From: Chiloscyllium plagiosum
Taxonomy: Eukaryota
Assembly: GCF_004010195.1 (NCBI RefSeq)
Contig: NC_057756.1
Span: forward strand, 6,550,788-6,614,787
Direction of reading: 5' to 3'
DNA length: 64,000 nucleotides
Part shown: one piece after another, positions 1 to 64,000 of the stretch
Layout: each line of letters begins with the position of its first letter
How positions within the stretch are numbered: position 1 is the first letter of the stretch
Notes under the pieces: generated by a model
What the model saw: the letters and a program-made list of their open reading frames with translations, nothing else
What the model was told of the DNA's origin: nothing
Databases searched by the model: none
Translations under genes and position numbers: made by a program

Positions 1-500
1 GCGATCGTATCCCTGAGGAGTGCGAGACTCTCAGCAATCTTCCTGCCCGGCACAGCACAAGTTTGCTCAGGGTGAATCACCGACCCCAGAGCAGACCTGA
101 CCCGGTTGGCGATTACCTTTGACTGAATTTTGTAATCCGCATTCAACAGTGAGATTGGTCTCCAATTTTTGAATTCCTCCCTCTCCCCCTTCCGCTTGTA
201 GANNNNNNNNNNNNNNNNNNNNNNNNNNNNNNNNNNNNNNNNNNNNNNNNNNNNNNNAGTTTTATTCTTTTCGAAGGACCCGAGGGCCTTGGTCAGCTCG
301 TCCAGAGATAGCGGCTGGTCCAGCCTCTCCCGTGTTCTGTCGTCTAAGATCTCCGTGACAGAGGACAGGAACGACTGGGAGGCCGCGCTGTCGGTCGGCT
401 TCGCGTCATACAGACTGGCATAGAAGGATTTACTGATCCTCATGACGTCAGCCTGAGATGACGTTATCGAGCCATCTTCTTTCAGCTGATGCTTCAACTC
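1..500 (-). mobile_element. Tx1/L1-clade LINE ORF2 fragment (pre-RT linker and start of RT), continues beyond the window
   Basis: Minus-strand translation gives SKSFYASLYDAKP...LDQPLSLDELTKALGSFEKNKT, then the gap, then YKRKGEREEFKNWRPISLLNADYKIQSKVIANRV...IHPEQTCAVPGR. WRPISLLNxDYKI is the diagnostic L1/Tx1 RT motif. Confidence 0.9.
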
Positions 501-594
501 TTGTCAACAGCAACATTCCCACTGATTCCCTGGTCAGGAATCTTGAACTAACAGACCAGACACTTATCATACACCTATTGATCAGGAGGACTTT

Positions 595-925
595 GGGTGG
601 CACGGTGGTTAGCACTACTGCCTCACGGGACCTGGGTTCAATTCCATCCTTGGGCAACTGCCTGTGTGGAGTTTGCACATTCTCCCCATGTCTGCATGGG
701 TTTCCCCGAGGCCCGTTCGAACTGGTCACATATGCACATGAGTCTGCGCACGGACAGCAGATCCGAGCAGAAAACGGCTTCCTCTGGGTGCTCTGGTGTC
801 CTCCCACAGTCCAAACATGTGCAGGATAGGTGAATTGGCTATGCTGAATTGCCGTAGTGTTAGGTGAAGATTGGAATGGGTCGGTGTGGGCTTGTTGGGC
901 CGAAGGGCCTGTTTCCAATCTAATC
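595..925 (+). mobile_element. HE1-type (V-SINE) tRNA-derived SINE with an internal ~70-bp insertion
   Basis: Head ggtggttagcact...ggttcaattcc, core tgtgtggagtttgcacattctcccc, tail gggccgaagggcctgtttcc-aatcta. Extra sequence at ~707-777. Confidence 0.85.
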
Positions 926-942
926 TTTAAATTGAACTTGAA

Positions 943-1600
943 CACTCACTCTCCAATGGTCAGATCGGCCCTCAGTCACTGGGGCTCTGCCTCTCTAATG
1001 GTCAGAGCTTAATTCAGTTACCGGTATGTCCTCTCTATTGGTCGGATTTGTCTTTAATTAGCACCTCTCTTCCAATCTGTTGGCAAATCCTGCCTTCAGA
1101 CACTTATTGCCTCTCACTGTATTGGTCATTCCTGCCTTCAATCACCACCCTTTCCTCATTTTATTGATCAGCCATGCTTTCAGTCACCACCTTTCCCTCA
1201 TTCTATTGGTCAGGCCTTCCTTCAGTCAACAGTATTCTTCCTCTTTATTGGTCAGTCCTGCCTTCAATCACCATCCTTTCTCCAGTCTATTGGTGAGACG
1301 TGCCTTCAGTCATCAACACTCTCCCTCTCTATTGGTCAGTGCTGCTTTAAGTCGCTGGTCCGATGTTTCGAAAGGTCAATGTACTCACCGTCGTCAGTCC
1401 TCTCTATCGATTGGTCAAACCTGACCTTTAGGTGGACCATAAATCGACCTTTCCCTGTTTCTATTGGTCAAGAGTGCCCTCAGTCACAGGTATGCCAACA
1501 CACTATTGGCAAATCTCGCCTTCAGTCATCTGTCCTCTCCCTTTCTATTGGTTAATTCTGCTATCAGTCAACGTTTCTCTCCCTCTCTATTGGTGAATAC
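943..1600. repeat. Degenerate 42-bp minisatellite (~16 units) with an ATTGG (CCAAT) core
   Basis: ctattggtcag...ccttcagtca recurs at 42-bp spacing (e.g. 1122, 1164, 1206, 1248, 1290, 1332). The overlapping ORF shows a 14-aa period. Confidence 0.85.
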
Positions 1601-3989
1601 ATCACAAACTCACGAGCAGAGGGTGGGAACTCCAGCATGTGGTGATGTCACAATCCTCTGCTGAAATCTGGAGGAACAGCATCCCATCTTCAGGTTGGAC
1701 ACTNNNNNNNNNNNNNNNNNNNNNNNNNNNNNNNNNNNNNNNNNNNNNNNNNNNNNNNNNNNNNNNNNNNNNNNNNNNNNNNNNNNNNNNNNNNNNNNNN
1801 NNNNNNNNNNNNNNNNNNNNNNNNNNNNNNNNNNNNNNNNNNNNNNNNNNNNNNNNNNNNNNNNNNNNNNNNNNNNNNNNNNNNNNNNNNNNNNNNNNNN
1901 NNNNNNNNNNNNNNNNNNNNNNNNNNNNNNNNNNNNNNNNNNNNNNNNNNNNNNNNNNNNNNNNNNNNNNNNNNNNNNNNNNNNNNNNNNNNNNNNNNNN
2001 NNNNNNNNNNNNNNNNNNNNNNNNNNNNNNNNNNNNNNNNNNNNNNNNNNNNNNNNNNNNNNNNNNNNNNNNNNNNNNNNNNNNNNNNNNNNNNNNNNNN
2101 NNNNNNNNNNNNNNNNNNNNNNNNNNNNNNNNNNNNNNNNNNNNNNNNNNNNNNNNNNNNNNNNNNNNNNNNNNNNNNNNNNNNNNNNNNNNNNNNNNNN
2201 NNNCAGTCAGAAGTGATTGTTAATATAATAGCAGAGTTTGCTGGATAATATCATGATTGTTGAACTCAACTAGTAACACCTGAGCATAATTCCATTGAGG
2301 ATGTAAAATCTGGATTTAGATTGTTGTCAGGAGCAACCATTTAATGCATGATTTTACTAACTACAAAATGCAAGCAACATAAAATAGCATAACAAAATGG
2401 CTTCTAGGAACAGATGAACAATTTTGTTTATAATGGTATCTAACTCTGCTGAAAACTGAATTCCTGAACTAATTGAAAGAGATTAGCAATCAATGCTCTG
2501 TTCATAGTATAAAATAACTAAGCAAGATATGACATTATTAAAGTATCCTCGCAGGTCTTGTAAACGAAGGTGCAGAGAGATAAAAATGTGCAAATAAGTC
2601 AGTTCCCAGGAAATATCATTGGGTAATTTTATGTCTATTTGTCATTTTATTTCATTTTATTGGATTAATTTTGCAATTAAGGCTGTTCTGTTTGTTAAGA
2701 GATCTATAAAAGTTGCTTGTGTTTTAAGTTAAGGCACAGCAGCTTTTCCAGAGTACACAGGGGTGCATTACCCCTGTGTTGGTGGATAACCTATGCCCAG
2801 CATAGTAATAAATTGTTAAATCTTGCTGAAATCAGACCAAGCTGCTAGTGTTTATTTGACCAATTGTGGAACCAGGAGGCCCCTCCCGAGGATCTTGATC
2901 TTCACCATAACCGTCTTGCGCCCAATACTTTTTGAGTAAGATGTTCGAATGCGTGAATTTGTAATTCGTATTTGGCGTGTAATCCGTCTTGTATTAGAAA
3001 TCCCTTGTTCCCAATGAACATGTCATTCTAATCTAGCTACACGTGGTTGCCCCACCCACCCACAGTCATAACCCCAAGCTAACCACTCTATTTATTCAGT
3101 TCAGTCAATGTTAGATGTAATTCAAAGTTACATACCTTGGTGAACACCTGTGGATATTGCACTATAGTTTTGTCATGCATTTGTTTATGGGCTGTGAAAT
3201 CCACTGTCTCGGTCAACATTTCTGGCGTTTATTTACACTATCCTTGATGACAGTGCAAGTCCAATCTTCCAGAATCCCATCTCAAAACCTTTTCGACTTT
3301 CCACCTCTTCCTCTTTGCTCATTTCTTCCATTGTGTAGTTATCTTGATGCCTGTATCATGCCTGTGATGCACATTGCTCTTCTGTGACGTTATTGTTTTC
3401 TATAGGCTTACAACGCAGCACAAAAGAGACTCTTCAGCCCATCGAGTCAGCACAAGTCTACTCTAAACCTACACGAGTTCCCCTTTCCAGCACTTGCCCA
3501 GAAATGTTATTGCTGTTTCAGAAATATTTTACAAATGATGACGGGTTTAATACTGTAGTTGAAGAAACATGTCTGATTGTTATAGATTTAATCAGGAAGA
3601 TTAATGGCTTGTGGGGTTTCAGTGTGGGAATTGGTTGTGTAATTTCAGGTCGTCATCAGCAAAATTAATGTTGTAACTGCTAAATGGACTCAGATCACAA
3701 GCTCTTAGTTCAAACGAAATCAGTAGTGTGCCTCAAATGCTACTTCACAGAGGAATGCCCACTCTGCCGGTCTGTCCATTTCCTTCCCCATCCTGAGCCT
3801 ATTTCTCTGCCTTTTCCTATTTCCCTCTGCATTTTGCTTGTCCCAAATCACCCTGCATCTATCCAGATCTATACCGCATGCATTGCAGGTGCTTGGCACG
3901 AAAACAAAAGCACAAATTATTGATTGGTTGAAGTGTTTGCATTTATTTTGTTGCCTGGCTATAGGAACATGTCAATTCAGGAGACATAT

Positions 3990-4465
3990 CCTTCCACCAG
4001 ACGCCTGGAGGAAGAACGCCTCAGCTTCCGCCTCGGAACACTTCAGCCTCGGAACACTTCAACCTCAGGGCATCAATGTGGACTTCAACAGTTTCCTCAT
4101 TTCCCCTTTCCCCACCTCATCCTAGTTCTAAACTTCCAGCTCAGCACTGTCCCGATGACTTGTCCGGATTTGTTCTACCTGCCTATCTCCTTTTCCACCT
4201 ATCCACTCCACCCTCTCCTCCCTGACCTATCACCTTCATCCCCTCCCCCACTCACCCATTGTACTCTATGCTACTTTCTCCCAACCCCCATCCTCCTCTC
4301 ACTTATCTCTCCACGCTCCAGGCTCACTGCCTTTATTCCTGATGAAGGGCTTTTGCCCGAAACGTCGATTTCGAAGCTCCTTGGATGCTGCCTGAACTGC
4401 TGTGCTCTTCCAGCACCACTAATCCAGAATCTGGTTTCCAGCATCTGCAGTCATTGTTTTTACCT
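3990..4465 (+). mobile_element. Penelope-like element 3' end (GIY-YIG C-terminus plus terminal repeat)
   Basis: RRLEEERLSFRLGTLQP..GINVDFNSF matches the C-terminus of Penelope endonucleases. It is followed by a pyrimidine-rich UTR and the terminal motif cctgatgaagggcttttgcccgaaacgtcg. Confidence 0.85.
4335..4370 (+). ncRNA. Minimal hammerhead ribozyme-like motif
   Basis: CUGAUGA (4339-45), extra A, stem II GGGC/UUUU/GCCC, GAAA (4359-62), then C-GUC. Predicted cut after 4366. Stem I is weak. Confidence 0.65.
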
Positions 4466-4920
4466 TATATCCTTCCTCACGTCCTCCTTCCTCTTTCAAC
4501 TGTTCTTTGATTCCACAAGAGTGGGGCAACTGTGCAGAATTTAAGTTCCCTTTAGCTGTTAGACTATTTAACCTGAGCTTTCGAAGTTAAATAATTAGAA
4601 ACTGTCTGAAATGTCATTGGTTGTTCTTGAGCAATTGGAGCTCTTTTGACAATAAAGGGGTTACATTGCGATTTAATTAGATAGCAATGCACAAACTTTC
4701 GAACACCACACTCCAGCCATCAGAATATCAGCAAAGACAACAAAGAAAACGAATTTTGTTTAGGGAAAGGAGAAGCTTAGACTTGTGATTGGTGCATATG
4801 ATGTGTGCGTGCCTATGTGGTGAATGGGATAGATTTCACAGATCGTGTCTGAGTTGGGACTTTTTCCATTATTTGTTCATCCATAATTGCCACTTCAACT
4901 CAACAGTGGGCTAGGTTCAT

Positions 4921-5300
4921 GATCCCATATTTCCTTTCTCAATGACGCCAGTGAGCAAATTTCTTCAGTGTTATAGCTTTCCATCAAGGATACATATTGT
5001 ATCTTACAGTGTGGAGACTCCTGCTAATGCAAATTTCTTCAAATAGGTCTCTTTCCAGAAGCCCTTTGTCTTCCATTTGCAATTTCATCATGCCCATTTG
5101 TTGTGAGAAGCAGCATTAGGACATCACTTATGCTTGTATGGATAACTAATGAAAGGGGGTCAACTCTACATCGATGGGAGTACATTTAAAAGTCCTTTGA
5201 AGGAACTGCAATATGGGCAGGAGACCAAGTGTTCTGATATGTTTTCTCGCTCTCACCTTTCTGTGATTTGGACAAATTTGCAGCATGGAAGCAGCTCTTA
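4921..5300 (+). pseudogene. Highly degenerate coding relic (pentraxin-like or Ig-V-like; unresolved)
   Basis: Frame +1 has PVSKFLQCYSF, IVSYSVETPAN, HHLCL, LYIDG and GQE in pentraxin order, with 3 internal stops. A frameshifted Ig-V reading is also possible. Confidence 0.3.
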
Positions 5301-5749
5301 ATTTCACCGTCATGTTACATATGTTGCACTGTTTTTCCATTAAGAACTGAAAAGGTAATGATTCAAAGATCCGTTTTTCCCCTTTTATTTGCAATATTAT
5401 GCTTCGATTGTTGAAGGATACATATTACTCTTTGTACAGTCTTCTGCAGTCTTCTACACCATATAAGATTCACTACACTACGTTGGTGCAATGGTAATCT
5501 TGACTTTCAGGGCTCTGAGCTCCTCCGGCATTATAAGTCATTGCCCAAGCATCCAGCAGCAAAACATTTCTATCTCTCTGTGATTCATCTCACAGGAGCA
5601 CAATCATATGGAAATAAACAAAAGTAAAATTTTCATTGTAAGTGTTTGCAATTTATTTGAAAAGCAGATATCTTCATAGCGATAAGTTTTATATGCCAGA
5701 TATTTGTTGAAACTGAATCAACAGCGAGGTGTATGTTGTCTTGCTAAAG

Positions 5750-5895
5750 CAGAGCATTCAGATAGTGACGGCAGTTGCCAGAGGGTGAGGGTGACTTCCC
5801 TTTAGAGGAAGGTCATATTTGACATAGTGTGGTATCAAAGATCCCACGCAATACTGGAGTCAATGACAATTGTGGGAAAACTCAACTGTTTGGAT
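5750..5895 (+). pseudogene. Ig-V-like exon relic (N-terminal half), cut by a Penelope insertion
   Basis: Acceptor-like ttgtcttgctaaag. Reads IVTAVARG*G*LPF (TTT for TGT Cys) and, after a frameshift, DIVWYQR. Confidence 0.3.
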
Positions 5896-5899
5896 TCAT

Positions 5900-6420
5900 G
5901 CTGAAAATTCCTGCTTTCCATTTATGTCTTTGGGTTTCTTTGGGTTGGTGATGTCCTTTCCTGTAGTGATATTATTTCCTGTGGTGAAGTCACTTCCTGT
6001 TCCTTTTCTCAGAGGGTGGTAGATGGGATCTAACTTGATGTGTTTGTTGGTAGAGTTCCAGTTAGAATGCCATGCTTCTAGGAATTCTTGCGGTGTCTTT
6101 GTTTGGATTGCACTAGGATGAATGTGTTGTCGTAGTCGAAGTGGTGTTCTTCCTTATCTGTATGCAAGGATATTAATAAAAGAAGGTCATGTCTTTTGTG
6201 GCTAGTTGACGTTCATGTATCCTGGTAACTATTTTTCTGTCTGTTTGTCCAATGTAGTGTTTGTTACAGTCCTTGCACGGTATTTTGTAGATAACATTAG
6301 TTTTGCTTGTTGTCTGTATAGGGCCTTACAAGTTCATTAGCTGCTGTTTTAGTGTGTTGGTGGGTTTGTGGGCTACCATGATGCCAAAGGGGTCTGATTA
6401 GTCTGGCAGTCTACTGGCAG
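5900..6420 (-). mobile_element. Penelope-like element fragment (GIY-YIG endonuclease region)
   Basis: Minus strand reads NVIYKIPCKDCNKHYIGQTDRKIVTRIHE, a canonical GIY-YIG signature. Confidence 0.9.
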
Positions 6421-6705
6421 CAGATTTAAGGTGAGAGGGGAAAGAATTAAAAGGGACCTAAGGGGCAACATTTTCACATACACAGTGGTGTGTGCATGGA
6501 ATGAATTGTCAGAGGAAATGGTGATGGTTACAACAATTACAACATTTAAGAGGCATCTGGATGGATATATGGATGGGAAGGGTTTCAAAGGATATTGATC
6601 AAATTCTGTTAAATTGGACAAGATTAATTCAAGATATCTGGAGCCGTCATCTATGGGTTATATCAAGATGTCCTTTTCCATGCTCTACAACTCCATGACT
6701 CTAAG
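6421..6705 (+). mobile_element. CR1/HER1 LINE 3' fragment
   Basis: agatttaaggtgagagggg...tggaatgaattgtcagagga...acatttaagaggcatctggatgg and a degenerate tail. Confidence 0.8.
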
Positions 6706-7279
6706 ACTCTGAATCCAAAGGCACTCAAGTAACATGGCACCATCAAGAAAAACTATGTATGGTTCAGCAGCATACCACATAAAGGTTAACTGCACATTCC
6801 ACAACTCCTGCTGCTGATTGTATTGGGCAGAAGAAATTTTAACCTTCAAGATGATCGAAACCACAATCATTCAAGGTTTCTTTGGTAATACCTTTCAAGT
6901 GTGCAACTTCTACTGAGTACAATACTGCATGGGAATACCTTAAGGAAAAAAGTCTCATACCATCCTGAATTGGAAATATTGTTATTCTATCCCTGTCACT
7001 GAATTGAGGAGTTTGACGATTCCTCAGACACCCTTTCATCTAATTGCATTGTGAGATTACTCACATGTCATTATTTCAATGGTTCAAGACGATGTTCAAT
7101 GCTGCCCAATGCTTCCAATCTCAATCTTGGGAAGTATGTTAACAAAGGCCACAACACCCCGATTCATAATTTAATACTAAAGGAGTCTTTGGGTGCATTA
7201 TTTGTTCATTTCCAAATCAACGTGACAATACTTCAAAGTCAGAAAGAAATAAAGCTGATTAATGCTCTGACAGGAGGAG

Positions 7280-7415
7280 GCTAAAAGAACACAGCAAGCC
7301 AGGCAGCAACAGTAGGTGGAGAAGTTGATGTGCGGGTGTAACCCTTCTTCAGGACTGGAGGTGGGTGTAAGGAGAGCCGCAGATAAAGAGGGTGGTGGGT
7401 GGAGGGTGGTGAATT
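7280..7415 (-). mobile_element. Penelope terminal fragment with a degenerate hammerhead
   Basis: Reverse strand reads ccagtcctgaagaagggttacacccgcacatc. The CUGAAGA core and stem II are present but GAAA is lost. Confidence 0.6.
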
Positions 7416-9069
7416 GGCGATTCATGTTGTAAATGAATTTTAAGCGAAAGTTTCATTTTGTAATAAATATTTACGGTTTGTGCTTTGTACACTTCCTATT
7501 AATAATTATCTTTCCTTAATAAAAACATTCATTTGAACTCCACTGATGAGGGTGAAATTCAAAAAGTTCCCAACTTTATCCAGCGCGTAAATGAGACTTG
7601 TTTAGATTCTACAAACAACTAGGTGACAATCACATCATTACTCTGGATTTTGTAATTTGTCTATGTCACGCTTCCCTTGATCCTTGGGTGTAAGAATTTG
7701 TTCAAATCATTTATAACTGCACTTAAATTTCAATTATTTACCTTTCCCTTGTCGAGACCTCCCTTTTTAACAACCTTTCTCCTGTGCCAATTTTTTTTTT
7801 GGAGTTCGGGTTTACACTAATTATTACTTTATCTTCCCTTATAATGCATTGGCCCTTTATATTGCCTATAGCATTTGTTCAAGGAATGCTTGAACATTAA
7901 CTTTTCACGTTAATTTGTTATTTGCCTTTCTAATTCTACAATTACCTAAACAGTGCAGAATGCTGGTAGAGCATACTTTTACTTTTACTTTTTAATAAAA
8001 AAAGATTGGAGCGGTGGTTAAACTAGGCCTCAGTAAACTCCGTATTAAAATGTTTATGTGTTTAGAACTGCCTGTTTACAGACACATGGTTAACTTTCCT
8101 TATATTTCTTCCTATGGAGATTCTGATCTTGTCCAGTGTGTCTATATGGGGACTATAAGTTCAGCTGTGAACATTTGTTGTACACGTCTGTCAAAACCTT
8201 TCCGCTCATTTTGTGTTCTGGTTCAGTGATGCCCCGTAGGGAAGGAAAACTGTCACCCTTGTCTTGTCTGACCTACAGGTGACTCCTGACCAGCTATTTC
8301 GTCACTCTCGTCTGCCTTGTGAGAAATAAACACTGGGCAAGCCAACGGTGCCCACATCCTGTGATAAATTAATTTTTAAAATGGCAGCTTAAGGACAATC
8401 ACATTATTGAAGGTGTGAAGTCGCCTATACGAGAAATCAATTCATGATTTCTTCTCAAATCGAATATTTCCATTAATTTCGCTTTTCATATACCAGTACT
8501 ATTCTACTGTACTGTTGACTGGCTTTTCCATAACAGCCATCCGGCACTATCAACGGATTGCACACCTTGTTTCCATCAGATAATATTTATCATTAAAATA
8601 TTCCTCATCGCGCAAAATGCCTTGACTCATTATTTACTTTCCTAACTGACACTGTCACGTAAACAAGAGGATTAAATCTTGACGTTGAATGGTTTTGTTT
8701 TCTTTCCCTACTCATGTACAGTGTGAGCAATATAAGGATGCTGTAAGTCACAGTTGTGTTTTCACATTTCCTGAACGTAGAGGACTGACAATCCTCATTG
8801 TGTAATTGGCCATTGACATCCACGGTGCTGAAACAGCGATTTTTTTTTCACAAAACGGTCAGTATAAACTTAAATACACGAAAAACGGAAAGCTGCCAGA
8901 CAGCGTTTGCTTCCATTTTGCATTTCTGAATCCTAAAAATGATTTAAATGTTTTGTAATGAATCACTGTCTTTCATGGTTGCTGTCACAGTGACACCGGA
9001 AGTCAGTTAAACGTTTTAACAGAACCTCTTCTGTTACCCAGTTTTTTGCAATATCTGATCTTCCTTCAG

Positions 9070-9990
9070 GCTAAACGTATTCCAGCCATTACATTATGTG
9101 AAAATTGTTCTACAATGGCATTCAGAGAGAGACTTTGGTCAGCTCAGGATTTGGCAACATTCACACGCCTTGTTCAAACAAAGACACGCCAATGTGTGTT
9201 ATGGACCACATCAGACCCCATTAAAAAATATTTCAAGAAACGTAGCCCAGACCCTAACTTTGCCAGTTGATTTAAACAAGCGAGACGCAGATATGAGAGG
9301 AGTGATGCAGTTGGTCAAAACACTTAGTTTTAAAGAAAATACAATTTATTTACAAGATTACCGAATGAAATACAAACAAAATGGAACAGAATACAGATTA
9401 ACTTAACCCTATCAAAAAGCCCAACAGCTTATCCCAACTTAATGATGCTGTTCCAAATACTTACAACAATCCCCATAAACTCCCTTTGGCACAAAAGGTA
9501 AACAGAATCTTACAGGAGAGAAGTTAGAGAGAGAGGGTCAGCATAGACCTGTTTCTCTTGTGTCCAGCAGCTTCACAACTGCCTGACTGTTTTCAGTGAA
9601 CATCTAGAATTCCAACAGCCGGAGAAAAGCTGAGCTGGGAGAACTGCCAGTCCCTTTTCACTGTACAGGTATTTTTTTCAAACTTGAAGGTCTTCTTGCC
9701 TGAGGCAGCATCTGCTGGTCATAATCAAATCAGCCCGAAAACCCATCCAAGCCTCGACCTTTAGAAGTCTGTGACTTTTACGAACTCGCTGAAAACAGAG
9801 CCAAGGACAGCACAACCTTGCAGCAATGTCACTTGTTAGGTATGATTCCAGCTATTTGTGAAGTTTAGTGGCATACATATGACTCTACAACTTTGGTGTT
9901 GTTATTTCTTCCGAATCTTTCTGTCAATTGATACCGAGTATGGGCACAATTACTTCCATTTTAAGTACATGATAGTCAACGCGCTACCAG
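9070..9990 (+). pseudogene. Ig-V-like exon relic split by a solo LTR (9070-9196 and ~9834-9990)
   Basis: Strong acceptor atcttccttcag. Frameshifted reading IPAITL(C/G)EN-IVLQ(W/C)HSERDFGQLRIW before the LTR, and KFSG...LLFLPNLSVN-DTEY after it. These resemble the B/C and D/E/F strand motifs. Confidence 0.35.
9197..9833. mobile_element. Solo LTR-like element (same family as 50724-51322)
   Basis: Starts tgttatggacca. Colinear similarity over ~600 bp with 50724-51322 (gtagcccagac, cccaacttaatgatgctgttccaaa, gctgggagaactg). Confidence 0.7.
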
Positions 9991-10290
9991 TGTGGCGGTT
10001 GAGTGGTTCAGTGGTTAACGCTGCTATCGCTCACCGTCGGGACCCGGGTTCGAGTCCCGCCTTGGACAACTGGCGTTTGCACTTTTTCCCCTTGCCTGTT
10101 GGGCTTTTTCCGAGGTATTCCGGTTTCCTCCCACAATCCGAAGATATGAATATCAGGTGAACTTAACAAGCCAAATTGCCCGTGCTGACAGGTGCATTCG
10201 GGAGGGGGGAATGGCGGGTTACTCTTCAACGGGTCGGTTTGAAGTTGTTGGGCCGAAGGACCTGTTTCCATACTGTTGGGAATCTAAGCT
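9990..10290 (+). mobile_element. Diverged HE1-type SINE
   Basis: tRNA-like head (cagtggttaacgct..gggttcgagtcc), ccggtttcctcccaca core and ttgggccgaaggacctgtttcc tail. Confidence 0.8.
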
Positions 10291-10613
10291 AACCAGTGAG
10301 CAAAAGGAGGCTATGCTTCCCATTGTGCTCGCAACACCTCTATTACATTGTGTCAATACTCAGTCTTTTTATTCCTATCTGCCTGCACTCGATTACTATT
10401 CAAATAAACGTCCCACAACCTCATTAGCTCCTTCTGTTCTCAGTCAGTGAAGATCTCCCCTACATTTTCACTATTCTTTTAATGACTGAAAAATAAGACA
10501 GCAACCAATTGATAAGGAAAAGCAGGCCAAGTTAAAATAAATGTTGCCACTGGTGTGTTAGAGAAGATGATTTTGTGCCAACTTGTTGTTAATGATATGT
10601 ATATCTTTCACTG

Positions 10614-10810
10614 GTACTCAAGTCTTGCAGATCCACACTGATCACAGGCAGATTAATGTGACTGTTGGAGAATTCGGATTTTTTTTCAGTGAATCTATCA
10701 GCTGCAATGACGAATGCGAACTGGGATTTCAATGGGAAACGTTGAGAGCAGTGGAGCGTTTCAAATTTCTCATGCATATGAATCGTGGCGACAAAATTTT
10801 ACTGCAATAA
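10614..10810 (+). pseudogene. Ig V-type (CD2/SLAM/CEACAM/HEPACAM N-domain-like) exon relic
   Basis: GTQVLQIHTDHRQINVTVGEFGFF, then after a +1 shift in a T8 run SVNLSAAMTNANWDFNGKR*EQW. The acceptor reads CTG instead of CAG (10611-13). Confidence 0.5.
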
Positions 10811-10869
10811 AAATTTGGGGAAAAAAGTCAAATTACAACCATGATATGCAGAGGGAATTTTTTAAAAAA

Positions 10870-11155
10870 TTAGATTGTGTATAGTAGTGGAAACAGGCCC
10901 TTCGGCCCAACAAGTCAATACCAACCCTTCAAAGAGCAAACCACCCAGCCCCATTCCACTACACCTAACACTACGGGCAATTTAGCACGACCAATTCACC
11001 TAACCCGCACATTTTTGGACCGTGGGAGGAAACCGGAGCAGACACGGGGAGACTGCGCAAACTCCACACAGATAGTTGCCGGAGGCGGGAATTGAATCGG
11101 CGTCTCTATTGCTGTGAGGCAGTAGTGCTAACGACTTGTGCCACCGCGCCGCCCT
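10870..11155 (-). mobile_element. HE1-type SINE
   Basis: Reverse complement of the SINE consensus seen at 27569 and 61082. Confidence 0.85.
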
Positions 11156-11239
11156 AGATCTAGAGTATGAGTCCTTACCGCCTGACAGTGGCAATATAAG
11201 TGGGTCTGGTGGAAAATAAGACATATGACCCCCTTTCTT

Positions 11240-12100
11240 TATTGTTCGTGGCATTGAGTATAAAAATTACCAAGTGGTTCTACAGCTGCGTACAGTATTA
11301 GACCACAGTTAGAATGGTGTGTTGCCACAATATAGGAGAGATGTCGAGGCTTTGGAAAGGGCTCAAAATTGTCTTGCCATGACATTGGAGTGTATTAGCT
11401 ACAAGGTGAGCTTGGATAAGTTGGATTGTTTTCACCAGGGAGTCAGAGTCTTGTGGGCGTCCTGATAGAAGTACGTAAAATAATGAGAAGTATTGATAAG
11501 GTGGATAAGCAGAGACTTCCGTTCCCGGGGTGGAGATATTAAATAAAACAGCATAGCGGCGTTTGAGAAGATATGTAGCTCAGGCTGAGGTTCTGGGTGT
11601 AGGTTTGCTCGCTGAGCTGGAAGGTTCATTTCCAGATTTGCATTATTGCCTCTGCTAAGAACCATGATATCGCAGATTCTATGGGTGTTCAGTTGGATTG
11701 TCTGTAGTTTTTGTTGTTGAAAGCGAACTGTGTGGCAAGGCATAGGTCCATGAGCTTGACGATGCTGTCCTTGCTGATGAGGTTAATAGTGTTTGGTGTA
11801 TGTGCCTTTGGGTCTTCTAATAGTGTAGTCAGTGTTTCCTTGGCCAGGTTAATGTTGATTGATGTAAACAGGGCTGTTACATCAAAGGAGACCATTATCT
11901 CATCCTCTTCAGCAAGCAAAACTGAGCATAGATTTAAGGGGAGAGGGGGAACATTGAAACGAGACGTGGGGAGGCAAGGTTTTTACACAGAGAATTGTAA
12001 GTGCCTGAAACGCGTTCCCACGGGAGGTATTAGAAGCAGATATGTTAGCAAAGTTTTAAAAGACAATTCAAAAAGCACATGACCGTACAGGGAATACAGG
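11240..12100 (+). mobile_element. Old CR1 LINE fragment interrupted by a Penelope RT fragment
   Basis: ggcattgagtataaaa...ttagaccacagttaga before the insertion and gagcatagatttaagggga after it. Confidence 0.65.
11575..11915 (-). mobile_element. Penelope-like reverse transcriptase fragment
   Basis: ORF 11689-11919 reads EDEIMVSFDVTALFTSI...LMDLCLATQFAFNNK, followed by Q.NxTP.GSxIS-like sequence typical of Penelope RT. Confidence 0.9.
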
Positions 12101-12146
12101 ACGTGGATCATGATATTCTCACTGGAAGAAATGGAGGCTGCTGCAG

Positions 12147-12441
12147 AACAGAGACGGAAAAGAAAGTGGAAATCAGAGCCTGTTGGTAATTCAAAACTCC
12201 TTTGCAGATTTCCAAAACCATTCCAACTTTTCCCGAGTAATGTCCATGTAGAGGTTTTTGGCGAAGTAGTTGAAGTTAACAGCAAAGATCCTATACTGGT
12301 GAGGCAATATAGGCATATTCGTGGTTCTCCCACCTAATGTTGGCAACTGTCCGTTTCATTGGAAAATCTGCACTTATGGTATCATGGCATTGCAGTGCAT
12401 ATCGTTTTGATCAGAGAAAATAAGTATTTGGAAATAATAAG
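12147..12441 (+). pseudogene. Ig V-set (B7/butyrophilin-like) exon relic
   Basis: Frameshifted reading KVEIRA/PVGNSKLLCRF ... RQYRHIR/VLPPNVGNC/SVSLENLHLWYHGI/QCI follows the V-set pattern VG..L.C.F, QY.GR, GN.SL.L.NL, D.G.Y.C. Length ~295 nt with donor aag|gtattt. Confidence 0.55.
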
Positions 12442-12514
12442 GTATTTTCAGGCTTCATATAGTAGTTTTCATAACATTGCAAGAACGTGTTTCCATCATC
12501 GTTTAGTAGAGAGA

Positions 12515-12962
12515 AATTGAGTTACAGGGAGAGGTTGAATAGGCTGTGTTTGTTTTCCCTGGAGTGTGGGAGGCTGAGGGGTGACTTTATAAAATTATGA
12601 CGGGCATGGATAGAATAATTATAGAAAGTCTTTTCCCTGGGGTGGGGGAGTCCAGAACAAGAGGGCATAGGTATTTGCTGAGAGGGGATAGATATGAAAG
12701 AGACCAGGAGGCAACTTTTTCACGCAGAGGATGGACATGTATGGAATAAGCGACCAAAGGAAGCTGCCAGAGGAAGTGGTAGAGGCTGGTACAATTGCAA
12801 GATTTAAACAGCATCTGGATGGGTATATGAATAGGAAAGGAATAAAGGGATATGGGTCTGGTGCTGGCTGGTGGAACTAGATTGGTTTGGGATATCTGGT
12901 TGGCGTGGGCGAGTTGGACCGACGGGTCTGTTTCCGTGCTGTACATCTCTATGACTCTATTG
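12515..12962 (+). mobile_element. CR1/HER1 LINE 3' end
   Basis: ttgagttacagggagaggttgaataggct...ctgtttccgtgctgtacatctctatgactcta tail. Confidence 0.9.
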
Positions 12963-13975
12963 ATCTAAAATGTAGCAGGTAAGTAATTCTTTACTATACC
13001 CGTGTTAAAATCTGATTTTATTTTTAAAAAGAATGGGAGACCAGCATTTACTGCTGATCCATAATTTTCTGAAATGAACCATCATCTCCATGCAACTGAA
13101 ATTACTATTCCCACGTTCCATTCTAGAAGAACTCCACTTTTCTTAGGGTGTAGGGCTGACATGGTGCTTGTTTTCAAAGAGAAAAAAAAATCTTCTGTGC
13201 TGTTTGTAGGGAATACAAATAAGATGGGTGACCCTGACAGCATTTCAAAAGCAAAACTCTATTCCATCATGGTATCACTATTTCATCAACATCTATTTTA
13301 CTGATGGGCAAACGTTTCCATGTGCTTTCCAGTTATCCCTCTGGAACATCCACGCAATTTTATTAATCAACTTCTGTCGTTTCATCAAAACTATACATTA
13401 GATCGGTCAAACACGGTTTCCACTTCACAAATCCTTTCACGTCCCATTTGATTATCATAAAACTCTTAAGACCCAGTTACTTTCCTTCTGGAATAATGGA
13501 ATCCAAATTCTTTGTGTTTAGATATGCTGTCTTAGAGTTTCTAAGACTATCCTTCCACACACTTGCTTCAGTGAGGAGTCAATTTTCTCGTCGCAAATTC
13601 TATTGAAACACTTCTATACTACGGCAATATTGTAGGAGACTCACTCATTACATGGATGGAGTGGCAATGTGGACATAAAGAATGCGAGGTCAGCCATGAT
13701 TCTATTTAACGGCAGAGCAAAGTCGCAGGATCAAACGACATGCTCCTGTTTCTATTTCTTAAGGTCTGAAAATTCGGCAGAAATTGACCAACGTTGAATC
13801 CTTCTTTTGCTGGTTTTTTGTTGAAATGCAAGTTAAAATATCTGTTTCCCTCAACTACATGCAATTCATAACAATTTAGCTTTGATTTCATTGTACCTTT
13901 TTTTTATATTTAAAAGAACGGCTGTAATGGAGGCCAGTGGTAAGTGCCACATCCCTTCTTGGCTTCCTCATCATT

Positions 13976-14184
13976 TGAAAATGTGTTGCTGGAAAAGCGC
14001 AGCAGGTCAGGCAGCATCCAAGGAACAGGAGAATCGACGTTTCGGGCATAAGCCCTTCTTCAGGAAGGGCTTATGCCCAAAACGTCGATTCTCCTGTTCC
14101 TTGGATGCTGCCTGACCTGCTGCGCTTTTCCAGCAACACATTTTCAGCTCTGATCTCCAGCATCTGCAGCCCTCACTTTTTCCT
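13976..14184. mobile_element. Palindromic non-autonomous Penelope-derived insertion with a 16-bp direct repeat and a hammerhead core
   Basis: 83-nt inverted arms at 13976-14058 and 14064-14146 (1 mismatch). Flanking direct repeat ttcctcatcatttgaa at 13964-79 and 14180-95. Minus strand reads CUGAAGA-A-GGGC-UUAU-GCCC-GAAA-CGUC. Confidence 0.85.
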
Positions 14185-15244
14185 CATCATTTGAACAATA
14201 TCTGAGCTCCCCACTGTCCCGTACTTCTTTAGCTTCAATGAAATGTAAATGCACCCAAATGTAAAATGAGCTGTAGAATCTCTTTCAGTAAAGTTGTACA
14301 TTGCTGGGAATGCAAGGTTACTCAGACAGCTTTTTATTTTGCAGAGATTCCCCTGGAGTCCTTAGACAGCATAATCAAAACAGTCTCATTCAGAATGATA
14401 CAGGCAACAGATGCATTAGAATATTGCCACCTGCATGATCTTCTCTGAGCCATTCACCATCCTCACTAGAAACTATATTGCTATTCCAGTAAGGCCATTG
14501 GATCAACTTCATGGATCTCATCCTGTCAGAGTATTTTGCTTGTACCTGCACAACACAGATCGCAATGGATTAAGTTAGCAGCTCACCAAAACTTTCTCAA
14601 GGTCAAATAGGAATGAAAAATAAATGCTGATTCAACTGCAAAGTCCATGTCACTGGAATAATTAGTAATTGAACATTTGGAGTACCAATTACATCTCCAT
14701 TATAAAATATGCACCAGATTGGAAGTTTCAGAGAATAGAATTTGAACGAATGAGATATAAAGTGATTGAGTTCACATATTCCTATGTTCTGGAATGAAAA
14801 AAAAACTTTGGTGGAGTTTTGATATTCCAGTTAGCAAATAATTGGGATTGCATTCAAAGAAATGCAACACTTGGTTCAGTCTGAAATCTGTAGAAGAAAG
14901 TATTACATGCCTGGTTTGTTACTGGGTCGCTCACAGAACTTAGTTATCTTTTTCTTATTTTTTGTGAGAATGACTGTAAAGGACATCAGTACTGATTTTT
15001 ACAATTGACAGCAGTTGTATGTTCACCAAAACAGAAACCAGCTGAGTAATTTAGAGATTTTCTCGTTGAATTTAAGTGTCAGCCAGTTTCATTTAACTGA
15101 TCTCGTGATTTCAGGTCTAATGATGTCACTGCTTTGTTTTGTCTTGCTTACCATTTCTGCAACTGAGGCGGTAATTAGCTCGAGACGATGCAATTGTGGC
15201 CATTTGGTTATGTGATTCATTATTTGTTCTTGTTGCATTTTCAG

Positions 15245-15371
15245 ACCAGTTAAATTCCAGGCGTAAAACAAATGATGGTGTTACAGCTGCCATGGTGATT
15301 GCTTCACTTCTTTTTTGGGGGTTTTTTATCGGTGGGATCAGCATATGGTTGATCAAAATTAAATCGGAAGG
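15245..15371 (+). CDS. Candidate transmembrane exon of a type I membrane receptor (possibly pseudogenic)
   Basis: Acceptor ttcttgttgcattttcag. Open phase-1 reading (D)QLNSRRKTNDGVTAAMVIASLLFWGFFIGGISIWLIKIKSEG has a ~24-aa hydrophobic span and a basic stop-transfer. Donor gg|gtaaat. Confidence 0.55.
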
Positions 15372-15996
15372 GTAAATACATTTATGACTTTTTTCCTTAA
15401 AATTTACCATTTTTCTTCATGACCAGTCAATTTTAAATAATATAGATTTGTAAAACGCTTCTGTCAATCATAGATAATTGTAAAGTATGTTTACACTGAC
15501 CATGTTGATGGTTTATATCTTGCAAAGCAAAAACCGTTTATCTGTGTTAGTTCCTCATTTTAGTTCGACAGAAAGCTAACTTTCTTTTGCTAAAGCAATG
15601 ACATGGTTTTAATTCTCCAATACTGAAACTCCAATTCAGAAAATCTCCTAGACTTCGTCAATTTTACTCTTTTTCTCGGTAACTTCAAAGTTTCATTTTT
15701 GACAAGTTCTAACAATGTAAATGATGGATTAAAATAGTTCAAGTTATGCCTTCATATTCTGATCATTTTATTTGTTCAATCCCTCATTATTTGAATGTTG
15801 GATCTCAATGCCTAATATTGAAGGCGGCCAGCCAGTAATAAATTTGTACTGTACACATTGAAAAACAAAAAAAAATCAGTTATCATCAAAAATAACACTT
15901 TGACTATTGGAATATGTTTGTTCCAGATCATAATTATTTTAACACAAGGTTGTCATGAAAAGCGTTTAATTTTCATTTTAGGCAATAATTCTTTAG

Positions 15997-16043
15997 AATG
16001 AAATTCCCAACACAAGAGCAACATACTAGCTCAATAGAAAGTG
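15997..16043 (+). CDS. Candidate 47-nt cytoplasmic exon
   Basis: ttctttag| ... g|gtaagt. Phase 2 to 1, in frame with the TM exon: (G)MKFPTQEQHTSSIES. An upstream AG at 15981 would give an immediate stop. Confidence 0.35.
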
Positions 16044-17313
16044 GTAAGTGAATAATTTCAATATTTCAATGTTTCTCTGGCAGTGCAAAACTTAACAGTG
16101 TTCGCTCATTTGAGGTTAATTCGATGAACCATGTATCATACAGACTGCTGAACTTTCTTGCTTGCAATAACGTTAAGATATATTAAGATAACAATCCCTC
16201 TCAACAGCATTCCAATTGAAATAATTGCAAAACATGCCTAAACCCATATTTGTAATGGAACTTTCAGCAATTGTATTGATCAAATTTGTTTTTAATGATA
16301 ATACTTGTTGCTAATTTTTGAAAGGTGATGACAATAAGTTTACAGCCGTCGTCATTGTGTAATACGTATCCAATTTCAAATCCTATGACTTTCAAATCAC
16401 AAAGTGTATATTTCTAATCTATTTTCACGCTTTGCTGTTGCATTTTTCATGACAGTGTGTGTTCCTTTATTATCAGAACCTAATAGATTTTATTGGATTA
16501 GTGAGAACTTTTTGACATGGATATTGTACAGAATATATTTATTATCTACTACTCGGGATTTCAGGTTTTAACGTCGATCAACTCTGATACAGCCCCATTC
16601 ATTTTTAAAAATAACGCAATCATTGAGTATTAAACTGATAACTAGGAGTTATCATTCTACTTTACAAAAGATCAAATGTATCGTCCAAAGTAAAATTTTG
16701 ACCTTGACTCTTATCACTTTGTTAACGTAGACATATCAGTAAAAATTAATTACATTGTTTGGTTGCATTCTTTACTTGAAGCACTTGCAAGTACAAGCGT
16801 TGAGCCTATATTCAATGCAACTACTAATAATGATTAACTTAGGACATGCAGAATCCACTCAAAACCCAGCAAGAGAAGAATGAGGAATGGTAGTTTCAAT
16901 TTCATACGTTGTAATTCAATTACTCTAAATATATTGGACTTTAGAATTGCCCATTGTTTTAGGACTACTGGTACTGTCTGGAATATTATGAAGCAAATTG
17001 TTGCTATAATAGTTCCAGAGACATGAGTTTGCAGTTCATTAGAGCTATGAAGATAGTGGGTGGATTTTCCTGGATCATGGAACGGAATAGGAGATTTGAC
17101 AGGTGCACAAAAGTTCTGGAAGAATTTTGTAAAAGAAAGAATGAAAAATGTAAACCTGCATATAAAGTCACATAAAGAGCAACCAAATGTAACTTGAGCT
17201 GTGAGGTTTTGTATTTTCGTTTCAGACTTTAAGTTTCTCAGATCTGAAGCGTATAGACTGAAATGTTGCTGTAAATAAATTGCATAGGAACTTATAACAA
17301 AATTGGATAAATA

Positions 17314-17614
17314 CTTAGATTACTTACAGTATGGAAACAGGCCCTTCGGCCCAACAAGTCCACACCAACCCGTCGAAGCGCAACCCACCCCATACCCCTT
17401 CTTATGTAACACTACAGGCAATTTAGAATGGCCAATTCACTTGACCTGCACACCTTTTGGACTGTGGGAGGAAACCGGAGCATCCGGAGGAAACCCACGC
17501 CGACACGGGGAGAATGTGCAAGCTCCATACAGTCAGTTGCCTGAGTCGGGAATTGAACCCAGGTCTCTGGCACTGTGAGGCAGCAGTGCTAACCACTGTG
17601 CCACCGTGCCGCCC
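17314..17614 (-). mobile_element. HE1-type SINE, near full length
   Basis: Reverse complement of the consensus, ending ...ccactgtgccaccgtgccgccc. Confidence 0.92.
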
Positions 17615-17786
17615 TTGAAGGAAAACTGTTGGTTAGGCTGTGGTAAAATAACAAGGGAACAAGTTTAACTTGATATCATTGAAAGCCGATAGGGGCATCG
17701 CAGAACAAAAAGCTTCCTTTGAGATTTTAACAGTCTGTGGCTCTGCAATTATCCATTCATAGTAAATTAATTGTCTTGTACCTCAG

Positions 17787-17855
17787 ACCTTGCTGCAGTT
17801 CTTAGTAAGAAGTCGTCAGCGATCTACGAAAATATTCAAAGAAAACAAACTGTTG
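17787..17855 (+). CDS. Candidate symmetric (phase 1-1) cytoplasmic exon with Tyr motif IYENI
   Basis: ttgtcttgtacctcag| (D)LAAVLSKKSSAIYENIQRKQTV g|gtacta. 69 nt and open. Confidence 0.4.
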
Positions 17856-19209
17856 GTACTAATATGATAATTATGTCAGTGAAACTAATAAACAATTAAG
17901 TGGCTCTGCTCATTAAACTAAAGCCAGCTTTTTGCATACATTTTTCCCGTACTCGAAGGAAAGTGGGTTTATTAATAAGTCAAAAAGGAGCATGGGATCT
18001 TTGTGATTTTTTTAAAGATTGATTGGTAAGACAATGACTTTTATGCAAGATGGAATAAATCGGATCCCCAACCTGATCATAGGGCTACTCTATCATTGGA
18101 GATAGACGATTGATTACCATCTACCATGTTACGTGAGAAACAGCAAATGAAATATGAACAGATTTATTTATCACTAGGATTGATGTCTCCTCTAATTTCC
18201 AATGCCTTCGTAAAATTTTGTGTCAGTCTTATTGTTTAAGATTGGGCACTTGAAGTCAAACAAATTTGACTGTCATGCTTCAATCATTAAGGATCAAGAC
18301 CGGGATACCTACATATATGTTCTGTACATAAGCACGCATCTCATCGGGTTGTCAGAAAAGCGATCAATGTACATTTAATACATCTTCTATGAATGTGTGT
18401 ATAGTCCATGAAAGAACTGTAATTTTTGTTACAAATTATTGCAGGCAAGCAGATTAGTTTTCTGAACACACTTCACATTTTGTTTTCTTGCGTAGCCATT
18501 GGTCTTATGGAATATCCATCAATCAACAATCCATTCTCACCTTGCAGGAACATTTTCGCAAATCACTCACAGATTCTCGGAGGCACCGAGTGACCAGCAT
18601 TCATTATCTGCCCCTAACCACCTTTGAGAATGTGTTCTCTTCTTGAACACTTACAGCCCAATTGGTATAGGTAAGATGAGTGCTTCAGGTGGAAGTTCGA
18701 GAATTTTGTCCCAAAGCCAATAAAGGGCCAGACATATAATTCCGAGTCAGGGATAGTGAGTGTTTTGGAATGGAACTGGGAGGGGTAATATTAAGCTGCA
18801 TCTGCCACCCATCCATTTCTAGATCATAGTGGCTATGTGATGCAACCTGTTTGAATGGAGCCTTGGTGAATTCCTGCATTGCATCGTGCGGATGCTTCAC
18901 ACTGCTGCTGCTGATATCAATGATGGAAGGAGGTGATTTTGTATCTGTGCTGCCAACCAAATCGAGATGGCTTGTCCTGGTTGGTGTGAAGCTTTTATTA
19001 TGTTATTGGAGCTACACTGATGCAGGCAAGTGGGGAATATTTTATCACAGTCCTGAACTGTGCCTTGTAGATGGTGGACAAGATTTGATAACTCACAAGG
19101 TGAAATAATCCCTCCCGGACACCAATCCTCTTTCCTGTTCTTGAAGCCCACCATTTAATTGAAATATTGAGGTAATTATGGAGCAATGATAACTGCTATG
19201 GTGCTGACA

Positions 19210-19785
19210 GCACGATGGTACCGTCACTTTAATGCAGTTATTTTGTCCTTGTGTTTTCTTTCTCAGAGAGGTCATAAAGGCAGAGGTGCTGCAATGTCTG
19301 GAAAGATCCTTGTTTATCAATGGCAGGAGAGTGGCCAGTTCTCTCAGTTCAGTTTTAATCCAGTTTGGTTTAGTTGCAACAGTGAGAAGCTGCTGCAGAG
19401 CAGAAAAAGGTTCCAAGCTTCAGCAGTTCATTCTTGACTGACGTTTTCTCTCTGAAATCTCTCCTGCCTGTAAGAACCTATGTTTTAATTTACCTTTTGC
19501 CAAAGGGTGTGTTTATGGGATGTTACGGGAATTGGAACAGCTCCTTATTTAAGTTGCTATGTTCGGTCAGTTAAGTTTTCAATGCTTGTGTTATTCTAAG
19601 TTCCATTTTCATTTGTTCATGTTTCAACTGTAGTGTTTTAGTAGGCGCTGTTTTTCTTAAAGCCAAATGGTTTGAACAGCTACATCACAGCTGAAAAATC
19701 CACTTCACATCTGTCTTTAAAATAAGAAAAGTTAGTCTCTGAGCTAACTTTTTAAAAATGTTTTGAATGTGTCCAATTGCATAAG
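19210..19785. mobile_element. Diverged solo LTR-like copy, inverted relative to 9197 and 50724, inside an old LINE remnant
   Basis: Reverse strand contains gctgttccaattcc..catcccataaacacaccctttggcaaaaggtaaa..ttcttacagg, shared with the other two copies. Confidence 0.6.
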
Positions 19786-21289
19786 TCACTGATTCAGCAA
19801 TGGAAATTACATTGAAATTCAAGGGGGGCTGATGCTGGTGATGGTAATTACCTGGTATTTTGGCGTGATGTAATTTGCAACTTCTCAACTTATTCTGAAT
19901 ATTTTGCAGGGTTTTCTTCTATTTGGACGTGAGTTGCTTAATTAACTGAGGTTTCGCAAATGGTGCTCCCTAATGCTGAGTCATCCACACACATCCCTGC
20001 TTGTCACCTTCTGATGGAAGCAAAATAATTGATAAAGCTACTGACTATGGTTGGACTAGGACAGTGCCCTGAGGAACTACTGCAGAAATGTCGTGAAACA
20101 GAGTTCCGAGGCCAACTAAAGAATATTTATCCAGGATTACTATTGATGCTAGTCTTGCACATTCGGTGAGATGTAGTTTCAGATCAGAAATACGTTGCGT
20201 TTCTGTTTCAACAATTCAATGTATTTCCCATTGAATGTTCTGAACTGCATCAGTACTGAATGTGTGACTTAGGGATAAAGCAATCAGCGATATTAAGGAA
20301 ACGCAGAAATACTCTATTTAGCTGAACATCAGACATGATGATAATAAGTGTTTCAGTATGAGATATTTGATCCCACGGACATTGTATCCTTTTTTGACTC
20401 GCAAGTCATTGTGGGTTTATGATGCAATACAGCAAAATGCTAATAAATTCACAAAAATGCTACAAACTGCTGTTCACACATTGTTTTCCAAACCATTTGC
20501 TAATATTTTGTAAGGGAAAAGAATTCTACATGAGATGCTATTCATTTGACATTGACTTCCAAGCTCTGATTCTTTGTATTCATTACTTCAATCTGCATCT
20601 GATTTAGCTTAACCAAACACCACTGCTTTCTGTCTCTCTTTGCGATCCATGACTGCATTCCTCCATTCAAACGCGCTGACTGAGTTTTCCACCTTATTTT
20701 GAATTCAGATGCCGAAACAAATTCCTTATTCCATATGTGGTAATTTTCCTGGGAAGAAAATTTGTTTCCAAACTTTCCACAAAGGGATCGCTTTGTAACT
20801 ATGAGTTGCCTCACTTTGGATGTTGAGTAACGATTGCAGACTTGTAACGGTGAATGTTTTCAAATGATCTCTCAAGTTCATGTAAAACGTTTCTAATCTC
20901 ATAAAGTGTTGCCCTTTCTAATTTTCGTTTCCCTTGGATTTAACTAGTTGTTGTACAATGGCAAATCAAACTTGTATGTTTCTGCCCTCAGCTGGTTGAT
21001 CTATCATTACATCGATCACGGTGCCTCAGTTAAAGCAACATATCTCTCCGCCAAACATTGTAACTTTCCTGGGTTCCTTTCGGGGATGATGATAAGGCTA
21101 CATTGTTCTTACATCCACCATCGATTCCATTTGTTCTCTAACCTTACATTTAAACACACTTTGTTTCATTCTCACAGCAGTAGCACCGTCATAATTATTC
21201 ACAAATGTTAATTATTACTTTAATCAATGAACATTTCTTCTCCCAACATTCCCGAAATGTATAACATATTAAAATTCAACCTTCTCGTT

Positions 21290-22000
21290 GAGAGTCATAG
21301 AGATGTACAGCATGGAAACAGATCCTTCGGTCCAACCCGACAACGTCGACCAGATATCCCAACCCAATCTAGACACACCTGCTAGCACCCGGCCCATATC
21401 CCTCAAAACCCTTCCTATTCATACACCCATCCAAGTGCCTTTTAAATGTTGCAATTCTACCAGCCTCCAACACTTCCTCTGGCAGCTTATCCCGTACATG
21501 TACCACCCTCTGCGTGAAAACGTTGCCCCTTAGAGTTCTTTTATATCTTTTCCCTCTCACCCTAAATCTATGCCCTATCGTTCTGGGCTCCCCCATCCCA
21601 GGGAAAAGACTTTGTCTATTTATTCTATCCATGCCCCTCATAATTTTGTAGACCTCTACAAGGTCGATGCACCACGGAAAACAGCCCCAGCCTGCCCAGC
21701 CTGCTCAGCCTATACCTATAGCTTAAATCCTCCAATCCTGGCAACATCCCTGTAAATCTTTTCTGAACCCTTCAACGTTTCACAACATCTTTCTGTTAGG
21801 AAGGAGACCAGAATTGCACGCAATATTCCAACAGTGGCCGAACCAATGTCCTGTACAGCCACAACATGACCTCCCAATTCCTGTACTCAATAATGTGACC
21901 AATAAACGAATGCAGACCAAACGCCTTCTTCACTATCCTATCTGCCTGTGACTCCGCTTTCAAGGAGCTATGAACCTCCACTCCAAGGTCTCTTTGCTGT
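21290..22000 (-). mobile_element. CR1/HER1 LINE 3' fragment
   Basis: LYRTLVRPLLEYCVQFWSP (21796-21981), TIGHRFRV..FTQRVV and a (gagtcata) tail. Confidence 0.92.
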
Positions 22001-23439
22001 CCATCTCCGTTTAACAGCCCTTGTACACTTCCATTGTTTTTCTATAATCAGATGTGCTCTCACACACAACTTATTTTCCTTCTCCCCATCACCAAAACAC
22101 CTATTTTTTTCACCTATTAACCACAGCAGCAAATCAATATGTTCAATTCACTTAAATAAAAACTGCGTGAAGGGCAAACAGACCATCAAATGTGATGGGG
22201 GTGGGGGAGGAGTTGGATCATGATCGAGTTGGAAGGGGTAATGACGAATTCTACCATCATACTTGCATTCTTACCTCTGACTTTCCAACAATATCACCTG
22301 CAACAATTGCTTTCCTTAATAATGTATGCAATTATAGACCAAGGTAACCAACACCTATCTATAGTTGCTTATTATGACTCATCCCCATGGTATCCATAGT
22401 CATTTTCATCAAATTGCATACAGCGAGTTGTCACGAACTCACATCTTTCATCATCCAGAAAGATAGGTATATCAGGTAGTCTGGACCCTCGGCATCACGC
22501 ACTGCATAGGTCTGGATGTATTTGAAACTGAGGAGAACACCTGACATGCCTTGCCAAAAATACAGCTGCGGTACATTATCACCTCAACGATTTCGACACC
22601 CAACTGGAGGATTACTCATGCCCTTTACAGGAGAAAAACGGACGAGCAATAAAGACTGGTCTTATCAGTGATGCTCAATTCTTTGAACTGATTTTCAAAA
22701 TGAATTATATGTCTTCTTATTCTGCATTCTGCAGCAAGGGGGAATGATTTTTAAATGAATTCCAACGAGATCCTATGAACATGCAAAACGTCTCCACTAC
22801 ATCATCAAATAGATTTATGCAATAATTTAATGAAAGACAATCTTGTTCTTTAGTCAGTGGTATCAAGCGAGGAAGTGTGCCGTCCGCATATTTCACCTCT
22901 TCCGAATTCATCCGCCTGGACTGAGCACCAAATTGCTTTGGACATTTTGTTATTTATACATACGATTTATGTTCTTAGATTGCTGAATTCATTTATTCTC
23001 TTACATTTGCCTAGTTTCGAGCTGGAACAATATACATAATGATCCTATCTTGTGTTTTATGGCTGTAATCATTAAAAGCTTTGAACATGCATATACCAGA
23101 TTACTTGAGTTTTCCTGTGTCGTCACTGAAGTTGCAGGTAGCTCACTGTTGGAATTCCTACCTAAAGAGACCAATATAAATCAAATGAGGTGATGTGAAT
23201 GCCCTCTTTTATAGTTGCTGGAAAAAAGCGAGCAAAAATTACTCTTTGCCGAACAAAATTGTGTAGGGTTTGATTTATGTGTACACGATTATTCATAACT
23301 GCATCTCTAATACTAAAACCGTGCATTTGTGGATTGCTGAATTTCTCCATCTAAAGAAGAAATACGAAACCTAACATGTAACATCTGCATGCAACTTTCA
23401 GTTTCTGATTTAATTTATATATTTTGAAAAGTTTCATTG

Positions 23440-23790
23440 TTATAGAGTTATAGGGTCACACATGGAAACAAACCCTTCAGTCCAACTACTCCACGCTGAC
23501 CATATTCCGAAACTAATCGAGTCCCTTTTTTTCGTACTTCGCTTATATTCCTCCAAACGTTTCTTCTTCATGTACTTATCCAAATGCATTTTAAATGCCC
23601 TAATTTGATCTGCGTCCAGCACTTCCACTAGCAGTTCATTCCACTCACGAACTGCATTCTGTGTAAAATTATTGCCCCTCATGTCCTTTTTAAAACTTTC
23701 TCCACTCACTCCAAACGTATGACATCTAGTTCTGAATTCCTCCACCATACGGAAAGGACCTTTGATAATCACTTAATCTATGCCCCTCAA
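23440..23790 (-). mobile_element. Diverged CR1 LINE 3' end
   Basis: ORF reads TRCHTF..FTQNAVREWNEL..FKMHLDKYM. Confidence 0.8.
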
Positions 23791-23865
23791 TCAGATTGAA
23801 AAATGCAGGTTGGGTTAAAGACTAATTTTCAAGCAATAGCAACAACATAGGCGTGAAAGCTGAGA

Positions 23866-23975
23866 GGAGAAAGTGAGGGCTGGAGATGCTGGAGATCAGA
23901 GCTGAAAATGTGTTGCTGGAAAAGCGCAGCAGGTCAGGCAGCATCCAAGGAACAGGAGAATCGACGTTTTCAGGC
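23866..23975 (-). mobile_element. Truncated Penelope terminal repeat
   Basis: Nearly identical to the arm at 13976-14040. The hammerhead stem II is deleted. Confidence 0.8.
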
Positions 23976-24476
23976 TAGTGGATAGATCAATTGCTAAGCA
24001 ATGGCTGACATTTTAGGATATCCGCATATTCCTATCATAAACAAAAATTCTAAGGGTAGGACCCATTAGGAAAGCATCAAACTTAAGGAAAAAAACATAT
24101 TATTCTGCTAAGATGATCGCTAGGTCAGTTGACTGGAATATAAAGAACAACAGATAGTGACTGGAAGGTTAATCAGAGAAAGTAATTACAGAACAAGACA
24201 GAGCTAGCTACAAAGATTATTTTTTAAAAAAAGGATAGATCTTGATGTTATATGGAAGCCTGTACCTTAATTTCCATAAAGCATTTGCTAAGAAGCCACG
24301 GGAAACAAGTTATTGTGCAAAGTCAGAGTTCATTTTGAAAGAAGCAATTTATTCACATGGAGAGGGGATTGTTATGCGAGCAGAAATCAAAGTATTCTAA
24401 GTTGAAAGACATTCAATGCTTTCATTTCCTCTGTTCGCCCTCTAAGAATTCTTCAATGTGATTGGCTTTTTACTTA

Positions 24477-24650
24477 GAACACAGAACATTGAACATTACA
24501 GCGCAGTACAGGCCCTTCGGCCCTCGATGTTGCGCCGACCTGTGGAACCAATCTGAAGCCCATCTAACCTACACCATTCCATTTTCGTCCATTTGTCTAT
24601 CCAATGACCATTTAAAAGCCCTTAAAGTTGGCGAGTCTACGACTGTTGCA
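24477..24650 (-). mobile_element. CR1-family 3' end (different subfamily)
   Basis: gaacattacagcgcagtacaggcccttcggccctcgatgttgcgccgacc tail. Confidence 0.7.
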
Positions 24651-24925
24651 GATAGTAGACTACTTGTTTGATAACATCATTGATGCTCGACGCGGTAAAT
24701 GCATTTGAACTGAGAACAGCATGAAACGCACTTTGACAGTGATGAGAACAAAACTTTAGCAATTGTTAGAGATTTGTATGCAGCATTATGAACAGTGTCA
24801 TCCCTGCACCACGATACTCAAAACAGTGGCTTCTCGGAGATTTTGTAGGTATCAAGGAGGGTGCTTTAAAAATATTTAATATTAATTTGGAATATATTTG
24901 ACTGGCTTAATATTGGACGTTTCAG

Positions 24926-25033
24926 AAGGCGTGTTTGACAAAGCAAAGGAGACGCGTTGTGATGCAAAAGTGATGAAGTTGTACAGAATACAAAGCGTGC
25001 GACTGGAATCTCTGACTCTACATTACTCTCAAG
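24926..25033 (+). CDS. Weak candidate cytoplasmic exon ending LHYSQ (ITIM-like LHYSQV if spliced to 25143)
   Basis: gtttcag| 108 nt open in phase 1-1, ending caag|gtatgt. The next acceptor tttctctgaatag (25142) gives VPHQYLNSKST...MEA* followed by AATAAA at 25212. Confidence 0.25.
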
Positions 25034-25627
25034 GTATGTTCACATGATGCATTGTCAGTATAATAAGCAATTTATTGCATCTGAACATAGGTAGTCAGAG
25101 AGATAACCTGACTTCAACCATTCTCTGTATTTCTCTGAATAGTTCCTCATCAATATCTGAATTCAAAATCCACTGGGGGGGGGGGGGGACTTACCATCGA
25201 AATGGAGGCTTAATAAAGGAGAATTCCATATTTTAACTATTGTTAACAAAAACAAATCTTACTTTAACCTGTCATAACTGATCCATGGAGTCATCCAGTC
25301 GCAAAAGCTTTAGTGGAAAGACTCTTCAACTACAGTTATAAAAAATCTGAATCATGTTTTATTTCACATTGAACTGCTTGTTCGCTGAGGCATTGTTAAT
25401 TTGCACTTCTAAAAGTATGGCAATAGTTTCCATGATTTGAAGGTTTTATGTCGGTGTGTGTGTGTGTGTGTGTTACATGTGAAGAGAATGGTTATGCAAG
25501 TATATTCATACTTCTTAAATATTTGAATAATGATTCTTGCCTCTTTGCTCTTATTTAAATTTATTTGTAACCAACTCGCTCTATGTGTCTTTATTCAAGA
25601 ACCTGTCTGGTTTGCCTGATATATATG

Positions 25628-25770
25628 TAGTCATAGAGTCATAGAGATATACAGCATGGAAACAGACCCTTCAGTCCAACCCATCCATGCCGACCAGATA
25701 TTCGAACCCAATCTAGTCCCACCTGCCAGTACCCGGCCAATGTCCCTCCAAACCCTTCCTATTCATATCC
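25628..25770 (-). mobile_element. CR1/HER1 3' tail fragment
   Basis: gtcatagagtcatagagatatacagcatggaaacagacccttcagtccaac. Confidence 0.85.
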
Positions 25771-26322
25771 CCATTCCAAAGTTCTAAAGCAATGCAACAG
25801 CATATGCAACAGTAATTGCTGCTCCTGGAATTCGAGGAAATCACCTCCAACACCTCAAAAAAGAAGCAGCTGTTACAGCCAGAAATTTTTCCGTCCTCCA
25901 TCTTGGATTACCCAGAATCGAACCCCTAGATCCCTCCCTATGTATATAACTGCACCAGCCCACCTATAGATACTGTTCACACACCTACAGCCTCAATCTA
26001 CAATTCCTTATACATTTCAAGAAAGCCTCCAGACCTGCTCCAGCCTTCGGACATAGTCCAGTACCCACTGACTTCCCAATTCCTGGTAGCTGCCCAAGAA
26101 ATAACCTCCCCAATCAATCTGCTCAGCGATGTTGTAACAGGCGTCTAGAGGAGATAAGGTTTGAAACTAGGTCTCCTGGTCTGAGAGTAGCAACATTGCC
26201 ACTGAAAAGTGTACACAGGTACGTGCATGTGATTAATAGACAGAGAGAGAAAACGTTCAGAATAAAATCAAAGAAGCCTCTTTTGTATTGCAAGTTTATC
26301 AATTTAATGGCAAGAATAACTG

Positions 26323-26328
26323 TTTATT
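26323..26328 (-). terminator. Candidate polyadenylation signal of pentraxin A
   Basis: AATAAA on the minus strand, ~390 nt after the stop codon. Confidence 0.5.
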
Positions 26329-26716
26329 TTGTGTATTTGCTCAATGCTTGATTCGCACATAGTCATGAAAGCACAGAGGGATATATAGGGATTAATTATT
26401 TGCAATTACATGAAGGCACATTCATAATTCAGGATAGATTTTGACTCAGGGGGCTCTCTCAGCAGTCTAACCTCTGACACGCGTCCATGATTATTTGCAA
26501 CTGTTGCGCACATCCATAAGCTACAGATTAGTTCATGCATGTTATTGTGGTGCATTCGTTTCTGTATCTACCCATGTTTCACTGTGCTGGCGTGGGTTGT
26601 GTTAAGGAGGATGTGTTGGGGTGTATTTGTGTTTCTGCACTTGTGCCTGATTACAGGAGTGCCCGGAGGAGAGACAGCATGGTGAGTGCCTCAATCAAGT
26701 CCCAATGTGTTTTTTT

Positions 26717-27330
26717 TTAGAAGCAACAATCATGATTATCCTCCACATTCACATTCCCCCTGCTCTCGTATAGCACTGTGTCCCAGTTGATGATGTTACC
26801 CCCAGCGCTGTGACACCCTTGACTGAGCGCCTTGATGTCGTTTGCTGACAGGACATGGTCCCACAGGTGGACATCTGTCAGCTCTCCCACCAAACTCTGC
26901 TTGCTCTCAAACTTGCCCTCCACCAAGTCCTGTTCCTGACCCAGGATGAACGTACCACCGCCTCGGACTACCCCATCTTTTTTCCCGACTTTCCGAAAAC
27001 TCCGGACTCCATTGATCCAGAAAGTGATGGATCCGTTTGAGGAGTCCCAACTCACGCAGATGTGCCTCAGCAGAGCGTCGTTCACCGGGAGGGCGAAATG
27101 GAATGAGTCGCTGCCAAAGTACAGGGACAGCTTTGCGCCCTCTTGCCAGAGCAGCAACTCATTGTCCGTAGCATTTGTGGCATAGGACAACAGGCTGTAG
27201 CCTCGCTTCTCCTCTGAGGCAACCCTCAGGCAGAGGGTGAACGCCGAGAGCTGGGAGAATTCATTGGGCAGCAGCTTGACGTAAATACTGTCGGTTTGAG
27301 TCGAGAAAACTAGCGATTTGCCCAATAAAC
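26717..27330 (-). CDS. Short pentraxin A (C-reactive protein / serum amyloid P-like), pentraxin-domain exon
   Basis: Acceptor tttcctttgtttacag|GT. Motifs AFTLCLR, SYAT..DNELLLW, signature HICVSWDS, ILGQEQD, QSLVGELTDVHLWDHVLS and GNIINW. Stop TAA after DCCF. Spliced product 225 aa. Confidence 0.97.
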
Positions 27331-27568
27331 CTGTAAACAAAGGAAAATTCAGCGTTGAGCCTTTGGAAAGGAACATCTGTGAGATGCAAAGGGAAAGGGA
27401 GAGGCGGAAATGGGGAAAGGACGGATCTTCCAGCCTCCTACTCTTCACGCACTCACACACCTTCAAACAAGCACTGTCGTGCGGTCGCACACCCTCAGCT
27501 ACAAGGAGAGGCTGAATAGGCTGGGCTGTTTTCCCTGGAGCGTTGGAGGCTGAGGGACGCCCTTAAAC

Positions 27569-27893
27569 AGGCGGCACGGTGGCACAGTGGTTAGCACTGC
27601 TGACTCACAGCGCCAGACACCCGCGTTCAATTCCCGCCTCAGGCGACTCTCTGTGTGGAATTTGCACATTCTCCCCGTGTCTGCGTGGGTTTCCTCCGGG
27701 TGCTCCGGTTTCCTCCCACAGTCCAAAGATGTGCAGGTTAGGTGAATTGGCAAGGCTAAATTGCCCGTAGTGTTAGGTGAAGGGGGTAAATGTAGGGGAA
27801 TGGGTCTGGGTGGGTTGCGCTTCGGCGGGTCGGTGTGGACTTGTTGGGCCGAAGGGCCTGTTTCCACACTGTGGGGAATCTAATCTAATCTAA
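27569..27893 (+). mobile_element. HE1-type SINE, full length and young, abutting a short CR1 piece (27499-27562)
   Basis: A-box/B-box head, V-core and LINE-derived tail ending (aatct)n. Confidence 0.95.
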
Positions 27894-28185
27894 GATTGTT
27901 TTTTCTCTCTCTCTCTCGACCAAATACTCATGGTATTCTCTGTCAAACACACACACACACTTTCTCTACCTCATAGACACCGTTACGTTTATAAACAGAT
28001 TTACACACAGTCACACAAAAAACCCACTTATTAGCACAGGCTCTCCAAAGAAGCACAGTTTCTCATTCATATGCGTACACGCATGCATGTCACAGAAACG
28101 CATTGACTTCTGTACACACAAGCACGCGCAAAGAAACAGGAATTCATACACGAAAACACAGAAAAGCACCCACGCAAATGTTGTT

Positions 28186-28800
28186 GGGCAGCACGGTAGC
28201 TCAGTGGTTAGCAGCGCTCCTCACAATACCAGGGGCCCGGGTTCGATTCCAGCCTCGGGGCAACTATCTGTGTGGAGTTTGCACATTCTCCCCGTGTCTA
28301 CGTGGGTTTCCTCCGGGTGTTCCGGTTTTCTGCCACAGTCCAGATTACTTACAGCGTGGCCCAACAAGTCCACGCCGAAGCGCAACCCACCCAGACCCAT
28401 TCCCTTACATTTACCCCTTCACTTAACACTACGGGCAATTTAGCATGGCCAATTCACCTGACCTGCACATCTTTGGACTGTGGGAGGAAACCGGAGCACC
28501 CAGAGGAAACTCACACAGACACGGGGAGAATGTGCAAACCCCACACAGTCAGTCGCCTGAGGTGGGAATTGAACCCGGGTCTCTGGCGCTGTGAGGCAGC
28601 AGTGCAAACCATGCGCAGGTTAGGGTGGATTGGCCATGCTAAATTGTCCCATTGTGTTCAGGGATGTGTAGACTAAGTGCATTAGTCAGGGGTAATGTAG
28701 AGTAATAGGTTTAGGGGATGGGTCTGGGTGGGATGCTCTTTGGAGGTCGGTGTGGACATGTTGGGTCCAATGGCCTGCTTTCACACTGTAGGAATTCTAA
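28186..28800. mobile_element. Nested SINEs: older + strand copy (28186-28341 and 28606-28800) interrupted by a - strand copy (28342-28605)
   Basis: The host breaks at ccacagtcca and resumes at aaaccatgcgcaggttaggg. The insert is the reverse complement of the young consensus. Confidence 0.88.
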
Positions 28801-28959
28801 TTGAAAATATCATTTCCATAAACTGACAAAATCAGTGATACTCATTCACATGGATGAACAGAGAGACCTGCACACACATACACACAAACACGCATTAAGA
28901 CCCGTTCGCATCGGCACACAGAAAAGCATGCAGACACTGAAGACAGAACAGACATCCTA

Positions 28960-29345
28960 TGCTTGTTTGCTTTCCAGCAGAGGAGACTGAAGGCAGAACT
29001 GATTGAAGTGTACAATGATCTAAGTGATATAGTCAGTGAGAAATCTTTCACCTTAGCAGAGGGATTAGTAACCAACTGGAACAGCTTTAAGATAAAGAAC
29101 GGAAATTTCAAGGGGACATTTAAGTTAATTGCATGCAGAGGGTTGCGTGTATCTGGAACGTAAGGCCTTAAGGATTACAAAGGTTGGGACACTCAAGACA
29201 TTTGAGAAGTATTTAATAAGCACTAGAAATTCATTACCATAAAAAAGCTGTGGGTCAAGTGCTGGTAAATAGAAATAGAACAGGTAAGTGCTTGAAGACT
29301 GGCATGTGCACGATGGACTGAAAGGCCTCTGTCCCTGCTGTGAAA
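28960..29345 (+). mobile_element. Old CR1 LINE 3' fragment in the pentraxin A intron
   Basis: ORF reads RRLKAELIEVY..., with tail gatggactgaaaggcctctgtccctgctgt. Confidence 0.75.
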
Positions 29346-29544
29346 AAAAAAACTGACCGAATGTCTACGCCTCCATGGCTCTTTCATGTACAGACACACA
29401 AACACACTCTGACGTAGAGCTGGGTTTCCTTTTGCGATCTGCTACCTCCCTGCTCTGCGTGGCTGCTCATTCTCGGCATTAGAAAATACATTTTGGAATG
29501 AGGATTGCAACCCCGCAGCCTGTTTGCTATCAAAGCAAGCATAC

Positions 29545-29608
29545 CTCCATGGACCAGTCCAGGTAGAATAATGCAGCTGACAAGCCCAAGGAGAAAGAGA
29601 TTCTTCAT
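29545..29608 (-). CDS. Short pentraxin A, signal-peptide exon
   Basis: acgATG, MKNLFLLGLVSCIILPGLVHG plus G|gtatgc. Phase 1 matches the domain exon. Acceptor ccatttacag lies 12 nt upstream of the ATG. Confidence 0.93.
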
Positions 29609-29885
29609 CGTGCGAACAGTCTGTAAATGGTAATGATCAGAGAGTTACGTCCCTAGGTTTGATGCTGCTTAGTACAATCGGATCTGCGGTCCAACACTGA
29701 CATGGAAAACTCAACACCCAGGAGACAAAGTGATATCCCCAATAACTCTTTCCGAGGTTTGGCAGTGCACAGGTTTGGTCCACTGGCAAACATTCCTACA
29801 TCGGTGTAGACGGGCTATTGTTTAAAATCGCATTGAATTGGTCTTCCATGCAGACATTGAAGTTGTCTCTCCTCTGCTATATTTC

Positions 29886-30530
29886 AGCATTGCTGCACTG
29901 TCAGAGGGTCAGTGCTGAGGGAGTGCTGCACTGTCAGAGGGTCAGTGCTGAGGGAGTGCTGCACTGTCACCGAATCAGTGCTGAGGGAGTGCTGCACTGT
30001 CGGAGGGTCAGTGCTGAGGGAGTGCTGCACTGTCAGAGGGTCAGTGCTGAGGGAGTGTTGCACTGTCGGAGGGTCAGTGCTGAGGGAGTTCTGTACTACT
30101 GGAGGATCTGTACTGAGGGAGTACTGCACTATCTAAGGGTTAGTAGTGAGAGAGGTGCTGGAAAAACGCCGCAGGTCAGGCAGCATCCGAGGAGCGGGGA
30201 AATCGACGTTTCGGGCAAAAGCCCTTCATCAGGAGCAGCCCTTCCCTGCTCCTCTGATGCTGCCTGACCTGCTGCGTTTTTCCAGCACCACGTTAATCTC
30301 GACTCTGATTTCCAGCATCTGATTTACCACCGTGAGAGAGTGTGGTACTGTCGGAGAGACAACACTGAGGTACCACTGCAATCTGCTACAATCTGCACCG
30401 AGGGAGTGATGCAATGTCAGAAGGTCAGTGCTGAGGGTATGCTACACTTTCTGTCTGCGAGTTCCGAGTGTGTGCCAATCTGCTTGGCGGGTCAATGCCG
30501 AAGTTGTGCTTCACTCTCGGAAGGCCAGCA
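29886..30530. repeat. 33-bp minisatellite (gtgctgcactgtcagagggtcagtgctgaggga), decaying rightwards and interrupted at 30155-30331
   Basis: About 7 clean units plus degenerate ones. The overlapping ORF has an 11-aa period (VLHCQRVSAEG). Confidence 0.92.
30155..30331. mobile_element. Palindromic Penelope-derived insertion with a 9-bp TSD and an intact minus-strand hammerhead core (30201-30234)
   Basis: TSD gtgagagag at 30146-54 and 30332-40. Inverted arms gtgctggaaaa..gcaggtcaggcagcatc. Minus strand reads CUGAUGA-A-GGGC-UUUU-GCCC-GAAA-CGUC. Confidence 0.8.
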
Positions 30531-30644
30531 GTGAGTGAGGGCCGCATGGCCCAACAGCCAGTACTAAGGGTGCCCTGAGCTGTGTGAATGTCAGTACTCT
30601 AAGAGTTGCCCAGATGAATTGAAAGAATGCGATACATCTGTGCC

Positions 30645-30990
30645 TCTAACGCTCTCTGTCTCTTTCTCCTCACTGTCCATCATTTGCTCTCTCTCTCTCT
30701 CTGTTTCAATTTGACTCCGTGTCTCTTCCTTTAGGCATGCCTTTCTCTCTGTCTCCTTCCTTTTCTCAGTGTCTGTTTCTCCCCGTCTTTCTTCCTCCAC
30801 CTCTTGCCGTCTCTCTCAATTTCTCTCTCTCTCGCTATCTCTCCATCTCTCTCTGCTTTTACCTTCCTCTCTGTCTGTCCCTATGATGTGCACCCCTTCT
30901 GATTTTGTCCCCTCTGCCCCCACTCATTGACCATTTATTTGCATGCCTATTCCCACTGTCCTTACTCTTTCTCTCTTTGTCTCTTTCAGT
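30645..30990. repeat. CT-rich low-complexity tract
   Basis: (ct)n-like sequence. A homologous tract lies at 49449-49760. Confidence 0.8.
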
Positions 30991-30999
30991 TTCCGTACA

Positions 31000-31215
31000 T
31001 CTGTGACTGGTACTTACTGGTTTGGATTGCACTGTGGGATCGGTGTTCTCTCACCCGACATGTAGGAGTCTGTGCAGCTTTGTGCTGTACGAATGAGCAA
31101 TTTAAGGAGCTTGCACAGGAGGAAGGAGATTATTGAGCAATAGAATTACTGCCATTGAACTCCTTATTTAAACAATTCAGGAGCTGACTGAACATTAGAT
31201 GTCAATGCTCCTCAT
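31000..31215 (-). promoter_or_regulatory. Putative non-coding first exon (3' end at 31018) and proximal promoter of pentraxin A
   Basis: Donor CA|GTAAGT (31017-12). The block is colinear with 49776-49996. ATTGAGCAAT at 31132-41 and TTTAAATA at 31172-65. Confidence 0.6.
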
Positions 31216-31549
31216 AAATTTATTTTGATTTGCAAGCATTTAAGTCTTATGTGCAGCTTCAATGCACACATTCAGACGCATATATATCAACAACATGGAT
31301 GTGAAATACAGAAAATCAGAAACTCAGATTACAGACAATCATTCAGAAATGGATGGACACACGCGTGCGTGTACATACAAACACGCACACACACACAAAA
31401 CACACGATACAGACATACACACATGAATACACCCTTACACTTTCTATCTGTCTATCTTAGACTTAATACACATGGCTGCAGTGCATTCAATTTAAATTTA
31501 AGGTTCATTCCGTGCCCCATCCCCAGCCTCAGCCCAGCTTAAAGAACTA

Positions 31550-32030
31550 ATCCCCATAACCTTCCTTATCTCTATGACTTCCCCAAGCCTGACAATATTC
31601 ATTACAGCAATGAGCTCATCCCATCTTTACAACCTTCCTGAACACACACAACTTCTGCAGGTCCTGAAACCCTCTCCATTTTTGTAAGCATCTCAACTGC
31701 AGAATCAATTTGTTTTTGTTGCTTTGCAAAATAAGGCCCAACAATCTCACATATCTCTGTAACTTTCGCTTACCCCTTCAAACCTTCCTACCTCTACAAC
31801 CTTTGACAGCTCTAAACCCATCTCTATCCCTGTAACTTCCTCCAGCCCCACACCCCTCGCTAATTCTGAAAACACCGCCAGTCTCTCCATTTCTCTCTCT
31901 GTCACCTTCTCCCGTTCCTACAACCCTCCATCACTCTGCAATTTCAGCCAGCTTCTACAATCCTCGCTGACTTTCTAAAGTCCTCTAAATCCTGAAATGC
32001 AGCATATCAATGCAACCTCTTCCAGGCTCA
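31550..32030. repeat. Degenerate tandem repeat (ccctccctatctctgtaacctcctccagccctacaa-like), also at ~25930-26060 and ~36640-36830
   Basis: Recurrent ctacaaccct/atctctgtaac units. Confidence 0.55.
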
Positions 32031-32712
32031 CCCCTGACTTGATGCAGAGGGACAGTATCAAAGCTCTCTAACTGAACAATGACTATCCTGATCAGGTCTT
32101 AGTTCACTGCATATCTCACAAAAAGGTGGAATTCCATCAGTATTGGTTCAATAGTGTGTTCTGTGGTGGCTAGTTTATTGATTTCACAGTGTCTCAGTAC
32201 AAATATCGAAAGGTACATCTTCAGTCTTGGAGTCATGAGTCTCTCTCTTGTGCTGAAGATTCAATGGTGTGACCTACAGTCCCATACTGACACCTATTAT
32301 AATTAATTCACTTGGCAGTTCAGCAGAGCTGGTACATTTTCTGATCAACTTGTTGAGAGGCGTTATTAGACACCTCTGGAACAGATGGGACTTGATCCTA
32401 GGTATCTTCGCTCAGAGGTAGGGACACTACCACTGCAACAAAATAACCTTTTGTTGGAACTTAAAATGGAATGCAACTAAGAGTGCTCTAGTATAACTAG
32501 ATTTGTACTAGATCTGTTCTTGATATCGGCATTATCCATTGATTGAGGATGATTGTTATTATATTGAAGAGTCCACCGCCAATGTTTCATAAAATAGTGC
32601 CAGTACCAGGTCTTGAGTTCCAGTGGAGACCGGAAATGCCAGGCTTATTCTTCTTGCAGCATGGTGACAGCAAGAAGTTGCCGTGGGCAAATATATGATC
32701 AACCACATCATC

Positions 32713-33180
32713 GAGTCACACAGTCACAGAGTTGTACAACACGGAAACAGACTGTTCAGTCCAATTTACCCTACATCGACCGAGTTTCCCAAACTAACCA
32801 AGTCCCACTTGTCTGCATTTGGCCCATATCCCTCTAAACCTCTCCAAATGCTTTTTAAATATTGTAACTGTACGTGCATCCATAATTTCCTCTGGCAGCT
32901 CATTACAAACATGGACAACCCTCTGTGTGTAAAAGTCCCTTTTGTATCTTTTCCCCTCTCACCATAAACATATGCCCTCTGGTTTTAGACTTCCTTACCC
33001 TGTGAAAAGTCCTTTATTATTCGTCTTATCTATATCCGTTATGATTTTATATGCCTTAACCTCCTACCCTCCAGTGAAAAATGTCCTAGACTCTCCTGAT
33101 AACTCAAACTCTCCAGTCCTGATGGTATCCCGGTACAGCGTTTCTGTAGCCTCGCCAGTTTAATAATATCCTTCCTGTAG
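32713..33180 (-). mobile_element. CR1 LINE 3' fragment
   Basis: YRKDIIKLARLQKR..LSYQESL..FSLEGRRL and a tail. Confidence 0.82.
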
Positions 33181-33804
33181 CTGTCTATAAATGATGGGTG
33201 AGGATGCAGACTAATTATCAAAATAGATAGCCGCGAGTATAGATTTTCCTTTCAGGCAGTGGTCTGCCATAATCTCGAAATGACAGCCTGAATAGTTTAA
33301 ACAAATCAGTTGGGAACTTAAGTGGAAATTGAATGAAGATATTGAGGGAAATATATCCAGGGTAAGGAGAAATAGCAGGGGAATGGGATTAACTAAATAG
33401 TCTGAAGACCTGAAACAGAGATGGTGGTTGGGAAAGGGTCTTTACGTGTTGCTTCCATTGCGATTTTCCAATTCAAGGCTATACCTGACTGTAAGTTTTT
33501 CTTCAAAATGTACTTGAGCAGGTGGAAGCTAAAGTTGCAGTAGTGCCAGAGGCTGGCTCGCTCATTGCAGAGAGATCAGTGGCTGTGGTTTAACCAGAGG
33601 GTCTCAGGAAAGTGGGAGAGTTGAGCAGGATTTCAGGTTGTCCAATGAATTGAAACCAGGCTGTTAGTTCCACTCTGCATTGCAAACTGGCCATCCAACC
33701 AACGGAGCTAAATGTTGTGCAGGTGCCAAACCACTTGATGCAAGTTTCACAATCGTTTTTACATATTAAGTCGGGGTATTATTTTGTGCATTCCTTTACA
33801 TAAG

Positions 33805-34140
33805 ATCATAAATACAGGAGCAAACGGAGGCAATTCAAGCCCTCGAGCCTGCTCTGCTATTTCCTGCAATTAGGGCTAATCTCACCTCGGCCTCAGCTCC
33901 ATTTTCCTCTCTGTTCTCCATAAGTCTTCAACCCATTATTAATTATAGTTTGTCAATCTCCACATTAAAATTACTTAATGTCTCACTGCATTCTAGTTTC
34001 TAACATTTGCAGATTCACAATCAATTGAGAAAATAACTTATTTTCATCTCTCTTGAAACCACCTAGTCCTTATCCTAAAACTGTGACGTCTCACTCTAAG
34101 TTGCCCTGCTGGTTGAAACGTACGGTTTGCGTCTGCTTTC
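33805..34140 (-). mobile_element. Old CR1 3' fragment
   Basis: cataaatacaggagca..ggcaattcaagccctcgagcctgctctgc tail. Confidence 0.65.
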
Positions 34141-35939
34141 TCAATCTCTCACCTTTTTTTATACTTTAGAATGTTACGTTGCAATTTATTCTACATTTCA
34201 GTTCGCTTCTTTGTGATTACACTCTCTTTCTGTTCACTCCTGCCAAACGCATTTTATAAAATGAACTTTAAAATGGATTGCACTTCTTTAAGTTCACAAT
34301 GAACTAATGAGTAATATGGGAAGAACATTTTAAAAGCTGCATGTCTTTTTTTTAAAGAAAACATTGTTATTGTTTCTCAGGACAGTGGTATCACATGGAT
34401 GTACGTTATCTCCAGTATCCTCATTGCTTTAAATGGCAAACTTGCCACGTAGGGGTGGAACCTGTTAGACATTGCCCTTGGGAGGGTGATATACATTCTT
34501 TCTGGAAAAAAAAACCGCATTGCTCAATTAGGCCTTTGCAACATACATAATTCCATTTCGATTTTCTAGAACTGACAGAACTGCTGAGTGCAATGTCAGC
34601 AAATGAACCGGTGAGCTGTGAACTTTGCTGAAAAAGTGTCCTCTGGTGCCTTGCACCCGATAATAATTCGTGTAGTTTGAGGTTATTATTAATGTGTTGG
34701 GTATAGACCTTGTGATTATTTCTTTAATGCTGATTTTGGACTTCATCAGATATATCAAAATAAAGCAACAACAGCAAATGTTGGTTCAACAGAACGTGTT
34801 TGACATTTATGATAAATCATTTTCTCTAAATTCATAGTGTGCATACGGCCATGCACTCAGGACTTTTACCAATTATCTAGCAGGTCATTATTTTGTCCCA
34901 GTTTTACTGAAATCAAGTTGCACTATCTGCCATGGTGACATTTGAACTCAGGTACCCAGAAGATTATTACAGTCTTGTGGATTAATAATCTCTTGATAAT
35001 GCCACTAGGTTAATGATTCCCACGCAAGTGCCTATCATTTTAGCCCAGGATATTGCTGGAATATGTGCCAGCAGGACCTGATGGCTCTTGATGTTAACAC
35101 GTTTGCGTTCACTAAAGACCCTCAGAGAGAGTCATAGAGATGTACAGCATGGAAACAGACCCTTCACCCGTCCATGCCGACCAGATATCCCAACCCAATC
35201 TAGTCCCACTTGCCAGCACTCGGCCCGTATCCCTCCAAACCCTGACATCTTATCTGGTTTGGTTTACACGTGACTTGACTCATAGCAATGAGGTTTGAAT
35301 TGGAAGTGACCCAACAAGACACCTTAGCTCAAGGGAAACCAGGGATTGACGAAATGCCGTCCATGCCTGCAGCTCAGGTAAATAATAAATGAAAATAAAT
35401 AAATGGAGGAAAACCCAATGTTAAAAAAAGGCCCACCAGTCTCCCGTCCACTCATGGCCTGATGATGAGTTCAATAGATTGGGCGGCCTGACTCTAGTGT
35501 TTAGGATATTATTAGATCAGTGAGGGTTTAGAAAAGGTTGGCAGGATTGGAGAGTTAGTGTTATAAGGATGTCATGGTCGATGGTGGTCATTGCAGCCGC
35601 CATTGCTCCATTCCGAACTGAGTGAAATATTTCCTCAAGGAAACCATATTTACCGTGGGCATGCCCTCAAAACTGTCACTGTTTCCGCTGAGTCGTACGT
35701 CATTGCTAAAGAGCTAAAAACCCTAGAACATGCGGGTGTTTTTTTTAAGATAAGGATGCGTGTTTCTTTTCCCTGTCTGTTTGGCTCGGCATGCAGCCAT
35801 CTGCGCATGCGTTATCTGTGCGCACGTCTTTCTGCGCAGTTCTATCGGGGTTCCTCATTTCCTGCTTCTGCTATAGGATGGGATGCATTCATTTGTGCAG
35901 GCAATGTTTCTCTCATCAAATCACTGAATTCTGCAGGTA

Positions 35940-36330
35940 GATGGAAGACCTGGAAAACTGGAGCTGGAGTGGGCCATTCAGTCCTTCCAGCCAACTCCGG
36001 AATTCAATATGATCATGGCAGACGATCCTACTCAGTATCTCTTCCTACTTTCTCCCCATACCTTCTGATCATTTGAGCCCCAAGAACAATATATAACTTC
36101 TTATTGAAAATTTCAAAGTGTTGCCCTCAAGTGCTTTCTGTAGCAGCTAATGTCACTGCAGGGCTACCTTGTATCTTTAAACTGTGACCCCTTGTTCTGG
36201 AATCACTGACCATCGGGAGCACCCTCCCTGCTGTTACCCTGCCCAGTTTGTCAAAATGTTGTCGGCTTCTGTGTTCCTCCCCCGCTTTCATTCTTCAAAA
36301 CTCCAGTGGATGTAGTCCTAATTATCCAAT
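35940..36330 (-). mobile_element. Old CR1 3' fragment
   Basis: ggagctggagtgggccattcagtcc..aatatgatcatggc tail. Confidence 0.6.
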
Positions 36331-36999
36331 AGCATACTACGCAGTATGCCATGCCACTCCCCTTTCCTCACCTCTGTCGTTGCATTATCCTGCGTTTCAT
36401 CTCTGCCCCCATGTTACTCAAATGTGCCACTGCACTATCATTTGCACCATCTTTCCTCCTCATTCGCCCATACAGACATAAATGTTACAACGTACTGTGT
36501 CTGATATCTCACGTTATACCTTTCATAAAATTCATCATGTCTCAAGTTCTGCTGTCCCTGCCCCTCATGACTAAATTCATAGAGTTGAGCTGTCCCACGA
36601 CTCCCTGAAGCCATACTGAGTTCCCCTATTCATATAAACTCCTCCAACTATACAACGTCTCAATTCCTTCCTCATCCCTCATTCCTAGCTAGCCTGCAAA
36701 CCTCCCACGTAACAGTCCTATCTCTGTGAACCTCTCTGGCCCCTACAATCCTCCCTATCTCTGTAACCTCATTTCTCCCGTGCAACCCTCATTCTCTCTG
36801 CAACCCTCTTCAGCCAGGATCGTCTTCCTCATATCAGCTGTACTGCGTGTGTGTGTGTGAATCTGAGAGAAAGTGACAGAGAATGTGATAGGTCAGGAAG
36901 GCATTCAAACACAGGTGGATTTAGATGAAAAGGGTAGCAACATTTGACAGACATTTTTGTAATATAAACACAGAGACAATTCGAATTTCTGGATGCTAT

Positions 37000-37005
37000 T
37001 TTATT
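37000..37005 (-). terminator. Candidate polyadenylation signal of pentraxin B
   Basis: AATAAA on the minus strand, ~360 nt after the CAA codon that aligns with gene A's stop. Confidence 0.5.
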
Positions 37006-37177
37006 ATTTTGATCAGATAGCAAGCGCTACATTTTAAACTTTGTGCATTTGGGTGATATTATGCAAATCTTCCCTAATCTTATCAAATAGATTTCAAGAC
37101 CAGGTATTAAACATCCGACAAAGGATCATTCACAATCCAGTGCCCAGCCAACTTGAAAGCAGGTACTCTTTCAAGTC

Positions 37178-37983
37178 CTAATTTTGTTTGTGAAGTGCAC
37201 ATTGGTTCTCATGTGATTTGTATATGGTGTGTGTATGGGTGTGTTTGTGTGTATGCATATACGGGGGTGTGGCTGAGTCTGACATTATGTGTGCACATGA
37301 AAATGTGTGAGAGTTAGATTCTGTGTGAATGCATTTTCCTGTCATTGTCAACTCATCACAGGCAGCTTGGTGCTTGCAGTCTTTATTGCCCTGGATGTTG
37401 ATTATTCCCCTGCTCTCGTATTCCACTGTGGCCCAATTGATGATGTTACCCCCTGCGCGGTGGCATCCTCGATTTAACACCTTGATGTCTGTTGGGGACA
37501 GGACATGGTCCCACAGGTTAACATCTGTCAACTCTCCTACAAAACTCTGCTGTCTGTCAAACCCACCCCCTTCCTGGTCCTGCTCCTGCCCCAGGATAAC
37601 AATGCCCCCTCCACCCACCATGCCACCCTGATGGCCAACTTTGCGAAGGCTCCGGACTCCATTGATCCAGAAGGTGATGAGTCCAGTCAGGGAGTCCCAG
37701 GTCACGCAGATGTGTCTCAGTTGGGCGTCCAGCTCTGGGAGGTCAAAATCGAGCAAGTCAGTGTCAAGGCGGAGGGAGAGCTTTGTGTTCTCGTTGTGCC
37801 AGAGCAGTAACTCGTTGTCCTTAGTCGCTGTGGCATAGGAGAACAAGCTGTAACCTCGCTTCGCCTCTGAGGCGGCCCTCAGGCAGAGGGTGAATGCAGA
37901 GAGCTGGGGAAATTCGGCGGGAAGCAGCTTCACGTAAGAATTGTCGGTTTGAGTCTGGAAGACCAGCGACTTGCCTGAGAAAC
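37178..37983 (-). CDS. Short pentraxin B (SAP/CRP-like), pentraxin-domain exon with a 63-aa C-terminal extension
   Basis: Acceptor ttgttttattttaaag|GT. Motifs AFTLCLR, FSYAT..DNELLLW, HICVTWDS and ILGQEQD..FDRQQSFVGE. About 68% identical to gene A by hand alignment. Spliced product 287 aa. Confidence 0.96.
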
Positions 37984-38284
37984 CTTTAAAATAAAACAAT
38001 GAGTTCACATCAGTGCCATTTCGGAATGGAGTGGCAGTGTTATAGAAACAGGAGTGGAAATTTCTCACAATAGCGCAAATCATTCAAGGTGCTGTTCATA
38101 GATGACTAAGGTATACTGACTCCACTAAAATTGCCTGAGAACTACAACCCATCCATCAGGGAAATCTGACACTCAACACTCTCATAAATAGTCTCCAACT
38201 CCAAGCAGCAACCAGAGAAATCGGACAATTCGGATTTCCCTATCTGCGTCATTACCTATGGGGAACTGTTAGGCATATTATCAT

Positions 38285-40740
38285 CATATCATAAGATCAT
38301 AATATTTAGGAGCAGAATTAGACCATTCGGCCCACCATGCAATCACAGCTCAACTCCATTCTCCTGCTTCAACCCCATAGACGTTGGACGCCTTACCAAT
38401 CAAGAACTGATGCATCTCTCACTATCTTAAATAAACACAGTGGGCTCCCCAAACGCACCGCCTTCTGGCTGAGGAAATTCCTCCTTACCACAGTTCTTAC
38501 CTGTTGTCCTTTTACACTGGTCCCAGTCTCTCGAACAAGTGTACACATATTTTACCGAGACTTTTCAGTGTTCTGTATATTTCTGTCAGATCTCACCTCT
38601 AAACTCCATTGAATACAGACTCAGAATCCTCAACTTCTCCGCATTTCACAAGCCCTTTGTCTTGGGGACCATTTCTGTAAACCTCCTCTTCACCCTGTTC
38701 AAGGCCAGCCCATTCTTCCTTAGACAGGATCCCAAAATTGTGAACAATATTTCTAATGCAGTCTGAGCAGAGCCTTTTGCAGCCTCAACACTACATCTCT
38801 GCTCTTTCAGTCCAGTCTTGTTGAAATGAATGCCATACAGAACATAATCAATGCTTCCTATCAAAGTGCATAAACTCACACTTTCTATCTGTCACTCTTA
38901 GTTAGAATCATAGAGTCATAGAGATGTACAACACGGAATCAGACCCTTCAGTCCAACCTGTCCATGCCGACCAGATATCGCAACCCAATGTAGTCCCACC
39001 TGCCAGCACCCAGCCCATATCCCTCCAAACCCTTCCTATTCATGTACTCATCCAGATGCCTTTTCAATTGTACCAGCCTCCACCATTTCCTTTGGCAGCT
39101 AATTCCATACATGTACCACCCGTTGCATGAAAACATTGCCCCTCAGGTCTTTTTTATATCTTTCCCCGGTCACCTTAAACTTATGCCCTCTAGTTCTGGA
39201 CTCCCCCACCCCAGGGAAGAGTATTTGTCTATTTATCCTATCCATGCTTCTCATGATTTTATAAACCTCTACCAGGTCACCCCTCAACCTCCAACGCTCC
39301 AGAGAAAACAGCCCCAGACTATTCAATCTCTCCCAATAGCTCAAATTCTCCAACCTTGGCAACATTCTTGCAAATCTTTTCTGAACCCTTTCAAGTTTCA
39401 CAACATCTTTCCAATAGGAAGAAGACCTGAATTGCACACAGTATTCCAAAAGTGGCCTAATCAATGTATTGTAAGCTGCAACATGACCTTCCAACTCCTG
39501 TAGTCTAGACTCTGACCAATGAAGGAAAGCATACCACTCACCTTCTTCACTATCCTATTTACCGGTGACTCCACTTTCAAGGAGCCATGAACCTGCACTC
39601 CAAGATCTCCTTATTTAGCAACACATTGCAGGACCTTTCCATTAAGTGTAAAAGTCCTGCTAAGATTTGCTTTCCCAAAATGCAGCATCTCACATTTCTC
39701 CAAACTCTATCTGCCACTTCTCAACCCATTGTCCCATCTGATCAAGATCTCATTGTAGTCTGTGGTAACCTTCTTCGCTGTCCACTACACCTCCAATTCT
39801 GGTGTCTTCTGCAACCTTACTAACTATACCTGAAGTCTGAGTGCAGCATCTCCACTTCCTCAACACAACTGGTCCCTCCATCTATCTTTGTGCAATCTGT
39901 AGATAGCAACAATACCCTCAGTTCCTTTGTTCAGCTTGCTAATGTACAACGTGAGCTGTTGTGGTCCCAACACAGACTCCTGCGGAACTAGTCCTTGGAT
40001 GCCATCTTGAAAAAGATCTGTTAATCCCTACTCCCTGCCTTCTGCCTGTCAGCCACTATTCTGTTTAGAGATTGTGCCCGAAACGTTGATTTTCCTGCTC
40101 CTCAGATGCTGTGCTTTTCAAGCAAAACTCTAATCTTAACTACTCTGTTTATGACAGTACCTAGCCCCTGACAGCGTGGACTCTTATTTAGCAACCTCTA
40201 TGTACTGCATCTTGTCAAAGGCTTTCTGGAAATCCAAATAGTTTATGTTCACTGAATTTCCTTCGTCTAACTTGCTTGTTACTCCTGAAAGAATTCTACC
40301 AGATTTGTCAGACATGATGTCCCCTTGACGAAGCTGTTTTAACAAGTATTCTGTAATCTCATCCTTAATCATTGACTGTAAAATATTGCCAATAACAAGG
40401 TCAGGCTAACCGGCCTATATCTTCCTGTTTTCTGCCTTTGTCTCTTTTTAAAACCGGGGTGTTACATTTGCCATTTCCAGCTCCTCTGCGACCCTCTCTG
40501 TCACCAGTGATTCCTGAAAGATCACAACCATAGTCTCCATAACTTTCTCAGCTCTCTCCATCAGAACTGTGGGCTTTACTTCAGTGGGTCTGGGAGATTC
40601 TATCCACCTTCATACCTTACAGCTTCCTCCAAAGTGTATTTTGTATGGAGGGGAATCCAATATTATCCATGACTATCCATTACACTCACCTCTGCCCCCT
40701 AACTTCCGGTCATTCCAGTATGCTGCTCATGACTTCCACG
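38285..40740 (-). mobile_element. Old CR1 LINE (38285-38880 and 39830-40740) with a younger CR1/HER1 copy nested at 38905-39830
   Basis: YNTLIRPLLEYCVQF..VKLERVQKRFARMLP (39099-39494) and YLDFQKAFDK (40184-40372). Confidence 0.9.
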
Positions 40741-41129
40741 ATGTCTAACTCCTGAGTAACTCCACCTGGAAGTTGGCATGGCCCAGATCTCCTGGGTTCC
40801 CTTTTATCAGTGGTCACAAACCTGTTCCCCATGATCTTTTTTCAATATCTCTGCTGGTACATTCAGTGGCACGTTTTGGAGTGTAGCAACTTAATTAAGT
40901 GAATCGCTCTGAAGGAAATGTTGGTGCTCACCATCTGCTTGCTCCCGTCAAATCCTGCAAATTCTGCAGCCACCCTGATGCACCGGACCTCCCTTCTGAT
41001 CTAACCCATTTACCTCCTTGCCTACCTACATCTATATTCCCACCCTCCATATATTTCATCTGCAGTCATACTTACATAGTCGTCCACACATAAGTAACCT
41101 TAACAGGCATGCAGCAAACTCATAGAGAT

Positions 41130-41550
41130 AACAACATAGAATACAGAAGAAGGCTGCATAGGCTGGGACATTTTTCACTGGAGTGTAAGAGCTTGAGATG
41201 CTGCCTTATCGTGGTGTATAAAATTGTGAAAGGTATTAATATAGAGTTAATGTTAGAGTTCTTGTCCCGAAATGGGAGATGACTAGGGGCCACATTTTTA
41301 ATATGAGAAGGTGGAGATTTTAAACAGATATGAGGTGAAAATTTTCTATACAGAGAGTAGTTCTCATGTGCAATGAACTTCCTGAGGAAGTGAGAGATGT
41401 GGATACATGTGCAATGTTTAAAAGATATTTGGACAAGTAAATGAACGGGAATGATTGGGCTAGAAGAAGGCATGCGAGACCAAATCAGTTTGGGATTATG
41501 TTTGGAATGGACTGAAAGGTCTGTTTCCATTCTGTATGACACTATGGCAT
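41130..41550 (+). mobile_element. Old CR1 3' fragment in the pentraxin B intron
   Basis: aggctgcataggctgggacatttttcactggag...ggactgaaaggtctgtttccattctgtatgac. Confidence 0.8.
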
Positions 41551-41983
41551 TGGCCATTCGTCCTTTCAATATGATAATGGCTATCATCCAATTGAAAACC
41601 TTATTTCTGATTGCTCGCCCCATTAAATTTCATCATGTGCCATGGATGGGATTTGAACGAAATCGCCAGAGAATTAAAATTGGGCGTTGGATTACCAGTG
41701 TAGTGATGATGCCACTCTGCCGCATTTCCCAAACTTGCTTCTTTATAACTGAAGCTCACAGAGGTATTTGCTGTGCCACGTGCGCGGTTTTACATATAGA
41801 CACACAAACATACAGTTACAGACACACACACATACACACACAAAGAGATGGAATTAACTGTATTCAGTTTCATGTTAGAATTTAGGAGCTATGTCTTCTG
41901 CACAGCTGCTCACTCCTATTGGGAAATAAAGCTTGCTATGGGGATGACGAACTGTAGCCTGTGATACACCAGAACTGACATAC

Positions 41984-42041
41984 CTCCACTGACAGATCCC
42001 AGCACGAAAAGGCAAGAAGCAAGGAGAATGAAGGTCTTCAT
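41984..42041 (-). CDS. Short pentraxin B, signal-peptide exon (absent from the ORF track)
   Basis: acgATG, MKTFILLASCLFVLGSVSG plus G|gtatgt. Phase 1 matches the exon at 37983. Acceptor acattcgcag lies 12 nt upstream, the same layout as gene A. Confidence 0.93.
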
Positions 42042-43851
42042 CGTGTTTCAAGTCTGCGAATGTTAATGAACAGGAAGTCGGTTACCTTGGTCTGTTGTGG
42101 AAACTCAGAATTCACACGTTAAACTGAACACACAAAAGACACAACATTGCTCTGAGAAACAACCCAAATATGTTAGCATACCAGCTCTGTCTCAGTTGCC
42201 AACTCAGAGTCCAAACATTGCGGGTTCAAGACTCACTCCGCAGCCTGAAAGCAAGCTTCAAAACAATGATTTGTGGGAATTGAGGGATATTGAGGGAAAA
42301 CTGAAATGTCAGTTGTATGTTGCAATGCCAAATGGGTTGCAATGAAGGAGTGCTGCACAGTCAGAGGCACAGTTCTACGTTAGTCGTGCAATATCAGTAC
42401 TTAAGGACATGTAGTGAAGCTGTGTCGCGCTTTTGGGAGGTCTGTAATGAGGAAGTGATGCATATTGTTGGAGAATCAATAGCGAAGAAGCACTAAACTA
42501 TCGAATGGTCAAGATGAATGGAACACTGAACCGTCAGAAGGTATATAATGAGGGAGTCTGACAATATCAGAGATAGTATTGGGTGAGGGTTTGCTGTCCA
42601 AGGGTCACTACTAGGGAGCTCCATATTGTCAGAGAAATGTACCTAGACCTGGATTTAAGTCTTGTCATTTGCTGCCTAAGAGCAATATATATCTACTTCC
42701 ACCACATCGCCTTTCGTATTTCACGACACTTTGGAAGGGGAATAAGTGGTGAGTAATATATTTGACTGACGAACGGGCACCCATATTTCATGAGTAACTT
42801 TCTTATGGAAAATAAACTGCAGCCGTGCACTGAAGCAGGGATTTGCAATTGGTAGTGAACTCTGTGCTACCTACATTTGGCTACTCTGACGAATGCTTAT
42901 TGACTTTCACCTTGAAATTTGATCTCAGCTTGTCTTTCTCTCTTTACTCTCCATGTTAGCTTTTATCTCTGATTTTCTCTTTTTGTCACTTAATCTTTTT
43001 CGTTGTCAATCTGCAGATCTCAGTCAATTCCTCGTTCTGTCCATCTCCCCCTATCGTTCCCACTTTGGGATTCCTCTTTCTCAAGGCTATGTACGACAGA
43101 TCAAAACAGAAGCACAAGGGGCAACAAATTCTTCGATTTTTAAATACAAACAGTAAAAGAAGCCAGACTCCATTACAGAGCTGAAATGCCATGCGAATTT
43201 TGCAATTTGGACATATCGATTGCTACAAGTCCTGTAGGAAATGTGTTGTTCTTGTCACTGCTAAATTAGAGTTTCAGAGAGTCATCAGGAGCCTTTAGGG
43301 TAAAGACTAAATTCTTTGGACGAATCAATTTGCTGCAGTCAGGTGGGAGCAGGTTAACCAGAAGTATCCACAGATGTAATATACAAAACATCTATTACTT
43401 TTTTTGGGAGTGAAACAATGAATAAAACACCCAGAAAATTTAAATAAAAAATCTTTGTGCAACTATGTTCAAGTATTAAATTGAAAATGACCATCACTCT
43501 ACAGACTATATCCTGTCATCAATTGTTAAAATGAACAAAACTGTGAAAGGCAATCAGTCCCATCAGTGAGGCCTAGGCTATTGTTTTCAGTATTTGTCTT
43601 TTCCCTATCGTAATGTTTTCTCCATCATTTCCTGTCAAACCATCTGTCTTATTCTTAAGTGAGTCTGTCTGTATTTGGGATTGAAGTTTACCATTGAGGG
43701 TAGACAACAGTTCTTTATTCTTCATTACAGTTTGCAAATTAAGAAATGCGTTTGCAATAAATAGATACTGTGTCCTGTTAATAACAAAATCTGGTGCAAA
43801 TTTGAGTAATCCTGAGCCACAGTCATTTCGGAAAGCTGATGGTTTAATTGA

Positions 43852-44480
43852 TGGCACAGTGACTCAGTGATTAGCCCTGCTGCCTCACGGCGCCAGGGGC
43901 CCAGGTTCGATTCCAGCCTCGGGGTGACTGTCTGTATGGAGTTGGTACATTCTCCCCGTGTCTGCGTAGGTTTGCTCCGGTTTCCTTCCACAGCCCAAAG
44001 ATGTGCAGGTCAGGTGAATGGGCCAGGCTAAATTGCAAGGCAAAAGTGAGGATGGCAGATGCTGGAAACCAGAGTTTAGATCAGAGTGGTGCTGGAAAAG
44101 CAAAGCAGGTCAGACAGCATCCGAGGAGCAGGAAAATCGACGTTTCGGGCAAAAGCCCTTCATCAGGAATGAGGCTGGGAGCCTCGGGGTGGAGAGAGAA
44201 AATATACAACTCCCAAAGTTTCCAGCCTCATTGCTGATGAAGGGCTCCCGCTCGAAACATTGATTCTCCTGCTCCTCAGATGCTGCCTTACCTGCTATGC
44301 TTTTCCAGTACCACTCTAATCTTGACTCTAAATTGCCCATAGTGTTCAGTGGGGTGTAGGTTTGATGCATTACTCAGGAGAAATGGAAAGTCATTGGGTA
44401 GGGGAACAGGTCTGGGATATTCATCGGAGGTCGGTGTGGACTTGTTGGGCCAAAATGGCCTGTTTCCACACTGGAGAGAA
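43852..44480 (+). mobile_element. HE1-type SINE split by a palindromic Penelope-derived insertion (44037-44327, 9-bp TSD)
   Basis: TSD ctaaattgc at 44028-36 and 44328-36. Intact minus-strand hammerhead core at 44135-44170 and a degenerate + strand copy at ~44232-44265. Confidence 0.88.
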
Positions 44481-45039
44481 ATAATTCTCAACATTTGTCA
44501 TGAACTGTGGAAACTTTTGAGTTTCAGTATTGGTTTACTCTTCCCCATTACATAAGAATGGAAGGTGGTCGTGGTTGTTGGCAATCAGCCGTCTTAAGTT
44601 CAGGTCTTATCCATAGGGACTCCTCTGGCCCATCATCCTCAGCTGCTTCATCAGCTCCTTTGCTTCCATCACAATGTCAGAATGGGTCAAGAGTATAAGA
44701 GTCTATGGGATCGAAAGCAAGGGGCACAGTTGGACATAAAGTTGGCTGTAGCAAAGACGACGATGATGGAAGAATTGTTTTATTGAGGGTCTTATAATGT
44801 AATCATTCTTGTTTGGCAAAATGATGGAAGCAGATTGACAGCACAGTGCATAAGGCTCCTGCATGCACAAGGGTCATCTGCTCAGTCCGCTGTCACTTTT
44901 GCTTTTTCCAATCTTTTCTCCCCAGTCTTTTTACCCAAGTCATACCTACTTACCTGATGTGAGATGTGGGTCAGTGGCAACAGAGGCCTCCGACGTCAAT
45001 ACCAGTCTTTCCAAAAAGCGGCCAGAGAGTAGTCAACAT

Positions 45040-48000
45040 GAGGCATCGAGACAGAGAGCAGGCAGACTGAGACAGTGAGACAGGGAGCAGGCAGACTGAG
45101 GCAGGCAGAGAGAGAGAGGACAGGCCGACTGAGGCAGGGAGAGAGGGAACAGGCAGACTGGGGCAGTGAGAGAGGAAACAGGCAGACTGAGGCAGTGAGA
45201 CAGAGATCAGGCAGACTGAGGCAGGGAGAGAGGGAGCAGGCAGACAGAGGCAGTGAGAGAGGGAGCAGGCAGACTGAGGCAGTGAGAGAGAGAACAGGCA
45301 GACGGAGACAGAGAGGGAGCAGGCAAAGTGAGACAGTGAGAGAAGGAGCAGGCAGACTGAGGCAGGCAGAGAGAGAGGACAGGCCGACTGAGGAAATGAG
45401 AGAGGGAGCAGGCCGAATGAGGCAGTGAGTGAGTGAACAGGCAGACTGGGACAGTGAGAGAGAAAACAGGCAGACGGAGGCAGGGAGACAGAGAACACAC
45501 AGACTGAGGCAGTGAGACAGAGAACAGGCAGACTGAGACAGTGAAAGAGAGAACAGGCAGACTGAGGCATAGAACATAGAAACAGGCAGACTGAGGCAAG
45601 AGAGAAAACAAAACACCGATGCCCGCTACAGGTAAGTAATTTTGAAAAAAACTCTTACCTTAGCTGTAGTCTCCCGGGTTCAACTCAACTCGTCCGCTGC
45701 TCCCACTCAAAAGGCAGGGAGAGAGGGACCAGGCAGACTGAGGCATTGATAGAGGGAACAGGCAGACTGAGGCAATAAGGGAGAGAACAGGTGGACTGAG
45801 GCAGTGAGAGAGGGAACAGGCAGACTGAGGCAGTGAGAAAGGGAACAGGCAGACTGAGGCAGTGAGAGAGGGAACAGGCAGACTGAGGCAGAAAGGGAGA
45901 GAACCAGCAGACTGAGGCAGTGAGAGAGAGAACAGGCAGACTAAGGCAAGGATAGAGGAAGCCGGCAGACTGAGGCAGTGAGAGAGGGAGCAGACAGACT
46001 GAGGCAGTGAGAGAGAGAACAGGCAGACTGAGGCAGGGAGAGAGGGAGCAGCCAGACTGAGGCAGTGAGAGAGGGAGAGGCAGACTGACGCAGTGAGACA
46101 GAGAACATGCAGACTGAGACAATGAGAGAGGGAGCAGGCAGACTGAGGCAGTGAGAGAGGAAACAGGCAGACTGAGGCAGTGAGAGAGAGAACAGGCAGA
46201 CTGAGGTAGGGAGAGAGGGAGCAGGCAGACTGAGGCAGTGAGAGAGGGACCAGGCAGACTGGGCCAGTGAGAGAGGAAACAGGCAGACTGAGGCAGTGAG
46301 AGAAAGAACAGGCAGACTGAGATAGAGAGGGAACATGCAGACTGAGACAGTGAGAGAGGGAGCAGGCAGACGGAGGCAGGCAGAGAGAGAGGACAGGTCG
46401 ACAGAGGAAATGAGAGAGGGAGCAGGCCGACTGAGGCAGTGAGAGAGAAAACAGGCAGACTGAGGCTGTGAGAGAGGAAACAGGCAGACTGAGGCAGTGA
46501 GGGAGAGAACCGGCAGACTGAGGCAGGGAGAGAGGGAGCAGGCAGACTGGGGCAGGCAGAGAGAGGAAACAGGCAGACTGAGGCAGTGAGAGAAAGAAAA
46601 GGCAGACTGAGACAGTGAGAGAGGGATCAGGCAGACTGGGGCAGTGAGAGAGGAAACAAGCAGACTGAGGCAGTGAGAGAGGGAGCAGGCGAACTGAGGC
46701 AGTCAGGGAGTGAACAGGCAGACTGAGGCAGGGAGAGAGGGAACAGGCAGACTGAGGCAGTGAGAGAGGGAACAGGCAGACTGAGGCTATAAGGGAGAGA
46801 ACAGGTGGATTGAGGCAGTGAGAGAGGGAACAGGCAGACTGGGACAGTGAGAGAGGTAGCAGGCAGACTGAAGCAGCGAAAGAGGGAACAGGCTGACTGA
46901 GGCAGTGAGAGAGGGAGCGGACAGACTGAGGCAGTGAGAGAGGGAACAGGCAGACTGAGGCAGTGAGAGAGGAAACAGGCAGACTGAGGCAGAAAGGGAG
47001 AGAACCGGCAGACTGAGGCAGAGAGAGAGCGAACAGGCAGACTGAGGCAAGGATAGAGGGAGCAGGCAGACTGAGGCAGTGAGAGAGGAAACAGGCAGAC
47101 TGAGGCAGTAAGACAGAGAACATGTAGACTGAGACAATGAGAGAGGGAACAGGCAGACTGAGGCACGGAGACAGGAAACAGGCAGACTGAGGCAGAAAGG
47201 GAGAGAACCGGCAGACTGAGGCAGAGAGAGAGCGAACAGGCAGACTGAGGCAAGGATAGAGGGAGCAGGCAGACTGAGGCAGTGAGAGAGGAAACAGGCA
47301 GACTGAGGCAGTAAGACAGAGAACATGCAGACTGAGACAATGAGAGAGGGAGCAGGCAGACTGAGGCAGTGAGAGAGGGAGCGGACAGACTGAGGCAGTG
47401 AGAGAGAGAACAGGCAGACAGAGGCTGGGAGAGAGGGAAAAGGCAGACTGAGGCAGTGAGAGAGGGAACAGGCAGACTGAGGCACGGAGAGAGGAAACAA
47501 GCAGACTGAGGCAGTGAGAGAAAGAACAGGCAGACTGAGACAGAGAGGGAACATGCAGAGTGAGACAGTGAGATAGGGAGCAGGCAGACTGAGGCAGGCA
47601 CTGAGAGAGGACAGGCAGACTGAGGAAATGAGAGAGGGAGCAGGCCGACTGAGGCAGTGAGGGAGTGAACAGGCAGACTGGGGCAGTGAGAGAGGAAACA
47701 GGCAGACGGAGGAATGGAGACAGAGAACAGGCAGACTGGGGCAGTGAGAGAGGAAACAGGCAGACTGAGGCAGGAAGACAGAGAACAGGCAGACTGATGC
47801 AGTAAGGGTGGGAACAGGCAGACTGAGGCAGTGAGAGAGAGAATAGGCAGACTGAGGCAGGGAGAGAGGGAACAGGCAGACTGCGGCAGTGAGGGAGGGA
47901 ACATGCAGACTGAGACAGTGAGAGAGGGAGTTGGCAGACTGAGGAAGTAAAAGAGGGAGCAGGCAGAATAAGGCAGTAAGAGAGAGAACAGGCATACTGA

Positions 48001-48884
48001 GGCAGTGAGAGAGAGAAGAGGCAGACTGAGGCAGTGAGATAGGGAGCAGGCAGACTGAGGCAGTGAGAGAGAGAACAGGTAGTCTGAGGCAGGGAGAGAG
48101 GGAGCAGGCAGACGGAGGCAGTGAGAGAGGGAACAGGCAGACTGAGGCAGTGAGAGAGGAAACAGGCAGACTGAGGCAGAAAGGGAGAGAACCGGCAGAC
48201 TGAGGCAGTGAGAGAGAGAACAGGTAGTCTGAGGCAGGGAGAGAGGGAGCAGGCTGACGGAGGCAGTGAGAGAGGGAAGAGGCAGAGAGGGAGCAGGCAG
48301 ACTGAGGCAGTGAGAGAGGGACCAGGCAGACTGGGGCAGTGAGAGAGGAAACAGGCAGACTGAGGCAGTGAGAGAAAGAACAAGCAGACTGAGACAGAGA
48401 GGAAACATGCAGACTGAGACAGTGAGAGAGGGAGCAGGCAGACTGAGGCAGGCAGAGAGAGAGAGTACAGGCCGACTGAGGAAATGAGAGAGGGAGCAGG
48501 CCGACTGAGGCAGTGAGAGAGGAAACAGGCAGACTGAGGCTGTGAGAGAGGAAACAGGCAGACTGAGGCAGTGAGAGAGAGAACCGGCAGACTGAGGCAG
48601 GGAGAGAGGGAGCAGGCAGACTGGGGCAGGCAGAGAGAGGAAACAGGCAGACTGAGGCAGTGAGAGAAAGAAAAGGCAGACTGAGACAGTGAGAGAGGGA
48701 TCAGGCAGACTGGGGCAGTGAGAGAGGAAACAGGCACACTGAGGCAGTCAGGGAGTGAACAGGCAGACTGAGGCAGGGAGAGAGGGAACAGGCAGACTGA
48801 GGCAGTGAGAGAGGGAACAGGTAGACTGAGGCACGGAGAGAGGAAACTGGCAGACTGAGGCAGTGAGAGAGAGAACAGGCAGAC
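45040..48884. repeat. 29-bp GA-rich satellite (aggcagactgaggcagtgagagagggaac)n, ~130 units, running into an assembly gap
   Basis: Direct inspection. A 7-unit (203-bp) higher-order duplication at 46981 and 47184. A unique island at 45611-45711. Confidence 0.97.
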
Positions 48885-49775
48885 NNNNNNNNNNNNNNNN
48901 NNNNNNNNNNNNNNNNNNNNNNNNNNNNNNNNNNNNNNNNNNNNNNNNNNNNNNNNNNNNNNNNNNNNNNNNNNNNNNNNNNNNNNNNNNNNNNNNNNNN
49001 NNNNNNNNNNNNNNNNNNNNNNNNNNNNNNNNNNNNNNNNNNNNNNNNNNNNNNNNNNNNNNNNNNNNNNNNNNNNNNNNNNNNNNNNNNNNNNNNNNNN
49101 NNNNNNNNNNNNNNNNNNNNNNNNNNNNNNNNNNNNNNNNNNNNNNNNNNNNNNNNNNNNNNNNNNNNNNNNNNNNNNNNNNNNNNNNNNNNNNNNNNNN
49201 NNNNNNNNNNNNNNNNNNNNNNNNNNNNNNNNNNNNNNNNNNNNNNNNNNNNNNNNNNNNNNNNNNNNNNNNNNNNNNNNNNNNNNNNNNNNNNNNNNNN
49301 NNNNNNNNNNNNNNNNNNNNNNNNNNNNNNNNNNNNNNNNNNNNNNNNNNNNNNNNNNNNNNNNNNNNNNNNNNNNNNNNNNNNNNNNNNNNNNNNNNNN
49401 NNNNNNNNNNNNNNNNNNNNNNNNNNNNNNNNNNNNNNNNNNNNNNNNTCTCTTTGTTTCTCTCTGTCTCCTTCAATCTGTCTGCCTCTTTCTGCCTCTC
49501 TCTCTTTCTTTCTGTCTCTGTTTCTCTCTGCCAATCTCACATTCTCTCTCTGTCTGTCTTTCTTTGCATCCGTCTCTCTGTCTCTCTGTTTGTTTTGCTT
49601 TTCACTACTCTGTTCTTTGTTTCCCTGTTTCTCACTGTCTCTCTGTTTCTATCTCACACTCTCTGTCTCTGTTTCTCTTTCACTGTCTGTACTGCTTCAT
49701 CTCTCTCTTTCTCTTTTTATCCCTATCCTTGTCCTTCTCTTTCTCTTTCTTACTTTAATTTCAATCTCAATGAAC

Positions 49776-49996
49776 TGTGAATGGTACTCACTGTTTTTGA
49801 ATAGAGTGAGAAAGTTGAAATTTCTCAATCGACGACAAAGATTCTGTACAGTTTGATTGAGCAATTTAATGAGTTTCAACAAGCAAGAACATATTTTCCA
49901 GAAAATGGACTTTCCCCTTCTGGACTTTTCGCAAGAGATTTGACTTGTTTAAACAATTCGTTATCTATTTGAACATTAAATGTTTAACCTCCTCAT
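49776..49996 (-). promoter_or_regulatory. Putative non-coding first exon (3' end at 49792) and proximal promoter of pentraxin B
   Basis: Donor CA|GTGAGT (49791-86). Homologous to 31000-31215 (ctgtga.tggtact.actg, tgagcaatttaa.gag, tttaaacaattc, tgaacatta). C/EBP-, STAT- and NF-kB-like motifs are present. Confidence 0.6.
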
Positions 49997-50159
49997 GCAG
50001 CTATATCAGCTCCCAAATGTGTGGCCAGCAGTAATGTGCACTTTACTGTAGAGAATGTGAGGTTTGCCATCACTGCAGCTACCAGGAATAATGCTGATTC
50101 AAGAGCAAAGATATCCTACAGAACTTTGTGGAGGTCATCTCAGCTACTGAGGGCATTAG

Positions 50160-50580
50160 TGAACCACACTGACTCCCAAATGTACACACATAAATACTGA
50201 CACTTGCTCAAAACATGCATAGACTGATCACATACTTTTCACAAAGAGACAGAAGCACACAAGAAAATGGACTCCCCTCCAAACAAAGTCGCAGACACAG
50301 AAACTGACAAACATATGGACTCACATTTTACACATATCTATCTCACACATGCTTACAATCGCACACACACATACATATTCCTCACAAACAAATATGCACA
50401 TACAAATTCAAACACTCACTGATGCACACACATATGTTCCAAGCTCATGCATTCTCACATTCTCGGACACTTACACAAACACACTCATTTACTGGAACAC
50501 TGACACAGACTTCTTGCATGAGTACACACACACTGTTAATATCAGCAATGCACACACACAGGCATACACTCACACTCAAT
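50160..50580. repeat. CA-rich low-complexity tract (counterpart of 31260-31440)
   Basis: (ca)n-like sequence. Confidence 0.75.
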
Positions 50581-50723
50581 TATGAGTTGATTAGTTCAGT
50601 TTTGAACAGCATGGATGACTTATCTGCGATAGAAGGAATGCCAACAGTATGGGTTTAATTCAGCTGGGTTTAATTTAGCATGAAGAGCTGCCCTTCTCAA
50701 ACTCACCTCTCACCTGAGGCACG

Positions 50724-51322
50724 TGTTATGGACCAGGACAGACCCCTTTAAAACTTTTCAAGAAGGTAGCCCAGACATGAACTTTTCTCATTGTTTTGAG
50801 CAGATATAAGATGGATATTCCTGGTGATGCACCTGGTCAAAAGCCCTCGGTTTTCAACAAAATCGGATTTATTTACTGAATGTAAGACAAACAAAAGAGA
50901 ACAGAGTGCAGAATAACTTAACCGATCCGAAAACCCAACAGATGATCCCAACTTAATGATGCTGTTCCAAATTCCTGCAACAATCCCCATAAACACTCCT
51001 TGGCAAAAAGTTAAAATCAAACACCGTGTCTTACAGGAGAGAGGGATGGCAGAGATTCAGCCTGGCACATCTTCTTCCATGCAGCTGTTCCTTTGACCAG
51101 CAGCCTCTGACCAGCTAGACTGTTTGCTTAAACCAAACCAAACCCGAGAAAAGGTAAGCTGGGAGAACTGGCCACTCCCTTTCATTGTAAAAGTATTTAT
51201 TTAAAAGCTTAAAAGCTTCTTCATGTAGATAAACCCAGACACTTTGGAATCTACGCATTTATGACCTCTTTGATAAAAAGCCAGATACTACCTTACCTTG
51301 TTAAAGGAGCAACATCATCACA
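50724..51322. mobile_element. Solo LTR (599 bp), TG...CA ends, 4-bp TSD cacg/catg
   Basis: Termini tgtta...tcaca. The flanks differ by one CpG-type transition. The host repeat resumes seamlessly (cctgaggc|catggtg). Confidence 0.8.
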
Positions 51323-52777
51323 CATGGTGCCCTGAAGGCTAAGCCACCATCAGTCTTTCTTTGATGGAGAGCAGCCCATTATCCAACATGACTATGGTGA
51401 CTTTGCCTTTTACCTTTTTATGCCTTACAAAATGAGGAAACACACAGGCATAGTATTCACACACATACAGTTCTCTCTCTCTCTCTGTCTTTCTGTATCT
51501 CTTTTGTTATGTAGCAGCACATGATAGAGAGTAGGACTAATGCAAAGTGATTTATGCCGTCAAATTTACCTTTAAAATCCAACCACCATACCAGACCACC
51601 ACTACACAACACTCCCTAACTCCCATTACATCATAAACAGCCTCTAAATCTCCCTATCTCTGTTCAAGTTGGAGATCAAAGCTGGAGAGATGAATGTACG
51701 GCTGAAAGTTTGATGTGGGAGATGTGGATTACAATTAGTCGGGCATTTGCTCCAGTACTGGGGAATGTGGGATCTGTGCCACTGTGACAGATTACACCTG
51801 AACCATACTGATATCTCGTGAAGTGGAGCGGGATTTTCAACTAAATTTTGATGATAATGGCCCAGGTTTTCGAAGATTTGGTGAGTCAAAGAGTCAGGAA
51901 GAGGCAACAGAGGACAAAAATTGACGTGGGAAATTATAAGCAGACAATTACAGGGCAGTACTGAGGATATAGATCTCAAGCCAAATCAACAGATTGGGCT
52001 AGATCAGAGGTGGGGAACCTTTTCATGTTGGAAGGCTGCATTATGTTAGTTGTAATCTAATAAGGCCGCAACCAAGAAACTTCAATTGTATATTCTTCAA
52101 AATTCACATTATTTTGTTAAAATCTAACTACTATGTACTAACTAACTAAAATAACTAAATCATAAGCATAGCAGGTGTCGAAATAGCCCTTATGACTTAT
52201 TATTTTTTTAATTGTGGTGGTCAGTCTGTGAGGATTATTTCACTGAATTTTCTTTTACTCTCTGGTATTTTAAGTACATTCATTTTAAGATTAAAATAAA
52301 AATAATAAAGGACGAAGAAAAACATATTAATAAAAAATAAAAGATTTGTTCTGCAAAATTTGGATTCATTCAAAAGGCCACACGCAGTGGCCTAGAAGGC
52401 TGTAGGTTCCGCACCCCTGGGCTACATGATCCAAAAATAATTTTAAAAAGTCAAAGCTTGAGGCACTGTGTTTGAATTCATTTAACAACTCAAAGTGGAT
52501 GAACTAGTAATACAAATCGAGATAAATAAGTCAGTCCTACTGGCAAGTACTGAGACCTGACTGCGGGGCAACGAAAATTGGGTATATGACATTTAGGGAC
52601 AGCAGGAAGCTGGGAAACTGTAGAGGATTGGCTCTGTTATTTGAATGTTATATTAGGACAACAAAGGAGTGACCTAAATCGAGGAAAGGCAGGATATAGA
52701 AGCAGTCTGAGTCGAGACTGGGCATGATAAAAGCAAGAGGTGATTTAGAGTGTTAGAGATGTACAGCAGACGTACAG

Positions 52778-53031
52778 GGTGGCACGGTGGCACAGTGGTT
52801 AGCACTGCTGCCTCACAGCGCCAGAGACCCAGGTTCAATTCCTGCCTCAGGCAATTGACTGTGTGGAGTTTGCACATTCTCCCCGTGTCTACGTGGGTTT
52901 CCTCCCAGAGTCTAAAAATGTGCTGGTTAGGTGAAGGAGTAAATGTAGGGGGGTGGGTTGCGCTTCGGCAGGTTGGTGTGGACTTGTTGGGACGAAGGGC
53001 CTGTTTCCACACTGTAAGTAATCTAATCTAA
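52778..53031 (+). mobile_element. HE1-type SINE (internally deleted)
   Basis: Consensus head, core and (aatct)n tail. Confidence 0.92.
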
Positions 53032-53032
53032 A

Positions 53033-53882
53033 CTGACCCTTCAGTCCAACTCGTCCATGCTGATCAGATATCCTATCCTAACTGAGCAGCACCCGGCCCA
53101 TATCCCCTAAATTCTTCCCGATTCATATACCCATCCAGATGCCTTTTAAATGAGGCAATTGTACCAGCCTCCACCACTTCCTCTGGCAGCTCATTCTGTA
53201 CACGCACCACCCTCTGCGTGAAAAAGTTGCCCCTTAGGTCCTTTTAATATTTTTCCTCTCTCACCCTAAACTTAAGCCCTCTAGTTCTGGACTCCCCCAC
53301 CCCAAGGAAAAGACATCATCTATTTATCCTATCCATGCCCCTCATGATTTTATAAACCTCTATAAGATCATCCCTCAGCCTCCAATGCTCCAGAGAAAAC
53401 GGCCCAAACCTGTTCAGCCTCTTCCAATAGCACAAATCCTCCAACATCCTTGCAAATCTTTTCTGAGCCCTTTCAGGTTTCACAACATCCTTCTGCTAGG
53501 AAGGAGACCAGAATTGCATGCAATATTCCAACAGTGGCCTAACCAACATCCTGTACAGCCGCAACATGACCTCCCAACTCCTGTACTCAATACTCTGATC
53601 AATAAAGGAAAGCATACCAAACGCCTTATGCACTGCACTGTCAATCTGCAACTCTACTTTCAAGGAAATATGAACCTGCACTGCAAGATGTCTGTTCAGC
53701 AATGCTCCCTCGGGCTTTACCAATAAGTATAAGTTCTGCTATGAATAGCTTTTCCAAAATGCATCACCTTGCATTCATCTAAATTAAACTCCATCTGCCA
53801 CTACTCAGCGCATTGACCCATCTGATCAAGATCCCGTTGTACTCTGAGGTCACCTCCTTTGCTGTCCACTACATCTCCAATT
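53033..53882 (-). mobile_element. CR1/HER1 LINE 3' fragment
   Basis: LYRMLVRPLLEYCMQFWSP (53496-53723). Confidence 0.92.
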
Positions 53883-53889
53883 TGTGGAG

Positions 53890-55140
53890 ATTTTGTGCAG
53901 GCTGCCTATCTGTAACCATAAGATGGGACAGAATACCCAGCAAGAAATTATGGGAGCTTGTCAAAAGAGTGCAAAGATTATCCTGGGGGATTGTCACCAA
54001 CATATGGGCTGGAAAAATCAGAAGGGATAGAGTAGTCAAAAGGAAGAATGAATTGACTTTTTTCAGGGCAATTTCTTTGACCAGCATGTATGATATTAAC
54101 AATGAGCAAGCTGGTTTTGAGATCAGATTAATTACTGACCTTATCGTGAAACTGCCCCTCACTGGCAGTGACCCTAATATGATTGCATTTATATAGAGTT
54201 TAAGGGCGGGAAGCATAGACCTGCTGCCTAGCACAGCATGGTGGCTGAATGCTTAGCACTGCTGCCTCACAGCCCCAAGGGCCTGGGTGCAATTCCAACC
54301 TTGGGTGACTGTGTGGAGTTTATACATTCTCCCTGTATAAATGAATGTTATCTGCAGATGCTCCAGTACCCTCCTGCTGTCCAAAGATGTGCAGGTGAGA
54401 TGGATGAGCTGTGTTACATTTCTCATAATGCCTAGGGATATGCAATTTAAGTGAATTAGAGATGGGAAATGTAAGGTTACAGTAAAAGGGGAGGGTCTAG
54501 TTAGGATGTTCTTCAGAAAGTTGGTGTGGACTCAATAATCCAAATGGACGACATCCCCACTGTAAGAACTTCATGATTCTAAGATTATGTTCAATTTGAA
54601 CAGGACAGTTGTGAGGGCATGAAAGCAGAACTAGTGAAAGTAAACTGTCAATTTAGTTTAAGGTTATATGAATAGAGATGAAAAGGCAAACATTAAAGAG
54701 ATGTACCAGAAAGTGCATTGATTAATTCCAGCACACAACAAACATTCTATGGGATGAACCAACTGTCACTGAAAAATTCAAACGTACTACTAAACACAAA
54801 GAAACACATTTAATTGTGCAAAGACTGATGACTGGACAAAAATTACAAATAAAACAAGAGATATAAAAAGTGAGAAAATTAGAGTGTGAGAGAATTAGCT
54901 AAAAATAGAAAAACAAGAAAGGAAAAAATGTTGTGTATGTTAAAAAATGAAATTCAAGGTAACAAAGTAAATGTTGAACCTGGGTGAAAGAAATCTGGGG
55001 AATTGGCAAAGGAGGATAAAGAAATGGCAGATCTGTGCCAAACGCCTAATTTGCATCTTTCTTCACTGGCGAAGATGCAAGTTCCATCCCGGAAATAACT
55101 GTAAATAAGAAATTAAAAGGGAAAGAGAAACTCAACAAGT
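53890..55140 (+). mobile_element. Old CR1 ORF2 (endonuclease-to-RT linker) remnant interrupted by a diverged SINE (~54225-54585)
   Basis: LITDLIVKLPLTGSDPNMIAF resembles the CR1 endonuclease end motif (LGxSDHxxIxF). Confidence 0.65.
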
Positions 55141-55824
55141 CCGGGACATCAACTTGGACATTAACCGTATCCTTAGTTACCACCACGCATCAGCTCAATT
55201 GGATTTTTGCTGTGTGATGTTGAATGATGACAACAGTGCACTTTCTATTCCCACAGCTGGATAAGGATACTATGAAAGTCACTTTTTAATGTTGCTACTT
55301 GCCAGAGATGCCTCTCAGGTTGAACCCATCACCAATTACTTGTCTGGCGAGAGATTGTTCCTCAATGATTATAATGCCTTTTCAAAAAGCTAACAGACAT
55401 GAGAATGTAAAACTTACTCGCCAAAGATTGGAGGAGTCAAGAATTCTGTACCAGCATTGATCTGTGGTGTGCAGCAGACTCATGATCTTCTCCATATTTT
55501 AATCATCACATGTATGTCATATTACCTTCAATTCTGTCTTCTTTTAAAAGCTTTGTTGGATCGATATCACAGGGATCATAGAAAGAAGAAAATACATCTT
55601 CGTTAAATACATGGTTCATTAAATGTCTATAAATTGAGCAGTTTATTTCGTGCATATTACATTGGGAAGGTTAAACTTATCAAAATAGGATTTGCCAATT
55701 TGTAAATATGCATTCAAATTTGTTGGAATTATGTTTTTGTTTATCATAAAAAGAAGAAAATACATCACATCATTTTTTGAAATTGCCATTCCTTCCACAA
55801 CTTTAAATACATAAAAACATACTT

Positions 55825-56520
55825 AGGGTGATCTCATAGAGGTTTATAAAATCATGAGGGGCATGGATAGGATAAATAGGCAAAGTCTTTTCACTGGGGT
55901 AGGGCAGTCCAGAACTAGAGGGCATAGGGTTTAGGGTGAGAGGGGAAAGATAGAAAAAGGACCAAAGGGGTAACTTTTTCATGCAGAGGGTGGTGCATGT
56001 ATGGAATGAGCTGCCAGAGGAAGTAATGGAGGCTGGCACAATTACAGCGGGGGGGGCACAGTGGGCAGCACAGTGGCACAGTGGTTAGCATTGCTGCCTC
56101 ACAGCGCCAGAGACCCGGGTTCAATTCCCACCTCAGGCGACTGACTGTGTGGAGTTTGCACATTCTCCCCGTGTCTGCGTGGGTTTCCTCCGGGTGCTCC
56201 GGTTTCCTCCCACAGTCCAAAGATGTACAGGCCAGGTGAATTGGCCATGCTAAATTGCCCGTAGTGTTAAGTGAAGGGGTAAATGTAGGGGTCTGGGTGG
56301 GTTGCGCTTCAATGGGTCGGTGTGGACTTGTTGGGCCAAAGGGCCTGTTTCCACACTGTAAGTAATCTAATCTAATCTAAAAAAGGCACCTGGATGGGTA
56401 TATGAATAGGAAGGGTTTGGAGGGATATGGGCCAGTGCTGGCAAATGGGACTAGATTGATATCTGGTTGGCATGGACGAATTGTACCGAAGGCTCTGTTT
56501 CCATGCTGTATGACTCTATG
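55825..56520 (+). mobile_element. CR1/HER1 3' end with an HE1 SINE inserted at ~56050-56379
   Basis: The LINE breaks at acaattacagc and resumes at aaaaggcacctggatggg. The SINE is full length with a reiterated head. Confidence 0.92.
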
Positions 56521-57234
56521 AATGTTGATATTGGTGACAGAATCAGATGTAACATTTTGTCTACAAATGCCCACTGCCGAAAATCTCCAGGCAAGATTTT
56601 CTGATTCATGAAGAATGGGGAGCTGTAGTTAGACTGAGTAAGCAATAGGACTAAACTAACAAGACAACTCTGCAATGATAGGTCAATTTAAAAAGTCCAT
56701 AGTTTTCTGGTCAAGTATTGTGAATTAATCTGTAACCATCCCCAATAGATATATCACTAGAAAAACAGACCCAATCAAATTGCTATTGAAACTTCAAATT
56801 CCAGTAAAAGAAAATGTCATTTCAACAAATTAGAATGCATGTTTACAAACGGGCAAATCCTATTCTGAGAGGTTTAACCTTCCCAGTGTAGTATGCACAA
56901 AATAAGCTGCTCAATTTACAGACATTTAACGAACCATAAATATTTTGACAGGGAGTGAAAATCAAGCAATGTCACAATCTCCTTTATACACAAAATACAC
57001 AACAGAGGAATGTTTGAAGATTACATCAATATTTAAGACTACAACAAATGGATATTAGGCTCCTGCTTGCAGGAAATTTATTGCTCATTGATTATAATCA
57101 AATCTGAGTATTGGTGGAAGATCTTCTGGCCACTTGGGTAAATGAGAATTTTATTTCCCTCCAATACCTTCAGACGTTTTAACAAGAAGCTGAGCTAACC
57201 CTTCCATCAAAGGCAAAATGAATCTGAACAGGAT

Positions 57235-58325
57235 TAGAGTCATAAACCATGGAGATGTACAGTACGGAAACAGACCCTTTGGTGCAACTCGCCCATGCCA
57301 ACCAGACATCTGAAAGTAGTCTACTCCCATTTGCCTGCGCTTGGCCTATATCCCTCCAAACACTTCCTATTCATATAGTCATCCAGATGCCTTTTAAATG
57401 CTGCAATTGTACCAGCCTCCACCACTTCTTTTGGCAGCTCATTCCATACATGCACACCCACTGTGTGAAAAAGCTGCTCCTTAGGTCCCTTTTATATTTT
57501 TCCCCTCTCACCATAAACCTATGCCCTCTCGTTTTGGACTCCCCCACCCCAGGGAAAATACTTTGTCTATTTATCCTATCCATGCCTCTCATGATTTTAT
57601 AAACCTCTACAAGGTCATCCCTCAGCCTCCGAATCTCCAGGGAAAACAGCCCCAGCCTATTCAACCTCTCCCTATAGCTCAAATCCTCCAACCGTGGCAA
57701 TACCCTTATAAATCTTTTCTGAACTCTTTAAAGTTTCACAACATCCTTTCGATAGAAAGGAGACTAGAATTGCTCGCAATATTCCAAAAGTGGCCTAACC
57801 AACATCTTGTACAGCTGCAACATGACCTCTCAACTCCAGCAACACATTTTTAAGCTCTGATCTCCAGCATCTGCAGTCCTCACTTTCTCCCAACTCCTAT
57901 ACTCAACACTCTGACCAATAAAGGAAAGCATACAAAATGCCTTCTTCACTATCCTATCTACCTGCAACTCTACTTTCAAGTAGCTACAAAACCTGCACTC
58001 CAAGGTCTCTTTATTCAGCAAAACTCCCGAGGACCTTACCATTAAGTGTGTAAGTCCTGTTAAGATTTGCTTTTCCAAAATGCAGCACCTCACATTTATC
58101 TAAATTAAACTCCATCTGTCACTTCTCTGCCCATTGGTCCATTTGATAAAGATCACATTGTAATCTTCTTTGCTATCCACTACACCTCCAATTTTGGTGT
58201 CATTTGCAAAATTACTAACTATACCTCCTATGTTCACATCCAAATTATTTATATAAATGACGAAAAGTAGTGGACACAGCCCTGATCTTTGTGACACTCC
58301 ACTGGTCACAGGCCTCCAGTGACTG
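57235..58325 (-). mobile_element. CR1/HER1 LINE fragment (~1.1 kb) with a ~55-bp Penelope-end insertion at ~57838-57890
   Basis: WRPVTSGVSQRSGLCPLLFVIYINNL..VSNFANDTK (RT) and LSYRERLNRLGLFSLE. Confidence 0.93.
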
Positions 58326-60247
58326 GAGATAGAAACATTGAACACAGAGGCAGGATGAGGCCATTCAGCCCTTTGAACCTGCTTCCCATTCAATCTGATC
58401 ACTGCTGAGCATTCAATTCAACTCCCTGCTCCTGCTTTCTCCCTATACCTCTTGATCCCATTCGTCCTAAGAATCATGACTGCATCTTTCTTCTATATCT
58501 TTAGTGTTTTGGCCTCAGCAGAGAATTCCACAGACTCATCTCTCTCTGGGTGAAGAGATTCCTCCACATCTGAATCTGTGTGCAAGGTCTGGTCTTGGAC
58601 TAGTCATTCATCAGGAACCTCCTTCCTACATTTCTCTGTCAAGAATGACGGCGCCAAATTTGTGGCAACAGCTCACAAACAGAGAACTAAGGCCACCCAG
58701 TCACCCAGATTTACATTACAGCACAGGACATAAACTTCAGACTGGGTTAGAAAAATAATCTTAAATACAATGTTTAGTCAAATATTTCACCGATCTTTAT
58801 CAGTGGCCTAACAATGCGATACAAATATTCTGTGGTTACCTGGGCACCTGCTCCTACACACGAGTGGTTTTCTGACCTTTAGTTGTTGGGATTGAAACCC
58901 ATACTTTAAAATGTCAGTTGTAGGTAGGGTTTTTTTTTCTGGTCAACAGCTTGACGCGGTTCAGATGCCATTTTCGACTTAACCTCAACTGTTCAGTCAT
59001 GCTTTGACCGCGTCAAATGAAGTCGAATTAACTAATTCTCACCCTAGTTCCTGTAATAACTAGGTCAGGGTTTGAATTCTTGCTTTCACCACTAGGGATA
59101 TTTTTGGTCATATCACTGGGCTGCTCATCCGGAGAACTGGATTAATATTCTGGGGAAATGAGACTGCATCTCCTCATGGACTCATTAACAATATCTTGAA
59201 TTAATGCCTATCCTAATGTTGACCATAGGATCACTGTCAATTCTCATAGAGTTCTTGCTGCTTCCCCTATGTATGTTAGGGAGAGCGGTACTGTCATGCT
59301 GAACTGGCCTGTCCACCATTTCGCCACAGAGAAATGCAATTGACCATGAACTGCTACCCAGAAAGACAAAGGGACGATGGATGCTGTAATGCCAAGTGAA
59401 ACACTCTCCCTTGGAAGAAGGAAGAGCATTGATCTGAGACTGTGCTTGCAGGTTCAACTGCCAAAACTATTGGAAACAGGTCTAGCGGAACAAGTCAGTG
59501 AAAGTGATTGGAGTGAACTGAACAATGCTTTGGGTGGAGAGAGTGTAAAGCTGTGAGTGAGTTGCAGTTTACAGATAATTGACAGGGGAAGAAACTGATT
59601 GGTGAGCTTATTCGGCAATACCCTTGTCGTAGTAATTTGCTTTAAAAGTTCTGGTATGGCAGTTCAGCTTGGTCACGTGGCAGTTAAATCCTGCAATATG
59701 GGGTGGGGTCATGGATGCAGCATGTGTCCGATCTATATGAAGGGACTGCCACTGGCCTTAGAGGCTTCAGTTCCTGGTTGTCAGGGCTGGACCCACAAAT
59801 GTATTCACCATTCTGCATGCACGATAGGTACAATTGCATTGATATCATTATTATGGAGGGATCCACATCACATCAGAGAAGTGCAGGCAGAGTACAGATG
59901 GATGAATACCTAGGCTTCTCAGAGACCAGTTGGAATTCAGATCTTTTAAACATCTGGTAATATGTCTCTAATGATGACAGTGAAACCATTGTCGATTATC
60001 GGGGTGGGGTGGGGGTGGGGGGGAATCCCATCTGGTTCACTAATATCCTTCAGGAAAGGAAATCTGTCATCCTTACCTGGTCTGGCTACATGTGACTCCA
60101 GACACATAGTAATGTGATTGACTCTTATCTGCCCTCTGGGAAATTCGGGGTGGGTAATTATAATGACGGCCTTGTGAGGGACACCCACAACCGGTGAATA
60201 AATAATAGGATATGCCACACAGAAGCCTACTGGTCACAGAGTAAAAG

Positions 60248-60885
60248 GGTCATAGAGATATACAGCACAGAAACAGACCCTTCAGTCCAACTCATCCATG
60301 CCGACCAGATATCCCAACCCAATCTAGTTCCACCTGCAAGCACCTGGCCCGTATCCCTCCAAAACCTTCCTATTCATATACCCATCCAGATGCCTTTCAA
60401 ATGTTGCAATTTTACTAACCTCCACCACTTCCTCTGGCAGCTCATTCAATACACGTACCACCCTCAGCGTGAAAACATTGCCCCTTAGGTTTCTTTTATA
60501 TCTTTCCCCTCTCACCCTAAACCTATGCCCTCTAGTTCTGGACCCTCCGACTCCAGGGAAAAGACTTTGTGTATTTATCCTATCCAATGCTGTCTAATTG
60601 GATTCACATTTTAAGTATTGGTGAGGGTAATGTTGCTATTGAACTCCACCGAGCATATTTTTGCCAATTTACTTCGAATATCAATATGACTTTTACATTT
60701 TATGCTATCCTCTACAAGTTTGCCTCACTTCGTGCAATCCGCAAATTTGGAAATGTGAATAGCTGACGCCCTTACAGAGGTCCTTGTGGAACACCAATCA
60801 CATCCTGCCAACCTAAGTACCTACCAGTCATCCTAATCCGCTGTTGCCTTCCACTCAACCAATTTCTCAATTTCAGAGAATGTCA
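60248..60885 (-). mobile_element. CR1/HER1 3' end (60248-60590) inserted next to an older CR1 RT remnant
   Basis: TRGHRFRVRG..FTLRVVRVLNELP, and remnant ggtccttgtggaacacca (GVPQG). Confidence 0.85.
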
Positions 60886-60980
60886 TGTGTTAATAAGAAG
60901 TAGGAAAGTGGGGAATGAAATTAGAATGCTGGTAAAATGAAGGGGAATATCAATTAAGATTGCTATACAGTATAATACCA

Positions 60981-62176
60981 TTACTGGGGAACAAGGACAT
61001 TGGGTAGGCCATTTAGGGCTGAGATAAGGAGATATTTCTTCGCCAGAGAGTGAGGAGCCTATAGCATTTTCTGCCACAGAAAGGCGGCACGGTGGCACAG
61101 TGGTTAGCACTGCTGCCTCACAGCGCCAGAGACCCGGGTTCAATTCCCGCCTCAGGCGACTCTCTGTGTGGAGTTTGCACATTCTCCCCGTGTCTGCGTG
61201 GGTTTCCTCCGGGTGCTCCGGTTTCCTCCCACAATCCAAAAATGTGCAGGTTAGGTGAATTGACCATGCTAAATTGTCCGTAGTGTTAGGTGAAGAGGTA
61301 AATGTAGCAGTATGGGTCTGGGTGCTATACGCTTCGGCGGGTCGGTGTGGACTTGTTGGGCCGAAGGGCCTGTTTCCACACTGTAAGTAATCTAATCTAA
61401 TCTAATCTAAAAAGAATTGGACCACTTGATGTGAATGCATGCAGATTTTACAATTCAGTAGATGATTTCAGGGAGCATATGAGCTGCCAAAATATAATGT
61501 CTAATAACGGAAATCTGGCTGCAGCATATCCATGAATGGAAAGTTAATTTTCAAGTCTATGTAACATTTTGAAAAGAAGATAAGGAGACCATGTTGCATT
61601 GATTATAAGACCACGTGTCCACGCACTTTAATGGAGGATATCAGATGGAAAGAATAAAAGGTGAAATCTATTCATTTAAACACTATTATTACTCAGTCGT
61701 GGGATATAAGCATCGCTAGCTAGCTAAGTAAGCATTCATCTTTCTCCCTAACTGCCCCTTGAGAAGGCAGTGGTATTCAGTATTAAGGAGGGGGGGGGGT
61801 TCTAGCGTGAATAAATAGGGTAAATCAGTTCCCACTGCTTAAAGAAATGAGAAGTAGAGGGTTCACGTTTAGAACCATTGGGAAACATGGGAAAAAGGAA
61901 CAGGAGGAGGCCATTCAGCCCTTAGAGCCTGATCCACAGCTCAGGATGAGAATAGCTGCTCACACAATTCAGTCCCCGGTTCCCAGTTTATCTCCCATAT
62001 CCCTTGACCCCTTTAGCCCTAAGAACTATATTTACACCTGGCATGGACCCATCCAATGTTTTGACCTCAAAGCCTTTCTGTGGCAGAAAATGCTATAGGC
62101 TCCTCACTCTCTGGTGAAGAAATATCTCCTTATCTCAGCCATAAATGGCCTACCCAATGTCCTTGTTCCCCAGTAA
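60981..62176. repeat. 105-bp near-perfect inverted duplication (60981-61085 and 62072-62176)
   Basis: 103/105 identity by hand comparison, with a ~1-kb spacer. Confidence 0.9.
61082..61410 (+). mobile_element. HE1-type SINE, full length and young
   Basis: Consensus head, core and (aatct)4 tail. Confidence 0.95.
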
Positions 62177-62290
62177 GGGGGAACATCCTGCCTTTCCAGA
62201 CCTTTTAGAACTCCATGTGGTTAGACTAGATCCACCTCTCATAATTCTCCACGGTGCTAACGGATTCATTCCCTCTTCATACATCACTTC
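61880..62290 (-). mobile_element. Old CR1 3' fragment
   Basis: ggaacaggaggaggccattcagcccttagagcct tail. Confidence 0.7.
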
Positions 62291-64000
62291 TGACATCCGA
62301 GGAAAAGAGACGGAAGGATTGGAGCAAACCACTCAGGCACAATGCATTTAGGATATGGAATGCACTGCCTGAGAGTGGGGTGGGGGATGATGCAATCGAT
62401 TCACTAAAGCTTGAATATGAAGACTGATGGGGAACAGAGGGGAGAGGATGTGAAAATGGATGAGGAATGCAACGGTCTACTGGCGGTTAACCAAAGGGAC
62501 ATGTGTTAGACTCAGCAGGAGGACAGACAGAGGTGGTGATGCCTGTGAAACCAATGTTTTGGGAAGCGAACTCTACCAAGACACAAGTGGAGGGTCTGAA
62601 ACAGTGCCAAGCAGTGAGACAGTGAGGATTTTGAATTATTGTTGCTTCGGTGGACAGTCAGTGAACAGTCCATTCCTGAGTGAATTGATCAAAATGAAAC
62701 ACAATTTGCAAATGTTCCATTCCCCTTTTCTGCTTCGAGTCTGCCTGATTTTCACGAGAGAATTACCTCACCTCCTCAACTCTCCTATCCCCCCATGTTT
62801 GTTGTGCGTTTCATTCCTCATATTGGGCGCTTCGACTCAGAAAACTTCATTTTCTTCTCCAGTTCTTCCTTCGAGAAAGGGGGAATGTAATATTAGCCAT
62901 CGTTTCAGCAAGGGCGAGGAAAGGCGAGGCTTGGTGTTAAAACAGCGGTATTTCAGAGATTTTTCAATTTGCTGATACGGCCAGTTTCAATCGCTTTCAA
63001 TCTGAGTGATTGACTACAAAGCTGCTCAAAGTCACACAACTGTGAGTCTGGAGTCACCTTTAGGTGGAAATACTATTGGGGAGAGTTTTCCTGAATAACC
63101 ATATGTAAATGACAAAGGCAGGAAAATGTTGTTTCACGATCACAGAGGCGAGCTCTCAATTTTAGCGTTTTTTAAATTCAATTTCCACCAGCTGCCTTAG
63201 TGGGTGGGGATTGATCCCAACTCCCTAGTACACTGACTGCAGATCAGACCATTCCATTGCAACTCATGCAGTGTCTCAGTGCAAATCAGATCAGATAGAG
63301 GTTTCTACAACATGCACAATGCAGTAGATCTCTCAATTACCTCTTTTTTTGTGGACCGTTCCCCGGTTTCATTTGGCAGTGTTTCACCTTGGAATCGAAA
63401 ATAAAACGCAAACCAAATCGAGCAGCGAAATCAGAAAAGAAAAAGGTTGCAGCAGGTCGAATTAGGATCAATTGAGCCGACCCAGTTTCTTAAGTTGAAA
63501 CAGAAACTGTGAAGACTGGACGTCATGTCTAAATATAGAAGATAGACTGGGTTAAACTGTTTGCTGAAGAAAACATATCTCTGCGCCACTGGCATTTCAG
63601 CCACAGCCTTCTGCCTGGTCAGCTGAAGGTGTGAAAAGCACACCTCTGTGTCATTGGTAACCGCAATAGAACATTTACAACGCACTGACAGGCAAGCCGA
63701 TAAAAGGTGTGAGAAATCTGAGGCTGAACCTTTCCGTCAGGTTATTTTTGGTACCTGAATCTGCAATTCAGGTGACTGAATAACTGATGAGAGGAAAAGA
63801 CCAATTTGCCTCTTTTTTTTGGCGTTATATCCTGTATCCTTACCGCCCATATCCCAAGCATGATTGTAGCTGCTTGGAAGGATGAGCAGCCACCCTGGTC
63901 TCTGAACGTGAGCGAGCTGTTGGAGAGAATATGAGTCTCATTCACTCACTGTGCCCGGCAGCTGATCCCCCCATACTCTGATTCGATTCTAATCGATAAG

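Follow-up and report, generated by a model that had tools for sequence, protein, structure and literature searches.

In a window of 64,000 nucleotides, the whole stretch of Chiloscyllium plagiosum DNA that was analysed, two genes on the reverse strand, termed A and B, are with high probability intact short pentraxins of shark type that stem from an old tandem duplication, with a spliced non-coding exon 1 in gene A and likely the same arrangement in gene B. In gene A the additional exon is evidenced by a spliced contig and by the same join in public protein models, and in gene B it is predicted from homology to a conserved upstream block.

Gene structure and the conserved upstream block

The coding part of gene A consists of exon 2 (29545..29620), with 12 nt of untranslated sequence, the signal-peptide codons starting from the ATG at 29608, 64 coding nucleotides and a phase-1 donor, and of exon 3 (26323..27330), with the pentraxin domain, the stop at 26717 and a 3' UTR that extends to an AATAAA at 26328. 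In gene B, the signal exon (41984..42053) has 12 nt of UTR, the ATG at 42041, 58 coding nucleotides and a phase-1 donor, and the domain exon (37000..37983) has its stop at 37178 and an AATAAA at 37005. The phase-1 signal exons and the AG placed exactly 12 nt before the ATG had been proposed in the initial annotation and are read directly from the sequence of both genes. The coding introns are of the GT-AG type and in phase 1, both reading frames are intact, and the products of 225 aa (A) and 287 aa (B) are 68.6% identical over the domain. A comparison with public proteins showed P0106, P0005 and P0111 to be letter-for-letter the products of A, B and a paralog, A', that is described below; P0106 and P0005 are filed under the names CRP-like or mucosal pentraxin-like from Chiloscyllium plagiosum.

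Upstream of the signal exons, A and B have in common a block of approximately 200 bp, located at 31000..31215 in gene A, where it comprises exon 1, its donor and likely the proximal promoter, and at 49776..49996 in gene B, where by homology to block A a putative non-coding exon 1 ends at 49792. The alignment runs from 31215 in A and 49996 in B down through both donors, with 135 of 226 columns identical and 33 gap columns, and a consensus donor stands at the end of each block, GTAAGT after 31018 in A and GTGAGT after 49792 in B. With 500 local shuffles as a reference (mean 23.0, sd 3.6, maximum 39), the block alignment scored 107. When 416 tiles of the window were scanned, block A scored 93 on block B and the tiles away from both blocks averaged 25.5 (sd 3.9, maximum 41), placing the pair about 17 standard deviations above the window background. 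Flanking tracts are present in both cases, on the intron side with 81-84% purine on the sense strand, on the upstream side TG-rich, strongly so in A and loosely in B.

The 5' UTR intron of gene A (29621..31017, GT-AG) measures 1397 nt. The predicted intron 1 of gene B (42054..49791) has 7738 nt, within which lie a GA-rich tandem array (~45023-48884) and an N gap (48885-49448); this length is approximate because the gap counts 564 N. The sizes of about 1.4 kb and 7.7 kb given initially are thus reproduced. Note that the purine-rich array at window positions 45023-48884 spans ~3.9 kb and adjoins the 564-N gap, and that the long open frames found there resemble repeat artefacts.

In a sensitive comparison of the A and B units, whose tally sets aside dispersed repeats and short low-scoring matches, the common parts are the block, the signal exon, the domain exon and the remnant of one intronic tandem array, the latter at a like distance from the acceptor in both genes. 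This pattern fits a duplication of the whole unit followed by divergence of the introns. The block may have been conserved because the proximal promoter, the first exon and its donor lie within it, while the introns diverged.

Transcript evidence and competing readings of the first exon

Public sequencing runs, of which 24 were listed and four compared over positions 30930-31300, were searched for the predicted gene A join 31018->29620, and the join was found in one of the four, in a single contig of run X13. This contig, of 1219 nt and depth 140, matches 31181-31018 without a difference up to the donor, from which point its letters are those of window positions 29620-29591, defining a non-coding exon 1 of gene A (31018..31181) of at least 164 nt whose 5' end lies at least as far upstream as 31181. 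Runs X3 and X18 yielded no contigs over 30930-31300, with ~2% of X18 read, and the contig from X1 matched paralog A', not gene A. The length of the X13 contig fits three exons (164+76+979 = 1219), which places its end near 26352, shortly before the AATAAA at 26328, and the fraction 979/1031 = 0.95 equals the word share of X13 in the run listing. The library type is without record; as the join is spliced, the contig is taken to derive from cDNA. A processed retrocopy is an unlikely source, with the window copy the only one at 100% among 13 matches in a protein search and the domain exon present at 100% only once in the assembly.

The first exon had initially been described as hidden, and this part of the claim did not hold, as the join is already used in two public models from the sister species Chiloscyllium punctatum, P0108 and P0110. 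Both contain a peptide ..VQSKP|T..M that only an in-frame join of exon 1 to exon 2 can give; P0108 fuses B and A, and both models read exon 1 as coding. In gene A, an in-frame stop 12 codons before the join excludes an N-terminal extension. Since the A, A' and B joins all have in-frame stops upstream of the ATG, we reject a coding first exon and consider exon 1 to be untranslated. The extra non-coding exon proposed for gene A is thus borne out by the spliced X13 contig together with the join in P0108 and P0110. Gene A has two upstream ATGs, at -150 with 17 codons and at -56 with 19 codons, of which A' shows the one at -150 alone, and B has one at -113 (8 codons); a conserved regulatory upstream ORF finds no support in this comparison.

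The contig from X1 raises the question whether the block is an internal UTR exon and the main promoter is located further upstream, splicing into it. It is 108 nt long at depth 30, comes as one contig from one run, and shows six differences from A, the same count as A' has there. With one mismatch, the 29 letters at its upstream end fall on C47:8114942-8114970, where a dispersed repeat of presumed LTR class ends (at least 41 matches listed, 1870 candidates). The join, G000:C47:8114971 -> 8125279, leads from a GT donor after the repeat over 10,307 nt downstream to an AG within the A' block and skips a broken gene copy, B'. The equivalent AG of block A (31109..31111, reverse strand), the site used in A' by this far-upstream exon, is intact in A, but no use of it was seen there. 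However, the X13 contig reads through this AG to 31181 with 0 differences, B is without the AG, and the part of the block that lies 5' of it is conserved as well. We consider the internal exon unlikely.

For gene B, a non-coding exon 1 supplied by block B and joined as 49792->42053 is likely, a prediction made from homology, as the donor is in register with that of A and all three intact genes (A, A' and B) retain its GT, which is lost in the broken copy B'. A variant reading would accept exon 1 for A and have B use another first exon, within the N gap or from an LTR-like repeat, leaving block B as an enhancer or a relic. Such a repeat, its class again presumed, lies upstream of block B at 50724..51221 on the reverse strand, in the same sense as B, and has two GT donor-like sites ~10 nt past its end at 50724; a repeat-derived first exon was seen once for A', the B intron contains the 564-N gap, and the B join is predicted from homology. 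Nevertheless, the B donor and the adjoining intron bases are in register with A even though the flanking introns no longer align, and in the broken copy B' this donor is gone, which makes a different first exon for B quite improbable. Copies of the LTR-like repeat at window positions 50724-51221 and 9196-9697, both on the reverse strand, are 70% alike.

A dispersed repeat or a chance similarity, leaving two-exon genes as in mammalian CRP, draws on the low-complexity flanks and the limited sensitivity of the genome search, but it is largely refuted for A by the spliced X13 contig, stands against paralog-only matches and a score ~17 sd over the window background, and is hardly credible. The search of genome DNA, which will miss repeats under ~80% identity as block B was not found with block A as query, returned two matches for block A (itself and A') and three for block B (itself and, in two pieces, B'), each of them next to pentraxin exons on the same contig. 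The possibility that the block is a dispersed genomic repeat had been named in advance as one that would overturn the proposal; with matches at pentraxin paralog loci alone, down to that sensitivity limit of ~80% identity, we reject it.

Concerning the promoter, block A contains TATA-like motifs near 31170 and 31104, and both lie downstream of position 31181, where the X13 contig starts. As at least 164 nt of the block are transcribed in this contig and contigs cannot show starts, the promoter part of the block is putative; transcription would begin near the 5' part of the block. Acute-phase genes are characterized by liver expression induced by IL-6/IL-1 through HNF1, C/EBP and STAT3 sites, and the block shows what we take to be HNF1-, forkhead- and C/EBP-like motifs, a lead but no evidence. 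According to the available part of PMC11211361, HNF1 and C/EBP sites are used in the human CRP promoter. The corrected gene model moves the proximal regulatory region 1.4 kb upstream of the signal exon in A and likely 7.7 kb in B, and studies on shark acute-phase promoters should look at this upstream region.

Paralogs and family history

An inverted copy of the B-A pair, termed A' and B', lies on the same contig as A and B at ~8.117-8.132 Mb. A' is intact, 86% identical to A, and has the same three-part layout with the AG 12 nt before the ATG, whereas B' is broken, with an insertion in its block, a lost donor, no signal exon and frameshifts. A third copy of the segment at 7.379 Mb retains a broken domain exon; no signal exon was found in the 28 kb upstream of it and no convincing match to the block (best score 49 vs 93 for A/B). 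At the level of the segment, two further inverted copies, G000:C47:8110844-8135000 and G000:C47:7370256-7388923, are 67-88% alike. The family thus comprises five copies on one contig, three intact and two broken, and one more on another, contig C27. The C27 paralog is 54% identical and likewise has an AG 12 nt before its ATG, but ~22 kb upstream of its signal exon, a region with two N gaps, yielded no homologous block (best score 39 vs 93 for A/B). Between A and A' the blocks are 86% alike, a value that is uninformative on selection because the neighbouring non-coding DNA is 74-88% alike.

The initial proposal of a tandem duplication of the unit was followed up by a phylogeny of 56 proteins (46 from cartilaginous fish and 10 amniote SAP/MPTX-like), which placed A and B in separate clades within one joint clade. 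Support was 100/98 for the A-type clade, 100/98 for the B-type clade and 100/94 for the joint A+B clade, and the A and B clades each hold bamboo, epaulette, zebra and whale shark rows. As both contain all these lineages, the A/B duplication is older than the separation of bamboo sharks from zebra and whale sharks; the A/A' duplication is later than A/B, yet precedes the split of Hemiscyllium and Chiloscyllium. With a midpoint root and a sampling of amniote SAP/MPTX-like proteins that comprised neither mammalian CRP nor teleost rows, all 46 cartilaginous-fish rows stand apart from the 10 amniote rows (100/100), and in this tree A and B do not appear as one-to-one orthologs of SAP or MPTX.

The 12-nt acceptor also occurs in the distant C27 paralog, and the 5' UTR intron is therefore likely ancestral in sharks rather than special to the A/B pair. 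For other sharks this view is based on protein models, not on their DNA: two Mustelus isoform models have exactly four residues in common before the Met and diverge upstream of these, and models from Heptranchias and Pristiophorus have similar short extensions that are less decisive.

Two peculiarities of public models were encountered. In Stegostoma, A-type and B-type proteins (P0003, P0007, P0105) are grouped as isoforms X1-X3 under consecutive accession numbers, and three of these entries are for one and the same A-type protein, a filing that points to common or alternative 5' exons in the public model. In place of a signal peptide, the Hemiscyllium model P0001 begins with a peptide resembling intron 1 of A (window ~30480-30545, reverse strand), and this start is probably a mis-model.

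Products and relation to known pentraxins

Both products have a single pentraxin domain after a short leader, taken as a signal peptide by eye, and are without a long N-terminal domain. PF00354 was found on P0005, and residues 22-217 of P0106 match solved CRP and SAP chains, as in short pentraxins, a group further marked by cyclic oligomers and Ca2+-dependent binding of ligands; the best solved relatives of P0106 are the CRP 4pbp/4pbo (E 2e-44), human CRP (4e-38) and SAP (2e-36). The pentraxin signature H/SxCxS/TWxS (PMC5446266) is present as HICVSWDS in A and HICVTWDS in B. With vertebrate CRP, SAP (APCS) and MPTX (PF00354), the two genes have in common a hydrophobic leader on its own phase-1 exon, a whole domain on one exon and the HxCxS/TWxS motif. 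Calcium in pentraxins is bound by an Asp-Asn pair, a Glu-Gln-Asp loop and a distal Glu/Asp and Gln, and, judged by motif, these ligands are kept, with DNE and GQEQD in both A and B and a distal E..Q in A and D..Q in B.

The phosphocholine pocket, on the contrary, is not kept. In human CRP it is formed by Phe66, Thr76 and Glu81, as stated in the accessible text of PMC6503050; the corresponding positions are a gap or Trp, Tyr and Ser in A, by alignment with residue numbering counted manually, and Trp, Arg and Leu in B in an ungapped manual register. Family knowledge makes it most likely that the products are secreted Ca2+-dependent pentraxin lectins for microbial or damaged-cell ligands. As the pocket residues differ, these ligands are likely other than phosphocholine bound in the mammalian CRP mode.

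A further difference to vertebrate CRP, SAP and MPTX is the C-terminal tail of B (37178..37375, reverse strand), 65 residues with 11 His and 4 Cys. Neither this tail nor the further gene copies on the contig appear in the initial annotation. Among four ortholog models from other carpet sharks, three have retained the tail, with 63-65 residues and 76-92% identity, compared to 81-95% for the domain; the tail of the Hemiscyllium model differs (41 residues, 59%), and the same tail DNA carries frameshifts in B'. This conservation suggests that the tail may be under selection. More speculatively, and with the odds rather against it, the ancestral UTR intron might uncouple promoter and coding sequence so that paralogs could be rewired by new first exons, among them exons from LTR-like repeats that splice past a dead neighbour as observed once for A', and the B tail might provide a novel metal-binding or cross-linking function, undescribed for short pentraxins.

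Compared to mammalian CRP, the extra spliced 5' UTR intron sets gene A apart from the two-exon, one-intron layout; human CRP has one intron according to the available part of PMC11211361. CRP/SAP genes of fish and frog show local tandem duplications, with 7 clustered copies in zebrafish, and have 2 or 3 exons, and elephant shark CRPs fall into 'group II' (PMC5446266). Note that the three exons of the salmon, gar and frog genes are all coding (PMC5446266), while the shark layout consists of one non-coding and two coding exons. The accessible part of PMC6795676 reports CRP and SAP proteins in the serum of cartilaginous fish and a pentraxin in the skin mucus of a skate; the accessible parts of PMC9207270 and PMC10707392 do not treat the A and B genes, and in the literature searched, with most subscription journals outside its scope, no description of a non-coding first exon in shark pentraxins was found.

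The layout of gene A is real but unremarkable as a variant: a UTR intron passed through tandem duplication and is already reflected in public models. The wider significance of this layout is small because UTR introns and tandem duplication are common in vertebrate genes. At this locus, 'shark CRP' stands for a small, lineage-specific family whose ligand pockets are altered, a point of relevance to CRP assays in sharks.

Within this family, A differs from A' at residues ~58-100, in the region of the ligand pocket (P0106 vs P0111 and P0005), where A' resembles B, which may reflect divergence of A or gene conversion. A has also gained two N-glycosylation sequons, at residues 74 and 120.

Follow-up and report, generated by a model that had tools for sequence, protein, structure and literature searches.

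In the window, by which we mean the whole stretch of 64,000 nucleotides that was analysed, two pentraxin genes (genes A and B) lie in tandem on the minus strand. The features of the two genes are as follows, with positions given in window coordinates:

41984..42041, minus strand: coding exon 1 of gene B, with the ATG and a predicted signal peptide of ~19 aa (tblastn with the gene B N-terminus; GT donor)
37370..37983, minus strand: exon 2 of gene B, short-pentraxin domain, residues 20-224 (Pfam PF00354, Foldseek)
37367..37369, minus strand: CAA (Gln225) of gene B at the putative ancestral TAA position (comparison with paralogues and relatives; transcript contigs)
37181..37366, minus strand: gene B tail after Gln225, residues 226-287, His/Cys-rich, in CA-rich DNA
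37178..37180, minus strand: new stop codon TAG of gene B
36980..37177, minus strand: remaining 3'UTR of gene B (T-runs in run X7; nhmmer)
37005-37000, minus strand: AATAAA of gene B
about 36986-36980, minus strand: poly(A) addition of gene B (non-templated T-runs in run X7)
29545..29608, minus strand: coding exon 1 of gene A, the tandem paralogue
26717..27330, minus strand: exon 2 of gene A, pentraxin, ending in DCCF-stop, 225 aa (P0081)

The coding span of gene B on exon 2, tail and stop included, is 37983-37178 (-), and the TAA of gene A is at 26719-26717 (-). The two coding exons of gene B encode a product of 287 aa that is letter-for-letter identical to RefSeq XP_043539147.1, a 287-aa 'C-reactive protein-like' protein of Chiloscyllium plagiosum; the tail is thus already present in automated annotation. 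An acceptor-like site 12 nt upstream of the gene B ATG (42053-42041, -), together with loose contig ends of 116-193 nt, suggests an extra non-coding first exon. We also noted that gene A exon 1 is closely preceded by a 33-nt tandem repeat (29825-30550), which is longer at the duplicate locus described below, and that degenerate copies of it lie upstream of gene B exon 1 (42310-42570). Elsewhere in the window, more than 100 copies of a 29-nt unit form an array with a 564-nt N gap inside it (44950-49450), and this array yields long spurious Leu/Ser/Cys-rich ORFs.

The initial annotation had considered that the CAA might be an assembly error, with reads showing TAA instead. The transcript data contradict this, as all seven contig runs examined over the gene B tail, out of 24 runs listed, cover the CAA without any listed difference, and in six of the seven a single contig bridges it; the exception is run X16, where the CAA is covered without a bridging contig under a 31-letter rule. 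We gave no weight to run X18 (depth 5.85, 0 differences), which may reflect carry-over. In three independent samples from three studies, none of them flagged as the possible source of the assembled DNA, contigs show neither a difference nor a gap across both tail and core (X9, 36996-37985; X8, 36995-37985; X7, 37053-37985). Exon-1 sequence is found in loose contig ends at 37985 in five of the seven runs, including these three, and run X7 contains T-runs at 36980-36986, 14-20 nt past the AATAAA, where the genome has no A-run, which identifies them as poly(A); none of the listed runs is on record as RNA, and it is on this exon junction and poly(A) that the RNA status of the contig runs rests. 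No contig junction skipping the tail was seen in the contig runs examined. Since contigs span the tail, the core and exon 1, the mature mRNA contains the tail, which is in frame with the pentraxin domain, and gene B is a spliced, polyadenylated short-pentraxin gene. We therefore give practically no weight to an assembly error or a recent private allele, since the CAA is carried by independent transcript contigs and by the duplicate (pseudogene) copy, and since tailed orthologues exist in three other named species.

The core of gene B is a single pentraxin domain (PF00354, 195.5 bits against a cut-off of 25, E 9.9e-58). Its AlphaFold2 model has pLDDT >70 for 202 residues, and Foldseek aligned it to zebrafish CRP (E 1e-22), human SAP and human CRP with TM scores (by target) of 0.92-0.93. 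No long N-terminal domain is present, as the protein starts with 19 hydrophobic-rich residues, taken for a signal peptide on visual inspection and from an alignment with the human CRP precursor, and continues directly with the pentraxin domain. Matches of the core to CRP/SAP (E 1e-40 to 1e-47) are also stronger than those to PTX3/NPTX (E 1e-19 to 1e-25). The two-calcium site of human CRP is formed by D60, N61, E138, Q139, D140, E147 and Q150, according to the available text of PMC6503050, and the putative calcium ligands of gene B, assigned by sequence alignment, are D75, N76, E153, Q154, D155, D162 and Q165. The Cys53-Cys112 pair is present, and a second pair (193, 222) occurs widely among shark pentraxins. 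The mature mass computed for gene B is 29.9 kDa, the family criterion being a cyclic oligomer of 20-30 kDa subunits. All three phosphocholine-pocket positions differ from those of human CRP (Phe66 is Trp81, Thr76 is Arg91 and Glu81 is Leu96). A CRP in the strict sense is defined by Ca-dependent phosphocholine binding, and we do not file gene B as one despite its RefSeq name. The B clade further carries an acidic segment, RLDTDLLDFD (residues 89-99; 37775-37745, -), where A-type proteins have YFGSD-like residues; these positions line the ligand pocket in human CRP/SAP, so ligand specificity may have diverged as well.

Where the two genes part company is the C-terminus. Gene A ends with GAT TGT TGC TTC TAA, whereas gene B reads GAC TGC AAG CAC CAA, and its frame stays open for 63 sense codons from the CAA to the TAG, including 10 His and 4 Cys, just as the initial annotation had reported; its statement that the AATAAA lies at a similar distance from the old stop position in both genes also holds, with 391 nt in gene A and 364 nt in gene B, counted to the first base of that position. 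The tail cysteines are residues 228, 237, 249 and 281, the alternating histidines fall at 263-271, and the tryptic peptides expected from the C. plagiosum tail include HQAACDELTMTGK, HTHTHTIYK and SHENQCALHK. All four paralogues in the same genome (A, A2, A3 and one on contig C27) have TAA at the old stop position, from which CAA is one step away. We examined 67 matches and dropped four from tetrapods, leaving 63 relatives that are, or group with, cartilaginous-fish pentraxins (sharks, rays, chimaeras). In 49 of these 63 the chain ends exactly two residues past the last core Cys, while gene B continues for 65 residues, and we thus regard it as a variant of the short-pentraxin family. Short C-terminal extensions of 7-11 residues past the last Cys, several of them ending in VG, occur independently in some Mustelus and Scyliorhinus pentraxins (P0010, P0011, P0028, P0056, P0065).

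Annotated proteins with the same tail exist in C. punctatum (GCC20420.1, P0082; 63 aa), in the whale shark (XP_020369716.1, P0084; 63 aa) and, with a 2-aa truncation, in the zebra shark (XP_048379946.1, P0002; 61 aa). The initial annotation had also allowed for a recent neutral allele and had asked whether orthologues in related sharks stop at this codon; none does, as all five named B orthologues have Gln there, and the occurrence of the tail in four named species disposes of 'recent'. Tail identity among the orthologues is 77-92%, against 80-95% for the core, the 61 tail columns are free of indels, and in six Fisher tests the tail was not significantly less conserved than the core (P 0.17-0.86). 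A further organism (organism D) has the tail with five substitutions and no gap; two of these changes are synonymous, one in a His codon, and no His or Cys is altered. The epaulette-shark model (P0003) diverges after AHIM to a different end, with a 9-residue deletion in the tail and one of the four Cys at the aligned position; however, its N-terminus matches translated intron, as judged by eye, and thus this model may be unreliable. A phylogeny of 43 core domains places the five B proteins in a single clade (support 100/99) adjoining the A-type clade of the same sharks (100/97), with a joint support of 92/94. According to the accessible part of PMC8529718, the carpet-shark families, the whale/zebra pair excepted, had separated before the K-Pg boundary, and from this split and the shared tail the stop-loss is likely more than 66 My old. 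These comparisons point to a change of an ancestral TAA to CAA in the common ancestor of bamboo, whale and zebra sharks, likely before 66 My, and we hold this reconstructed history of an old stop-loss to be highly probable. We also observed that one C. punctatum RefSeq model (P0083, 527 aa) fuses B with its tail to A, and that RefSeq labels the zebra-shark B-type and A-type proteins as isoforms X1-X3 (P0002/P0085/P0005), which reflects either read-through transcription or annotation merging.

The origin of the tail sequence can be addressed through the duplicates of the locus. An inverted duplicate of the B-A pair lies on the same contig at a distance of ~1.5 Mb (G000:C47:8118544-8133600, L020-L022, versus 24400-37670 in the window). 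The A copy there (L002) is intact, and the B copy is a 5'-truncated, frameshifted pseudogene that retains the CAA and the tail DNA, in which it has a frameshift, a TAA and three lost His. Another A-type copy, this one also broken, was located at G000:C47:7378964 (L005), and C27 carries a short pentraxin of more distant relationship (L004). A distal-3'UTR profile built from three A-type copies matched gene B at 37174-37017, directly after the new TAG (nhmmer, E 0.001-0.006), and also the pseudogene copy (E 1e-7 to 8e-9), so the remaining UTR of gene B corresponds to the distal half of the ancestral UTR, with the tail falling on the proximal half. Proximal- and mid-UTR profiles of the paralogues had no match in the gene B tail DNA, and the tail DNA aligned only weakly, though collinearly, to the gene A UTR (P 0.03); the UTR origin of the tail thus rests on position. 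The tail also seemed to match the A3 UTR well, but we put this down to CA richness without specificity and discounted it. The proximal UTR of A-type paralogues is likewise CA-rich. A genome search with the tail and UTR DNA returned only the pseudogene copy and two short CA-rich matches on C27. We therefore uphold the earlier proposal that former 3'UTR was recruited as coding sequence, given the conserved stop position and the homology of the remaining UTR of gene B to the distal UTR of its paralogues, with the origin being inferred from position. An insertion of the tail before the old stop, instead of read-through of the UTR, would account for the weak match of the first 40 nt after the last Cys of gene A to the end of the B tail (P 0.015) but leaves the other observations unaccounted for, namely, the lack of a match of the paralogues' proximal-UTR profile in B, the distal-UTR match directly after the TAG, the preserved distance from the old stop to the AATAAA, and a CAA one step from TAA at a conserved position; we consider it very improbable. 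In the remaining UTR, a short motif (CTGGATTGTGAATG-like, 37139-37125, -) is kept in all five shark short-pentraxin UTRs, that of the distant C27 paralogue (L004:2800-2840) among them, and might be a regulatory element.

When the downstream sequence was dinucleotide-shuffled, 2.6% of the shuffles had an open frame of at least 62 codons, the median being 12 codons. The composition of the tail, however, is that of its DNA: shuffled tail DNA encoded on average 8.0 His (P = 0.24 for at least 10) and 2.7 Cys (P = 0.26 for at least 4), and the other two frames of the tail DNA encode 8 His each. The His and Cys counts are thus not above chance for CA-rich DNA, which is expected because CA repeats give His-Thr in any frame. 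The tail is hydrophilic (GRAVY -0.87), with a computed charge of -1 at pH 7.4 and +7 at pH 5.5, and contains neither an N-glycan sequon nor a Pfam domain. AlphaFold2 gave pLDDT <50 for residues 224-287 and no confident tail fold; a hairpin in the model was disregarded (pLDDT <40). A representative library of 1.84 billion sequences returned, for the tail, only the gene B protein itself and three repeat-rich unrelated proteins, which we rejected as summed low-complexity matches. In a search with the tail region, only two carpet-shark clusters were genuine among four candidates, and a search of Atlas gave no usable match. By sequence search, the tail is therefore without a detectable homologue outside these sharks.

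Does selection maintain the tail? In the four-species comparison, with branch lengths calibrated on protein, 13 of 14 His/Cys columns are invariant, compared with 31 of 47 others (Fisher one-sided P 0.044), the His/Cys class having been named by the initial annotation before the orthologues were seen. Neutral simulation gave P about 0.03, with P 0.015-0.038 under five mutation models, while the conservation of Cys columns alone was not significant (P about 0.25). An intact frame had P 0.02-0.04 under neutrality, based on 0.092 frameshifting gaps per substitution, a rate taken from the duplicated flanks, and on the first 61 codons only, which excludes the 2-aa truncation of the zebra shark; P becomes 0.04-0.18 if the epaulette-shark P0003 counts as a true loss. 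The crude dN between whale and zebra sharks is about 0.064 in the tail and 0.047 in the core, and the chromosome-median dS of this pair is 0.061-0.111 in the available part of PMC13100897. As the tail dN is at the level of the published dS, sites other than His/Cys appear to drift nearly freely, and because sharks evolve slowly, a tail identity of 77-85% alone is not evidence of selection. Taken together, these tests lend modest support to selection on the reading frame and the His/Cys of the tail, with probably little on other sites.

Two other accounts of the same data have to be set against this. The tail may be the product of an old, translated stop-loss that does nothing, a hydrophilic, disordered appendage persisting through low shark substitution rates. 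The near-neutral dN, the His/Cys content predicted by DNA composition, the negative GRAVY and low pLDDT, the apparent erosion in the epaulette-shark model and the zebra-shark truncation all agree with this account, as does the B side of the comparison between B and the pseudogene, where ~7-8 changes are replacements and 0-1 are silent (polarity assigned by eye from P0002, P0082 and P0084). What it does not predict is the invariance of His/Cys or the intact frame in four species (P about 0.02-0.04 each), or that the pseudogene copy lost frame and His alike; we see in it a substantial possibility, although not the leading one. Alternatively, the CA-rich stretch might be kept as an mRNA element, with His/Thr conservation as a by-product. 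At most one of the 19 tail differences between B and the pseudogene is synonymous, where 4.5 are expected (P 0.04), the two copies diverge by 10-12% in the tail and remaining UTR against 14-17% in the flanks, and the CA richness of proximal UTRs extends to the A-type paralogues. However, an RNA element would not need a reading frame, the two synonymous changes in organism D run against it, and stretches that are similarly tail-like and CA-rich occur at unrelated places (scores 73-78 versus 80), making this account improbable.

The explanation we consider best, with even chances of being right, is that the tail is a flexible, weakly selected Zn/Cu-binding appendage of a calcium-dependent short pentraxin. 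The stop-loss would have added 63 residues from the CA-rich former 3'UTR to the gene B protein, and as CA repeats encode His-Thr in every frame, metal ligands would have come along with it. The tail is predicted to be flexible and might be tied by disulfides. The protein is presumably secreted, and would oligomerise like CRP/SAP and bind ligands through the conserved calcium site; such an oligomer would display several tails per ring, giving ~50 His on a pentamer. With their His cluster the tails may bind Zn/Cu, and they might form disulfides within or between chains, or cross-link rings; interchain disulfides have been reported for dogfish CRP, according to the available text of PMC6503050. 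A bolder version, by which a single stop-loss turned a CA-microsatellite-like 3'UTR into a multivalent metal-binding module, Zn/Cu-chelating or ring-cross-linking, on a secreted pattern-recognition pentraxin of carpet sharks, is possible but in our judgement somewhat unlikely.

A literature search, made by protein accession as well, found no description of the gene B tail, and neither peptides nor binding data for it, within its coverage, outside which most subscription papers fall, and the available portions of PMC7677710, PMC10707392 and PMC13701976 hold nothing on gene B. The plasma spectra of the nurse shark in PMC9207270 were also matched to whale-shark proteins, among which XP_020369716.1 is the tailed entry. 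While the mutational route is known and the gene B sequence is already in databases, a pentraxin tail with conserved His/Cys appears to be undescribed. The stop-loss extensions on record are for the most part short, polymorphic or pathogenic, whereas that of gene B is long, old and expressed; as its genome also holds sister paralogues lacking the tail and a pseudogene that serves as control, it offers a clean test of a one-step selected function from non-coding DNA. As CA repeats encode His in every frame, gene B also shows how metal-binding tails could arise in a simple way. In the context of shark immunology, it points to a pentraxin subtype that diverged after duplication in both its ligand pocket and its C-terminus. 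If the metal-module reading is true, metal could be withheld or delivered at the recognised surface, and gene B would represent a class of C-terminally extended pentraxins and a dated vertebrate case of non-coding DNA giving rise to a functional domain; a neutral tail would be only a minor curiosity, present but so far unremarked in automated annotation.

Among known systems, the short pentraxins CRP and SAP (PDB 4PBP, 1SAC, 1GNH) share with gene B the two coding exons, the signal-peptide-like N-terminus, the single domain, the Cys pair, the calcium ligands and the fold, and differ from it in the 63 extra C-terminal residues and the altered phosphocholine pocket of gene B. The long pentraxins (PTX3, PTX4 and the neuronal pentraxins) likewise combine a pentraxin domain with an unrelated extra region; however, their extra domain is N-terminal, as described in the accessible text of PMC3791837, while that of gene B is C-terminal, short and probably UTR-derived. 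The mutational route is the same as in the stop-codon-loss extensions of yeast (54 cases) and fly (28 cases), where non-coding sequence was co-opted into the C-terminus; in the part of PMC4494051 available, these are still polymorphic, whereas the 63 aa of gene B are common to three shark families. For the putative metal binding, the closest parallel is the tail of human FGFRL1, in which His alternates with Thr/Ser/Gln and which was retained on Ni and Zn columns and took up 2.6 Zn per molecule, according to the available text of PMC2806250; that text does not state a UTR derivation. Like the gene B tail, the FGFRL1 motif is C-terminal and has 10 His alternating with Thr-type residues; Zn binding was measured for the FGFRL1 motif. 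However, it belongs to the intracellular tail of a membrane receptor and packs 10 His into 26 residues, against 10 in 46 in gene B; the parallel is one of analogy only, with no sequence homology detected, and draws on the composition and conservation of the gene B tail.
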